Source of the DNA: Anolis carolinensis
Lineage: Eukaryota
NCBI RefSeq assembly: GCF_035594765.1
Contig: NW_026943825.1
Span: 5,819,802-5,883,801 of the forward strand
DNA: 64,000 bases
Direction: 5' to 3'
Each line of letters opens with the position of its first letter. Within the stretch, counting starts at the first letter, position 1. Positions 1-64,000 of this stretch are shown here, piece by piece. The notes below the pieces were generated by a model, which ran no database searches, had not been told where the DNA came from, and saw only the letters and a program-made list of their open reading frames with translations. Both the position numbers and the translations under genes were made by a program.

Positions 1-127
1 GCCATGTCCTGCGTCCAAACAGATGTGCCATTGGCTGATGTCCAGGCCACATCCAAGTATGAATGGGTTTCTGAAATAAAATGTCATGTGTCCCTTACTG
101 ATAACCTTCTGTCTACTGCTTTGTCAG

Positions 128-1158
128 ACTATGCGTTCGTTCACATGGACAATGAGGAGGATGGTAAAGCGGCCATTGAACACCTTAATGGGACGGAACT
201 CTACGGGAGCAGCATTACTGTACAACGCTCTGTGAAAGACCATAAGCATTATGTAAACCGTGAGCAGCATTCTGAACAGGAAACTCTAGATGAAAGGGAC
301 ACATTTGCAGATCCACATTATGAAGAACCACCTGTGTCGTATGATCAGGACTATCGATTCCAGTCTGGGCAGGCAGCAGCATACCGAAATGGGGATGAGT
401 TGGAAGACAACAGCTATGCAGAGGCCTACTCTGCCCAGTCTCATTCCTATGGAAGCAAGTCCTATGACAGCCACAATGCTGATTATGAGAATCGGGCTGC
501 TTATGATGTGGGGGATGACGCGACTGCTTCCTACTCTACACAGTACTCTGATTCCCAATCCACACATGACAGAGCATCAGTGGATGTAGCATACCAATCC
601 GTTTCTGATCGGTTAGCATTAGGTCACAGGAAAACCTCTTCCCGCCATTCACTGTATGAGCGCGTCCGTCTATCCCCACCGAGTAGCAGCTATGAGGACG
701 AGCGTGCAGGCGGTAAAAGCTATACGAGACAAGCGGATGATAGTTACTGCCCGCCGTACAAGTACGTTTGTCGCTCCCCACCACACAGCAGCCGCGACGA
801 TTTCGACAGAAGGGGAAACAGATCAAGTAGCAGGTATACAGGAAGATCAGAAAGTGCTTCTCGCTATACATCAAGATCAGAAAGCGCTTCTCGCTATAGA
901 TCGGAAAGCTCGTCTCGCTATAGATCGGAAAGCTCTTCTCGATATAGATCGGAAAGCTCTTCTCGCTATACCGGAAAATCGGAAAGCTCTTCTCGCTATA
1001 CAGGAAGATCGGAAAGCTCTTCTCGCTATACAGGAAGATCAGAGAGTGCTTCTCGCCATACAGGAAGATCGGAAAGTTCTTCTCACCGTCGACCGTATGA
1101 ACGCAATTATCTTTCTCCGCCACATAGGAGTCGTGAAAACCATAGGAGCCACCGTTAA
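128..1158 (+). CDS. RBM14-like protein, copy A, coding exon 2 (second half of RRM2, Tyr/Ser-rich low-complexity region, RYTGRSESSS repeats); exon 1 lies upstream of the window
   Basis: Acceptor ttgtcag|ACTATGCG at 127/128. DYAFVHMDNEEDGKAAIEHLNGTELYGSSITVQRS resembles RBM14 RRM2, and YERVRLSPP resembles RBM14 YERTRLSPP. Near-identical to 48797-49827. Confidence 0.8.
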
Positions 1159-2296
1159 CTGTCAGAGGTACGTCGCCGATCTCTTTCCAGTCACGCTTAC
1201 TGTTTAGCGGTCTCCTTCCACTTCCAGAGGGGTGAAATATTAGCCTTTGCTTTAAAAGGTTGCTGGCTTCTTGTTTAGTTTGAGATAGGGATACGGGCGC
1301 ATTACAGCTACAGCCCCTGACCACTGATTCTGCTGGTTGGGGTTGATGGGAGTCGTAGCCCCAAACATCTGGAAGGTGTCAGGTAGCCCACACCTGCTCT
1401 AAAGTGGCATTGGTTCGAAAGCAGTTGGTAGAATATTGATTTATTTATTTGCAGTATATATATTCCATCCTTCTCACCCCAAAGGGGACTCAGGGCGGAT
1501 CACAATACCCGTATACATAGCAAACATTCAATGCTGTTAGACACATGACATATATAGGCAGACACAGAGGCAATTTAACGTTCCAGCTTCTGGCTTCTTG
1601 AGGGTATGTTCGATTCCGGCTACAGGGGGACCTACTGCTTCACTGTCCACTTATGACACTGAGTCCTTGATGGAGTACTTCCTCATTCATTCTTCCACAT
1701 GCCGCTGGAGATTTTAGTTGAATTAGCCCTCCCACATAAGCGGTACCTACATTTCTACTTGACAGTTGCAACTGTCTCTTGGCTGCATAGGTCAACAGCA
1801 AGCTGGACTATTAATGGTCAGGAGCTTACCCTGGCCTGGGCTGGCTTTGAATTCATGACCTCTCTGTCAGTAGTGATTTATTGCAGCTGGCTACTAACCA
1901 GCTGCACCACAGCCTGGCCCTGAATACAGGCTGTATTTGCTGTTTGGGATAGGGAGGCAGGTTCTCTTACTGGCCTTTCTACTGTTTTCACACCGTAGTT
2001 GATCTTTGGAAGCTTTTCTGAGCCTTTTGTGGTGCCAAAAGGAAACATAAGACTGCCTTGTTCCACTTTTCCCCATCTTCCCTGGATTAGAAAAACTGCA
2101 GAGAAACTTCCTGTGCCTTCTGAGACTCAACTCACTTCTCGTCGATGGGTTGTTGACGAAAAGATGTGTCTCTTTGGTTGCCCTGCTAGGCCTGTGTCTG
2201 CTCCTGGGCAACAAGGGGAGGGCAGAGTTCAAACATGTGGCGAATGAGTTTAGGCGTGTTTATAAAATGCAATCTCGTGTCTCTTTTCTTAACCAG

Positions 2297-3010
2297 GTAC
2301 TATCCTGACTTCAAGCGGTCCAAGGTTCCCATTCTTCATCAGAATTCCCTCCCATCCTTCTGCCCTTTGAAGTGGATAAATCACGTTATTTCAAAATGTA
2401 TGCATAATGCCAGCTGCAGCGCTCTTTGACAAATTCAGAATGTTCTTTTGAGCACTGCATTTCTTTACCCCCTTTTTTGCCACGAGTGTCATGACATCTA
2501 GGCATTCTAACTTCTTTCCCGAGTAACTGCATACGGAAGTGAGTTATATGTTGCCATTGAAGAGAAGTAGAGCTCTTTCAGTTACCTTCTGTCTTAATTG
2601 TAGTTTAGCCTCTTATAAGCTATCTGTGAACTGCTGCCTATTCAGCCCTTTAAAACCAAAGTCGGAGGCTGAGAGGATTGTTTGTTTACCAACAATCGCT
2701 TCTGATTCCTTGGCTTATTTTTCTAAGAGAAAAAGAAATATCTTAGTTCATTGAAGTACCTGTTTAACTGAGTTACTTTTAAGAGCACCCTTCAGTAAAT
2801 TCATATAGTATACAAGTCCCCCTTGATGGATTATCATCTTGTTGTGGTGAGGGGGCTTACGTGTTCAAATGAATCTGCCGGTGCAACCGTCAGAGTCATG
2901 CACTCCCAGGGGAGGCTCCAGACCGAGCTTCAAGTATGCTTCCAGTTAGAAATAAATTTAGATACACATAATGTTTTGTCAATAAAAGTGGGTTTGTTGG
3001 TGTTTTTATA
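2297..3010 (+). other. Probable terminal (3'UTR) exon 3 of RBM14-like copy A
   Basis: Donor GAG|GTACGT at 1168, 9 nt after the stop. Acceptor tctcttttcttaaccag| at 2296 and AATAAA at 2981-2986 are both conserved in the inverted paralog (40519, 39819-39824). Confidence 0.6.
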
Positions 3011-3977
3011 AGATCCAGTTGTCCAGAATATCTGTGGGAGTGCCATTTTTTTTTGGGAGAGGGGCTGTTACAACAATCGAAAATGAATTTCATCCTTGGC
3101 AACAAACATTTATTTATTCACTTGCTTACTGCATTTATATACTGCTTTTCTCACCCCTGGGGGGACTCAAAGCGGTATACAACATAGTAATGGCAAAATT
3201 CAATGGCAAATATACATGTGAAAACATAACAAACAGATCATCAAGTCATAAACAATAAAATAAACATAAACAACTCAAAAAATAACATAATTAGAAATTT
3301 AAATATATAAATCAAACATTTAGGACATGTTTACTAATAAATAATGTTTACTATAAAGGGAAAACCGTTACCTTACCTATATATTTACCCTAACCATTTT
3401 ACCTAAATTAATATACAGTAGAGTCTTACTTATCCAAGACTCACTTATCCAAGGTTCTGGATTATCCAAGCCATTTTTGTAGTCAATGTTTTCAATATAT
3501 CATGATATTTTGGTGCTAAATTCGTAAATATAGTAATTACAACAGGGGTCCTCAAACTTTTAAAGCAGAGGGCCGGTCCATAATACTTCGGACTGTTGAG
3601 GGGCCGAATTATTATTTGAAAAGAAATACGAACAAATTCCTATGCACATTGCATATGTCTTATTTGTAGTGCAATACAACAATAAAAATTAAAGAGCAAT
3701 ACAATATTTAAAAATGAAAACAATTTTAACCAACATAAACCTATTAGGATTTCAATGGAAAGTGTGGGCCTGCTACTGGCCAATGAGATAGTCAAGTTAA
3801 TTATTGTTGTTGTTGTTGTTGTGTGCCTTCAAGTCATTTCAGACTTTGGGTGAGCCTAAGTCTAAAATTATTTATTTATTTATTTACTACCTTTATTTAC
3901 TACCTTTATATCTCACCCTTCTCACCCCGAAGGGGACTCAGAGCAGCTGTATGTACGTACAATATTATTAGCATAGC

Positions 3978-5126
3978 TGTCAAGGACAGAACGCCACAAG
4001 ATTCAAAGTAACAGAGTTTATTAGATTACAGAACTCAAAAATGCCCGTAAAACACAAGGGCCAGGCAGTTTTTGCCTTTAGGAGCAAAAAGGGGCAAAAG
4101 TAAATGTTCAAAAGATAAACCGGATTAAACCGGAGTTTAATCCGGGTAAAAACAAACTGCTTGCTTCAGCCTGGGTATAAACGAAACGAAAGCCAAGGAA
4201 CAAAAGATACAAAGAATGCAACTAATTGGCAGCAGATTCCTCTCTGCTGCCAACACTGTGCTTAGAGTAACTTGCGTCGCTCCCCCACACACACAGCAGA
4301 CAGGATCTCCAACACGAGTAAATCAGCCAAGGATTGTAGCAGTTGAGTAGACCAGTTCCGTTCCGTAGATCAAAGCCAGAAGCAGACGTTTGTAGTTTTT
4401 CCAAGTCCAAGAAGGGGGGAAGACAAGCCGTGGTCAGTTCAGTCCGAGTTCTCAAAGCAGGAGATGGCGTCCGTCAAGAAGACGACGGAAGGTCAAGCTA
4501 ATAAGAGTAAGCACAGGTTTGCACAAACAAATGCCCACACAATCCCTCCCGCCGTCTGACCCTGGATTCCAATCAACTTACGTCACAGCACAGGAAAGCA
4601 CACAAGTCTTCAGGGAAGCGTCCCACACACACACGGATCCCAAGCGTTTGCCCAGATTACCTTGCCCAACGCAATTTGCAATTGCTCTCAAGCCCCATTT
4701 TATGCCAGTTACAAATCTTCATCACTGTCAGCTGTCCTCCTTAACCCGGGCGTTTCCTCATCACTTTCCTCGTCAGAGCTGGAACACCTCTGACTACGCC
4801 CAACAGCATCTCCAGCTGTGGATCCCGTCCCATCCCTCCAGCTAAACCATGGGTCTAATCCTGAAGGTCCCCATTCATCTTCTGTCCCATCATGGCCAGT
4901 GGCACCCACTTCCTCCCTTACCCGAGTCCAATCCATCTCATCCTCCTCTGAGCTAACCAGCCCCTCCTCCATTCTCTCCGTAAACCCTTCGAAAGACTCC
5001 TCGTCAGATGGTGCTGCAAATATGTCTCGCAGTCTTTTTCTCTCTCGCTCCTCGAGAGTATCTGACTCTCGAGGAGTCTTACGCCCACGTCTGTCAGTAA
5101 CAGAGCCATGAGGCTCAATCATAACA
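3978..5126 (-). repeat. LTR 1 (3' LTR of element 1)
   Basis: TGTCAAGG...ATCATAACA termini; PPT GAGAGGGGATAG (minus strand) immediately adjacent at 5127-5138; AATAAA (minus) at 4017-4022. Confidence 0.95.
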
Positions 5127-8100
5127 CTATCCCCTCTCACAAAGGCCTCCTCCCCCGATGGCGGAGAAGTGGCAGTGATACCCTCCGCTATAGCACCACG
5201 ACGACTAGAGGTATCAAGTTTCAACAGCGAACGATGAAAGACTGGATGGACCTTTAAACTAGACGGTAAACGCAAACGAAACGCAACAGAAGAAATCTTT
5301 TTAACGATAGGAAAGGGACCCAAATACCGAGGCGCAAACTTTCCCCCAGCCTGTTTAATATGTTTGGAAGATAACCACACCAAATCCCCTTCTTCCAACT
5401 CCTCCCCTGCCTGCCTGTGGCGGTCAGCCTGAGTCTTCTGCGTTGCCTTAGCTTCCAACAGTAAGCGACGGGCAACATCATGCAATGCAGCCATTTCCGA
5501 AGAGCGGTACACAGGGTCCGAAGAGACCACATTGGTCGACGGCGCCACACCTCCCCGTGGGTGAAAACCATAAGTTAGCTCAAATGGCGTATGCTGACTA
5601 GACGTGTGCACCGCATTGTTGTAAGCAAATTCCGCCACCGGTAACCACTTTACCCAAGCCGTGGGTTGATCTAAACAAAAACAACGCAGATACTGCTCTA
5701 AGAGCCCATTAACCCGTTCCGACTGTCCATCCGTTTGCGGATGGAAAGCTGAAGACACGTTTAACTTAGTCCCCAAACACTCATGGAAGTGTTTCCAAAA
5801 GCGTGACACAAATTGCGGAGCCCTATCTGAAATAATCACCTCGGGTGCTCCGTGCAAACGATAGATGTGCTTTGTAAATAGTAAGGCCAACGTAGGGGCC
5901 GCCGGAATGGTTGAACAAGGAATAAAATGAGCCAGTTTACTAAATAAATCCACCACCACCCAAATACAAGTATAACCCCCAGACTTAGGCAAATCTGAAA
6001 TAAAATCCATGGAAATGATTTGCCATGGCCTCTCCGGAACAGGTAAAGACGATAACAACCCTCTAGGGCGCCCAACAGGCGTCTTACTCTGCTGACAAAC
6101 GGCGCAGCTGTCACAAAAGCGCAGAATGTCTTGCCGCATCTTTGGCCACCAGTAGCTCCTGGTGATAAGCTGTACGGTCTTGAACCTGCCAAAGTGCCCA
6201 GCCATGGGTTCGTCATGGTGGGCTCTAATCACCTCCAACCTGAGGGTCCCTACTGGTACGTAAACCTGCCCCCTACGCACCAATACCCCGTCTTGATCCT
6301 GGAGATGCGGCAGTATGGTACGGTTACCTGCAGAGAGCAGCATCAGTTGCTCCTGAGTCCACACATCATCCTTCTGAGCCTCAAGGATCTGGTCATGTAA
6401 CCCAAGCTCATTATCTACAACACACAGAGAGGCAGTAGGCAAGATGGTCTGACATACTACCTGCTCATTGGTCTTAAATTCCGGCTTGCGGGATAAAGCA
6501 TCGGCCCGCAAGTTTGCCTTCCCCTCCACGAACTGCACCTTGAAGTTAAACCTGGAGAAAAACAAAGCCCAGCGGATTTGACGCTGGTTTAACTTCTTTG
6601 CTGTTTGCAAGTGCTCTAAGTTCTTGTGATCAGATCTGACCACGATCTGGTGCCGTGCCCCTTCAAGCCAGTGCCGCCACACCTCAAACGCCACCTTAAT
6701 CGCCAACAACTCCTTCTCCCATATGGTATAGTTCTGCTCGAAGGGTGTTAGTTGCCGCGAGTAAAATCCACAGGGACGCAAGGTCCCTGAGGAATCCTTC
6801 TGAGACAATACAGCCCCCAACGCGTAGCTAGAAGCGTCCGCTTCTACCACGAACGGTCTGTCAACATCAGGATGGGTTAGTATGTTGTCCGATTGAAAAC
6901 TAGACTTTAGTTGTAGAAACGCCTCGTGAGCTTCCCGCCCCCACACAAATGGCTGTTTCTTGCGCAGAAGCTGCGTCAAAGGTACCGTGAGCTTTGCAAA
7001 ATTCGGAATAAACTCCCGGTAGTAATTAGCGAAACCCAAGAACCTTTGTACATCCTTCTTAGTCTTCAGCTCCTGCCATGAGTTGACGGCGTCAACCTTA
7101 TGTGGGTCCATTTTAAGTTCCCTACCTGACACTACATGACCTAGGAACTCCACTTCAGGCACATGAAAGACGCACTTGGAAGCCTTGGCGAAAAGCCCAT
7201 TAGCCCGCAGTCGGTGCAGAACCTGCTTGACATGTTGACGATGTTCTTTCTCGTCCTTAGAAAAAATCAAGATATCATCCAAATAAATCACTAAAAATTG
7301 GTCAATTAGGTCCCTGAACACATCGTTCATGAACCTCTGGAATACCGCAGGAGCATTACAAAGCCCAAAAGGCATGACTCGGAACTCGTGGCATCCGAAA
7401 CACGTGTTAAATGCCGTCTTCCATTCATCCCCTTCCCGTATACGGATTAAGTTATAGGCCCCCCGCAGGTCAAGCTTGGTAAAGACCTTAGCCCCTTGCA
7501 CCCTTGATAACAGTTCCGAGATTAAAGGGAGCGGGTACCTATCCCGAATGGTGTATTTGTTTAGGATCCGATAGTCACAGACCAGCCTAAGTTCCCCAGT
7601 CTTTTTGGCTACAAAGAATACTGGTGCCGCAGTTGGAGAACTAGATGGGCGAATAAACCCCTTGGCTAAATTTTCATCTAGAAACTCCCGCAAAGCTTGC
7701 CTTTCCGGTACAGTCAAGGCATACAGCCTCCCTGCTGGCAGTTTCGCACCTTCTGCCAACTTGATGGCGCAATCATATGGCCTGTGCGGTGGTAATTTGT
7801 CCGCTTCTCTTTTACAAAATACATCAGAGAACTCCCCATACTCAGCAGGCACTCCCTCCATATCAGAATGAGTAACATTTAGAGTGCAACAGTCCTGCCT
7901 CTTTAAGATCACTTTACGTGTTGCCCAATCTACTTGTGGGTTTACTACAGCTAGCCAATCCATCCCCAGGATCACATCATATCTAGGCAAGCTCGTAATA
8001 TCCCACACAAACGTTCCCGTTACTCCCTGCACCTCCCACGTTACTGCTGAGGTTTCATGGTTAACCACCCCAGTCTCCAGCAGTCTCCCATCTGCTCCTT

Positions 8101-8332
8101 CCACCCACACGTCGCATGCCTTGCGCACTCTAGGAATGCCATGCTTCTTAGCAAACTCAATATCTACATAGGAGACCGTAGCCCCTGAGTCCAGCAGTGC
8201 CAAAGTAGAAACAAGTTCCCTTCCCCCAACAGATAATGTAATGGGTACGAAAACATGCTTCCTCCCCTCAGTTGACTGCTTGAGGAGCCCTAGTGCGTTG
8301 GACTCACGTCGCACTAGGGCTGGCCTTTTCCC
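4709..8332 (-). CDS. pol: Pol (protease, RT, RNase H, integrase, acidic LTR-encoded tail), element 1, expressed by -1 frameshift
   Basis: LLDSGA protease, YLDD RT, RNase H (EADAS...EKELLA), HHCC zinc-binding motif, DDE core, GPF motif; ORF uninterrupted. Confidence 0.95.
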   Translation of the reverse strand, partial: GKRPALVRRESNALGLLKQSTEGRKHVFVPITLSVGGRELVSTLALLDSGATVSYVDIEFAKKHGIPRVRKACDVWVEGADGRLLETGVVNHETSAVTWEVQGVTGTFVWDITSLPRYDVILGMDWLAVVNPQVDWATRKVILKRQDCCTLNVTHSDMEGVPAEYGEFSDVFCKREADKLPPHRPYDCAIKLAEGAKLPAGRLYALTVPERQALREFLDENLAKGFIRPSSSPTAAPVFFVAKKTGELRLVCDYRILNKYTIRDRYPLPLISELLSRVQGAKVFTKLDLRGAYNLIRIREGDEWKTAFNTCFGCHEFRVMPFGLCNAPAVFQRFMNDVFRDLIDQFLVIYLDDILIFSKDEKEHRQHVKQVLHRLRANGLFAKASKCVFHVPEVEFLGHVVSGRELKMDPHKVDAVNSWQELKTKKDVQRFLGFANYYREFIPNFAKLTVPLTQLLRKKQPFVWGREAHEAFLQLKSSFQSDNILTHPDVDRPFVVEADASSYALGAVLSQKDSSGTLRPCGFYSRQLTPFEQNYTIWEKELLAIKVAFEVWRHWLEGARHQIVVRSDHKNLEHLQTAKKLNQRQIRWALFFSRFNFKVQFVEGKANLRADALSRKPEFKTNEQVVCQTILPTASLCVVDNELGLHDQILEAQKDDVWTQEQLMLLSAGNRTILPHLQDQDGVLVRRGQVYVPVGTLRLEVIRAHHDEPMAGHFGRFKTVQLITRSYWWPKMRQDILRFCDSCAVCQQSKTPVGRPRGLLSSLPVPERPWQIISMDFISDLPKSGGYTCIWVVVDLFSKLAHFIPCSTIPAAPTLALLFTKHIYRLHGAPEVIISDRAPQFVSRFWKHFHECLGTKLNVSSAFHPQTDGQSERVNGLLEQYLRCFCLDQPTAWVKWLPVAEFAYNNAVHTSSQHTPFELTYGFHPRGGVAPSTNVVSSDPVYRSSEMAALHDVARRLLLEAKATQKTQADRHRQAGEELEEGDLVWLSSKHIKQAGGKFAPRYLGPFPIVKKISSVAFRLRLPSSLKVHPVFHRSLLKLDTSSRRGAIAEGITATSPPSGEEAFVRGDSVMIEPHGSVTDRRGRKTPRESDTLEERERKRLRDIFAAPSDEESFEGFTERMEEGLVSSEEDEMDWTRVREEVGATGHDGTEDEWGPSGLDPWFSWRDGTGSTAGDAVGRSQRCSSSDEESDEETPGLRRTADSDEDL
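8286..8332 (-). promoter_or_regulatory. -1 programmed ribosomal frameshift signal (second copy at 13478-13524)
   Basis: Slippery G GGA AAA followed by a 12-bp stem AGCCCTAGTGCG/CGCACTAGGGCT; the -1 frame is the pol frame. Confidence 0.85.
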
Positions 8333-9114
8333 GAAAGCTGGGAAGGTTTCACATTACAATTTTTGGCAAAATGCCCAGCCTTCCCACAGTACAAACACAA
8401 GCCCAGCTGCCTCCTACGGCTCTTTTCCTCTGTAGACAGCTTTTTAAAGACCCCAAGCTCCATGGGCTCTTCCCCCATCACCACAGGTGCCCTGGTTACA
8501 TGCATGGGTGGCGCACACATTACTTTTGAGTGTTTACGAGCCTCGAACCTTGCGTCTAAACGCAGCACCTTAGCTACTAAGGCGTCCCAGCTTTCAGCCG
8601 GCTCCAAGCGTGCTAATTCATCCTGGAGCATATCACTTAACCCGGCAGTAAATAAAAGCATGAATGCATTTTCCCCCCAATCCAGCTGGTGGCGATACAG
8701 GTTAAACTTATTTAAGTAATCCAAAACAGTCCCCTTTCCCTGTTTCAACCGATACAGAGCCCACCCAGCGTTCTCCGTGCGGAGAGGATCCCCAAAAGTA
8801 TCAGTTAACAACTTTTTGAAATTATTCAAATTGTCCTTGACTGGGTCATTTCCCAAAATTAAATTAGTGGCCCATTGTCCTGCGGGACCGGTCAACAAAC
8901 TCAAAATAAAGGCCACCTTGCTAGTGTCTGTAGGAAAAGCATGAGCACTGAGCTGAGAAAAATAAAGCTCCACTTGTGCCAAAAAGGTTGGCAACTTGCA
9001 CCTGGTTCCGTCAAAGCGTTCAGGAGTCAAAACATGTCCTTTCACAGCCTGAGCTGTTTGGCTAACGGTAAAAGCCGTTTGCAATTGGTCTACTTTGGCC
9101 CTTAACTCATCCAT
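8314..9114 (-). CDS. gag: Gag (PEG10/RTL-like capsid plus CCHC knuckle), element 1
   Basis: PERFDG motif, EPMEL motif, CLYCGKAGHFAKNC knuckle. Confidence 0.95.
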   Translation of the reverse strand: MDELRAKVDQLQTAFTVSQTAQAVKGHVLTPERFDGTRCKLPTFLAQVELYFSQLSAHAFPTDTSKVAFILSLLTGPAGQWATNLILGNDPVKDNLNNFKKLLTDTFGDPLRTENAGWALYRLKQGKGTVLDYLNKFNLYRHQLDWGENAFMLLFTAGLSDMLQDELARLEPAESWDALVAKVLRLDARFEARKHSKVMCAPPMHVTRAPVVMGEEPMELGVFKKLSTEEKSRRRQLGLCLYCGKAGHFAKNCNVKPSQLSGKGQP

Positions 9115-9169
9115 CGTCTTCCTGACGGGTTTATTGCTGCAATAAACTTTTTATGGGCGTTGGGCAATC

Positions 9170-10318
9170 TGTCAAGGACAGAACGCCACAAGATTCAAAG
9201 TAACAGAGTTTATTAGATTACAGAACTCAAAAATGCCCGTAAAACACAAGGGCCAGGCAGTTTTTGCCTTTAGGAGCAAAAAGGGGCAAAAGTAAATGTT
9301 CAAAAGATAAACCGGATTAAACCGGAGTTTAATCCGGGTAAAAACAAACTGCTTGCTTCAGCCTGGGTATAAACGAAACGAAAGCCAAGGAACAAAAGAT
9401 ACAAAGAATGCAACTAATTGGCAGCAGATTCCTCTCTGCTGCCAACACTGTGCTTAGAGTAACTTGCGTCGCTCCCCCACACACACAGCAGACAGGATCT
9501 CCAACACGAGTAAATCAGCCAAGGATTGTAGCAGTTGAGTAGACCAGTTCCGTTCCGTAGATCAAAGCCAGAAGCAGACGTTTGTAGTTTTTCCAAGTCC
9601 AAGAAGGGGGGAAGACAAGCCGTGGTCAGTTCAGTCCGAGTTCTCAAAGCAGGAGATGGCGTCCGTCAAGAAGACGACGGAAGGTCAAGCTAATAAGAGT
9701 AAGCACAGGTTTGCACAAACAAATGCCCACACAATCCCTCCCGCCGTCTGACCCTGGATTCCAATCAACTTACGTCACAGCACAGGAAAGCACACAAGTC
9801 TTCAGGGAAGCGTCCCACACACACACGGATCCCAAGCGTTTGCCCAGATTACCTTGCCCAACGCAATTTGCAATTGCTCCCAAGCCCCATTTTATGCCAG
9901 TTACAAATCTTCATCACTGTCAGCTGTCCTCCTTAACCCGGGCGTTTCCTCATCACTTTCCTCGTCAGAGCTGGAACACCTCTGACTACGCCCAACAGCA
10001 TCTCCAGCTGTGGATCCCGTCCCATCCCTCCAGCTAAACCATGGGTCTAATCCTGAAGGTCCCCATTCATCTTCTGTCCCATCATGGCCAGTGGCACCCA
10101 CTTCCTCCCTTACCCGAGTCCAATCCATCTCATCCTCCTCTGAGCTAACCAGCCCCTCCTCCATTCTCTCCGTAAACCCTTCGAAAGACTCCTCGTCAGA
10201 TGGTGCTGCAAATATGTCTCGCAGTCTTTTTCTCTCTCGCTCCTCGAGAGTATCTGACTCTCGAGGAGTCTTACGCCCACGTCTGTCAGTAACAGAGCCA
10301 TGAGGCTCAATCATAACA
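9170..10318 (-). repeat. LTR 2 (shared central LTR)
   Basis: Copy of LTR 1 at +5192. Confidence 0.95.
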
Positions 10319-13300
10319 CTATCCCCTCTCACAAAGGCCTCCTCCCCCGATGGCGGAGAAGTGGCAGTGATACCCTCCGCTATAGCACCACGACGACTAG
10401 AGGTATCAAGTTTCAACAGCGAACGATGAAAGACTGGATGGACCTTTAAACTAGACGGTAAACGCAAACGAAACGCAACAGAAGAAATCTTTTTAACGAT
10501 AGGAAAGGGACCCAAATACCGAGGCGCAAACTTTCCCCCAGCCTGTTTAATATGTTTGGAAGATAACCACACCAAATCCCCTTCTTCCAACTCCTCCCCT
10601 GCCTGCCTGTGGCGGTCAGCCTGAGTCTTCTGCGTTGCCTTAGCTTCCAACAGTAAGCGACGGGCAACATCATGCAATGCAGCCATTTCCGAAGAGCGGT
10701 ACACAGGGTCCGAAGAGACCACATTGGTCGACGGCGCCACACCTCCCCGTGGGTGAAAACCATAAGTTAGCTCAAATGGCGTATGCTGACTAGACGTGTG
10801 CACCGCATTGTTGTAAGCAAATTCCGCCACCGGTAACCACTTTACCCAAGCCGTGGGTTGATCTAAACAAAAACAACGCAGATACTGCTCTAAGAGCCCA
10901 TTAACCCGTTCCGACTGTCCATCCGTTTGCGGATGGAAAGCTGAAGACACGTTTAACTTAGTCCCCAAACACTCATGGAAGTGTTTCCAAAAGCGTGACA
11001 CAAATTGCGGAGCCCTATCTGAAATAATCACCTCGGGTGCTCCGTGCAAACGATAGATGTGCTTTGTAAATAGTAAGGCCAACGTAGGGGCCGCCGGAAT
11101 GGTTGAACAAGGAATAAAATGAGCCAGTTTACTAAATAAATCCACCACCACCCAAATACAAGTATAACCCCCAGACTTAGGCAAATCTGAAATAAAATCC
11201 ATGGAAATGATTTGCCATGGCCTCTCCGGAACAGGTAAAGACGATAACAACCCTCTAGGGCGCCCAACAGGCGTCTTACTCTGCTGACAAACGGCGCAGC
11301 TGTCACAAAAGCGCAGAATGTCTTGCCGCATCTTTGGCCACCAGTAGCTCCTGGTGATAAGCTGTACGGTCTTGAACCTGCCAAAGTGCCCAGCCATGGG
11401 TTCGTCATGGTGGGCTCTAATCACCTCCAACCTGAGGGTCCCTACTGGTACGTAAACCTGCCCCCTACGCACCAATACCCCGTCTTGATCCTGGAGATGC
11501 GGCAGTATGGTACGGTTACCTGCAGAGAGCAGCATCAGTTGCTCCTGAGTCCACACATCATCCTTCTGAGCCTCAAGGATCTGGTCATGTAACCCAAGCT
11601 CATTATCTACAACACACAGAGAGGCAGTAGGCAAGATGGTCTGACATACTACCTGCTCATTGGTCTTAAATTCCGGCTTGCGGGATAAAGCATCGGCCCG
11701 CAAGTTTGCCTTCCCCTCCACGAACTGCACCTTGAAGTTAAACCTGGAGAAAAACAAAGCCCAGCGGATTTGACGCTGGTTTAACTTCTTTGCTGTTTGC
11801 AAGTGCTCTAAGTTCTTGTGATCAGATCTGACCACGATCTGGTGCCGTGCCCCTTCAAGCCAGTGCCGCCACACCTCAAACGCCACCTTAATCGCCAACA
11901 ACTCCTTCTCCCATATGGTATAGTTCTGCTCGAAGGGTGTTAGTTGCCGCGAGTAAAATCCACAGGGACGCAAGGTCCCTGAGGAATCCTTCTGAGACAA
12001 TACAGCCCCCAACGCGTAGTTAGAAGCGTCCGCTTCTACCACGAACGGTCTGTCAACATCAGGATGGGTTAGTATGTTGTCCGATTGAAAACTAGACTTT
12101 AGTTGTAGAAACGCCTCGTGAGCTTCCCGCCCCCACACAAATGGCTGTTTCTTGCGCAGAAGCTGCGTCAAAGGTACCGTGAGCTTTGCAAAATTCGGAA
12201 TAAACTCCCGGTAGTAATTAGCGAAACCCAAGAACCTTTGTACATCCTTCTTAGTCTTCAGCTCCTGCCATGAGTTGACGGCGTCAACCTTATGTGGGTC
12301 CATTTTAAGTTCCCTACCTGACACTACATGACCTAGGAACTCCACTTCAGGCACATGAAAGACGCACTTGGAAGCCTTGGCGAAAAGCCCATTAGCCCGC
12401 AGTCGGTGCAGAACCTGCTTGACATGTTGACGATGTTCTTTCTCGTCCTTAGAAAAAATCAAGATATCATCCAAATAAATCACTAAAAATTGGTCAATTA
12501 GGTCCCTGAACACATCGTTCATGAACCTCTGGAATACCGCAGGAGCATTACAAAGCCCAAAAGGCATGACTCGGAACTCGTGGCATCCGAAACACGTGTT
12601 AAATGCCGTCTTCCATTCATCCCCTTCCCGTATACGGATTAAGTTATAGGCCCCCCGCAGGTCAAGCTTGGTAAAGACCTTAGCCCCTTGCACCCTTGAT
12701 AACAGTTCCGAGATTAAAGGCAGCGGGTACCTATCCCGAATGGTGTATTTGTTTAGGATCCGATAATCGCAGACCAACCTAAGTTCCCCAGTCTTTTTGG
12801 CTACAAAGAATACCGGTGCCGCAGTTGGAGAACTAGATGGGCGAATAAACCCCTTGGCTAAATTTTCATCTAGAAACTCCCGCAAAGCTTGCCTTTCCGG
12901 TACAGTCAAGGCATACAGCCTCCCTGCTGGCAGTTTCGCACCTTCTGCCAACTTGATGGCGCAATCATATGGCCTGTGCGGTGGTAATTTGTCCGCTTCT
13001 CTTTTACAAAATACATCAGAGAACTCCCCATACTCAGCAGGCACTCCCTCCATATCAGAATGAGTAACATTTAGAGTGCAACAATCCTGCCTCTTTAAGA
13101 TCACTTTACGTGTTGCCCAATCTACATGTGGGTTTACTACAGCTAGCCAATCCATCCCCAGGATCACATCATATCTAGGCAAGCTCGTAATATCCCACAC
13201 AAACGTTCCCGTTACTCCCTGCACCTCCCACGTTACTGCTGAGGTTTCATGGTTAACCACCCCAGTCTCCAGCAGTCTCCCATCTGCTCCTTCCACCCAC

Positions 13301-13524
13301 ACGTCGCATGCCTTGCGCACTCTAGGAATGCCATGCTTCTTAGCAAACTCAATATCTACATAGGAGACCGTAGCCCCTGAGTCCAGCAGTGCCAAAGTAG
13401 AAACAAGTTCCCTTCCCCCAACAGATAATGTAATGGGTACGAAAACATGCTTCCTCCCCTCAGTTGACTGCTTGAGGAGCCCTAGTGCGTTGGACTCACG
13501 TCGCACTAGGGCTGGCCTTTTCCC
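9901..13524 (-). CDS. pol: Pol, element 2
   Basis: Same domains as element 1; two visible amino-acid differences (Q/H, S/N). Confidence 0.95.
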   Translation of the reverse strand, partial: GKRPALVRRESNALGLLKQSTEGRKHVFVPITLSVGGRELVSTLALLDSGATVSYVDIEFAKKHGIPRVRKACDVWVEGADGRLLETGVVNHETSAVTWEVQGVTGTFVWDITSLPRYDVILGMDWLAVVNPHVDWATRKVILKRQDCCTLNVTHSDMEGVPAEYGEFSDVFCKREADKLPPHRPYDCAIKLAEGAKLPAGRLYALTVPERQALREFLDENLAKGFIRPSSSPTAAPVFFVAKKTGELRLVCDYRILNKYTIRDRYPLPLISELLSRVQGAKVFTKLDLRGAYNLIRIREGDEWKTAFNTCFGCHEFRVMPFGLCNAPAVFQRFMNDVFRDLIDQFLVIYLDDILIFSKDEKEHRQHVKQVLHRLRANGLFAKASKCVFHVPEVEFLGHVVSGRELKMDPHKVDAVNSWQELKTKKDVQRFLGFANYYREFIPNFAKLTVPLTQLLRKKQPFVWGREAHEAFLQLKSSFQSDNILTHPDVDRPFVVEADASNYALGAVLSQKDSSGTLRPCGFYSRQLTPFEQNYTIWEKELLAIKVAFEVWRHWLEGARHQIVVRSDHKNLEHLQTAKKLNQRQIRWALFFSRFNFKVQFVEGKANLRADALSRKPEFKTNEQVVCQTILPTASLCVVDNELGLHDQILEAQKDDVWTQEQLMLLSAGNRTILPHLQDQDGVLVRRGQVYVPVGTLRLEVIRAHHDEPMAGHFGRFKTVQLITRSYWWPKMRQDILRFCDSCAVCQQSKTPVGRPRGLLSSLPVPERPWQIISMDFISDLPKSGGYTCIWVVVDLFSKLAHFIPCSTIPAAPTLALLFTKHIYRLHGAPEVIISDRAPQFVSRFWKHFHECLGTKLNVSSAFHPQTDGQSERVNGLLEQYLRCFCLDQPTAWVKWLPVAEFAYNNAVHTSSQHTPFELTYGFHPRGGVAPSTNVVSSDPVYRSSEMAALHDVARRLLLEAKATQKTQADRHRQAGEELEEGDLVWLSSKHIKQAGGKFAPRYLGPFPIVKKISSVAFRLRLPSSLKVHPVFHRSLLKLDTSSRRGAIAEGITATSPPSGEEAFVRGDSVMIEPHGSVTDRRGRKTPRESDTLEERERKRLRDIFAAPSDEESFEGFTERMEEGLVSSEEDEMDWTRVREEVGATGHDGTEDEWGPSGLDPWFSWRDGTGSTAGDAVGRSQRCSSSDEESDEETPGLRRTADSDEDL

Positions 13525-14306
13525 GAAAGCTGGGAAGGTTTCACATTACAATTTTTGGCAAAATGCCCAGCATTCCCACAGTACAAACACAAGCCCAGCT
13601 GCCTCCTACGGCTCTTTTCCTCTGTAGACAGCTTTTTAAAGACCCCAAGCTCCATGGGCTCTTCCCCCATCACCACAGGTGCCCTGGTTACATGCATGGG
13701 TGGCGCACACATTGCTTTTGAGTGTTTACGAGCCTCGAACCTTGCATCTAAACGCAGCACCTTAGCTACTAAGGCGTCCCAGCTTTCAGCCGGCTCCAAG
13801 CGTGCTAATTCATCCTGGAGCATATCACTTAACCCGGCAGTAAATAAAAGCATGAATGCATTTTCCCCCCAATCCAGCTGGTGGCGATACAGGTTAAACT
13901 TATTTAAGTAATCCAAAACAGTCCCCTTTCCCTGTTTCAACCGATACAGAGCCCACCCAGCGTTCTCCGTGCGGAGAGGATCCCCAAAAGTATCAGTTAA
14001 CAACTTTTTGAAATTATTCAAATTGTCCTTGACTGGGTCATTTCCCAAAATTAAATTAGTGGCCCATTGTCCTGCGGGACCGGTCAACAAACTCAAAATA
14101 AAGGCCACCTTGCTAGTGTCTGTAGGAAAAGCATGAGCACTGAGCTGAGAAAAATAAAGCTCCACTTGTGCCAAAAAGGTTGGCAACTTGCACCTGGTTC
14201 CGTCAAAGCGTTCAGGAGTCAAAACATGTCCTTTCACAGCCTGAGCTGTTTGGATAACGGTAAAAGCCGTTTGCAATTGGTCTACTTTGGCCCTTAACTC
14301 ATCCAT
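13506..14306 (-). CDS. gag: Gag, element 2
   Basis: Same as element 1 with three substitutions (S/I, V/A, K/N). Confidence 0.95.
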   Translation of the reverse strand: MDELRAKVDQLQTAFTVIQTAQAVKGHVLTPERFDGTRCKLPTFLAQVELYFSQLSAHAFPTDTSKVAFILSLLTGPAGQWATNLILGNDPVKDNLNNFKKLLTDTFGDPLRTENAGWALYRLKQGKGTVLDYLNKFNLYRHQLDWGENAFMLLFTAGLSDMLQDELARLEPAESWDALVAKVLRLDARFEARKHSKAMCAPPMHVTRAPVVMGEEPMELGVFKKLSTEEKSRRRQLGLCLYCGNAGHFAKNCNVKPSQLSGKGQP

Positions 14307-14348
14307 CGTCTTCCTGACGGGTTTATTGCTGCAATAAACTTTTTATGG

Positions 14349-14359
14349 GCGTTGGGCAA
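14349..14359 (-). promoter_or_regulatory. Self-priming PBS TTGCCCAACGC (second copy at 9157-9167)
   Basis: No TGG tRNA-type PBS; exact complement at 15046-15056 in the LTR, about 30 nt downstream of a CATAAAA TATA-like box (15082-15088). Confidence 0.8.
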
Positions 14360-14361
14360 TC

Positions 14362-15510
14362 TGTCAAGGACAGAACGCCACAAGATTCAAAGTAACAGAG
14401 TTTATTAGATTACAGAACTCAAAAATGCCCGTAAAACACAAGGGCCAGGCAGTTTTTGCCTTTAGGAGCAAAAAGGGGCAAAAGTAAATGTTCAAAAGAT
14501 AAACCGGATTAAACCGGAGTTTAATCCGGGTAAAAACAAACTGCTTGCTTCAGCCTGGGTATAAACGAAACGAAAGCCAAGGAACAAAAGATACAAAGAA
14601 TGCAACTAATTGGCAGCAGATTCCTCTCTGCTGCCAACACTGTGCTTAGAGTAACTTGCGTCGCTCCCCCACACACACAGCAGACAGGATCTCCAACACG
14701 AGTAAATCAGCCAAGGATTGTAGCAGTTGAGTAGACCAGTTCCGTTCCGTAGATCAAAGCCAGAAGCAGACGTTTGTAGTTTTTCCAAGTCCAAGAAGGG
14801 GGGAAGACAAGCCGTGGTCAGTTCAGTCCGAGTTCTCAAAGCAGGAGATGGCGTCCGTCAAGAAGACGACGGAGGGTCAAGCTAATAAGAGTAAGCACAG
14901 GTTTGCACAAACAAATGCCCACACAATCCCTCCCGCCGTCTGACCCTGGATTCCAATCAACTTACGTCACAGCACAGGAAAGCACACAAGTCTTCAGGGA
15001 AGCGTCCCACACACACACGGATCCCAAGCGTTTGCCCAGATTACCTTGCCCAACGCAATTTGCAATTGTTCCCAAGCCCCATTTTATGCCAGTTACAAAT
15101 CTTCATCACTGTCAGCTGTCCTCCTTAACCCGGGCGTTTCCTCATCACTTTCCTCGTCAGAGCTGGAACACCTCTGACTACGCCCAACAGCATCTCCAGC
15201 TGTGGATCCCGTCCCATCCCTCCAGCTAAACCATGGGTCTAATCCTGAAAGTCCCCATTCATCTTCTGTCCCATCATGGCCAGTGGCACCCACTTCCTCC
15301 CTTACCCGAGTCCAATCCATCTCATCCTCCTCTGAGCTAACCAGCCCCTCCTCCATTCTCTCCGTAAACCCTTCGAAAGACTCCTCGTCAGATGGTGCTG
15401 CAAATATGTCTCGCAGTCTTTTTCTCTCTCGCTCCTCGAGAGTATCTGACTCTCGAGGAGTCTTACGCCCACGTCTGTCAGTAACAGAGCCATGAGGCTC
15501 AATCATAACA
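14362..15510 (-). repeat. LTR 3 (5' LTR of element 2)
   Basis: Copy of LTR 1 at +10384; element homology stops at 15510. Confidence 0.95.
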
Positions 15511-15755
15511 AGTGAGACTACTGTATTATCAATATTATATGTATATACAATATATTATATATTTATAAATTATAGTAATATATAATATATATAGTGATAT
15601 TATATTTAATATATAATTAATATTATATTGTATTATTAGCATAATATTGTATTCCATTATAAATTATATATATATATATATGTATGTATATGTGTGTGTG
15701 TATGTATGTATATATATATATATATATAAATATATATATATATAAATAAAATTAA

Positions 15756-16646
15756 GGAGCCTCCGGTGGCTCAGTGTGTTAAAGCACTGAGCTGCTGAAC
15801 TTGCAGACCAAAAGGTCCTAGGTTCAAATCTACTTTTACAACCTCTCCATTTTAATCCATGTTTTTATTAGCTCTTGTCATTTGTTTTTACTGGCTAATG
15901 TTTAAATTTTTATAATTGTGCATGTTTTTTGTCTATTGTTGTGTTTTATATTGCTATTGTTTTTATTCGGGCTTGGCCCCATGTAAGCCGCCCTGAGTTC
16001 CCTTTGGGGAGATAGAGGCGGGGTATAAAAATAAAGTTGTTGTTATTATTATTATTATTATTAAATCCCGGGAGCGGAATGAGTGCCAGCTGTTAGCCCC
16101 AGCTCCTGCCAACCTAGCAGTTCGAAAACATGCTAATGTGAGTAGATCAATAGGTACCGCTCTGGCGGGAAGGTGACGGCGCTCCATGCAGTCATGCCAA
16201 TAGCCACATGATCTTGGAGGTGACTATGGACAACGCCGTCTCTTCGGCTTAGAAATGGAGATGAGCACCAACCCCCAGAGTGTGAGTAGATCAATAGGTA
16301 CCGCTCCGCCGGGAAGGTAATGTTGCTCCATGCAGTCATGCCTATGGCCACATGACCTTGGAGGTGACTATGGACAACGCCGGCTCTTCGGCTTAGAAAT
16401 GGAGATGAGCACCAACCCCCAGCCAGCGTTGTCCATAGACACCTCCAAGGTCATGTGGCCGGCATGACTGCATGGAGCACTGTTACCTTCCCGCCGGAGC
16501 GGTACCTATTGATCTACTCACATTTGCATGTTTTCGAACGGCTAGGTTGGCATGAGCTGGGGCTAACAGCGGGCACTCATTCCGCTCCCGGGATTTAAAC
16601 CTGGCACCTTTCGGTCCGCAAGTTCAGCTGCTCAGTGCTTTAACAC
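15756..16646. mobile_element. Cluster of nested and inverted Sauria SINE fragments with a LINE 3'-tail insertion
   Basis: ggagcctccggtggc head; gtgagtagatcaataggtaccgct core in both orientations. Confidence 0.75.
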
Positions 16647-16915
16647 TTCCAAGAATTTGCAGCACTTTATCAGTCACCTCGTGTTTACAATATTTATATG
16701 GTGCACCTTACCCAGTCTACTTTTACAATCTCTCCGTTTTAATCCATGTTTTTATTAGTTCTTGTTTTTTATTGGCTAATGTTTAATTTTTTTTAATTGT
16801 GCATGTTTTTGTCTATTGCTGTGTTTTATATTGCTATTGTTTTTATTCGGGCTTGGCCCCATGCAAGCCGCCCTGAGTCCCCTTTGGGGAGATAGAGGCA
16901 GGGTATAAAAATAAA

Positions 16916-16966
<51 letters not shown>

Positions 16967-17303
16967 ACACTGTGCCACCAGGGCTCCTCTGTCTCTAGGG
17001 CAGGAGAAAACAACAAGCATGATCCCTCCTCCCTATGACTTCCCCCCACATCTTGATCCATGGCCCTCATAATGTCTCCTCTCAGTCTTCTCTTCTACAG
17101 GCTAAACATGCCCAGCTCTTTGAGCCCCTCATCATAGGGCTGGTTCACCTGATCAATGTATTTGCCCCCAAGGAACTGGGAAGGCTTCTGTAATTTGCAA
17201 TGCGGACTTAGAGAAGTTAACCCTCTTGATACGTCTGTTTGGTCTGTCCTGGCATAGGCTGTTATTAACTCTTCCCTTACTCCTCTGCTCAGCTGTCGCT
17301 GCC

Positions 17304-17715
17304 ATGGTGAAGCTCTTCATCGGCAACCTTCCCCGGGAGGCCACCGAGCAGGAGATCCGCTCGCTCTTTGAGCAGTATGGGCGGGTCCTGGAATGCGACA
17401 TCATCAAGAACTATGGCTTCGTGCACATCGAGGACAAGACGGCAGCGGAGGACGCCATCCGCAACCTGCACCACTACAAGCTGCACGGGGTCTGCATCAA
17501 CGTGGAGGCCAGCAAGAACAAGAGCAAGGCCTCCACCAAGCTGCACGTGGGCAACATCAGCACCGGCTGCACCAACCTCGAGCTGCGGTTCAAGTTTGAG
17601 GAGTATGGGCCTGTCCTCGAGTGCGACATTGTGAAGGATTATGCCTTTGTGCACATGGAGCGAGCGGAGGATGCCGTCGAGGCCATTCGGGGCCTTGACA
17701 ACACAGAATTCCAAG
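17304..17715 (+). CDS. RBM4: RBM4-family (LARK) first coding exon, RRM1 and most of RRM2
   Basis: [26 protein letters not shown]...GLDNTEFQG; acceptor at 17292; 412-nt coding exon with phase-1 donor. RBM4 versus RBM4B not resolved. Confidence 0.95.
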
Positions 17716-20426
17716 GTGGGGAAGGGAGATGATGGTTCTGAGTGAGAAACAAGAAAGCCTTGAGCTGCTTTCCTCTCTCTGAGAGGCATTTGCCTCCAGC
17801 AAGGAATCCAGATTTGGTCAGTTACAGTCAGCAGCTTAGTAGAGCTAGCGTCTGGCTAAACATGAATCTTGATATGAGAGACTGGCTTTAAACCCATGGA
17901 TGTGAGTCAGTGGTTCAGCAAAGATAGTGTTGTTTTCAAGACCTCAGTTTATGTGAGTCATCTTTTAATATCCAAATCATTCTTATGACTGATTTTTAAA
18001 AGGTATTTTTTTGTGTCAGGAGCTTCTTGAGAAACTGCAAGTCGCTTCTGGTGTGAAAGAACTGGCCGTCTGCAAGGACGTTGCCCAGATGTTTGATGTG
18101 TTATCATACTGTGGGGGGCTTCTCTCATGTTTCCATATGGGAAGCTGGAGCTGCAGATGGGAGCTCACCCAGTTCCCCAGATTCGAACCACCGACCTTTC
18201 GGTCAGCAGTCGTGCCGGCACAAGGGTTTAACCCATTGTGCTATTGAGAGCTGCTTTTAAAAGGTAGGGCTCCTGAATTCATTTTTATCAAAGTTTGAGT
18301 GTGTAGTGGTTCCCTCTAAAAATATTATCAAGTCAAAATACTTTCGAATATGAGCCTGAATCACATAAGGTTAGTGTAAAGAGACTTTAAAGCTGTCTAT
18401 TAAACATAGATTTCATCCAGGAACTGAAATGGATTAGAAAAGCACTTTCTTAAAAGTAGAAATACTGGTTTATAGTAATGTTTCGACCTGTCAAAAAGCC
18501 TTTGTTTCTCTCACAATTTGGTATGATGAGAAGAAAATAAAGGTATTCCTGTCCCCTAGTGAGCCCTAGATCTTTGGTTGTTTTAGCCTGACTAGTGAAA
18601 TAACATTTGTATTTGCTGTTGGATTACTGAATAAATCTACAGTGTCATGGAGTGCTAGAATTAGAAATGGGCAACCAAAGATTAATTCAGAATGTAGTGT
18701 TGACTAACTAGTCAAATGTTTAGGTCTTGTTTAACTTAAAGCAGAATCTTGATCACAACTCTGGCTACTACTCACTTTGCCTTCTTGTTGTTCAGTCCTT
18801 TGTTAAGAGGAAGATATTACTTTGAAAACATATATAAACTTCTAACCTTTTATCCCTGCAATTCTACTAGTCAGCCTTCAAGTTTTGCCGACCTTTCTTG
18901 CCTTGTATTTCTTTAGACAACATGCTTCTGGTTCCCCTTGTCGTCATCTATTTCTATAAATTTTCCTAGTCTTGTGCAATTTTTTCCTGTCTCCTTCCCA
19001 TTGCCATTAATGAAATAATCTTTTATTTTATATTTCTGAAGGCCCTGCATGATTTTTTAAAAATCAGTTAAACTGAGTTTCTTATTCTTATTTCAAGGTG
19101 TGATTTTTACCAACTCTTTTTGTAAATAATACTTTTGAGTGGTTGAAACATCATTGTAAATTTAAGATATCACAGCCATAGGAAGCAGTGAGTAGCAGAT
19201 TTGCAGCTTTTAACTATTTTACATTCTAGTAAGCTTTTCCTTGTTTGGGTTGCTGTGAGTTTTCTGGACTGTATGGCCATGATTTTCTGGACTGTATGAC
19301 CAGACAGTCCGAAAAACTCACAGCAGCCCAGTAATTCCAACCATGAAAGCTTCGACAACGTATTTTCCTTTTTTGTAGGTTTTGAATATTGGAAAGGCTG
19401 AGCACCTTGGTTGATGTGTGGGTGGAAATGAGTTAAGAAAGCAAAGAGTTGCCTGGGTTTTGTTTTTTTTGTGGGAAGGGGGTGAATCCCAAATATATCC
19501 CCTGATCAGTGTTTACTTTGCATCTTCCATGTGCAAAGTGCATTACAGTTCCTGTTTTCCGTGACAAATTAGTTGAATATAATTATGCCAAGTTTCTTTT
19601 TCTTCTTTTCCTTTTTAGCTTGTCTGGAAAGAGGTTTAGAATCTAGTTAAGTCATGATGGTAGGTAAGAACCGCTCTGTAAAAAATAATAATCAATTTTC
19701 TCTCGAGGGGGTCAAGAGATGCAATTCTGCATTGCTTGGAAGGTCAAGGAAATGAAATTATCAATGGTTTTGCGTGAAAGTCAATACATTTGGGTGGAGA
19801 TGGATAGGGAAAGAGATGGTGGGTTTGTAATGGGTTGGCAGGGAACATATATAGATACATAAAGACTAGCTGTTCCCAGCCACGCGTTGCTGTGGCGTAA
19901 GCCTAAGTGGGGTTCTCCTGGTGGTACAGTGTTCCCTCACTACTTAGCGGTTCACTTTTTGAGGATTCGCTGTTTCGCGGTTTTTCAATAAACTCTAAAA
20001 GACTATTATAAATAATAAAAAATTACAATTTACAGCCTAAGGAAGGGAGGAAGGAGAAGCTGAAGGGAGAGAAAAGGAGCCCAAGTGGCAACGGGATTTA
20101 TCAACACATGTTTGGTTGATAAAGACTTAAAATAGTGTATAACTGCTAAAATAATGTATAAATATTAAAATAAATATAGTGTCCCTACTTTGCGGATAAG
20201 TGAGGGAACACAGTATTCAAGGTGGCCTAGAAAGGATTCCCCTAGGTATGAGGCAGCCAGGCTTTGAAGCTGCAAGATCTTTCCTTGGAAAGTGATGAGT
20301 ATTGTGGCCAAATTTGGTGTGATTTGGTCCAGTGGTTTTGTTGTTAACTCGGTCCTAATTATGCACATTACATTTATATATGAGATAACATTAGAAGCAT
20401 TACAGTCCACTTCTGCATATCTCCCT

Positions 20427-20554
20427 NNNNNNNNNNNNNNNNNNNNNNNNNNNNNNNNNNNNNNNNNNNNNNNNNNNNNNNNNNNNNNNNNNNNNNNNNN
20501 NNNNNNNNNNNNNNNNNNNNNNNNNNNNNNNNNNNNNNNNNNNNNNNNNNNNNN
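20427..20554. other. Assembly gap (128 N)
   Basis: Run of n. Confidence 1.
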
Positions 20555-22318
20555 CGTAATGCTTCTCATATATTAACCAACTGGATAAGTAAGGCATTTT
20601 TTCACCTTTCCAGTATGTTCAACATCTTAGACCAGGGGTCCTCATACTTTTTAATTGGAGGGCCGGTTCATGGTCCCTCAGGCTGTTGGGGGGCCGAACT
20701 ATGATTAACTGGTCCAGGGAGGCCGGACTATGATGAACTGGTCCAAAATTAGGATTGTTGTTGTTGTGTGCCCTCAAGTTGTTTCAGACTTAGGTCAACC
20801 CTAAATCTAAAGTTTAGGACGGGCCAGGTAAATGATCTTGGAGGGCCATATCTGGCCCACGGGCCTTTGTTCGGGGACCCATGTCTGTAAGTTTATTTGA
20901 AAAACGTAGGGAGAGAAAAATAGAAACTTTTGGCTATATTAAGTGATATTTTGGGGTGGGAACATTCCTGTTGGTCCTCCTTCTGGGGTGTACACAGTCT
21001 ACCCCATTGTTCAATATAGCACCTTGATATACAGACTATGATTCCATGCAAAAAATGCCATTACGGCTAGATCCACCTGAAGCCAGTGCACAGGTCAGTG
21101 TGTTTCTGTGCTGCGTGTTTGTGTCTGAAGGCAGGTTGCTGCCAGGGAGCATAAGTGGCTTTAGAGCTATGCTTAGAAATGTTGAAGACAGTGTGGCTGA
21201 CTGGACTTCTGGAAGGCAGAAAGTTGAAAGGGAGCAGACGTCTTGGGGAAGAGCATCACCAGGGGGTTTTAAGCATTTGATGTAGGTCTACTGTGAGGAT
21301 GACCCTTCTCTCTGCATAAACGGCAAGCAGTGTTCCAACGTGGTGGCGGCAATTTTTAAAAAAGGTTAAAATGTCAGGTGAGCAGCACCTGTCTTAATGG
21401 AGCCGGTGATGATGCTGTTAGTTCCTGAAAATGGCAAAGCAAGGCGCATGGCCAGTAGTAACTGGGAATGAATCTGACCTTGTGCTGTGTTGGACTGGCT
21501 ATCAGCCAGAAGTTTAAAATTCATCTACAGGCTTCATGATGCGTGTCAATAGTGCTCCTTTTGTTGAGCTGCAGGCTATATGTTTCTGTAGGCCCAGAAT
21601 ATACCACCTTCCTGTGTTTGTTCAGGAAGGAATTCTGAGCTGACTGAGCCTGAGTCTTCATACCTCTCGGACCCAAAAAGGCCAATCCTGTGAGATCTCC
21701 TACATGGAGCCCATCTGACCTCTCATCAGGGGAAAACAACACATTCAAAACAGCAGCCCCTCTCCCAAGATTGATGAGCTGTGGGTGTCATGGTCACTAT
21801 CAGAGACCATTTCCCCAAACCTCCAATAATTGTTCACATTGGTTTCCAAGCCTCTGTAAGCATTTCTTTAGCTTCTTTCAACACAGTTGTGGCAGCTGAT
21901 TTAATTGGGGTGTTCCAGAGAGCACTTTGTCTATGCAGCTGCCAGCTTCCAAAGAGAATATTGTTGGGATCTAGGAGTATCATTCTATAGGCCTGCTGGT
22001 GTATTTCTAGTTCTTGCTGCCAATGCTGTACAATCAGGAAACATCTGCTGCCGCCAAGCATTTTGCTTCCCAAGCTGCTGGCTTGGCTGATTGGCATTAA
22101 GATAGAGGGTTGACCCCACCTTTTTTGTGGTGAAAAATAATATGGCACAAGGAAGCGTTTGTTCATCTCCTGCACTATGAGTTGTGGCGGACTGATCCAG
22201 CTGGTCGTTCCCTGGCTTGTTTCCATTCCCACTTAAAAAGTCTGACCTGCTGTGCTTTTGCTGTGAACTGTTCTTAACAAACCTTTATAGCTGCCCTTCT
22301 TGCGTCTGTTTCTTCAAG

Positions 22319-22971
22319 GCAAACGAATGCGCGTGCAGTTGTCCACCAGCCGGCTCAGGACCGCGCCCGGGATGGGAGACAAGAGTGGCTGCTACCGGTG
22401 TGGGAAGGAGGGTCACTGGTCTAAAGAGTGCCCGGTCGATCGCACGGGGCAAGTGCCCGAGTTGACCGAAACCTATAGCGAGCAATACGGAGTGGTGCGC
22501 ACCCCCTACCCTACGGGCTATGGGGACCCCGTGTATTACGATGACCCTTACGGAATGGTGGATTACTATAAACGGTACCGCGCGAGGTCGGCCGCGGCGT
22601 ACGGGGCTTCTGCATACGACGCTTATGCAGAGCAAACCATGGCCCAGTATTCCCAGTATGCCCAGTATTCGCAAGCCACGGCTATGGCCAGCCGCCTCAC
22701 TACCGCCTTAGACCCCTACGAGAGGGCCTTGCTTCCAGCCTCGGGAACTGCGGTGGCGGTTGCTGCCGCCGCCGCTGCGGCCGCGACCTCTTCCTTTTAC
22801 ACCCGGGATAGAAGCCCTCTGCGTCGCTCGGCCGCCGTGGCTTCCACCACCGGAGACGTGTACGGATACGAGCGGGTTCAGCTATCTCCCGTCCCGCGAT
22901 CCTCCCTCTACGATGTCCAGCGGTTCGGGCGGGATGCAGGCGCGGACAGGTTGCGGTACTCCGCGTTTTGA
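22319..22971 (+). CDS. RBM4: RBM4 second coding exon (CCHC knuckle, Ala-rich C-terminus); spliced protein 354 aa
   Basis: [45 protein letters not shown] stop; donor GAG|GTGAGC at 22980. Confidence 0.95.
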
Positions 22972-24536
22972 GTCTGGAGGTGAGCGCGTTTTTTCATGAA
23001 TCGCTTGGAGGAGGAGGAGGGAGGGTGGCCCATTGGTGCAGCTGCCAATGAAACCTGGGAAGGTGGCTGGCCCTGTACGTCTCAGGCGGATATCAGCTGG
23101 TATCTGTGGAGTTCTGGATCCTGCTGCAGGTAGTAGCTGCATACTAGTGATTAGCAAAATTGGAGTAAGCTGTGCTGCTGGCATGCATGGTGTTGTCCAG
23201 ACCTTGAGGGAAAGGGAGGACCTTGTTCATTTGCTATGGAATTGTACACCCAGGATTTGTTTCCTTGTGAAGAAAAGGCTCTCTTCTGTTAGCTCTAAGG
23301 ACCTAACTAGCTCTTGTCAGTTTTTCCTATTTCTTCCAAGCCCCTCTGCTCCTTCCTTATGGGTCCACAGCCTTGCCTTCTGTTCACAGGGCTGCCAGCT
23401 CTCTGTCCCACTCTCCTTGCATGTGTACATTGATGCAGCGGTGTCCACAATGATATTTATTTTTATGTTCAACAGAATATTTTCATCCCTTTCCTAGCAT
23501 TTTCCCTAGATTGATCCTTATCCCTACTGATTGCCACTCTTTTCCTCACCCAGGAGTGGGTGTAGATATTATTATTATTTATTTACCCTATTCATACACT
23601 GCCTTTCCCTACCCCGAAGGGGACTCAAGGCGGCTTGCATATGGCAGTTATTCAATGCCTTAATAGGAAAGCCATCATCGGAGCATGTCATTCCTATGGA
23701 ACTTAGCATGTTGCTTGAAATTAGTAAGGCCTTTTAGGCCACACGGCGTACATTAGAGAGATGCCTAAGGCCCTGTTGGTGTCTCTTGTCTGCAACAAGA
23801 TTGAAGCCGTTCCTTGAATGTCAGGTTTGCAGTATTCCCCCTACAGAGCAGGAGTGCCCATGACCCCTCCATATTTGCTAGAATAGGTTTTGCCTGGGAG
23901 TCAAAGCAGAGTGATCTGAAGGGGTCTGATTGTAGGGAAAGACCACACAGAAGGGCTCAGGGCTGATCTCTAGTTTTTTAAAACAACGGGAAAGATGCTC
24001 CATGGCCTGTGACTTTAAAGAGCCACTAGCAATCAGAGCAGAAGATAACGCAATTTAGTTTCCTTTCTTCCAGAGAAAATTGAGTAGTGGCACAGTCCCA
24101 GCTTCAATTCCCTACATCTCCAGTTTCAAAACAATCTTGGATGATGGGGCTGGGAAAGGGCATATGCCTGGTCATGTTGGTTAAGGGTTTCTGAGAAGTG
24201 TAAACAAAGCAGTAACTTCCAAACTGTGCAATCACTGGTCACAATTGGGTAAAGGCCAGCCAATGTGAGAAACATCCTTTGTAATTATTGCAGGAATGTG
24301 TTGGCAGTGCCCTTTCTGCCCTAGAACCATCTGCGAAGTAGTGGTTACAAATCTTTTTTTCCCTTCCTCTCACATCTCTTCCTTCCACAACTACATGCAG
24401 AGATGTAGTTGGGACATCATTCCTAGAAGCAAAGGCCGGCGTGTCGGACTCCTGCCCCGTCCATTGGTGGGTTTTCCTCTCGGCGCAGAGACCGTATCCC
24501 TGGGCCTTCAAATGAACTGTGTCTTTTATTTTTCAG

Positions 24537-24725
24537 GGAAGCTATTTGAGGGCTGGACGTCGGGTTCCTGTGGTACACGCCCGCGGCAAATACTGTGCCA
24601 GGCTTCACGATGTGTGTCGATTTGTGTTTAGCATGGCCTCACTTAGTGGACATTTTGTGCGTCTTTGAAACTTAGTGACAGCTAACTTCATTTTTTAAAT
24701 AAAAATCTTTCCCGGGAATTGCTTT
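24537..24725 (+). other. RBM4: Probable RBM4 3'UTR terminal exon
   Basis: Acceptor cttttatttttcag| at 24536; AATAAA at 24698-24703. Confidence 0.6.
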
Positions 24726-26186
24726 CGGGGGTCGGAAAGAGGGGCGAGGGCTGGCAAAGGAATTTGACCTCAGTGGGTCTCACACCCTCCCCTTTGGAGA
24801 AGCCCTGGTCGTTACTTTGTGGATTTCTATTGAGATCTAGGCACAAGCAGAGAGAGAGAGGCACACGGAGGCAAGGATCCTGTTTTGAGCCACTGCCTTT
24901 TCCCTCAACTCAGCCAGAGGTTTCCCCTTCCTCCTGAGCCAGCTGAATTTTGGAATTAAATACAAGTATTTCCTTTTTCTTTACCTACAAGAAGTCACCC
25001 ATGTACAAACTTGAGTTTTGGCCCTTCCTGTGGCATCCTACCCTTCATATATTGATATTAACCTGTGATTCTTTTTGTTCACTGAACACTCTTCACCTTT
25101 CCCCCCACCCACCCCACCTTCAAGAAAATAAAACATTTGTAACAGCCTCCTGGAGATTTGGGTCTCTCTGTTGCTCAGACTTAGAAATAAATTGGTTAGA
25201 AATCCAATACAGCTGCGGAGTGGGGTCGCCTCTGCCCCATTTCCTACACATGTCAAACCTTATGACATGGAACACTTTCACTGTGAGGTTAGGGAAAACA
25301 GGAAGTGAAGAGAAGGAATCTGCCTTCTGAGAAACAAAACAACATTGAACAGCACTATTTGGAGACTAATAGGTAAAATCAGTATTTTTGGGTTTTGGAA
25401 TGACCCATTCCCTCCTCATCAACATCGTTTCAGGGGTCTCTATGGCTGCTGCTAATAGAACCTTGGGATTCGGCACAACTATTTCTACAAACACATGAAA
25501 TCTTGCCACCACCTCCTCCAATCCTTACAGGAACACTACAGCAGGTCAGATGCCCAAATAATGCCTATACACCCCATAGTTGGGACGTGATGGCCTTGGA
25601 TGTGGGTGATGTAGGGCACAGCTGTGGCATTGAGAGTCCTGCATAATAGGGTTTGCTAGGTCAACAGGCCAGATGTGGGGAATAAATGGCATAGATACTG
25701 GGGTATAAAAGGTAAACAGAAAGGGCTGCAAAAGGCTACCAAGTCCAGTCCCCCATCATGCATGGCTACACAATTACAGCACTCCTGATAAAGGATAACA
25801 CTTTTTAACCTGTTTAATTAAAATAGTGAGAAATGTCACATTCTGCTACAGACACCAACAAATTAAGAAGAAATATCTTGCTGATTTCCAAATAGTGGCC
25901 TGAACTAGATAACCTGCAAATCTTACTCCTTTGGTATATGTCCACATATTCTAGTCCCATTTCGTGGCTGCTACCTGAATCTCCTTGTCTTTTATACCGT
26001 TTGTGATCTTCGGACCTCAGTAAAATCCCTCCTTGGTTCCTTTGGACCTCAGTAAAATCCCTCTTCTTTATATGTTTGTCAGGGAATTCAGCTGGGGGAA
26101 GAAAACTGGTAGAGGAATCTGGCATTTGTGTTGAAAGGTTGCCTTCCCAACTGCCATCTTGGTGCATATTCAAAGAGCAATACATC

Positions 26187-28808
26187 TTAAGTAAGAGGGG
26201 GGAGTCTCCTCTGGCTCCCTGTTCTTGCGTACCTCTTCAGGGCTCCTCCACGGCGCTGTTGCTGCAACCAGTACAGCATCTCCACTTTGTCCCATTGCAT
26301 CTTCTCCATGTAGGGCCGTCCCCGGAAAGTCACAGTGTCATTGAACTCCTTTTTGATCTCAGTCAGGACTTCATAGAGCTCAGAGTTAAACCAGGCCAGC
26401 TCCGTGTGCAGGCGGTCCCGTTTTCTGGATTCCTTCATCCGCACGGCAAAGGCCCGGGGCTCTTGGCTGAACAAGCGGTTTGGGTCCGACGCTGTCTGCT
26501 CAAAGCTTTCCAGTTCGGCCAGCAAGAGCTCCCGCTCCTGGATTAACTGGGCCGCCTCTTCCCACGCTTTGAGCATGTCGGGGAGGAAGAAGTAGTACTG
26601 GTTGGAGCTGTACTTGATGGCCATGTCAAGCCTCTCTGACTCTGAGAAATGAAGGACGGTCCAGAGCCTTTCCAGCCTTCTCTGCAGGGCCCGGAGATCC
26701 TCGGGCTTGTGGTCATAAGGAACAAGAACCCCCAATTCCATCTTTGCCGTGTTGTCAGCCTTCCACTGCCCCGTTTCAACTGATTCCTCCTTGAATTGGA
26801 CCTTGGCAGCTTTCTTAATCGAGATTCTCCTCACTTTCTCTTCTTGCTTGACTTCAGCCTCATGGATCGCCTGCTGCTGCAGCTCCTCCTCCTTGTCTCC
26901 ACCAATGCTGTACAGATGGAAAATCACCGGCAAAAAGTCAGACTCCTTGGTCGCGATGTAGTTCAGATAGTCATCAATGTTGAAGGTGTTCTTCCACCAT
27001 TTCAGCCAAGTCGCATGCTGTTTTTTACTCATGGGTTTCTTGATAGGGAGATTTGGAGTTTTCAGCGTGTCCACCACTTCCTCTGGGGAGAAAGGCCCAG
27101 CGGGCAGGATTTTAGCCAGCTCTTCGTTCACGACCTGCTCGCTTTCTTTCTTCCTCAGTGTTGAAGAAGCAAAGCAAGCGGAGAAATCTAGTTTTGTGGC
27201 ATGAGATTCTATCAAGGGCCCAAGGTCAAACTTTAGGTGGTCTTTTGGGACAGTATTCATCAGCTCCTTGTACATCCCCCGGACCTCTTCGCCAACAAAA
27301 AGGCTGGCGTCCAGAGACTGCAGAGTAGCATTGTTTATCTCCCCGAGGAGGTGATTGTAAATCAGGGAGCTCCTTTCCAGGACCACGGCCTCGGAGTAAA
27401 CTCTTTCCGAGACTTGCAGGTCGGCCGCCTTCACCACCATTTGCTCATGGACTTTGAAGTTCACTGTTGTCGCTTGTGGGTGGGAGGCCGGCGCGGCGAT
27501 AATGGTATTTCTCCGCTTCAACTCAGAGCTCTCTTCATACCGCAAGGAAGCCAGCGTCCTCTGGAGGTGCTCCAGCCGGGCCTCGTTGGCCTTGCGCCGC
27601 GTCAAGACCTTCAGGAGCGGAGGGAGGTCCAAGCCGTCTTCTTCCTCTTCTTTCCACTGCCCGCTCCTCAGGATGGACCCCTGCACCAGTCTCCGCAGAT
27701 CGTCCGCCAAGCTGACCGCCTCCATGCGCTCCTCGTCATCCACGTAGTGGAAGGGCAAATCTGGAGTGAGGCGCCGAGGCGTGATGCAGATCCCTAACTC
27801 GTCCGCTAGCAGCCGCCCGGCTCGCATATTGGGCATGGAGTAGCTCCTGAAAAGGCGAGCCTTCTTCTCTGCCTCTGGTTTGCTTTTGTCCCTCGCCGGA
27901 CATGGCATGGTGATGGCGGCGCATGACGTAGCCCTGATGTTGCCTTCCATCCCAGGGAGCTGCATCTGCTTGATTATGCTCAAATCCAATGGAGGGATCT
28001 CCTCCAGCTCCTTGATGTCCTGAGCTCTTTTTTGCCTCAGAGCCTGCGTGCGGGGCCGAGTGAGCCGGATGAAGTGCCCAATGGTGAATCCCAGGCGGCA
28101 GCCTATTGCGCGGGCCGGGTGCTCGCCAATGAGGGTCGTCTTGCGCAGGGACAGAGCCCGGTACCCACGCGGAGCCTTCATCTCCACCACGAGGTGATGC
28201 CGCACGACCTCGATGTCCAGGAAGCGGGTGCAGTCCAGGGCAAGTTGGGCGGAGAAGCGGGTGAGGTTGGCGCAGTCGGTGAAGACGTTGAGCGAGCGGT
28301 GCTGCTCCATGAGGCACAGGTAGTGGAGGAAGAGGTGCTGCGAGACCAGGCCGACGTAGGTCACCAAGTGCTGGTACAGCTCCCGGTTGGTGTGGGCCTC
28401 GAAGGCCGGGTTGTAGAGGCTGCGCTGGACCTCCACGTAGGCGTGCCGCACTTCGGTCAAGATGACTTCCCGGAAGGTGCGCTGATGCACCGCTGGGATG
28501 TGTTTGGCCCAGTGCGGGCCGAGCTCCATCTTGTTCCTGACCAGCTGCAGCAGCGCAGCTTGGGAGATGGGCACCGGGGTGCGCCTCGGGGATGACGGCG
28601 AGGCCAGTGCGGGGCCTAAGGGGGCGGCGAAGGAGACATCCGGCTCGGCCTCAGCTGGGAGTGAGGCCTGCACTCGAGAGTGAGTGGTCGGGAAGAGCGA
28701 CAAGGGGTCCAACAAGCGGCGGTACTGGGCATGCAGGCGCTGGGCCACGGCCTCTGTGTCCTCCAAGGGGTACCGCAAGTGAGCGGCGGCATACACCCGC
28801 CTCGACAT
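26187..28808 (-). CDS. CCDC87: Coiled-coil domain-containing protein 87, single coding exon, about 873 aa
   Basis: Long intronless ORF; C-terminal LQRRLERLWTVLHF...RLDMAIKYSS region; head-to-head with CCS as in mammals; first ATG at 28808. Confidence 0.88.
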   Translation of the reverse strand: MSRRVYAAAHLRYPLEDTEAVAQRLHAQYRRLLDPLSLFPTTHSRVQASLPAEAEPDVSFAAPLGPALASPSSPRRTPVPISQAALLQLVRNKMELGPHWAKHIPAVHQRTFREVILTEVRHAYVEVQRSLYNPAFEAHTNRELYQHLVTYVGLVSQHLFLHYLCLMEQHRSLNVFTDCANLTRFSAQLALDCTRFLDIEVVRHHLVVEMKAPRGYRALSLRKTTLIGEHPARAIGCRLGFTIGHFIRLTRPRTQALRQKRAQDIKELEEIPPLDLSIIKQMQLPGMEGNIRATSCAAITMPCPARDKSKPEAEKKARLFRSYSMPNMRAGRLLADELGICITPRRLTPDLPFHYVDDEERMEAVSLADDLRRLVQGSILRSGQWKEEEEDGLDLPPLLKVLTRRKANEARLEHLQRTLASLRYEESSELKRRNTIIAAPASHPQATTVNFKVHEQMVVKAADLQVSERVYSEAVVLERSSLIYNHLLGEINNATLQSLDASLFVGEEVRGMYKELMNTVPKDHLKFDLGPLIESHATKLDFSACFASSTLRKKESEQVVNEELAKILPAGPFSPEEVVDTLKTPNLPIKKPMSKKQHATWLKWWKNTFNIDDYLNYIATKESDFLPVIFHLYSIGGDKEEELQQQAIHEAEVKQEEKVRRISIKKAAKVQFKEESVETGQWKADNTAKMELGVLVPYDHKPEDLRALQRRLERLWTVLHFSESERLDMAIKYSSNQYYFFLPDMLKAWEEAAQLIQERELLLAELESFEQTASDPNRLFSQEPRAFAVRMKESRKRDRLHTELAWFNSELYEVLTEIKKEFNDTVTFRGRPYMEKMQWDKVEMLYWLQQQRRGGALKRYARTGSQRRLPPLT

Positions 28809-28818
28809 TTTTCCGAGC

Positions 28819-29621
28819 GGCCTGGTCACCACAGCGACGCGTAGTCCTGGTCACCACAGCGAGGCGTAGGCCTGGTCACCACAGCGAGGCGTAGGCCTGG
28901 TCACCACAGCGACACGTAGTTCTGGTCACCACAGCGAAGTTCAGGCCTGGTCGTCACAGCGACGCGTAGTCCTGGTCGCCACAGCGATGCGTAGTCCTGG
29001 CCACCACAGCAAAGTCCAGGCCTGGTCACCACAGCGACGCGTAGTCCTGGTCACAACAGTGACATGTAGTCCTGGTCACCACAGCGAGGCGTAGTCCTGG
29101 TCACCACAGCGAAGCCAAGGCCTGGTCACCACAACGATGCGCAGGCCTCGTCACCACAGCGAGGCGCAGGCCGGGTCACCACAACGAAGCCAAGGCCTGG
29201 TCACCACAGCGACGCGTAGTCCTGGTCACCAAAGCGAAGCCCAGGCCTCGTCACCACAGCGAAGCCCAGGCCTCGTCACCACAGCGAAGCCCAGGCCTCG
29301 TCACCACAGCCAAGCCCAGGCCTCGTCACCACAGCCAAGCCCAGGCCTCGTCACCACAGCCAAGCCCAGGCCTGGTCACCACAGCCAAGCCCAGGCCTGG
29401 TCACCACAGCCAAGCCCAGGCCTCGTCACCACAGCCAAGCCCAGGCCTGGTCACCACAGCCAAGCCCAGGCCTGGTCACCACAGCCAAGCCCAGGCCTCG
29501 TCACCACAGCCAAGCCCAGGCCTCGTCACCACAGCCAAGCCCAGGCCTCGTCACCACAGCGAGGCGCAGGCCTGGTCACCAAAGCGAAGCCCAGGCCTGG
29601 TCACCACAGCCAAGCCCAGGC
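28819..29621. repeat. 25-bp GC-rich minisatellite, about 32 units, between the CCDC87 and CCS starts
   Basis: Unit cctggtcaccacagc(g/c)aagcccagg and variants; translation repeats every 25 aa (3 units). Confidence 0.95.
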
Positions 29622-29792
29622 CGTGTTGTCGCCTCATCCGTCGCCAAGGTTACCGCTCTCCGCAGAACGGGGAGGCCTTTAGGAACGGAACTGAAGCAAC
29701 AGTAATAAGCCCCGCCCCCTCGCGTGTCGCCTTCAAAGGAGTCCGGCGGGGTACATTTACCTTCCTGAGGAGAAATACCGTCGAAGGCAGCG

Positions 29793-32700
29793 ATGGCAGG
29801 AGCTCCAGGCGGAGAGGGAGGCGTCGCCTGCAAGGTGGAAGGGAATAGGGTCGTTGTTGTTGTTGTCGTGGCGGTTTTCTGGGCCTTAGAAGTCGAAGCC
29901 AGAACTCTCCATGTGGCGAGCCCAGGCCTGGGCTGACTTGGGCCTTCCAAGGGCCGGAGGCTGTGAGGAATGATGGGAGTTGAAGTCCAAACCCCTGAAG
30001 GGAAGGCCCAAGTAGGCCCAGGCCTGTACCAGTAAGTTGTTGTGAGTCCAGACTGTCTGGCCATGTTCTAGAAGCATTCTCTTCTGACCTTTCGCCCACA
30101 TCTGTGGCAGGCATCCTCAGAGGTTGTGAGGTCTGTTGGAAGCTAAGTAAGTGAGATTTATATTATCAGTGGTGGGGAGAAGGAAGTCGTGTCTGCTTGA
30201 GGTACGTGTGAATGTTGCCATTTGCCACCTTGATTAGCTTTTTAAGGGCCCGTAGTTTCAAGGTCTGGCTGCTTCCTGCCTGGGGGGAATCCTTTATTGG
30301 GAGGTGTTAGCTGGCCCTGATTGATTCTTGTCTGGAACTCTCCTCCCCCCCTGCTTTTTGAGTCTTGCTCTTTATTTGCTGTCTTGATTTTTACCCAATC
30401 TACTTTTACAACCTCTCCATTTTAATCCATGTTTTTATTAGTTTTTGTCATTTATTTTTATTGGGTAATGTTTACGTTTTTATAATTGTGCATGTCTCTT
30501 GTCTATTGTTGTGTTTTATATTACTATTGTTTTTATTCGGCCTTGGCCCCCATGTAAGCCGCCCTGAGTCCCCTTTGGGGAGATAGAGGCGGGGTATAAA
30601 AATAAAGTTATTATTATTATTTATTATTGATTTTAGAGGGTTTTTTAATACAAGCAACCAGGTTGTGTTCATTTTCTTTCTGTTGAAATTGTCCATATGC
30701 TTGTGGATTTCAGTGGCGTCTCGGTGTCATCTGACGTGGTCGTTGTTGGAGTGTTGTTGTATGTTTTCCGGGCTGTATGGCCATGTTCCAGAAGCATTCT
30801 CTCTTGACGTTTCACCCACATCTATGGCAGGCATCCTCAGAGGTTGTGAGGAGTTGTTGGAGTGGTTCAGCGTTTCTGTGTTCTCAAATAATATGCTGTG
30901 TCCAGGGTTGGTTCATCAAGTGCTCTGCTGTGGCTGACTTCTCTGGTTGAATCAGTCTGCAGTTTTCTTTCTCTGTGTGTTTGTGTGTGTGTCAGGAGCG
31001 ACTTGAGAAACTGCAAGTCACTTCTGGTGTGAGAGAATTGGCTGTCTGCAAGGACGTTGCCCAGGGGACATGGTCCGGATGTTTTACCATCCCTGTTGGA
31101 GGATTCTCTCATGTCCCCGCATTTATTTATTTGCTACATTTATATCCCGCCCTTCTCACCCCGAAGGGGACTCAGAGCGGCTTACAAATTAAATTTACAT
31201 ACAATATTATATTATTAGCATAGTACAATACTGGTAATAAATTACTATATTGTACTGTATCAATATATGGTAATATTATTAGTAATATTACATGTAAAAT
31301 AGAATATATAATTAATATTATTATATTGTATTATTAGTATTATTTCGTATTACAATATAATATTATGAATATTATATGTATATATAATATACTAGCTGTG
31401 CCCGACCACGCGTTGCTGTGGCGAAATATGGTGGTATGGGAAATAAAAGTATTGAGGAATTGGTGGTAGTTAAGGTAAAGGGTAAAGGTTTTCCCCTGAC
31501 ATTAAGTCCAGTTGTGTCCGACTGTACACTGAAGTAGATTGTATGGCAGTGTGGAGTCAAGATAATCCAGTTCAAAGCAGATAATATAAAATTATAAATG
31601 GGTTATATAGCTGTGTGGAAGGGCCTTGAGTCTACACTGCCATATAATCCAGTTCAAATCAGATAATCTGTATTTTATAGTGGGGAAGAGGCCTAAGTGA
31701 GGCCTAACTCTGCCTGTCCCCTGGGCTGAGTGGGTTGCTAGGAGACCAAGTGGGCGAAGCTTAGCCTTTAACTGGCAACAATTGGATAAAAACAATTATC
31801 CCTCTCCCTCTAATTAGGACTTTATTTTCCTTTTCTTTTTGTTGTATGAACGTAGAGGCATGGATGAGGGGTTGTGCTGCCAAGTTTAGTGTTTCTGGGA
31901 TGTGTAGTTTTGTTGTTTTGTCCTAGGCCGAAATTTCATTACCCTTTTATATATATAGATTATTAGTATTATATCGTATTATGCACCAGGCCGTTCTTTG
32001 TTCAGCTCATGACAAGAGGACATAAGCACGGCCAGAAAATCATTCACCATCCATTATTCAGGGCATCTGGGACATGAGAGAAGCCTCCCACAAGGATGTT
32101 AAAAACATCAAAAACATCCGGGCGTCCCCTGGGCAACGTCCTTGCAGACGGCCAATTCTCTCACTCCAGAAGCGACTCAAGTTGCTCCTGACACGGAAAA
32201 AAAAACAACAAGATAATATTATGAATATTATATGTATATATAATATATTATTGCTGGAGCTGTTAGAGGGACCTCATCCATGCTCCCCTGGGGTTGGATT
32301 CGCACTGGCAACCTTCAGGTCAGCAACCCTGCCAGCACAAGGGTTTAATCCACCTGCCAGCATGGGCTCCTTGAGTCTCCTGAAAGTCTGCAGTGCCTTT
32401 CATGTTCCTTGATTTGTGTCTGGGCAATTCTGCTGCGTTTGTAGACTTGTCCACAGCTGGTATACGGTAGACTCCTGCAGAGGTGGGAGGATCCCTCTTG
32501 TCCTTTGCTGATCGGAGCATTTGTTGGATTTTCTTCATGAGTCTGTAGATTGTTTGTATGTTGTGCGTCTTCTGTTTGTATGTTGTGCGTCTTCATCAGC
32601 TTCCCTATGCAGTCAGTGGTTCTCTTGATGTATGCATGATAAGAACACTTTTCTTCTGGGTGGGTCTTTGTCTTGACTCTCGTGGCTTGTTCTTGGCCTT

Positions 32701-35700
32701 GCAGCTCTTCTGATGTCTCCTCTCAGCCTTCTCTTCTGCAGGCTAAACATGCCCAGCTCTTTAAACTGCTCCTCATAGGGCTTGTTCTCCAGACCCTTGA
32801 TCCTTTTAGTCACCGTCCTCTGGACACATTCCAGCTTAGAATCTATGCCTCCCTTCAATTGCGGTGCCCAGAATTGGACACAGTGCGATTCCAGTTGTGG
32901 CCTGACCAAGGCAGAACTGAGGAGTAGCATGACTTCCCTGGATCTAGGCACTAAATTCTCATTGACGCAGGCTTTGCTTTGCGTTGCTTTCTATGCCCCT
33001 GTTCAGAGGATTTCGCCTTACTTTCTGTCCCTGTGAGAATTGGATTTTGGAAAAATTGTCTTGTTGTGGAAACAAGGATTGGGCATAAAGCTTCAGTGGA
33101 GACCCCTTTTCATATTTATATCATTATTGTATTTTGATGTTTTGTATTTTGTTACTGTTTTGTACCTGATTTTGCTGTAAGCCACCCCGAATCCCCTTCG
33201 GGGGAGATGGAGGCAGGATATTATTATTATTATTATTATTATTTTCCCCATGATAATTTTTCCAGCAGTGGATTTCCATTCCTTTTGGGAGATAGATTTC
33301 TCTCACTTCCTGTTGTCTCAGTACTGTTCTTAACTATAAGTCATTTGTAACTCAGGGACACTGCCTGTATAGAAAGATAGATTGATTGGTTGATATGAAA
33401 TGTTCTATAGTATGTGATTCCTTATCTTTCTGGCTGACATTTATGATCTGCTGCAGCACTCTCTCTCTCGTTCTCTTTTTGCAGTTGGAGTTTGCCGTCC
33501 AGATGACTTGCCAGAATTGTGTGGAGGCTGTTCAGAAGACTCTGAAAGGAGTGCCGGGTGAGATAAAGAGCAGGAGCAATTCCAGGAATATGTGGTGCAC
33601 AACCTTTGGTCCTCTGGGGGTGTTTTGGACTTCAGCTCCCAGAATTTCTGCACTTTCGAGAAGCTAGCCAGGGCTTATGGGAGATGGAGTCCCAAATACT
33701 TGGGAGTACCACAGGTCTCTATCATAACCCCAATGATTAATACTACATTGTACATTTGGAGCCCCCAGTGGTGCAGTACTAAAGCGCTGAGCTGCTGAAC
33801 TTGCAGACTGAAAGGTCGAGGTTCGAATCCGGGGAGCAAAGTGAGCACCCACTGTTAGCCCCAGCTTCTGCCAACCTAGCAGTTCGAAAACATGCAGATG
33901 TGAGTAGATCAATAGGTACCACTCCGGCGGGACATTAACAGCGCTCCATACAGTCATGTTGGCCACATGACCTTGGAGGTGTCTTTGGACAGCGCCAGCT
34001 CTTCGGCTTAGAAATGGAGTTGAGCGCCAACCCCCAGTGTCGGACACGACTGGACTTAATGTCAGGGGAAAAGCTTTACCTTTACTGTACATTTTGCTCC
34101 AGGCCTCCAGCTTTTGGATGTGCAGCTGGATTCCCAGACGGTGCTGGTGGAGACCAGCCTGGGCACCGAAGAGGTCCAGAACCTTTTGGAGAAGACCGGG
34201 CGCAAAGCCGTGCTGAAAGGGATGGGAAGCACCGTGCCAGGTAAGTCCCAGCCCAGGACCCATTTTCCTCCTGGTTCATACTTCCCGCTATTTACACAGC
34301 AAGCTTTAAACTAGCTTTTTAAAATATATATTATTAATTTAACAATAAACAGATCTATGAGTACACAGTAAACAACCCATACATTATCAATATAAATATA
34401 TCATATGCGGTTGCGCAGTGTGTAAAATAAAGCGCTGAGCTGTTAAACTTGCAGACCAAAAGGTCGCAGGTTCGAATCCAGCCGCAGGTTCTACCAGCGT
34501 AGCAGTTCAAAAACATGCAAATGTGAGTAGATCAATAGGTACTGCTCCAGCAGGAAGGTAATGGCGCTCCATGCAGTCATGCCAGTGGTCACATGACCTT
34601 GGAGGTGTCTACAGACAACGCTGGCTCTTCAGCTTAGAAATCGACATGAGCACCAACCCCCAGAGTTGGACACGTCTAGACTTAATGTCAGGGGAAAGCC
34701 TTTACCTAACCCTAAAGTCCTCATTATCATTGTTATCATTAACAACAGTGTTGTGTGATTTCTGGGCTGTATAGCCGTGATCTATTTTATTTATTTATTT
34801 TATTTATTTATTTACATCACTTTTACCCCGCCTTTCTCTCCGAGGAGATTCAAAGCGGCTTACAGTAAATGGCAAAAATTCAATGCCTAAAAACAATGTA
34901 AAAACAACAATTCATATAAAACAATCTACAAAACAACAGTTCATATAAAACAGATACCATTACAAAATAAAATCACATTATATAAAATTTTAAGAATGTC
35001 CAAGATTAAAATCCATCTAGCAGCAGTTCAAATGAGGACCTTTCCAGGTCTCATCCTAAAAGGCTCTAAGCTTACTCCCACTCAGCTCTCCTCTTTTCTG
35101 CCAATTGGAATCAAAACAAATAGGCCATGAACCTCATTTCCTATGTACGGGAACCCCTGCATAAAAATATTTTAATAAGGAAAATAAAGAAGTGTCAAAT
35201 CACAGGAGATTCAGATTCATGTACTATGCGTTTTCTTCTTAACACCATTAGGCAGTGCGGCTGTGGCCATGGTGTCCGGCCCTGGCTTGATCCAGGGGGT
35301 GGTGAGGTTCTTGCAAGTCTCCCCTGAGAAATGCCTGGTGGATGGGACCGTTGATGGGTTGGAGCCGGGGTTGCACGGCTTGCACGTCCACGAGTTTGGA
35401 GACATCAGTGGCGGCTGCAACAGGTAAAGAGATGCAAGCGGGGAATGTTCTGGAGTCCCTTCGGGTTTTGCGAATTACGCCCCATTCAGGGACTTGTCTT
35501 CTATGGGATGTCCAATTTCCGCTTTGTTTCCTCGCAGCTGTGGGGACCATTTCAACCCTGATGGGGAATGCCACGGAGGACCGCAGGATGAACACCGGGT
35601 CAGTTGTGCACATTAAATGCAGACCACACTTTGCCCACTTAGAGCCTTAAATTACTTGAATGACATTAATGAGATGTAACAGCAAGGCTCTCTCTTTGCA

Positions 35701-37682
35701 GCATACTGGGGATCTGGGCAATATTGTGGCTGCGGCGGATGGAAGAGCTTCCTTCCGGATTGAAGACGGCCGACTGAAGGTACAACGCTAGCCCAGTGGA
35801 AGCTTTTAAACAGAGGCTGGATGGCCATCTGTTGGGAGGGCTTTGATTGTGCTTTTCCTGCATGAAGGCAGAACGGGGTTGCACTGGATGGCCTTTGGGG
35901 ATCCCAGCTCTCATTATTCTATGATTCTATGACATTTAGCAGGGCCCCCTGGTGGCACAGTGTGTTAAAGCGCTGAGCTGGTGAACTTGCGGACCAAAAG
36001 ATGCCAGGTTCAAATCCCGGGAGCGGAATGAGCTCCCGCTGTTAGCCCCAGCTCCTGCCAACCTAGCAGTTCGAAAACATGCAGATGTGAGTAGATCAAT
36101 AGGTACAGCTCCGGCGGGAAAGTAACAGCGCTCCATGCAGTCATGCCGGCCACATGACTTTGGAGGTGTCTACAGACAACGCCGGCTCTTCGGCTTAGAA
36201 ATGGAGATGAGCACCAACCCCCAGAGTCAGTCACGACTGGACTTAACGTCAGAGGAAAACCTTTACCTTTTATGACATTTAGCAAAGTTGCCTTCTTTCT
36301 CAGGTCCAGGATATAATTGGACGCTCCCTGGTGATCGACGCAGGGGAAGATGACTTGGGCCGTGGATGCCATCCGCTCTCAAAAGTCACGGGAAATTCGG
36401 GAGACAGGTGAGATGATTGCAGCGGGTTTTCAAGAGAAAACCTTTGGCTGCTATCGCTGGATATTTCTTCTCCTTACTGGAATACTATGGTAACCTCCTT
36501 TGGGGTGAGAAGGGTGGAATATAAATATAGTGTTCCTCCACTACTTCGCGGTTCACTTTTAGCGGGTTCGCTGTTTCGCGGTTTTTCAATAAACTCTAAA
36601 AGATTATTATAAATCATAAAAAATTAAAATTTACAGCCTAAGGAAGGGAGGAAGGAGAAGTCAAAGGGAGAGAAAAAGAGCCCAAGTGGCAACGGGAGGA
36701 AAAGGATGTGATTTATCAACACATGATTGGTTGATAATAATAATAATAATAATAAAACTTTATTTATACCCCGCCACCATCTCCCCAACGGGGACTCGGG
36801 GCGGCTTACATGGGGCCATGCCCAAAACCATACAATATAACAGAATATAAAACAACACATCAAAACACAATTTAACAATGCAATAAATAATAACATACAT
36901 TACAAACCAGAATTCAGAAAAAGCAATAAAATCCAGGGCGGGCCACATGAACACTAAGTTAAAACTCGGTGAGAAAGACATATGAATAAAACCACGGGGA
37001 GCAGGGACATAAAATAGTGAAGAAAGATATAACAGTTACTCTCCAAAGAGCCATGTTTTTAAGTCTTTCTTAAAGGCTAGCAAAGTGGGGGCCTGCCTAA
37101 TCTCAATGGGCAGTGAATTCCACAGTCGGGGGGCCACAGCAGAAAAGGCCCTCTCCCTTGTTCCCACAAGACGGGCCTGAGATACAGGCAGTGGCGACAG
37201 GAGTCTTGATAAAGACTTGAAATAGTGTATAAGTATTAAAATAATGTGTAAATATTAAAATAAATATAGCGTCCCTACTTGGCGGATTTTCACTTATTTC
37301 GGGTGGTCTTGGAACCTAACCCCAGAGATAGGTGAGGGAACACTGTACTGTAAATAAATAAATACTTTCCACTTAGGCCTTATATAGGAAACAGGGTAAA
37401 CTTTGAGGCCTTCTGCTACCCATTAGGTGTTTTACATTAGCTACATCTAGGGCAGCCCCACATGAAATGTGCTGCAGCAGTCAAGATCTGCACCTTTTCT
37501 GTTTCTCATTCTCACTTTGCTTTTGCAGAGTGGCCTGTGGGATCATTGCCCGTTCCTCAGGCCTCTTCCAAAACCCCAAGAAGATCTGCACCTGTGACGG
37601 AGTGACGCTTTGGGAGGAGCGAGAGCGACCCATGGCCCGTCTGGGGAAGAAGACTGGCAACCCACTGGCCCCACATCTCTAG
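29793..37682 (+). CDS. CCS: Copper chaperone for SOD1, 8 exons: 29793-29834, 33485-33557, 34103-34240, 35252-35423, 35538-35598, 35702-35779, 36304-36407, 37529-37682 (273 aa)
   Basis: MTCQNC metal-binding motif, SOD-like domain (HGLHVHEFGD, CGDHFNP, HTGDLGN), C-terminal CTC; all junctions GT-AG and phase-compatible. Confidence 0.95.
30035..30960. mobile_element. Penelope-like element fragments
   Basis: Recurrent gccatgttccagaagcattctctc...cctcagaggttgtgagg segment (also near 38500 and 59750); GIY-YIG C-terminal-like peptide (EIHKHMDNFNRK) on the minus strand. Confidence 0.6.
31391..31960 (+). mobile_element. Non-autonomous interspersed element, possibly Helentron-type (related copies at ~47190-47697 minus and ~57774-58680)
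   Basis: actagctgtgccc...cacgcgttgctgtggc start and ttttatatatatagat end shared across copies. Confidence 0.5.
32375..32610 (-). mobile_element. Penelope GIY-YIG endonuclease fragment
   Basis: KKIQQMLRSAKDKRDP..AGVYRIP..CGQVY with frameshifts. Confidence 0.7.
32712..32950 (-). mobile_element. CR1 LINE 3' RT fragment (related fragments at ~17070-17150 and 54075-54400)
   Basis: LVRPQLE..VQFWAP..LECVQR..ELGMFSLQKRRLRGD. Confidence 0.85.
33758..34085 (+). mobile_element. Sauria SINE
   Basis: Full-length with ACCTTT tail; short TSD tgtacattt. Confidence 0.85.
34408..34712 (+). mobile_element. Sauria SINE
   Basis: Core and tail present. Confidence 0.8.
35942..36270 (+). mobile_element. Sauria SINE with 14-bp TSD
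   Basis: TSD tatgacatttagca at 35928-35941 and 36271-36284. Confidence 0.9.
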
Positions 37683-40600
37683 GATGCCAAGCTCGGGTCT
37701 GGGTCTTATATGTTAGGATTTCCAGAAAGGGAGCGGTCACAACAGTAATTGAGAATGCAGGGGGTGATGGCTTCTGGTCCCCATAAAAGAACCTTCCCCA
37801 ACCTGGCGCTTCCATTCCGCTCATTCTCTATTTTTGCTAGTAGGAGAGTGATGGGAATTGTAGTTCAACACTCTTCTAAGGCCTTAAGTTAGGGCAGACT
37901 GCACTAAGGTTGGGAGAAAGGCACATTCCATTTGGTTTTGTATTAGGAATGAGACGCGTATCTTAGTTCGACTCCTTTGAATCCCGTCCGTATTCACTTT
38001 CCATTTTTACTTCGTGTCGGACTGAAAAAGAGCTGTGCTTTTCCAAGGAACGTTTCCGCAATGAGCCGTGTTGAATCTTGTTTATTGATGAAATCATGTT
38101 TGTAAACATCTCCAGACAAAACGCATTTTGAATTGAGCACATGTACTTTGTATACAAACTGAAAATAATTTTAACATTTCTGCTATTTGGGGCTTCTCCT
38201 TGTGATGACGTGCCTTTTCGTTAAGTCTCAGAAAGGATGTATTTCATAAATGGTAAAGAAGTTACATGGATTAATGTCTCTTCCACCCCAATTTGGAGAT
38301 AATTTGGTGCTCTTTTATACTCCAGATACTACCTTTATTAAAGTGTTATCAGGGATATAACTGCCATCACCATCAACTTGAAGCCTTCCTACAATTCTTT
38401 CCTTAAAACCATCTGCCGAATGGCATTTTATTTAGAAGCATCCTTTAATACAGATACGAATTTTAACCAATATTGGGTTGTTGTGTGTTTTCTGTGCTAT
38501 CTGGCCATGATCCAGAAGCATTCTCTCCTGACGTTTCGCCCACATCTATGGCAGGTATCCTCAGAGGTTGTGAGCTCGCAAGTGGGGTTTATATCTCCGT
38601 GAAATGTCCAGGGTGGGAGAAAGAACTCGTCTGTTAGAGGCAAGTGTGAATGTTGCCATTGGCCACCTTGATTAGCACTGAATAGTCATGTAGCTTCAAA
38701 GCCTGGCTGCTTCCTGCCTGGTGGAATTCTTTGTTGGGAGGTTGATTCCGGCCATGAAAGCCTTCGACAACACATTTAACCATTATCTTTATTCATTATA
38801 TCTGCGGTTTTCCTCCAGTTAAATATGTAAACTATTTGGCTTCTAGCAATCACATTGTATTGTCAATTTTTAAGAATTTATTCTGGCTGTATCTATGTTT
38901 CTGTAAATGGAGCCGCTGGTGGCGCAGCGGGTTAAACTGCTGAGCTTGCTGGTTGGCGGTTCAAATCCGGGGGCGGGATGAGCTCCCGCTGTTAGTTCCA
39001 GCTTCTGCCAACCTAGCAGTCCGAAAGCACGCAAATGTGAGTAGATCAATAGCTACTACTCCGGTGGGAAGGTAACGGCAGAGTCGGATAAGGCTAGACT
39101 TCATGTCAGGGGAAAACCTTTACCTTTTTATACCGTTTAAATAGCTATATGAAAACAAAACTCTGAAAATTAGAAAAATTGTAAGTGCAATGTTTCTTTC
39201 TTGCAGCTGCATAGAAAATTCACTTTGTTTCAAGGATTATTGTTCCATTGTTATTGCGGTTCAAGGAAACAGTATCTAGTCGAATTGACGTTGCCACTTT
39301 CGCTTTTGACTGTAGAACAACGCCCATTTGAGAACACTGGACCAGATATTAATTCTACGTAATTGTATTTTAATAATACGTCAAGAAAAACTCTTGTCTT
39401 GAAATGAGACTTTTAAGAAAGAGAAACGTATTTTGGAAATCGCAATGCTCGTTCAGCCATAAATCTTCGCTTATTTCATTTTGAACGAAAGAGTGAACAA
39501 TCTGTAATGCAGGTGTCCTGAGGAAGGAGGTGTGTTTAGTTTTTCACACACACACACACTTTGGACTTCAAAATATAGTTTTTACGTGTTTTTTTTTTGT
39601 TTTGTTTTTTGCACAATGGGATTGAACATTACCTCCGAATCAGGAGGTTGGATTTTGCGGATATATTTTGGCTTCCTCGGGCTGTATTGATCACTGCTGT
39701 ATGCAAATCACTCGTATTCATATACGTTGCCAAAGATGAGATCCATGTTCGACTCCCCCCAAATGGCACCCCCACAGATATTCTGGACAACTGGATCTTG
39801 TAAATCACCAAAACCACTTTTATTGATGAAAAATTAAGGATATCTAAATGTATTTCCAACTGGAAGCATACTTGTATACTGTACGATTCTACCGAAGGCT
39901 GCTCTTAAAAGTAACTTTCAAAACAAGGATAGTAAAATAGGGACTTCAGTGAACTAAAAGTTTTCTTTTCCTCACAGAAAAATAAACGAAAGAATCAGAA
40001 GCTATCGTTGGTAAACAAACCATCTTCTCAGCCCTTCCGATTTTGGTTTTAAAGGACCGAATAGGCAGCAATGCACAGAAAACTTAGAATTAAGACGGAA
40101 GGTAACTCAAAAGGCTCTGTTTCTCTTCGATAGCGACATATCACTAGTTTACATAGGCAATTACTCAGGAAAGGAGCTAGAAAGCCTAGATGCCATGACA
40201 CTTGTGGCAAAAGGGGGTAAAGAAATGCAGTGGCTCAAAAGAACACGCTGAAAGCATCAAAGAGCGTTATGCAAAGCATGTCACAAAGATGACAGTCAAA
40301 AAATCAGAGAAAAAGACCAAGAATCTTCTGCAAAGACAAGTAACGAGAAAGCTGTTGCCTGTCAACCAAATGATTCAACACGGGCACTGGCGTATTGCAT
40401 ATATTTCGAGAGACCGTAATTTATCCACGTCAAATGGCAGAAGGATTGGAATAAATTCTGATGAAACAATGGAAACCTTGGAGACCAGATCAATGGGTCG
40501 CCTGAAGTCCGGATAGGACCTAGTTGAGAAAAGAGACACGAGATCATATTTTAAAAAAACATGGCAGAACTCAAACGTTTGTCACATTTTCGAACTCTGC

Positions 40601-41361
40601 CCTCCCCTCGTCGCCCAGAAACAGGCCTAGAACGGCAACCAAAGAGACACATCTTTTCTTCAACATCCCATTTACGAGAAGTGAGTTGAGCGTCAGAAGG
40701 CACAGGAAGTTTCCTGGCAGTTTTTTCTAATCCAGGGAAAACAATAGTATTTGCTGGCCTTTTAAGAAGAGTTTCAAGCCTTCCATCAGAAGCCGCAATA
40801 AAACGAGGTTCACGCCACAGTATATCCAACGTTCTATTACGTCCAATGACGACGGACACAGAGGCTTAATTCTGCCCAAAATTAAATGGTCAAATGAACT
40901 ATTATTTCACCGGGTTGAAATACGTCACGGCTGTGCTCTACAGTTGGAGATGGCTGGATATACAAGGCATCAAGTGCAGGACTCGATTTCTAGAATTTAA
41001 TTAGATCCAAGGAAGTTACATTTGTTCTTTAAGAACCACACCTTCATAGTTGGTTCAGTTGGTTATTAGCATTATTTGTAGTTCTAGTCAAGAAGGCTCA
41101 AAGGTCTAACTTCTCTGCTGTACCTGGAGATCTAGTCAACCCACGATGCCAAGGATTTTCCACTCTATAATATTCCTCAGAAACCAGTATGTCGTTATAG
41201 GTTTTAACTGACTTTCAAACCATATCTTATGTTTATTGTGTTTTAACTTTTGCTTCCGATATTTTAATATGGCTACGGTTTAATATATACTTTTATAGTT
41301 GCATTTAACCATTTTAAATACGTGCTTTTTATACATGTGTAATTATTATTTTATTATTATT

Positions 41362-41690
41362 GGGGAGCCCCCGGTGGCGCAGTGGGTTAAACCGCTGAAC
41401 TGCTGAATTTGCTGACCAAAAGGTTAGCAGTTCGAATCCAGGGAGTGAACTCTCGCTGTTAGCTTGAGCTTCTGCCAACCTAGCAGTTTGAAAATATGCA
41501 AATGTGAGTAGATCAATAGGTACCGCTCCTGCAGGAAGGTAACAGTGCTCCATACAGTCATGCCAGCCACATGACCTTGGAGGTGTCTACGGACAACGCC
41601 AGCTCTTCGGCTTAGAAATGCGGATGAGCACCAACCCCCAAAATCGAATACGATTATAGACTTAATGTCAGGGGAAAACCTTTACCTTTA
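41362..41690 (+). mobile_element. Sauria SINE
   Basis: Head ggagcccccggtggcgcag, core, ACCTTT tail. Confidence 0.85.
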
Positions 41691-42123
41691 CTTATTATTA
41701 TTCAACACAGAAATGTGCAGATGAGAAAAAGTGGAAGATGGCAGTCTGTGTTTCCCTTTGTCCCCACAAAATGCTCAGAAAGCTTCCAAAGATCAACTAT
41801 AATGTGAAAGTAATAGAAAAGCCAGCAAGAGAGCTTTCCTATCCCAAACAGCAAATACAGACTGTATTCTCACAAGTGCTTTCAAACCAATGCCACTTTA
41901 GAGCAAGAGGGGGCTACCTGATGCCTTTTAGAGGTTTTCGGCTACGACTTCCATCAATCCCAACCAACAGAATCAACGGTCAGGGGTTATGGCAGGAGAA
42001 ATATCTGTTTCCTATCCCAAATTTCACAAGAAGCCAACGACTCCTCTAAGAGCTGCAAAGTGAAGACTCCTAGCTAATCCCTCTGGAAGATCTCTAAACA
42101 GATCAGCTGCGTACCTCTGACTG

Positions 42124-44147
42124 TTAACGGAAGCTCCTATGATTTTCACGACTCCTACGTGGCGGAGAAAGACGAATGCGTTCATATGGTCGATGGCGAG
42201 GAGAACCTTCCGATCTTGCTGTATACTTCCCACTTGGTCCGTTTCCTCTTCTGTTGAAATCATTGCGGCTGCTGTGTGGTGGGGAGAGGCAAACATGCTC
42301 GTACGGAGGGCTGTAACTGTCTTCCATGTGTTTCGTCATATGCCTTTTATTTACTTCAGGCTCATCTCTGTGGAGGTCTTCGTAGCTGCTGCTCGGCGGA
42401 GAGAGGCGGACGCGCTCATACAGCGAATACCGGGAAGTGGTTTCCAACCTCCACCCAGACAGAGCTGCCCGTTGAGGAGAACGAGGCATCCTGCTGCGTG
42501 GAGACTGAGCCCTGTAACCTGAACCAAACCGATCAGGAGCAGATTGGTATGCTACATCCGCGGATGCTCTGTTACGTGTTGACAGGGAATCGGAGAACTC
42601 CTTAGAGTAGGAATCAGCCTGATTACCATAAACAGAATTGTGGCTGTCATAGGACTTGCCTCCATAGGAATGGGAATGGGCAGAGTGGGTCCGGCCACGT
42701 GAGGCCTCTGGATAGTTGTAGGGCTCTGACTCGGCCCCATTTCGGTATGCTGCCCCTTGCCCAGTTGTCGACTGGGGTCGATAGTCCTGATCAAACGCTG
42801 CAGGTGGCTGGTCTTCGTAATATGGATCTGGAAATGTGTTCCCTTCAACTCTAGGATGTTGCTCAGAATTTTGCTTACGGTCATTAAGCATATGATCTTT
42901 CACAGAGCGTTGCACAGCAATGTAGCTCCCCTTGAGTTCCATCCCATTAAGGTGTTTAATGGCCGCTCTACCATCCTCCTCATTGTCCATGTGAACGAAC
43001 GCATAGTCTGACAAAGCAGTAGACAGAAGGGTTATCAATAAGGAACACATGACATTTTATTTCAAAAACCCATTCCTACTTGGATGTGGCCTGGACATCA
43101 GCCAGCAGCACATCTGTTAGGCTGCTGGACAAGGCAGTTATGATCAGCTCAGGTTCTGCTGCAATTAATAATAATAATATTCTTTGATTATATTATTTAT
43201 TTATTTACTACATTTATATCCCGCTCTTCTCACCCCGAAGGGGACTCAGAGGGGCTTACAAATCAAATGAACATACAATATATTATTAGCATAGCACAAT
43301 ATAAGCATTAAATTACTATATTGTTCCGAATCATTATATGGTATTATTATTAGTAATATTACATTTAATATATAATATATAATTAATATTATTATATTGT
43401 ATTATTAGTAGTATAATACTGCATTACATTACAATATTATTATCAATATTATATGTATATACAAAATATTATATATTTATAAATTATTATAAATTATATA
43501 TACAGTAGAGTCTCACTTATCCAACACTCGCTTATCCAACGTTCTGGATTATCCAACACATTTTTGTAGTCAATGTTTTCAGTAGATCGTGATATTTTGG
43601 TGCTAAATTAGTAAATACAGTAATTACTACATAGCATTACTGTGTATTGAACTACCTTTTCTGTAAAATTTGTTGTATAACATGATGTTTTGGTGCTTAA
43701 TTTGTAAAATCTTAACCTAATTTGATGTTTAATAGACTTTTCCTTATTATCCAACATATTTGCTTATCCAACATTCTGCCGGCCCATTTATGTTGGATAA
43801 GTAAGACTCTACTGTATAGTGTTCCCTCACTTATTGTTGGGGTTAGGTTCCAGGACCAGCCGCAATAAGTGAAAATCCGCAAAGTAGGGACCCTATATTT
43901 ATTTTAATATTTATACATTATTTTAGTAGTTATATACTATTTTAAGTCTTTATCAAGCAATTGTGTTGAAAAATCACCTCCTTCTTCTCCCATTGCCGCT
44001 TGGGCTCCTTTTCTCTCCCTTTGGCTTCTTCCTCCCTTCCTTAGACTGTTAATTGTAATTTTTATGATTTATAATAGTCTTTTAGAGTTTATTGAAAAAC
44101 AGCGCAACATAGAATCTGTGAAAAGTGAACCGCAAAGTAGTATTAAC

Positions 44148-44193
<46 letters not shown>

Positions 44194-45589
44194 AAATAGA
44201 TTGAAACACGCATATTAAGAGCATGGGAAGTTTATGTTTCAAATAATGCAGTTATTAATATGTATTTAATAAGATAATAATTTGATATATAATGTGTGAG
44301 AGGCTGAGGAAGCCATAACTTTATAATTTTATAATTCATGGTTTAATAGAGTCTAATTAGAGTTTTAACTGATGTGGTATTTTTTATTGTTTATTAATAT
44401 GTCATTGTTTTATTGAATATATTTTGGGCAATGTAATTTGCTGACTGTTGTAAGCCACCCTGAGTCCCTCCGGGTGAGAAGGGCGGGGTAAAAATGATGT
44501 AAATAAATAGTGAGCTATATGTATATAAAATATTCCGCCCTATCTTCCCAGAGGGACTCAGGGCGGATTCTGATGGTGCTGTTTCTATGTTATTGCCTTG
44601 TTGAATTGTTTATTTATTTATTATTTATTTATTTAATACATTTATATCCCGCCCTTCTCACCCCGAAGGGGACTCAGGGCGGCTTACAAATTAAATTTAC
44701 ATACAATTGTTGTTGATTCTATTGAGATACGTTTTTTTACAGGGTAAAAGTATAGTAAATAAATAAATGTTTTGATCTAGGTTTGGTTTTAATCTTTGTT
44801 GGATCGGGCTTGTCACTATGTAAGCCGCCCCGAGCCCTTTCGGGGAGATAGAGGCGGGATATAAAAATAAAATTATTATTATAATTAAACTTCCTGACTG
44901 TGAGAGAGAGCTGTTCAGCAGTGGAACTCTCCCTCTGCCCTGGAATGTGGTGGAGGATCCTTCTATGGAAGTTTTGAAACAGAATGGGTGGCCATCTGTT
45001 TGGGGGGCTTTGAACGGGCCCTCCAGGTGTTTTGGACTCCAACTCCCAGCATTCCTCACAGCCTCAGGCCCCTTCCTTTTCCCCCTCAGCCGCTTAAGCG
45101 GCTGAGGGGGAAAAGGAAGGGGCCTGAGGCTGTGAGGAATGCTGGGAGTTGGAGTCCAAAACACCTGGAGGGAAGGCCCAAGTTTGCCCATGCCCGCCGT
45201 AAAGGGAGGGGGGATTTCACACCTTTCACGCCACTTTTCACGACGTCGCACGCGACGACGGGCCCGAAGTCCTCGAAGAGCGGGCGGATGTCTTCCGTGC
45301 CGCAGCCCTTGGGGAGGTTCCCCACGTAGATCTTGATGCCCCGGAAACGGTAAACGTAGAGCGGGAGGTGGCGGAAAAGCGTCCCGTGCAGCGCCCGCCG
45401 CGCCCGCTCGGCCGCCTCCTCGTTGCGCATGCGCACCGTGGCGGAGAATTCCCTCATGAAGACATTCAGCACGTCGTCGGGCTCCGCCGACACCCCCTCG
45501 AAGTGCCGCCGCAGCTCGGCCTGCGGGGTCATGCGGGGGATGTTCTTCACGAACAGCCGCACCGTGCGGCGTCCGTACGGCCGAGACAT
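42124..45589 (-). CDS. RBM14-like paralog B: exon 1 45589-45223 (alternative donor after 45235), exon 2 43007-42124; UTR exon from 40519
   Basis: MSRPYGRRTVRLFVKNIP...KIYVGNLP...ACDVVK joins in phase 1 to DYAFVHMDNEEDGRAAIKHLNGMELKG; YRAQS and YERVRLSPP motifs. Confidence 0.8.
43503..43814. mobile_element. Tc1/mariner-type MITE (related copies at ~52085-52968 and 60817-61123)
   Basis: TIR cagtagagtctcacttatcc with TA flanks. Confidence 0.75.
45019..45172. repeat. 154-bp perfect palindrome within a hAT-type MITE
   Basis: 77-bp arms with no spacer, centred on CTT|AAG at 45095/45096. Confidence 0.9.
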
Positions 45590-46625
45590 TTGTGCCCCGT
45601 TTTCCCTGAGGAAGGATGACGGCGAAGAGCTCTTCCCCACCGTCGTCTGCCTCTGCGCATGCGCTCTGGGCGCTCGCCTGGTTGCTGAGGGAAAGAAACG
45701 GTCACTTACCGCTGTGCGCATGCGCGTTGCTTCTACCCTCTGAGGCGGAAGGGAAGGAGACAGAATGCGCAGGCGCAGAAATCCTTGTCGCTTTGTAGAA
45801 AAGTATGCCGTTTCCTAATGGAAGAGGCCACGCATGCGCATTCCGTGAGGCAGCAGAATGAGAATGACTGCGCAGGCGCAAAAATCCCCGTTGCTTTAGA
45901 GAAAAGCATGGCGTCTTAGTGGAAAGGGACTACGCATGCGCAGAAATCCTTGTCGCTTTGTAGAAAAGCATGCCGTTTCCTAATGGAAGAAGCCACGCAT
46001 GCGCATTCCGTGAGGCAGAGGAAGGAGAATGACTGCGCAGGCGCAGAAATCCCTGTCGCGTTAGAGAAAAGCATGGCGTCTTAGTGGAAAGGGACCACGC
46101 ATGCGCAATCCGGGAAGTGGAGGAAAGAGATTGCGCGGGCGCATCAATCCCTGTTTCTTAAGGGAAAGAGACCGCGCATGCGTATTGCGTGAGGCAGAGG
46201 AAGGAGAATGAATGCGCAGGCGCAGAAATCCCTGTTGCTTTAGAGAAAAGCATGGCGTCTTAGTGGAAAGGGACCACGCATGCGCAATCCAGGAGGCGGA
46301 GGAAAGAGAGAGACTGCGCAGGCACAGCAATCCCTTTTTTTAAGGCAAAGAGACAGAGGAAGGAGGGAGAGGAAGGAGGGATCGCGCAGGCGCCGTGTCC
46401 ATTGCTCCCCTCAGTTGATCAAGTCACGCGCATGCGCAGAGCCGTCAAGCGAGGAAGCGCTCTTTTTCTCCCCCCTCAGACGCCAGGCGAGCGGTCAGAG
46501 CGCATGCGCAGAGGCAGACGGCGGGCGGGAAGAGCTCATCTTCTTCACAGAGGTCTCTCTCGTCTTCTCGCGCTTCCTCCCTTTTCTCTCGCTGTCCGCC
46601 CCTCTCAACCGGCAAAACGGGGAGG
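45590..46625. promoter_or_regulatory. Bidirectional CpG-island promoter with tandemly repeated NRF1-like motifs
   Basis: Roughly 17 GCGCATGCGC/TGCGCAGGCGCA motifs in degenerate tandem repeats between two divergent ATGs. Confidence 0.7.
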
Positions 46626-58855: not shown

Positions 58856-61121
58856 TGATGCCTCAAATAATGCAATTTTATTAATATCTATTTTTATTTT
58901 TGAATTTGACCCGTAGCTGCTGCATTTCCCACCCTCGTCATATACTTGAGCCAATAAGTTTTCCCAGTTTTTGTGGTAAAATTTTCTGCCTCGGCTTATA
59001 TTTGGGTCGGCTTATACTCGAGTATATACAGTATTCAAAATGTGTGTGTTTGGTAAATATCAGGGCTCTGTTGATAACCTTTTGGGGGTATATTAATACA
59101 TGAAATCAGCATCTAAGTGTTGAGATATTAAAAAAGAGTGGACTCTTGAGTACTATTTTCTAGTTTCACTGATAGTGGCAGTTGAATCATAACAAAGAAA
59201 GACACCCTTGACATGTTCAGAGGCACTCTCTTTATTGCTTCACATATTCTGGGGCTGTAACCTTCCCGCTGATTCAAATACGGGTCCAACCTAATCTCAG
59301 TCACGTTGCTGAGCTCCTCGGGTGATATTTGTTAAGAAACAGGCGCTTTTCACAGCAGTTTTGGAAAGAGAAAAGGTTTGCTGCAGGACAGGAAAACAAT
59401 TTCCGTTTCCGAGGCACCAGCCCTGATGTTTGGGACTTTCTCTGCAGTGCAAAGTAGCGTATACATTACCAGGTTGCTGTTTAGCTGTGCGCAAAACACA
59501 AATTCTGACAAATTCTGTAAATTGGAGGAGGGGAAAAAACCTCCTGAAAAGGAATTTACAAAAAGCAAAGTGTCACAAATGGATTAGCATGATAAAATCC
59601 AACATTACGCTGCCCGAGATGGAGACCTGACTTGCTCTTTCAGCCAGTGTGACTTAAGTTTTTAAAAATGTATCTCTATCTACTTGATCATTGTTGGCTA
59701 ACTTTGAAATATGTGTTGTCGAAGGCTGTCATGGCCGGAATCACAGGGTTGCTGTGAGTTTTCTGGGTTATCTCGCCATGTTCCAGAAGCATTCTCTCCT
59801 GACGTTTACCCACATCTATGGCAGGCATCCTCAGAGGTTGTGAGGTCTGTTGGAAACTAGTCAAATTAGGTTTATATATCTGTGGAATAATGTCCAAAGT
59901 GGGAGAAAGAACTCTTGTCTGTGGGAGGCCAGTATGAATGTTGCAGTTGGCCATCTTGATTAGAATTGAATGACCTTGCAGCTTCAAAGCCTGGCTGTTT
60001 GCCTCAAACAGATAAAGGTTATTTTTCCTACCCTGGACATCATTCCACAGGTGTATATATATGTGTGCATTTATATATACACATACACAAATATACATAC
60101 CGTATATACTTGGGTATAAGCCGACCTGAATATAAGCCGAGGCACCTAATTTTATCACAAAACTGGGAAAACCTATTGACTCGAGTATAAGATGAGGGTG
60201 GGAAATGCAGCAGCTACTGGCAAATTCCAAAAATAAAAATAAATATAGATACTAATAAAATTACATTATTTGAGGCATCAGTAGGTTAAATGTTTTTGAA
60301 TGTTTACATAAAATTGTAATTTATATTGATAATAATAATAAAACTTTAATAAGATAAGATTGTCTAAGTCTGATTACCTATATACTTGAATATAAGCCAA
60401 CCCGAACATAAGCCAGCCAGGATCCTCATTCGAGTATAAGCCAAGGGGAGCTTTTTCAGCCCTAAAAAGGGCTGAAAAACTAGGCTTATACTTGAGTATA
60501 TACAATATATTTGTTTTATCATTTTATTTTGTTATTATTGTGTTCTATTGTATGACTGTGTTTTAATCTGTTTTATTTTATTTGATCTGTTTTGTTGATA
60601 GTGTTTATTTATGTTTTAACTCTGTTCATATTTTGTTTTTGGGCCTGGCCGCATGTTAGCCGCCCTGAATCCCTTCGGGGAGATGGAGGCAGGATAGAAA
60701 AATACAGATATTATTATTACTATTACTATTATTATTATTTAATTCTAATCAAGGTGGACAACTGCAACATTCACACTTGCCTCAAACAGACATATATATA
60801 GATATATATATAGATACAGTAGAGTCTCACTTATCCAAGACTCGCTTATCCAAGGTTCTGAATTATCCAAGGCATTTTTGTAGTCAATGTTTTCAATATA
60901 TCATGATATTTCGGTGCTAAATTCATAAATACATTAATTACAACATAACATTACTGTGTATTGAACTACTTTTTCTGTCAAATATGCTGTATAACATGAT
61001 ATTTTGGTGCTTAATTTGTAAAATCATAACCTAATTTGATGTTTAATAGGCTTTTCCTTAATCCTTCTTTATTATCCAAGATATTCGCTTATCCAAGGTT
61101 TAGCTTGGATAAGTGAGACTC

Positions 61122-61167
<46 letters not shown>

Positions 61168-61235
61168 TAATTCTAATCGTGGACAACATTCACACTTGCC
61201 TCAAACAGACATATATATATATATAGATATATAAG

Positions 61236-61563
61236 TAAAGGTAAAGGTTTTCCCCTGACGTTAAGTCCAGTCGTGACCAACTCTGGGGGTTGGTGCTCAT
61301 CTCCATTTCTACGCCGAAGAGCCGGCGTTGTCCGTAGACACCTCCAAGGTCATGTGGCTGGCATGACTGCATGGAGGGCCTTTACCTTCCCGCCGGAGCG
61401 GTACCTATTGATCTACTCACATTTGCATGTTTTCAAACTGCTAGGTTGGCAGGAGCTGGTCCTAACAGTGGGCGCTCATTCTGCTCCCGGGATTTGAACC
61501 TGGGACCTTTTGGTCCGCAAGTTCAGCAACTCAGCGCTTTAACGCACTGTGCCACCAGGGGCC
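61236..61563 (-). mobile_element. Sauria SINE
   Basis: Full-length on the reverse strand. Confidence 0.85.
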
Positions 61564-61943
61564 CATAGATATATATACACATATACATATAAATACATAC
61601 ATATATCCCACTTGTCTAGTTTCCACCAGACCTCACAACCTCTGAGGATGCCTGTCATAGATGTGGGCCAAACGTCAGGAGGGAACATGGCCAGACAGGC
61701 CGGAAAACACACAGCAACCCTCTAACTTTGAAAGAGCCAGAGTTTGAAAGAGTTTGCTTTAGTGTGTCTGGTGCCATTTCCTGCTTCAAGAGCAATCGTC
61801 TTGGTCATACACATCGCGAATACAGCGTATTCCGAACCAGCTGAGCTCAGGTGTCACTGACTCTGATTTCTCCGCTTTCCTTTTAACGCCCTTCTCTTGG
61901 ATGCCAAGAGTGCCAGGGAGAGATTCTGAAGCAGAACGGTGCT

Positions 61944-63095
61944 TCATGGCGCACTCCATAGAGACTTGAGTTGGATATGCTGGGCCGTGCGCAATGCTCT
62001 GGAGGAACCAGGGGCCGAATCGTGAGGGGAGGATTGCGGTGCCGCATGTCCATGATGCCGGGCGCTTTGGGCTCTGACTGGGCAGTGGCTGTGGAGCTGG
62101 TGGCATACGGGTTGCACGTGGTAGTGCGCCTCTGCCTCTCGGAGATGCCTGGGTGGGGATCTGACCTGTGGTTGGTCGTCTGCAATGTGTCCGGCACATC
62201 CCTGAGGCCTGTCGGGTGCCACGTGCCTGGGACATGCTTCTCCTGTTGTTCCAATGTGTCTGTGGAGCTGTGGGCTCTGTCTGTGAGCCGGCTTGCCTTT
62301 CTTGTGCCGCTGATGGTGCTGGAGCGCGGCGCAGCATTTCAAGGCAATCGCGAGGACGTTTTTCCCCATGAAGATGGAGGAGATGCGCTGGTCGCGGCAG
62401 AGGAGCAGCAGCCCGCCGCGGATGAAGATGGTGGCCACGTTGACGCTGGCCAGGCTCAGCAGCGGGTACAGCGTGTCCGGCTGCGGGCCGCACACGCCCA
62501 GCTCGTTCAGCGACACGCAAGGCAGGACGAGCAGCAGCCCGTAGCAATAGAAGAAGGTCAAGCCCTCGGCCCACAAGGGCAGCACCCGCCCTTGCGGCTC
62601 CCACAAGCTGGCCTGGATCTCCAGCACGTCCAGCAGGTCCAGCACCACCCAAAACAGCCGCCCGCGGAGCTCGTCTTTCTTCCGGAAGCTGGCGGCGGCC
62701 TGGGCCACCAACTCAGCGGCTCCTAACACCGTGTAGAGCGCCGGGATGCAGACAGAGAGCAAAAGGGTGAGGGTGCGCCGGGCCAGCGGGTCGGGCACCC
62801 GCACCTCCGTGGCGTAATGCTGGTAGATGAAGTAGAGCTTGATCTCCAAGGCGAAGGCGAAGAGGAACCACAGGACCATGGCGTAGCCCCGCTGGGCCTG
62901 CCGGGCCTCACCGCCCACCCACGCCGTGGCGTAGCGCAGCGCCAGCAGGAAGAAGAGGTCCCCGGCCAGCGCCAGCGCCCCGACCCCCAGCCGCCGGGCC
63001 CCGGCGCTCTGCTCCACCAGGTAGACATCCATGGCTCCCATGGTGCAGACGATGACCACGGCCACCACACAGGTGTGCGGAGGGTGAGGCTCCAT
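61944..63095 (-). CDS. TMEM121-like multipass membrane protein (383 aa) with His/Pro/Gln-rich tail
   Basis: MDVYLVEQ, RGYAMVLWFL, LEIKLYF, LRGRLFWVVLDLLD, LPLWAEGLTFFYCY match the TMEM121 family; acceptor ctctccaaag| 6 nt before the ATG. Confidence 0.88.
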   Translation of the reverse strand: MEPHPPHTCVVAVVIVCTMGAMDVYLVEQSAGARRLGVGALALAGDLFFLLALRYATAWVGGEARQAQRGYAMVLWFLFAFALEIKLYFIYQHYATEVRVPDPLARRTLTLLLSVCIPALYTVLGAAELVAQAAASFRKKDELRGRLFWVVLDLLDVLEIQASLWEPQGRVLPLWAEGLTFFYCYGLLLVLPCVSLNELGVCGPQPDTLYPLLSLASVNVATIFIRGGLLLLCRDQRISSIFMGKNVLAIALKCCAALQHHQRHKKGKPAHRQSPQLHRHIGTTGEACPRHVAPDRPQGCAGHIADDQPQVRSPPRHLREAEAHYHVQPVCHQLHSHCPVRAQSARHHGHAAPQSSPHDSAPGSSRALRTAQHIQLKSLWSAP

Positions 63096-63236
63096 GGCTC
63101 CCTTTGGAGAGAAAGGAGAGCATAAACAGTCGGAATGACACTTGCAATCAAAGTCAAGCAACAACAGGACTGCCACCTCACCCACTGCACAGGAAATCTG
63201 CTACAAAACATGAGCTTTTTTGTTGAATTCCAGGGC

Positions 63237-63237
<1 letters not shown>

Positions 63238-63284
<47 letters not shown>

Positions 63285-63348
63285 GTGTTAGCGTGGGCAT
63301 TCCTGCAGCGATTCAGTGTGGCCTGTATTCTTCTTCTTCTTCTTTTTC

Positions 63349-63387
<39 letters not shown>

Positions 63388-63452
63388 TTATTATTATTAT
63401 TATTATTATGAAGTGTTAGCATGGGCATTCCTGCAGCGATTCAGTGTGGCCT

Positions 63453-63504
<52 letters not shown>

Positions 63505-63780
63505 GAAGTGTTAGCGTGGGCATTCCTGCAGCGATTCAGTGTGGCCTTTTGCAGTTGGCAGATCGTAATTTTGTCAATGTCTTGTTTACAAATTATTATT
63601 ATTATGTATTATTATTATTACTATTATTATGTGTTAGCGTGGGCATTCCTGCAGCGATTCAGTGTGGCCTGTATTCTTCTTCTTCTTCTTTTTCTACTTC
63701 TTCTTCTTCTTCTTCTTATTCTTATTATTATTATTATGAAGTGTTAGCATGGGCATTCCTGCAGCGATTCAGTGTGGCCT

Positions 63781-63817
<37 letters not shown>

Positions 63818-64000
63818 GAAGTGTTAGCGTGGGCATTCCTGCAGCGATTCAGTGTGGCCTTTTGCAGTTGGCAGATCGTAATTTTGTCAATGTCTTGTTT
63901 CCAAATTATTATTATTATGTATTATTATTATTACTATTATTGTGTGTTAGCGTGGGCATTCCTGTTTTGTTTCCAAATTATTATTATTATGTATTATTAT
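63238..64000. repeat. Compound satellite: gtgttagcgtgggcattcctgcagcgattcagtgtggcc units interleaved with (TAT)n and (TCT)n
   Basis: At least 6 units with higher-order periodicity; runs to the window end. Confidence 0.9.

What the first reader, a model, noticed from the sequence alone, without database searches (positions are those of the whole stretch)
4982..5032. Retrotransposon integrase tail carries a LEDGF/p75-IBD (TND-interacting) motif mimic in place of a chromodomain
Seen: after the integrase GPF/HPVFH region there is no chromodomain. Pol continues into an acidic tail containing ERERKRLRDIFAAPSDEESFEGF, identical in all three LTRs (also 10174-10224, 15366-15416), with nearby CK2-type sites (SDEE, SSEEDE, SSSDEESDEE). 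Established: LEDGF/p75 IBD and other TFIIS-N-terminal-domain ligands (JPO2/CDCA7L, IWS1, MLL1, PogZ) use a short helix, an acidic phosphorylatable linker and FxGF. From memory, to be verified, JPO2 has ADIFNAPSDDEEFVGF and IWS1 has ADIFGESGDEEEEEFTGF. Tf1/sushi relatives usually carry a chromodomain here, and lentiviral integrase uses LEDGF through a different surface. Inference: this lineage tethers its intasome to LEDGF/HDGFL2 or another TND elongation factor by motif mimicry, directing insertion into transcribed H3K36me chromatin. That would be convergent with HIV and is not something I know to be described.
Basis: partly seen in the sequence, partly recalled or inferred. Interest (0 to 1): 0.92.

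Follow-up and report, generated by a model that had tools for sequence, protein, structure and literature searches.

The report
LEDGF-binding-like motif in lizard integrase tail
A young jumping gene of the green anole lizard has lost the chromatin-reading domain of its integrase. In its place it has a tail, encoded inside its own LTR and kept by selection, whose core peptide closely matches the motif host proteins use to dock onto the chromatin tether LEDGF. It may therefore choose insertion sites as HIV does but by mimicry, although binding has not been tested.

Summary
The element is an intact Ty3/gypsy retrotransposon of Anolis carolinensis on the minus strand, arranged LTR-int-LTR-int-LTR at 3977-15510. 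Pol has 1201 aa and no chromodomain, and its last 139 codons lie inside the 3' LTR (U3). The peptide ERERKRLRDIFAAPSDEESFEGF (aa 1089-1111, nt 4982-5050) is there.

- **PDB match:** an unbiased search with 32 aa returned, as best of 177,635 sequences, the LEDGF IBD-JPO2 motif 1 chimera 6EMO, aligned on the motif (12/20 identical, E 0.043, which is marginal).
- **Selection:** against a diverged subfamily (dS 0.6-0.8) the LTR-encoded tail has omega 0.16. The motif window has omega 0.04 (11 synonymous, 2 conservative changes), as tight as RT and IN. A third lineage shows 7 synonymous and 0 non-synonymous changes.
- **Recurrence:** similar helix-acidic linker-FxGF motifs occur in Podarcis relatives whose tails are otherwise unalignable.
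- **Not tested:** binding to LEDGF/HRP2 and insertion bias.

The scan had already noted this motif on other pieces of the same genome. I found no paper describing it. Verdict: a real, selected short linear motif, probably a TND/LEDGF tether (about 0.55), and a new variant of integrase tethering by host mimicry.

The parts
3977..15510 (-). Tandem array LTR-internal-LTR-internal-LTR of one Ty3/gypsy family, period 5192 nt. No target-site duplication flanks the array.
   Evidence: Self-comparison gives 16 mismatches over the 6342-nt overlap. Flanks are TCACT and GCTAT.
3978..5126 (-). 3' LTR of unit 1 (TG...CA, about 1149 nt). AATAAA lies near its 3' end, so U3 is long.
   Evidence: The termini are confirmed by 5-bp TSDs of sister copies L001 (TTTAC) and L002 (GACCC).
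9170..10318 (-). Middle LTR, which is the 5' LTR of unit 1 and the 3' LTR of unit 2.
14362..15510 (-). 5'-most LTR. It carries the same open frame (15093-15506) but is not joined to a pol.
8314..9114 (-). gag of unit 1 (266 aa; Retrotrans_gag, Ty3_capsid, CCHC knuckle). The second copy is at 13506-14306.
4709..8314 (-). pol of unit 1 (1201 aa + stop): PR, RT, RNase H, IN (H2C2, rve, SH3_Tf2-1), no chromodomain. The second intact copy is at 9901-13506.
5127..5160 (-). Polypurine tract region just upstream of the 3' LTR. PPT plus LTR start encode the peptide RGDSVM, which is conserved in relatives (GDSVM, GDGVM).
4709..5218 (-). Acidic, disordered integrase tail (aa 1033-1201 plus stop).
   Evidence: Composition is E26 S20 R19 D18 G18 of 169. 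AF2 pLDDT is below 50 almost throughout.
4709..5126 (-). The part of the tail encoded inside the LTR (U3): 139 codons including the stop.
   Evidence: omega is 0.16-0.18, with no indels, against 43-51 indel nt in the non-coding LTR.
5027..5092 (-). Basic, bipartite-NLS-like stretch RRGRK...RKRLR (aa 1075-1096). Its first 14 codons (5051-5092) show no nucleotide difference between subfamilies.
   Evidence: The NLS reading is an inference from the sequence only.
5021..5056 (-). Predicted short helix LEERERKRLRDI (aa 1087-1098), which would be the helix part of the motif.
   Evidence: It is the only helix AF2 places in the tail, at low confidence (pLDDT 50-70). L, I and F align with V, I and F of JPO2 M1.
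4982..5050 (-). TIM/IBM-like motif ERERKRLRDIFAAPSDEESFEGF (aa 1089-1111). It has an 8-aa acidic linker AAPSDEES with a CK2-type site at S1103 (S-D-E-E, nt 5006-5008) and FEGF at 4982-4993. Other copies are at 10174-10242 and 15366-15434.
4784..4855 (-). Second invariant block of the tail, DPWFSWRDGTGSTAGDAVGRSQRC (aa 1154-1177). Its function is unknown.
   Evidence: 6 nt differences in 72.

Best explanation
This is an active-lineage Ty3/gypsy retrotransposon of Anolis carolinensis that descends from chromodomain-bearing elements and has lost the chromodomain. Its pol frame reads across the polypurine tract and 139 codons into the 3' LTR, giving the integrase a disordered acidic tail. That much is shown. 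Purifying selection keeps the tail as protein, and is strongest on a peptide made of a short basic helix ending in DIF, an 8-residue acidic linker with a CK2-type serine, and FEGF. That is also shown. This peptide has the architecture and near-sequence of the FxGF class of TND-interacting (IBD-binding) motifs, and is closest to JPO2/CDCA7L motif 1. I infer that the tail docks the intasome onto the TFIIS-N-terminal-type domain of the H3K36me3 readers LEDGF/p75 (PSIP1) or HRP2 (HDGFL2), possibly strengthened by CK2 phosphorylation. That would steer integration towards transcribed chromatin. It would replace or supplement chromodomain targeting and would be mechanistically different from lentiviral integrase, which binds the same domain through its catalytic-core dimer.
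For: The structure, LTR boundaries and the pol frame running into the LTR come. The element has no chromodomain, yet lies in a 97%-supported 26-row clade that is mostly chromodomain-bearing. In PDB phmmer searches, 6emo_A (LEDGF IBD-JPO2 M1) is the best hit of 177,635 sequences for the window peptide (E 0.043, 12/20 identical). It is the only hit at E<=10 for the second-subfamily variant. The motif features match the published TIM definition in PMC9987994: helix, acidic linker of 8-16 aa with CK2 sites, and FxGF, which is essential for LEDGF/HRP2. NG86 against L001 gives omega 0.038 for PR-RT-RH, 0.032 for IN, 0.16 for the LTR tail, 0.037 for the motif window and 0.17 for the rest. Non-synonymous versus synonymous counts in the LTR tail, compared with site numbers, give p=9e-8. 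Motif versus the rest of the tail gives p=0.03. The motif shows 12 nt differences in 69 nt but only A>E and E>D. Against L004 it shows 7 synonymous and 0 non-synonymous codon changes. In 13 subfamily tails the D and F of DIF and both F and the G of FxGF are invariant. The only swaps are I/L, S/T, A/E and E/D, plus one E>K at the x of FxGF. The motif recurs in Podarcis families and in P0126: the strict pattern was found in 2 of 150 other tails against 0.003 expected. It is the only alignable stretch between the Anolis and Podarcis tails. Three further copies inspected have intact pol, and two of them have young LTR pairs and 5-bp TSDs.
Against: The PDB E-values are marginal, and a profile of the motif alignment returned only unrelated IsdH hits at E 0.14. 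The Podarcis motifs alone found nothing in PDB. The linker is at the minimum published length. The whole tail is constrained, including blocks of unknown function, so the motif could serve another partner. Other rows of the 26-row clade, including snake elements placed nearest without strong support, lack the motif, so at least four gains or losses are needed. Of the copies inspected, one lies in an intron of an EBF/COE gene, one lies 1.3 kb from PRRT3, and the others are not in called genes, which gives no evidence of genic targeting. The AF2 model is of low quality (mean pLDDT 38).
Confidence: 0.55

Rival explanations
1. The motif is a functional short linear motif but binds another reader of acidic-aromatic peptides. 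Candidates are a different TND (IWS1, TFIIS, Elongin A, PPP1R10, MED26) or a non-TND partner such as histones, an import factor or a TFIIH p62-type PH domain. It would then serve nuclear import, chromatin binding or transcription rather than LEDGF/HRP2 tethering.
For: Strong protein-level constraint is shown, but the partner is not. TIMs bind several TNDs with overlapping rules. The tail holds further conserved acidic/Trp blocks and an NLS-like stretch.
Against: According to the review, FxGF is specific to and essential for LEDGF/HRP2 partners. The only PDB match is a LEDGF-bound motif.
Confidence: 0.25
2. The acidic tail acts within the element itself, and the likeness to JPO2 M1 is coincidental. 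For example, it could be an autoinhibitory or CK2-regulated tail that modulates integrase DNA binding, multimerisation, stability or packaging.
For: The whole tail is under purifying selection, not only the motif. Acidic Ser-rich tails are common in this clade even without FxGF, as in P0009 and P0011.
Against: The match is point-by-point to a validated ligand (hydrophobic positions, APSD CK2 site, F.GF). The same architecture recurs in otherwise unalignable tails.
Confidence: 0.15
3. Conservation reflects DNA-level function of U3 (enhancer or promoter elements), not a protein.
For: The stretch lies in U3. The adjacent 42 nt (5051-5092) show no nucleotide change at all between subfamilies.
Against: Within the motif the DNA is more diverged than the tail average (12 of 69 nt), but nearly all changes are synonymous. 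The frame is kept open for 139 codons without indels, while the non-coding LTR has 43-51 indel nt.
Confidence: 0.03
4. The frame is a chance read-through into the LTR and the tail has no function.
For: None beyond the general possibility.
Against: omega is 0.16 with p=9e-8. The tail is intact in all subfamilies. Shuffles give 3.5e-5 for the pattern.
Confidence: 0.02

Closest known systems
JPO2/CDCA7L motif 1, an IBD-binding (TND-interacting) motif bound to the LEDGF/p75 IBD (PDB 6EMO)
   Same: Helix hydrophobics, an 8-aa acidic linker with the serine of APSD at the same place, and F.GF. 12 of 20 residues are identical.
   Different: It sits at the C-terminal tail of a retrotransposon integrase and is encoded in an LTR. 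Binding is untested. Whether it was captured from the host gene or converged is unknown.
Lentiviral integrase-LEDGF/p75 tethering
   Same: The proposed host partner and the proposed outcome (integration into transcribed chromatin) are the same.
   Different: HIV integrase uses its folded catalytic-core dimer interface on the IBD, not a disordered FxGF peptide. This is established knowledge and was not tested here.
Gammaretroviral (MLV) integrase C-terminal tail binding the BET ET domain
   Same: A short conserved motif of about 16 aa in a flexible integrase C-terminal tail tethers the intasome to a chromatin reader (PMC5053271).
Ty5 integrase targeting domain binding Sir4 (host-motif imitation with a phosphorylation switch)
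   Same: A retrotransposon integrase peptide that imitates a host ligand and depends on phosphorylation. This is from my own knowledge and was not checked here.
   Different: The host is yeast, the target is heterochromatin, and the motif is 6 aa.
Chromoviruses (Ty3/gypsy elements with an integrase chromodomain)
   Same: Phylogenetic home, domain order, the SH3_Tf2-1 domain, and pol reading into the LTR in relatives.
   Different: The chromodomain is absent. About 65-70 codons appear to be deleted between GEEAFV and RGDSVM, which is an inference.
POGZ, a pogo-transposase-derived host protein that binds the LEDGF IBD
   Same: A protein related to mobile elements that carries an IBD-binding motif. 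It is listed among IBD partners in PMC11640333.
   Different: It is a domesticated DNA-transposase gene, not an active retroelement.

Membership tests
TND-interacting / IBD-binding motif, FxGF class | Lies in an intrinsically disordered region | tested here: met
   The tail is 49% D/E/S/G. AF2 pLDDT is below 50 over nearly all of it, from a low-quality model.
TND-interacting / IBD-binding motif, FxGF class | Short helix with conserved F/V/L/I anchor residues | tested here: inconclusive
   The only predicted helix of the tail is LEERERKRLRDI, at pLDDT 50-70. L, I and F align with V, I and F of JPO2 M1. This is prediction only.
TND-interacting / IBD-binding motif, FxGF class | Acidic flexible linker of 8-16 residues with Ser/Thr CK2 sites | tested here: met
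   The linker AAPSDEES is 8 aa with S-D-E-E. Subfamilies swap S/T, A/E and E/D only. The definition is from PMC9987994.
TND-interacting / IBD-binding motif, FxGF class | FxGF, essential for LEDGF/HRP2 partners | tested here: met
   FEGF is present. Both F and the G are invariant in 13 subfamily tails, and one copy reads FKGF.
TND-interacting / IBD-binding motif, FxGF class | Direct binding to a TND (LEDGF IBD or HRP2) and gain of affinity on CK2 phosphorylation | not testable with these tools
No wet assay is available.
Chromovirus | Chromodomain at the integrase C-terminus | tested here: not met
   There is no PF00385 hit. Only 38 aa lie between the HPVFH of the SH3 domain and the LTR start.
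Chromovirus | Integrase groups with chromodomain-bearing elements | tested here: met
   The element lies in a 26-row clade with 97% support that includes Crotalus, Podarcis and Anolis elements with PF00385.
Ty3/gypsy (Metaviridae) LTR retrotransposon | gag, then PR-RT-RH-IN order, TG...CA LTRs, PPT, 5-bp TSD | tested here: met
   TSDs are seen in sister copies L001 and L002. The tandem array in the window has none.

The most novel reading that the evidence does not exclude
Squamate chromovirus-derived retrotransposons carry interchangeable, LTR-encoded integrase tails that hold mimics of host chromatin-tethering peptides. In this family the mimic is a CK2-switchable FxGF motif that binds LEDGF/HRP2 and redirects integration to H3K36me3 gene bodies after loss of the chromodomain. 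In Podarcis families the same kind of motif sits beside a chromodomain, and in sister families there is an HMGN-like RRSAR nucleosome-binding end. U3 turnover would then double as a way to evolve new integration targeting. This would be a non-lentiviral use of LEDGF through the cell's own ligand groove.
Probability: 0.45. Interest if true: 0.9.

Novelty: new variant of a known kind. Interest (0 to 1): 0.8.

Why it matters
Integrase tethering decides where retroelements land. Known cases use a folded domain (chromodomain, the HIV catalytic core on LEDGF) or a tail peptide for another reader (MLV-BET, Ty5-Sir4). A retrotransposon that copies the cell's own LEDGF/HRP2 ligand would be a convergent, mechanistically distinct route to the same tether as HIV. 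It would show that U3 sequence can encode targeting modules. It would also give a natural, compact peptide for studying TND-ligand rules and their phospho-switch outside mammals, and it would predict a testable shift of insertion sites in a vertebrate genome that has many young LTR elements.

Tried and rejected
- **Complex prediction of the tail with PSIP1, HDGFL2 and other TNDs:** left out.
- **Verifying the IWS1, POGZ and KMT2A motifs by tool:** failed. Only JPO2 M1 surfaced from PDB. The original papers (Tesina 2015, Sharma 2018, Cermakova 2021) are not held.
- **PDB searches with the Podarcis and P0126 motifs:** these found nothing. A profile of the motif alignment gave only chance IsdH hits. 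These short-motif searches are therefore at the edge of significance.
- **Tail-only homologue search:** it found only Anolis clusters. The 1.84-billion-protein search with IN plus tail aligned no representative beyond the SH3 domain. The Podarcis tail search added only P0302.
- **ESM Atlas look-alikes of the motif region:** no usable hit.
- **AF2 of the last 261 aa:** poor (mean pLDDT 38), so no fold search was made.
- **Contigs of four runs laid on the element:** they show a high-copy family and that the one common variant inside the motif (4988 T>C) is synonymous. Whether the runs are RNA is only a guess, so expression is not shown.
- **P0001 DNA:** not on record. Sister copies L001, L002 and L004 were used instead.
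- **DNA-level U3 constraint and chance read-through:** rejected on the synonymous to non-synonymous pattern.
- **Restrictions observed:** The N run at 20427-20554 was not touched.

Full report
**What is there**

The finding lies on the minus strand, in a tandem array LTR-internal-LTR-internal-LTR spanning 3977-15510 with a period of 5192 nt. There are 16 mismatches over the 6342-nt overlap, and the LTRs differ from each other at 1-4 positions. Each unit has an intact gag (266 aa) and an intact pol (1201 aa). Pfam finds aspartyl protease, RVT_1, RNase H, Integrase_H2C2, rve and SH3_Tf2-1 ending at aa 1032, and no chromodomain.

The LTR begins TGTTATG at 5126, directly after a purine-rich tract. 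Sister copies fetched from the Anolis carolinensis assembly (L001, L002) confirm the TG...CA ends, with perfect 5-bp target duplications TTTAC and GACCC. The last 139 codons of pol, including the stop, therefore lie inside the 3' LTR, in U3. An AATAAA sits near the far end of the LTR.

The host is the green anole. The only protein clusters sharing the tail are UniRef entries of Anolis carolinensis, at 86-98% identity.

**The observation**

The peptide ERERKRLRDIFAAPSDEESFEGF is pol aa 1089-1111, nt 4982-5050. The coding DNA is identical in all three LTRs, but the copy in the 5'-most LTR is not attached to a pol.

Shuffling the tail gives FxGF alone in 1.2% of trials. The full pattern (hydrophobic-F, 5-12 aa acidic/Ser linker without K/R, FxGF) appears in 3.5e-5 of trials. 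The pattern was defined after the fact.

**Likeness to a known ligand**

A phmmer search of all PDB chain sequences with 32 aa around the motif returned 6emo_A as best of 177,635 distinct sequences. This is the single-chain LEDGF/p75 IBD-JPO2 motif 1 construct, and the alignment falls exactly on the JPO2 part. KRLRDIFAAPSDEESFEGFT aligns with KEVADIFNAPSDDEEFVGFR, 12 of 20 identical, E 0.043. The variant from the second subfamily again returned 6emo_A as the only hit at E<=10 (E 0.63).

These E-values are marginal. A profile built from all motif-like sequences gave only unrelated IsdH hits at E 0.14, and the Podarcis motifs alone found nothing. The weight of the result is that the single hit is a validated LEDGF ligand.

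The published definition of a TND-interacting motif is an obligate short helix with F/V/L/I anchors and an acidic linker of 8-16 residues rich in CK2-phosphorylated Ser/Thr. FxGF is optional in general but essential for LEDGF and HRP2 (PMC9987994). The sequence meets it as follows:
- **Helix:** L, I and F sit at the positions of V, I and F in JPO2 M1.
- **Linker:** AAPSDEES, with the serine of APSD in a CK2 context.
- **FxGF:** FEGF.

AlphaFold2 on the last 261 aa was poor (mean pLDDT 38). The only helix it places in the tail is LEERERKRLRDI, immediately before the linker.

**Selection**

L001 and L002 belong to a subfamily 85% identical in DNA to the window element. Pol is intact in both, and their LTR pairs differ at 5-6 sites. 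Nei-Gojobori estimates against L001:

| Segment | omega | Note |
|---|---|---|
| PR-RT-RH | 0.038 | dS 0.78 |
| IN | 0.032 | |
| Pre-LTR part of the tail | 0.38 | |
| LTR-encoded tail | 0.16 | |
| Motif window, aa 1080-1115 | 0.037 | 11 synonymous, 2 non-synonymous |
| Rest of the LTR tail | 0.17 | |

Further points:
- The excess of synonymous change in the LTR tail is highly significant (p=9e-8). The motif differs from the rest of the tail at p=0.03.
- The 69 nt of the motif carry 12 differences, more than the tail average. Only A>E and E>D result, and both keep the linker acidic.
- Against a third lineage (L004) the motif has 7 synonymous and no non-synonymous codon changes.
- The coding 418 nt of the LTR have no indels and are 88% identical. 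The non-coding 732 nt have 43-51 indel nt and are 81% identical.
- In 13 subfamily tails the key residues are invariant. The swaps are I/L, S/T, A/E and E/D, plus one E>K at the x of FxGF.
- In contigs of four public runs the only common variant within the motif, 4988 T>C, is synonymous (GAA to GAG).

**Relatives**

In an integrase tree of 266 sequences the family sits in a 97%-supported clade of 26 rows from Anolis, Podarcis, Crotalus, Gekko and Rhineura, most with a chromodomain. The peptide RGDSVM, encoded by the PPT and LTR start, recurs as GDSVM or GDGVM in relatives. Reading into the LTR is thus a trait of the clade. In the window family only 38 aa separate the SH3 HPVFH from the LTR start, which is consistent with a deletion of the chromodomain. 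That is an inference.

Motifs of the same build occur in other members:
- **Podarcis muralis, first family:** RWREMFETSEDEEDSFRGF, preceded by a second copy ending LEGF or MEGF, both downstream of a chromodomain.
- **Podarcis muralis, second family:** YFDDWLFTPTLSASTFQGF.
- **P0126 (from a metagenome assembly, taxon unknown):** QWKTVFESDENEDTDFLGF.

Between P0126 and the Podarcis family the motif is a conserved island in an otherwise diverged tail. Between the Anolis and Podarcis tails the motif is the only alignable stretch (E 0.013 and 0.052). The strict pattern occurs in 2 of 150 other tails against 0.003 expected. On the tree at least four gains or losses are needed, and I cannot tell convergence from repeated loss.

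**Mechanism**

The following is shown:
- There is an LTR-encoded integrase tail.
- It is under purifying selection.
- The most constrained element has the sequence features of an FxGF-class TIM.

The following is inferred:
- The tail binds the TND of LEDGF/p75 or HRP2.
- CK2 phosphorylation enhances that binding.
- This targets integration to H3K36me3 chromatin.

Nothing here tests binding. The handful of copies inspected gives no sign either way about genic bias. One is antisense in an intron of an EBF/COE gene, one is 1.3 kb from PRRT3, and the others are outside called genes. The window copy sits among other repeats, about 46 kb from a TMEM121-like ORF.

**Novelty**

Full-text searches for LEDGF, FxGF, TND or TIM together with retrotransposon, chromovirus or integrase found no description of such a motif in a retroelement. 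The known analogues are:
- the MLV integrase tail and BET;
- Ty5 and Sir4 (my own knowledge);
- HIV integrase on LEDGF, through a folded surface;
- POGZ, a transposase-derived IBD partner.

Earlier notes of this scan report the same motif on other pieces of the same genome. I tested their claims independently here. I class it as a new variant of a known kind.

Noticed in passing
window 3977-15510: The two units share a middle LTR (LTR-int-LTR-int-LTR), and the array has no target-site duplication (TCACT versus GCTAT). Single sister copies have perfect 5-bp TSDs. This suggests the array arose by recombination rather than by one integration.
   Followed up: partly
P0013/P0018 (Anolis) and P0009 (Podarcis) C-termini: The LTR-encoded tails of chromodomain-bearing sister families end in RRSARIAA or RRSARLKA. 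This resembles the HMGN nucleosome-binding core and may be another tethering mimic. An earlier scan note says the same.
   Followed up: partly
window 5051-5092: The 14 codons encoding RRGRKTPRESDTLE, just upstream of the motif, show no nucleotide difference between subfamilies that are otherwise 12-15% diverged. This points to a DNA- or RNA-level constraint in addition to coding, or to very strong codon constraint.
   Followed up: partly
window 4784-4855: A second invariant tail block, DPWFSWRDGTGSTAGDAVGRSQRC, followed by SSSDEESDEE. Its function is unknown.
   Followed up: no
window 4982-5050 versus L004: 7 of the 18 synonymous codon differences between the window tail and the closely related copy L004 fall in the 23-codon motif. 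This could be a mosaic or gene-conversion patch.
   Followed up: no
window 9129-9168: The sequence after the 5' LTR (GATTGCCCAACGCCC...) does not start with the TGG expected of a tRNA primer-binding site. The element may self-prime like Tf1/sushi relatives.
   Followed up: no
P0274 / L005: An NCBI gene model named opioid growth factor receptor-like protein 1 isoform X4 is in fact RT-RNase H sequence of this retrotransposon family. This is an annotation chimera.
   Followed up: partly
P0030, P0302, P0126 C-termini: The tails of the Podarcis family and of P0126 share a conserved C-terminal K-x-LLCWKR peptide of unknown function.
   Followed up: no
window 4499-5020 (read laying): In three of four runs the summed contig depth over this part of the LTR is 10-80 times that of the internal region, and it is uneven within the LTR. 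Many contigs also break off at 4156. The cause could be solo LTRs, a shared LTR segment or transcripts, and it cannot be resolved from contigs.
   Followed up: no
window 4-1158, 42124-43050, 48616-49827; 22300-22971; 61944-63185: Other content of the window: repeated ORFs with a weak RRM hit (probably LINE ORF1-like), a CCHC zinc-knuckle ORF, and a single-exon TMEM121/CECR6-family ORF on the minus strand.
   Followed up: partly
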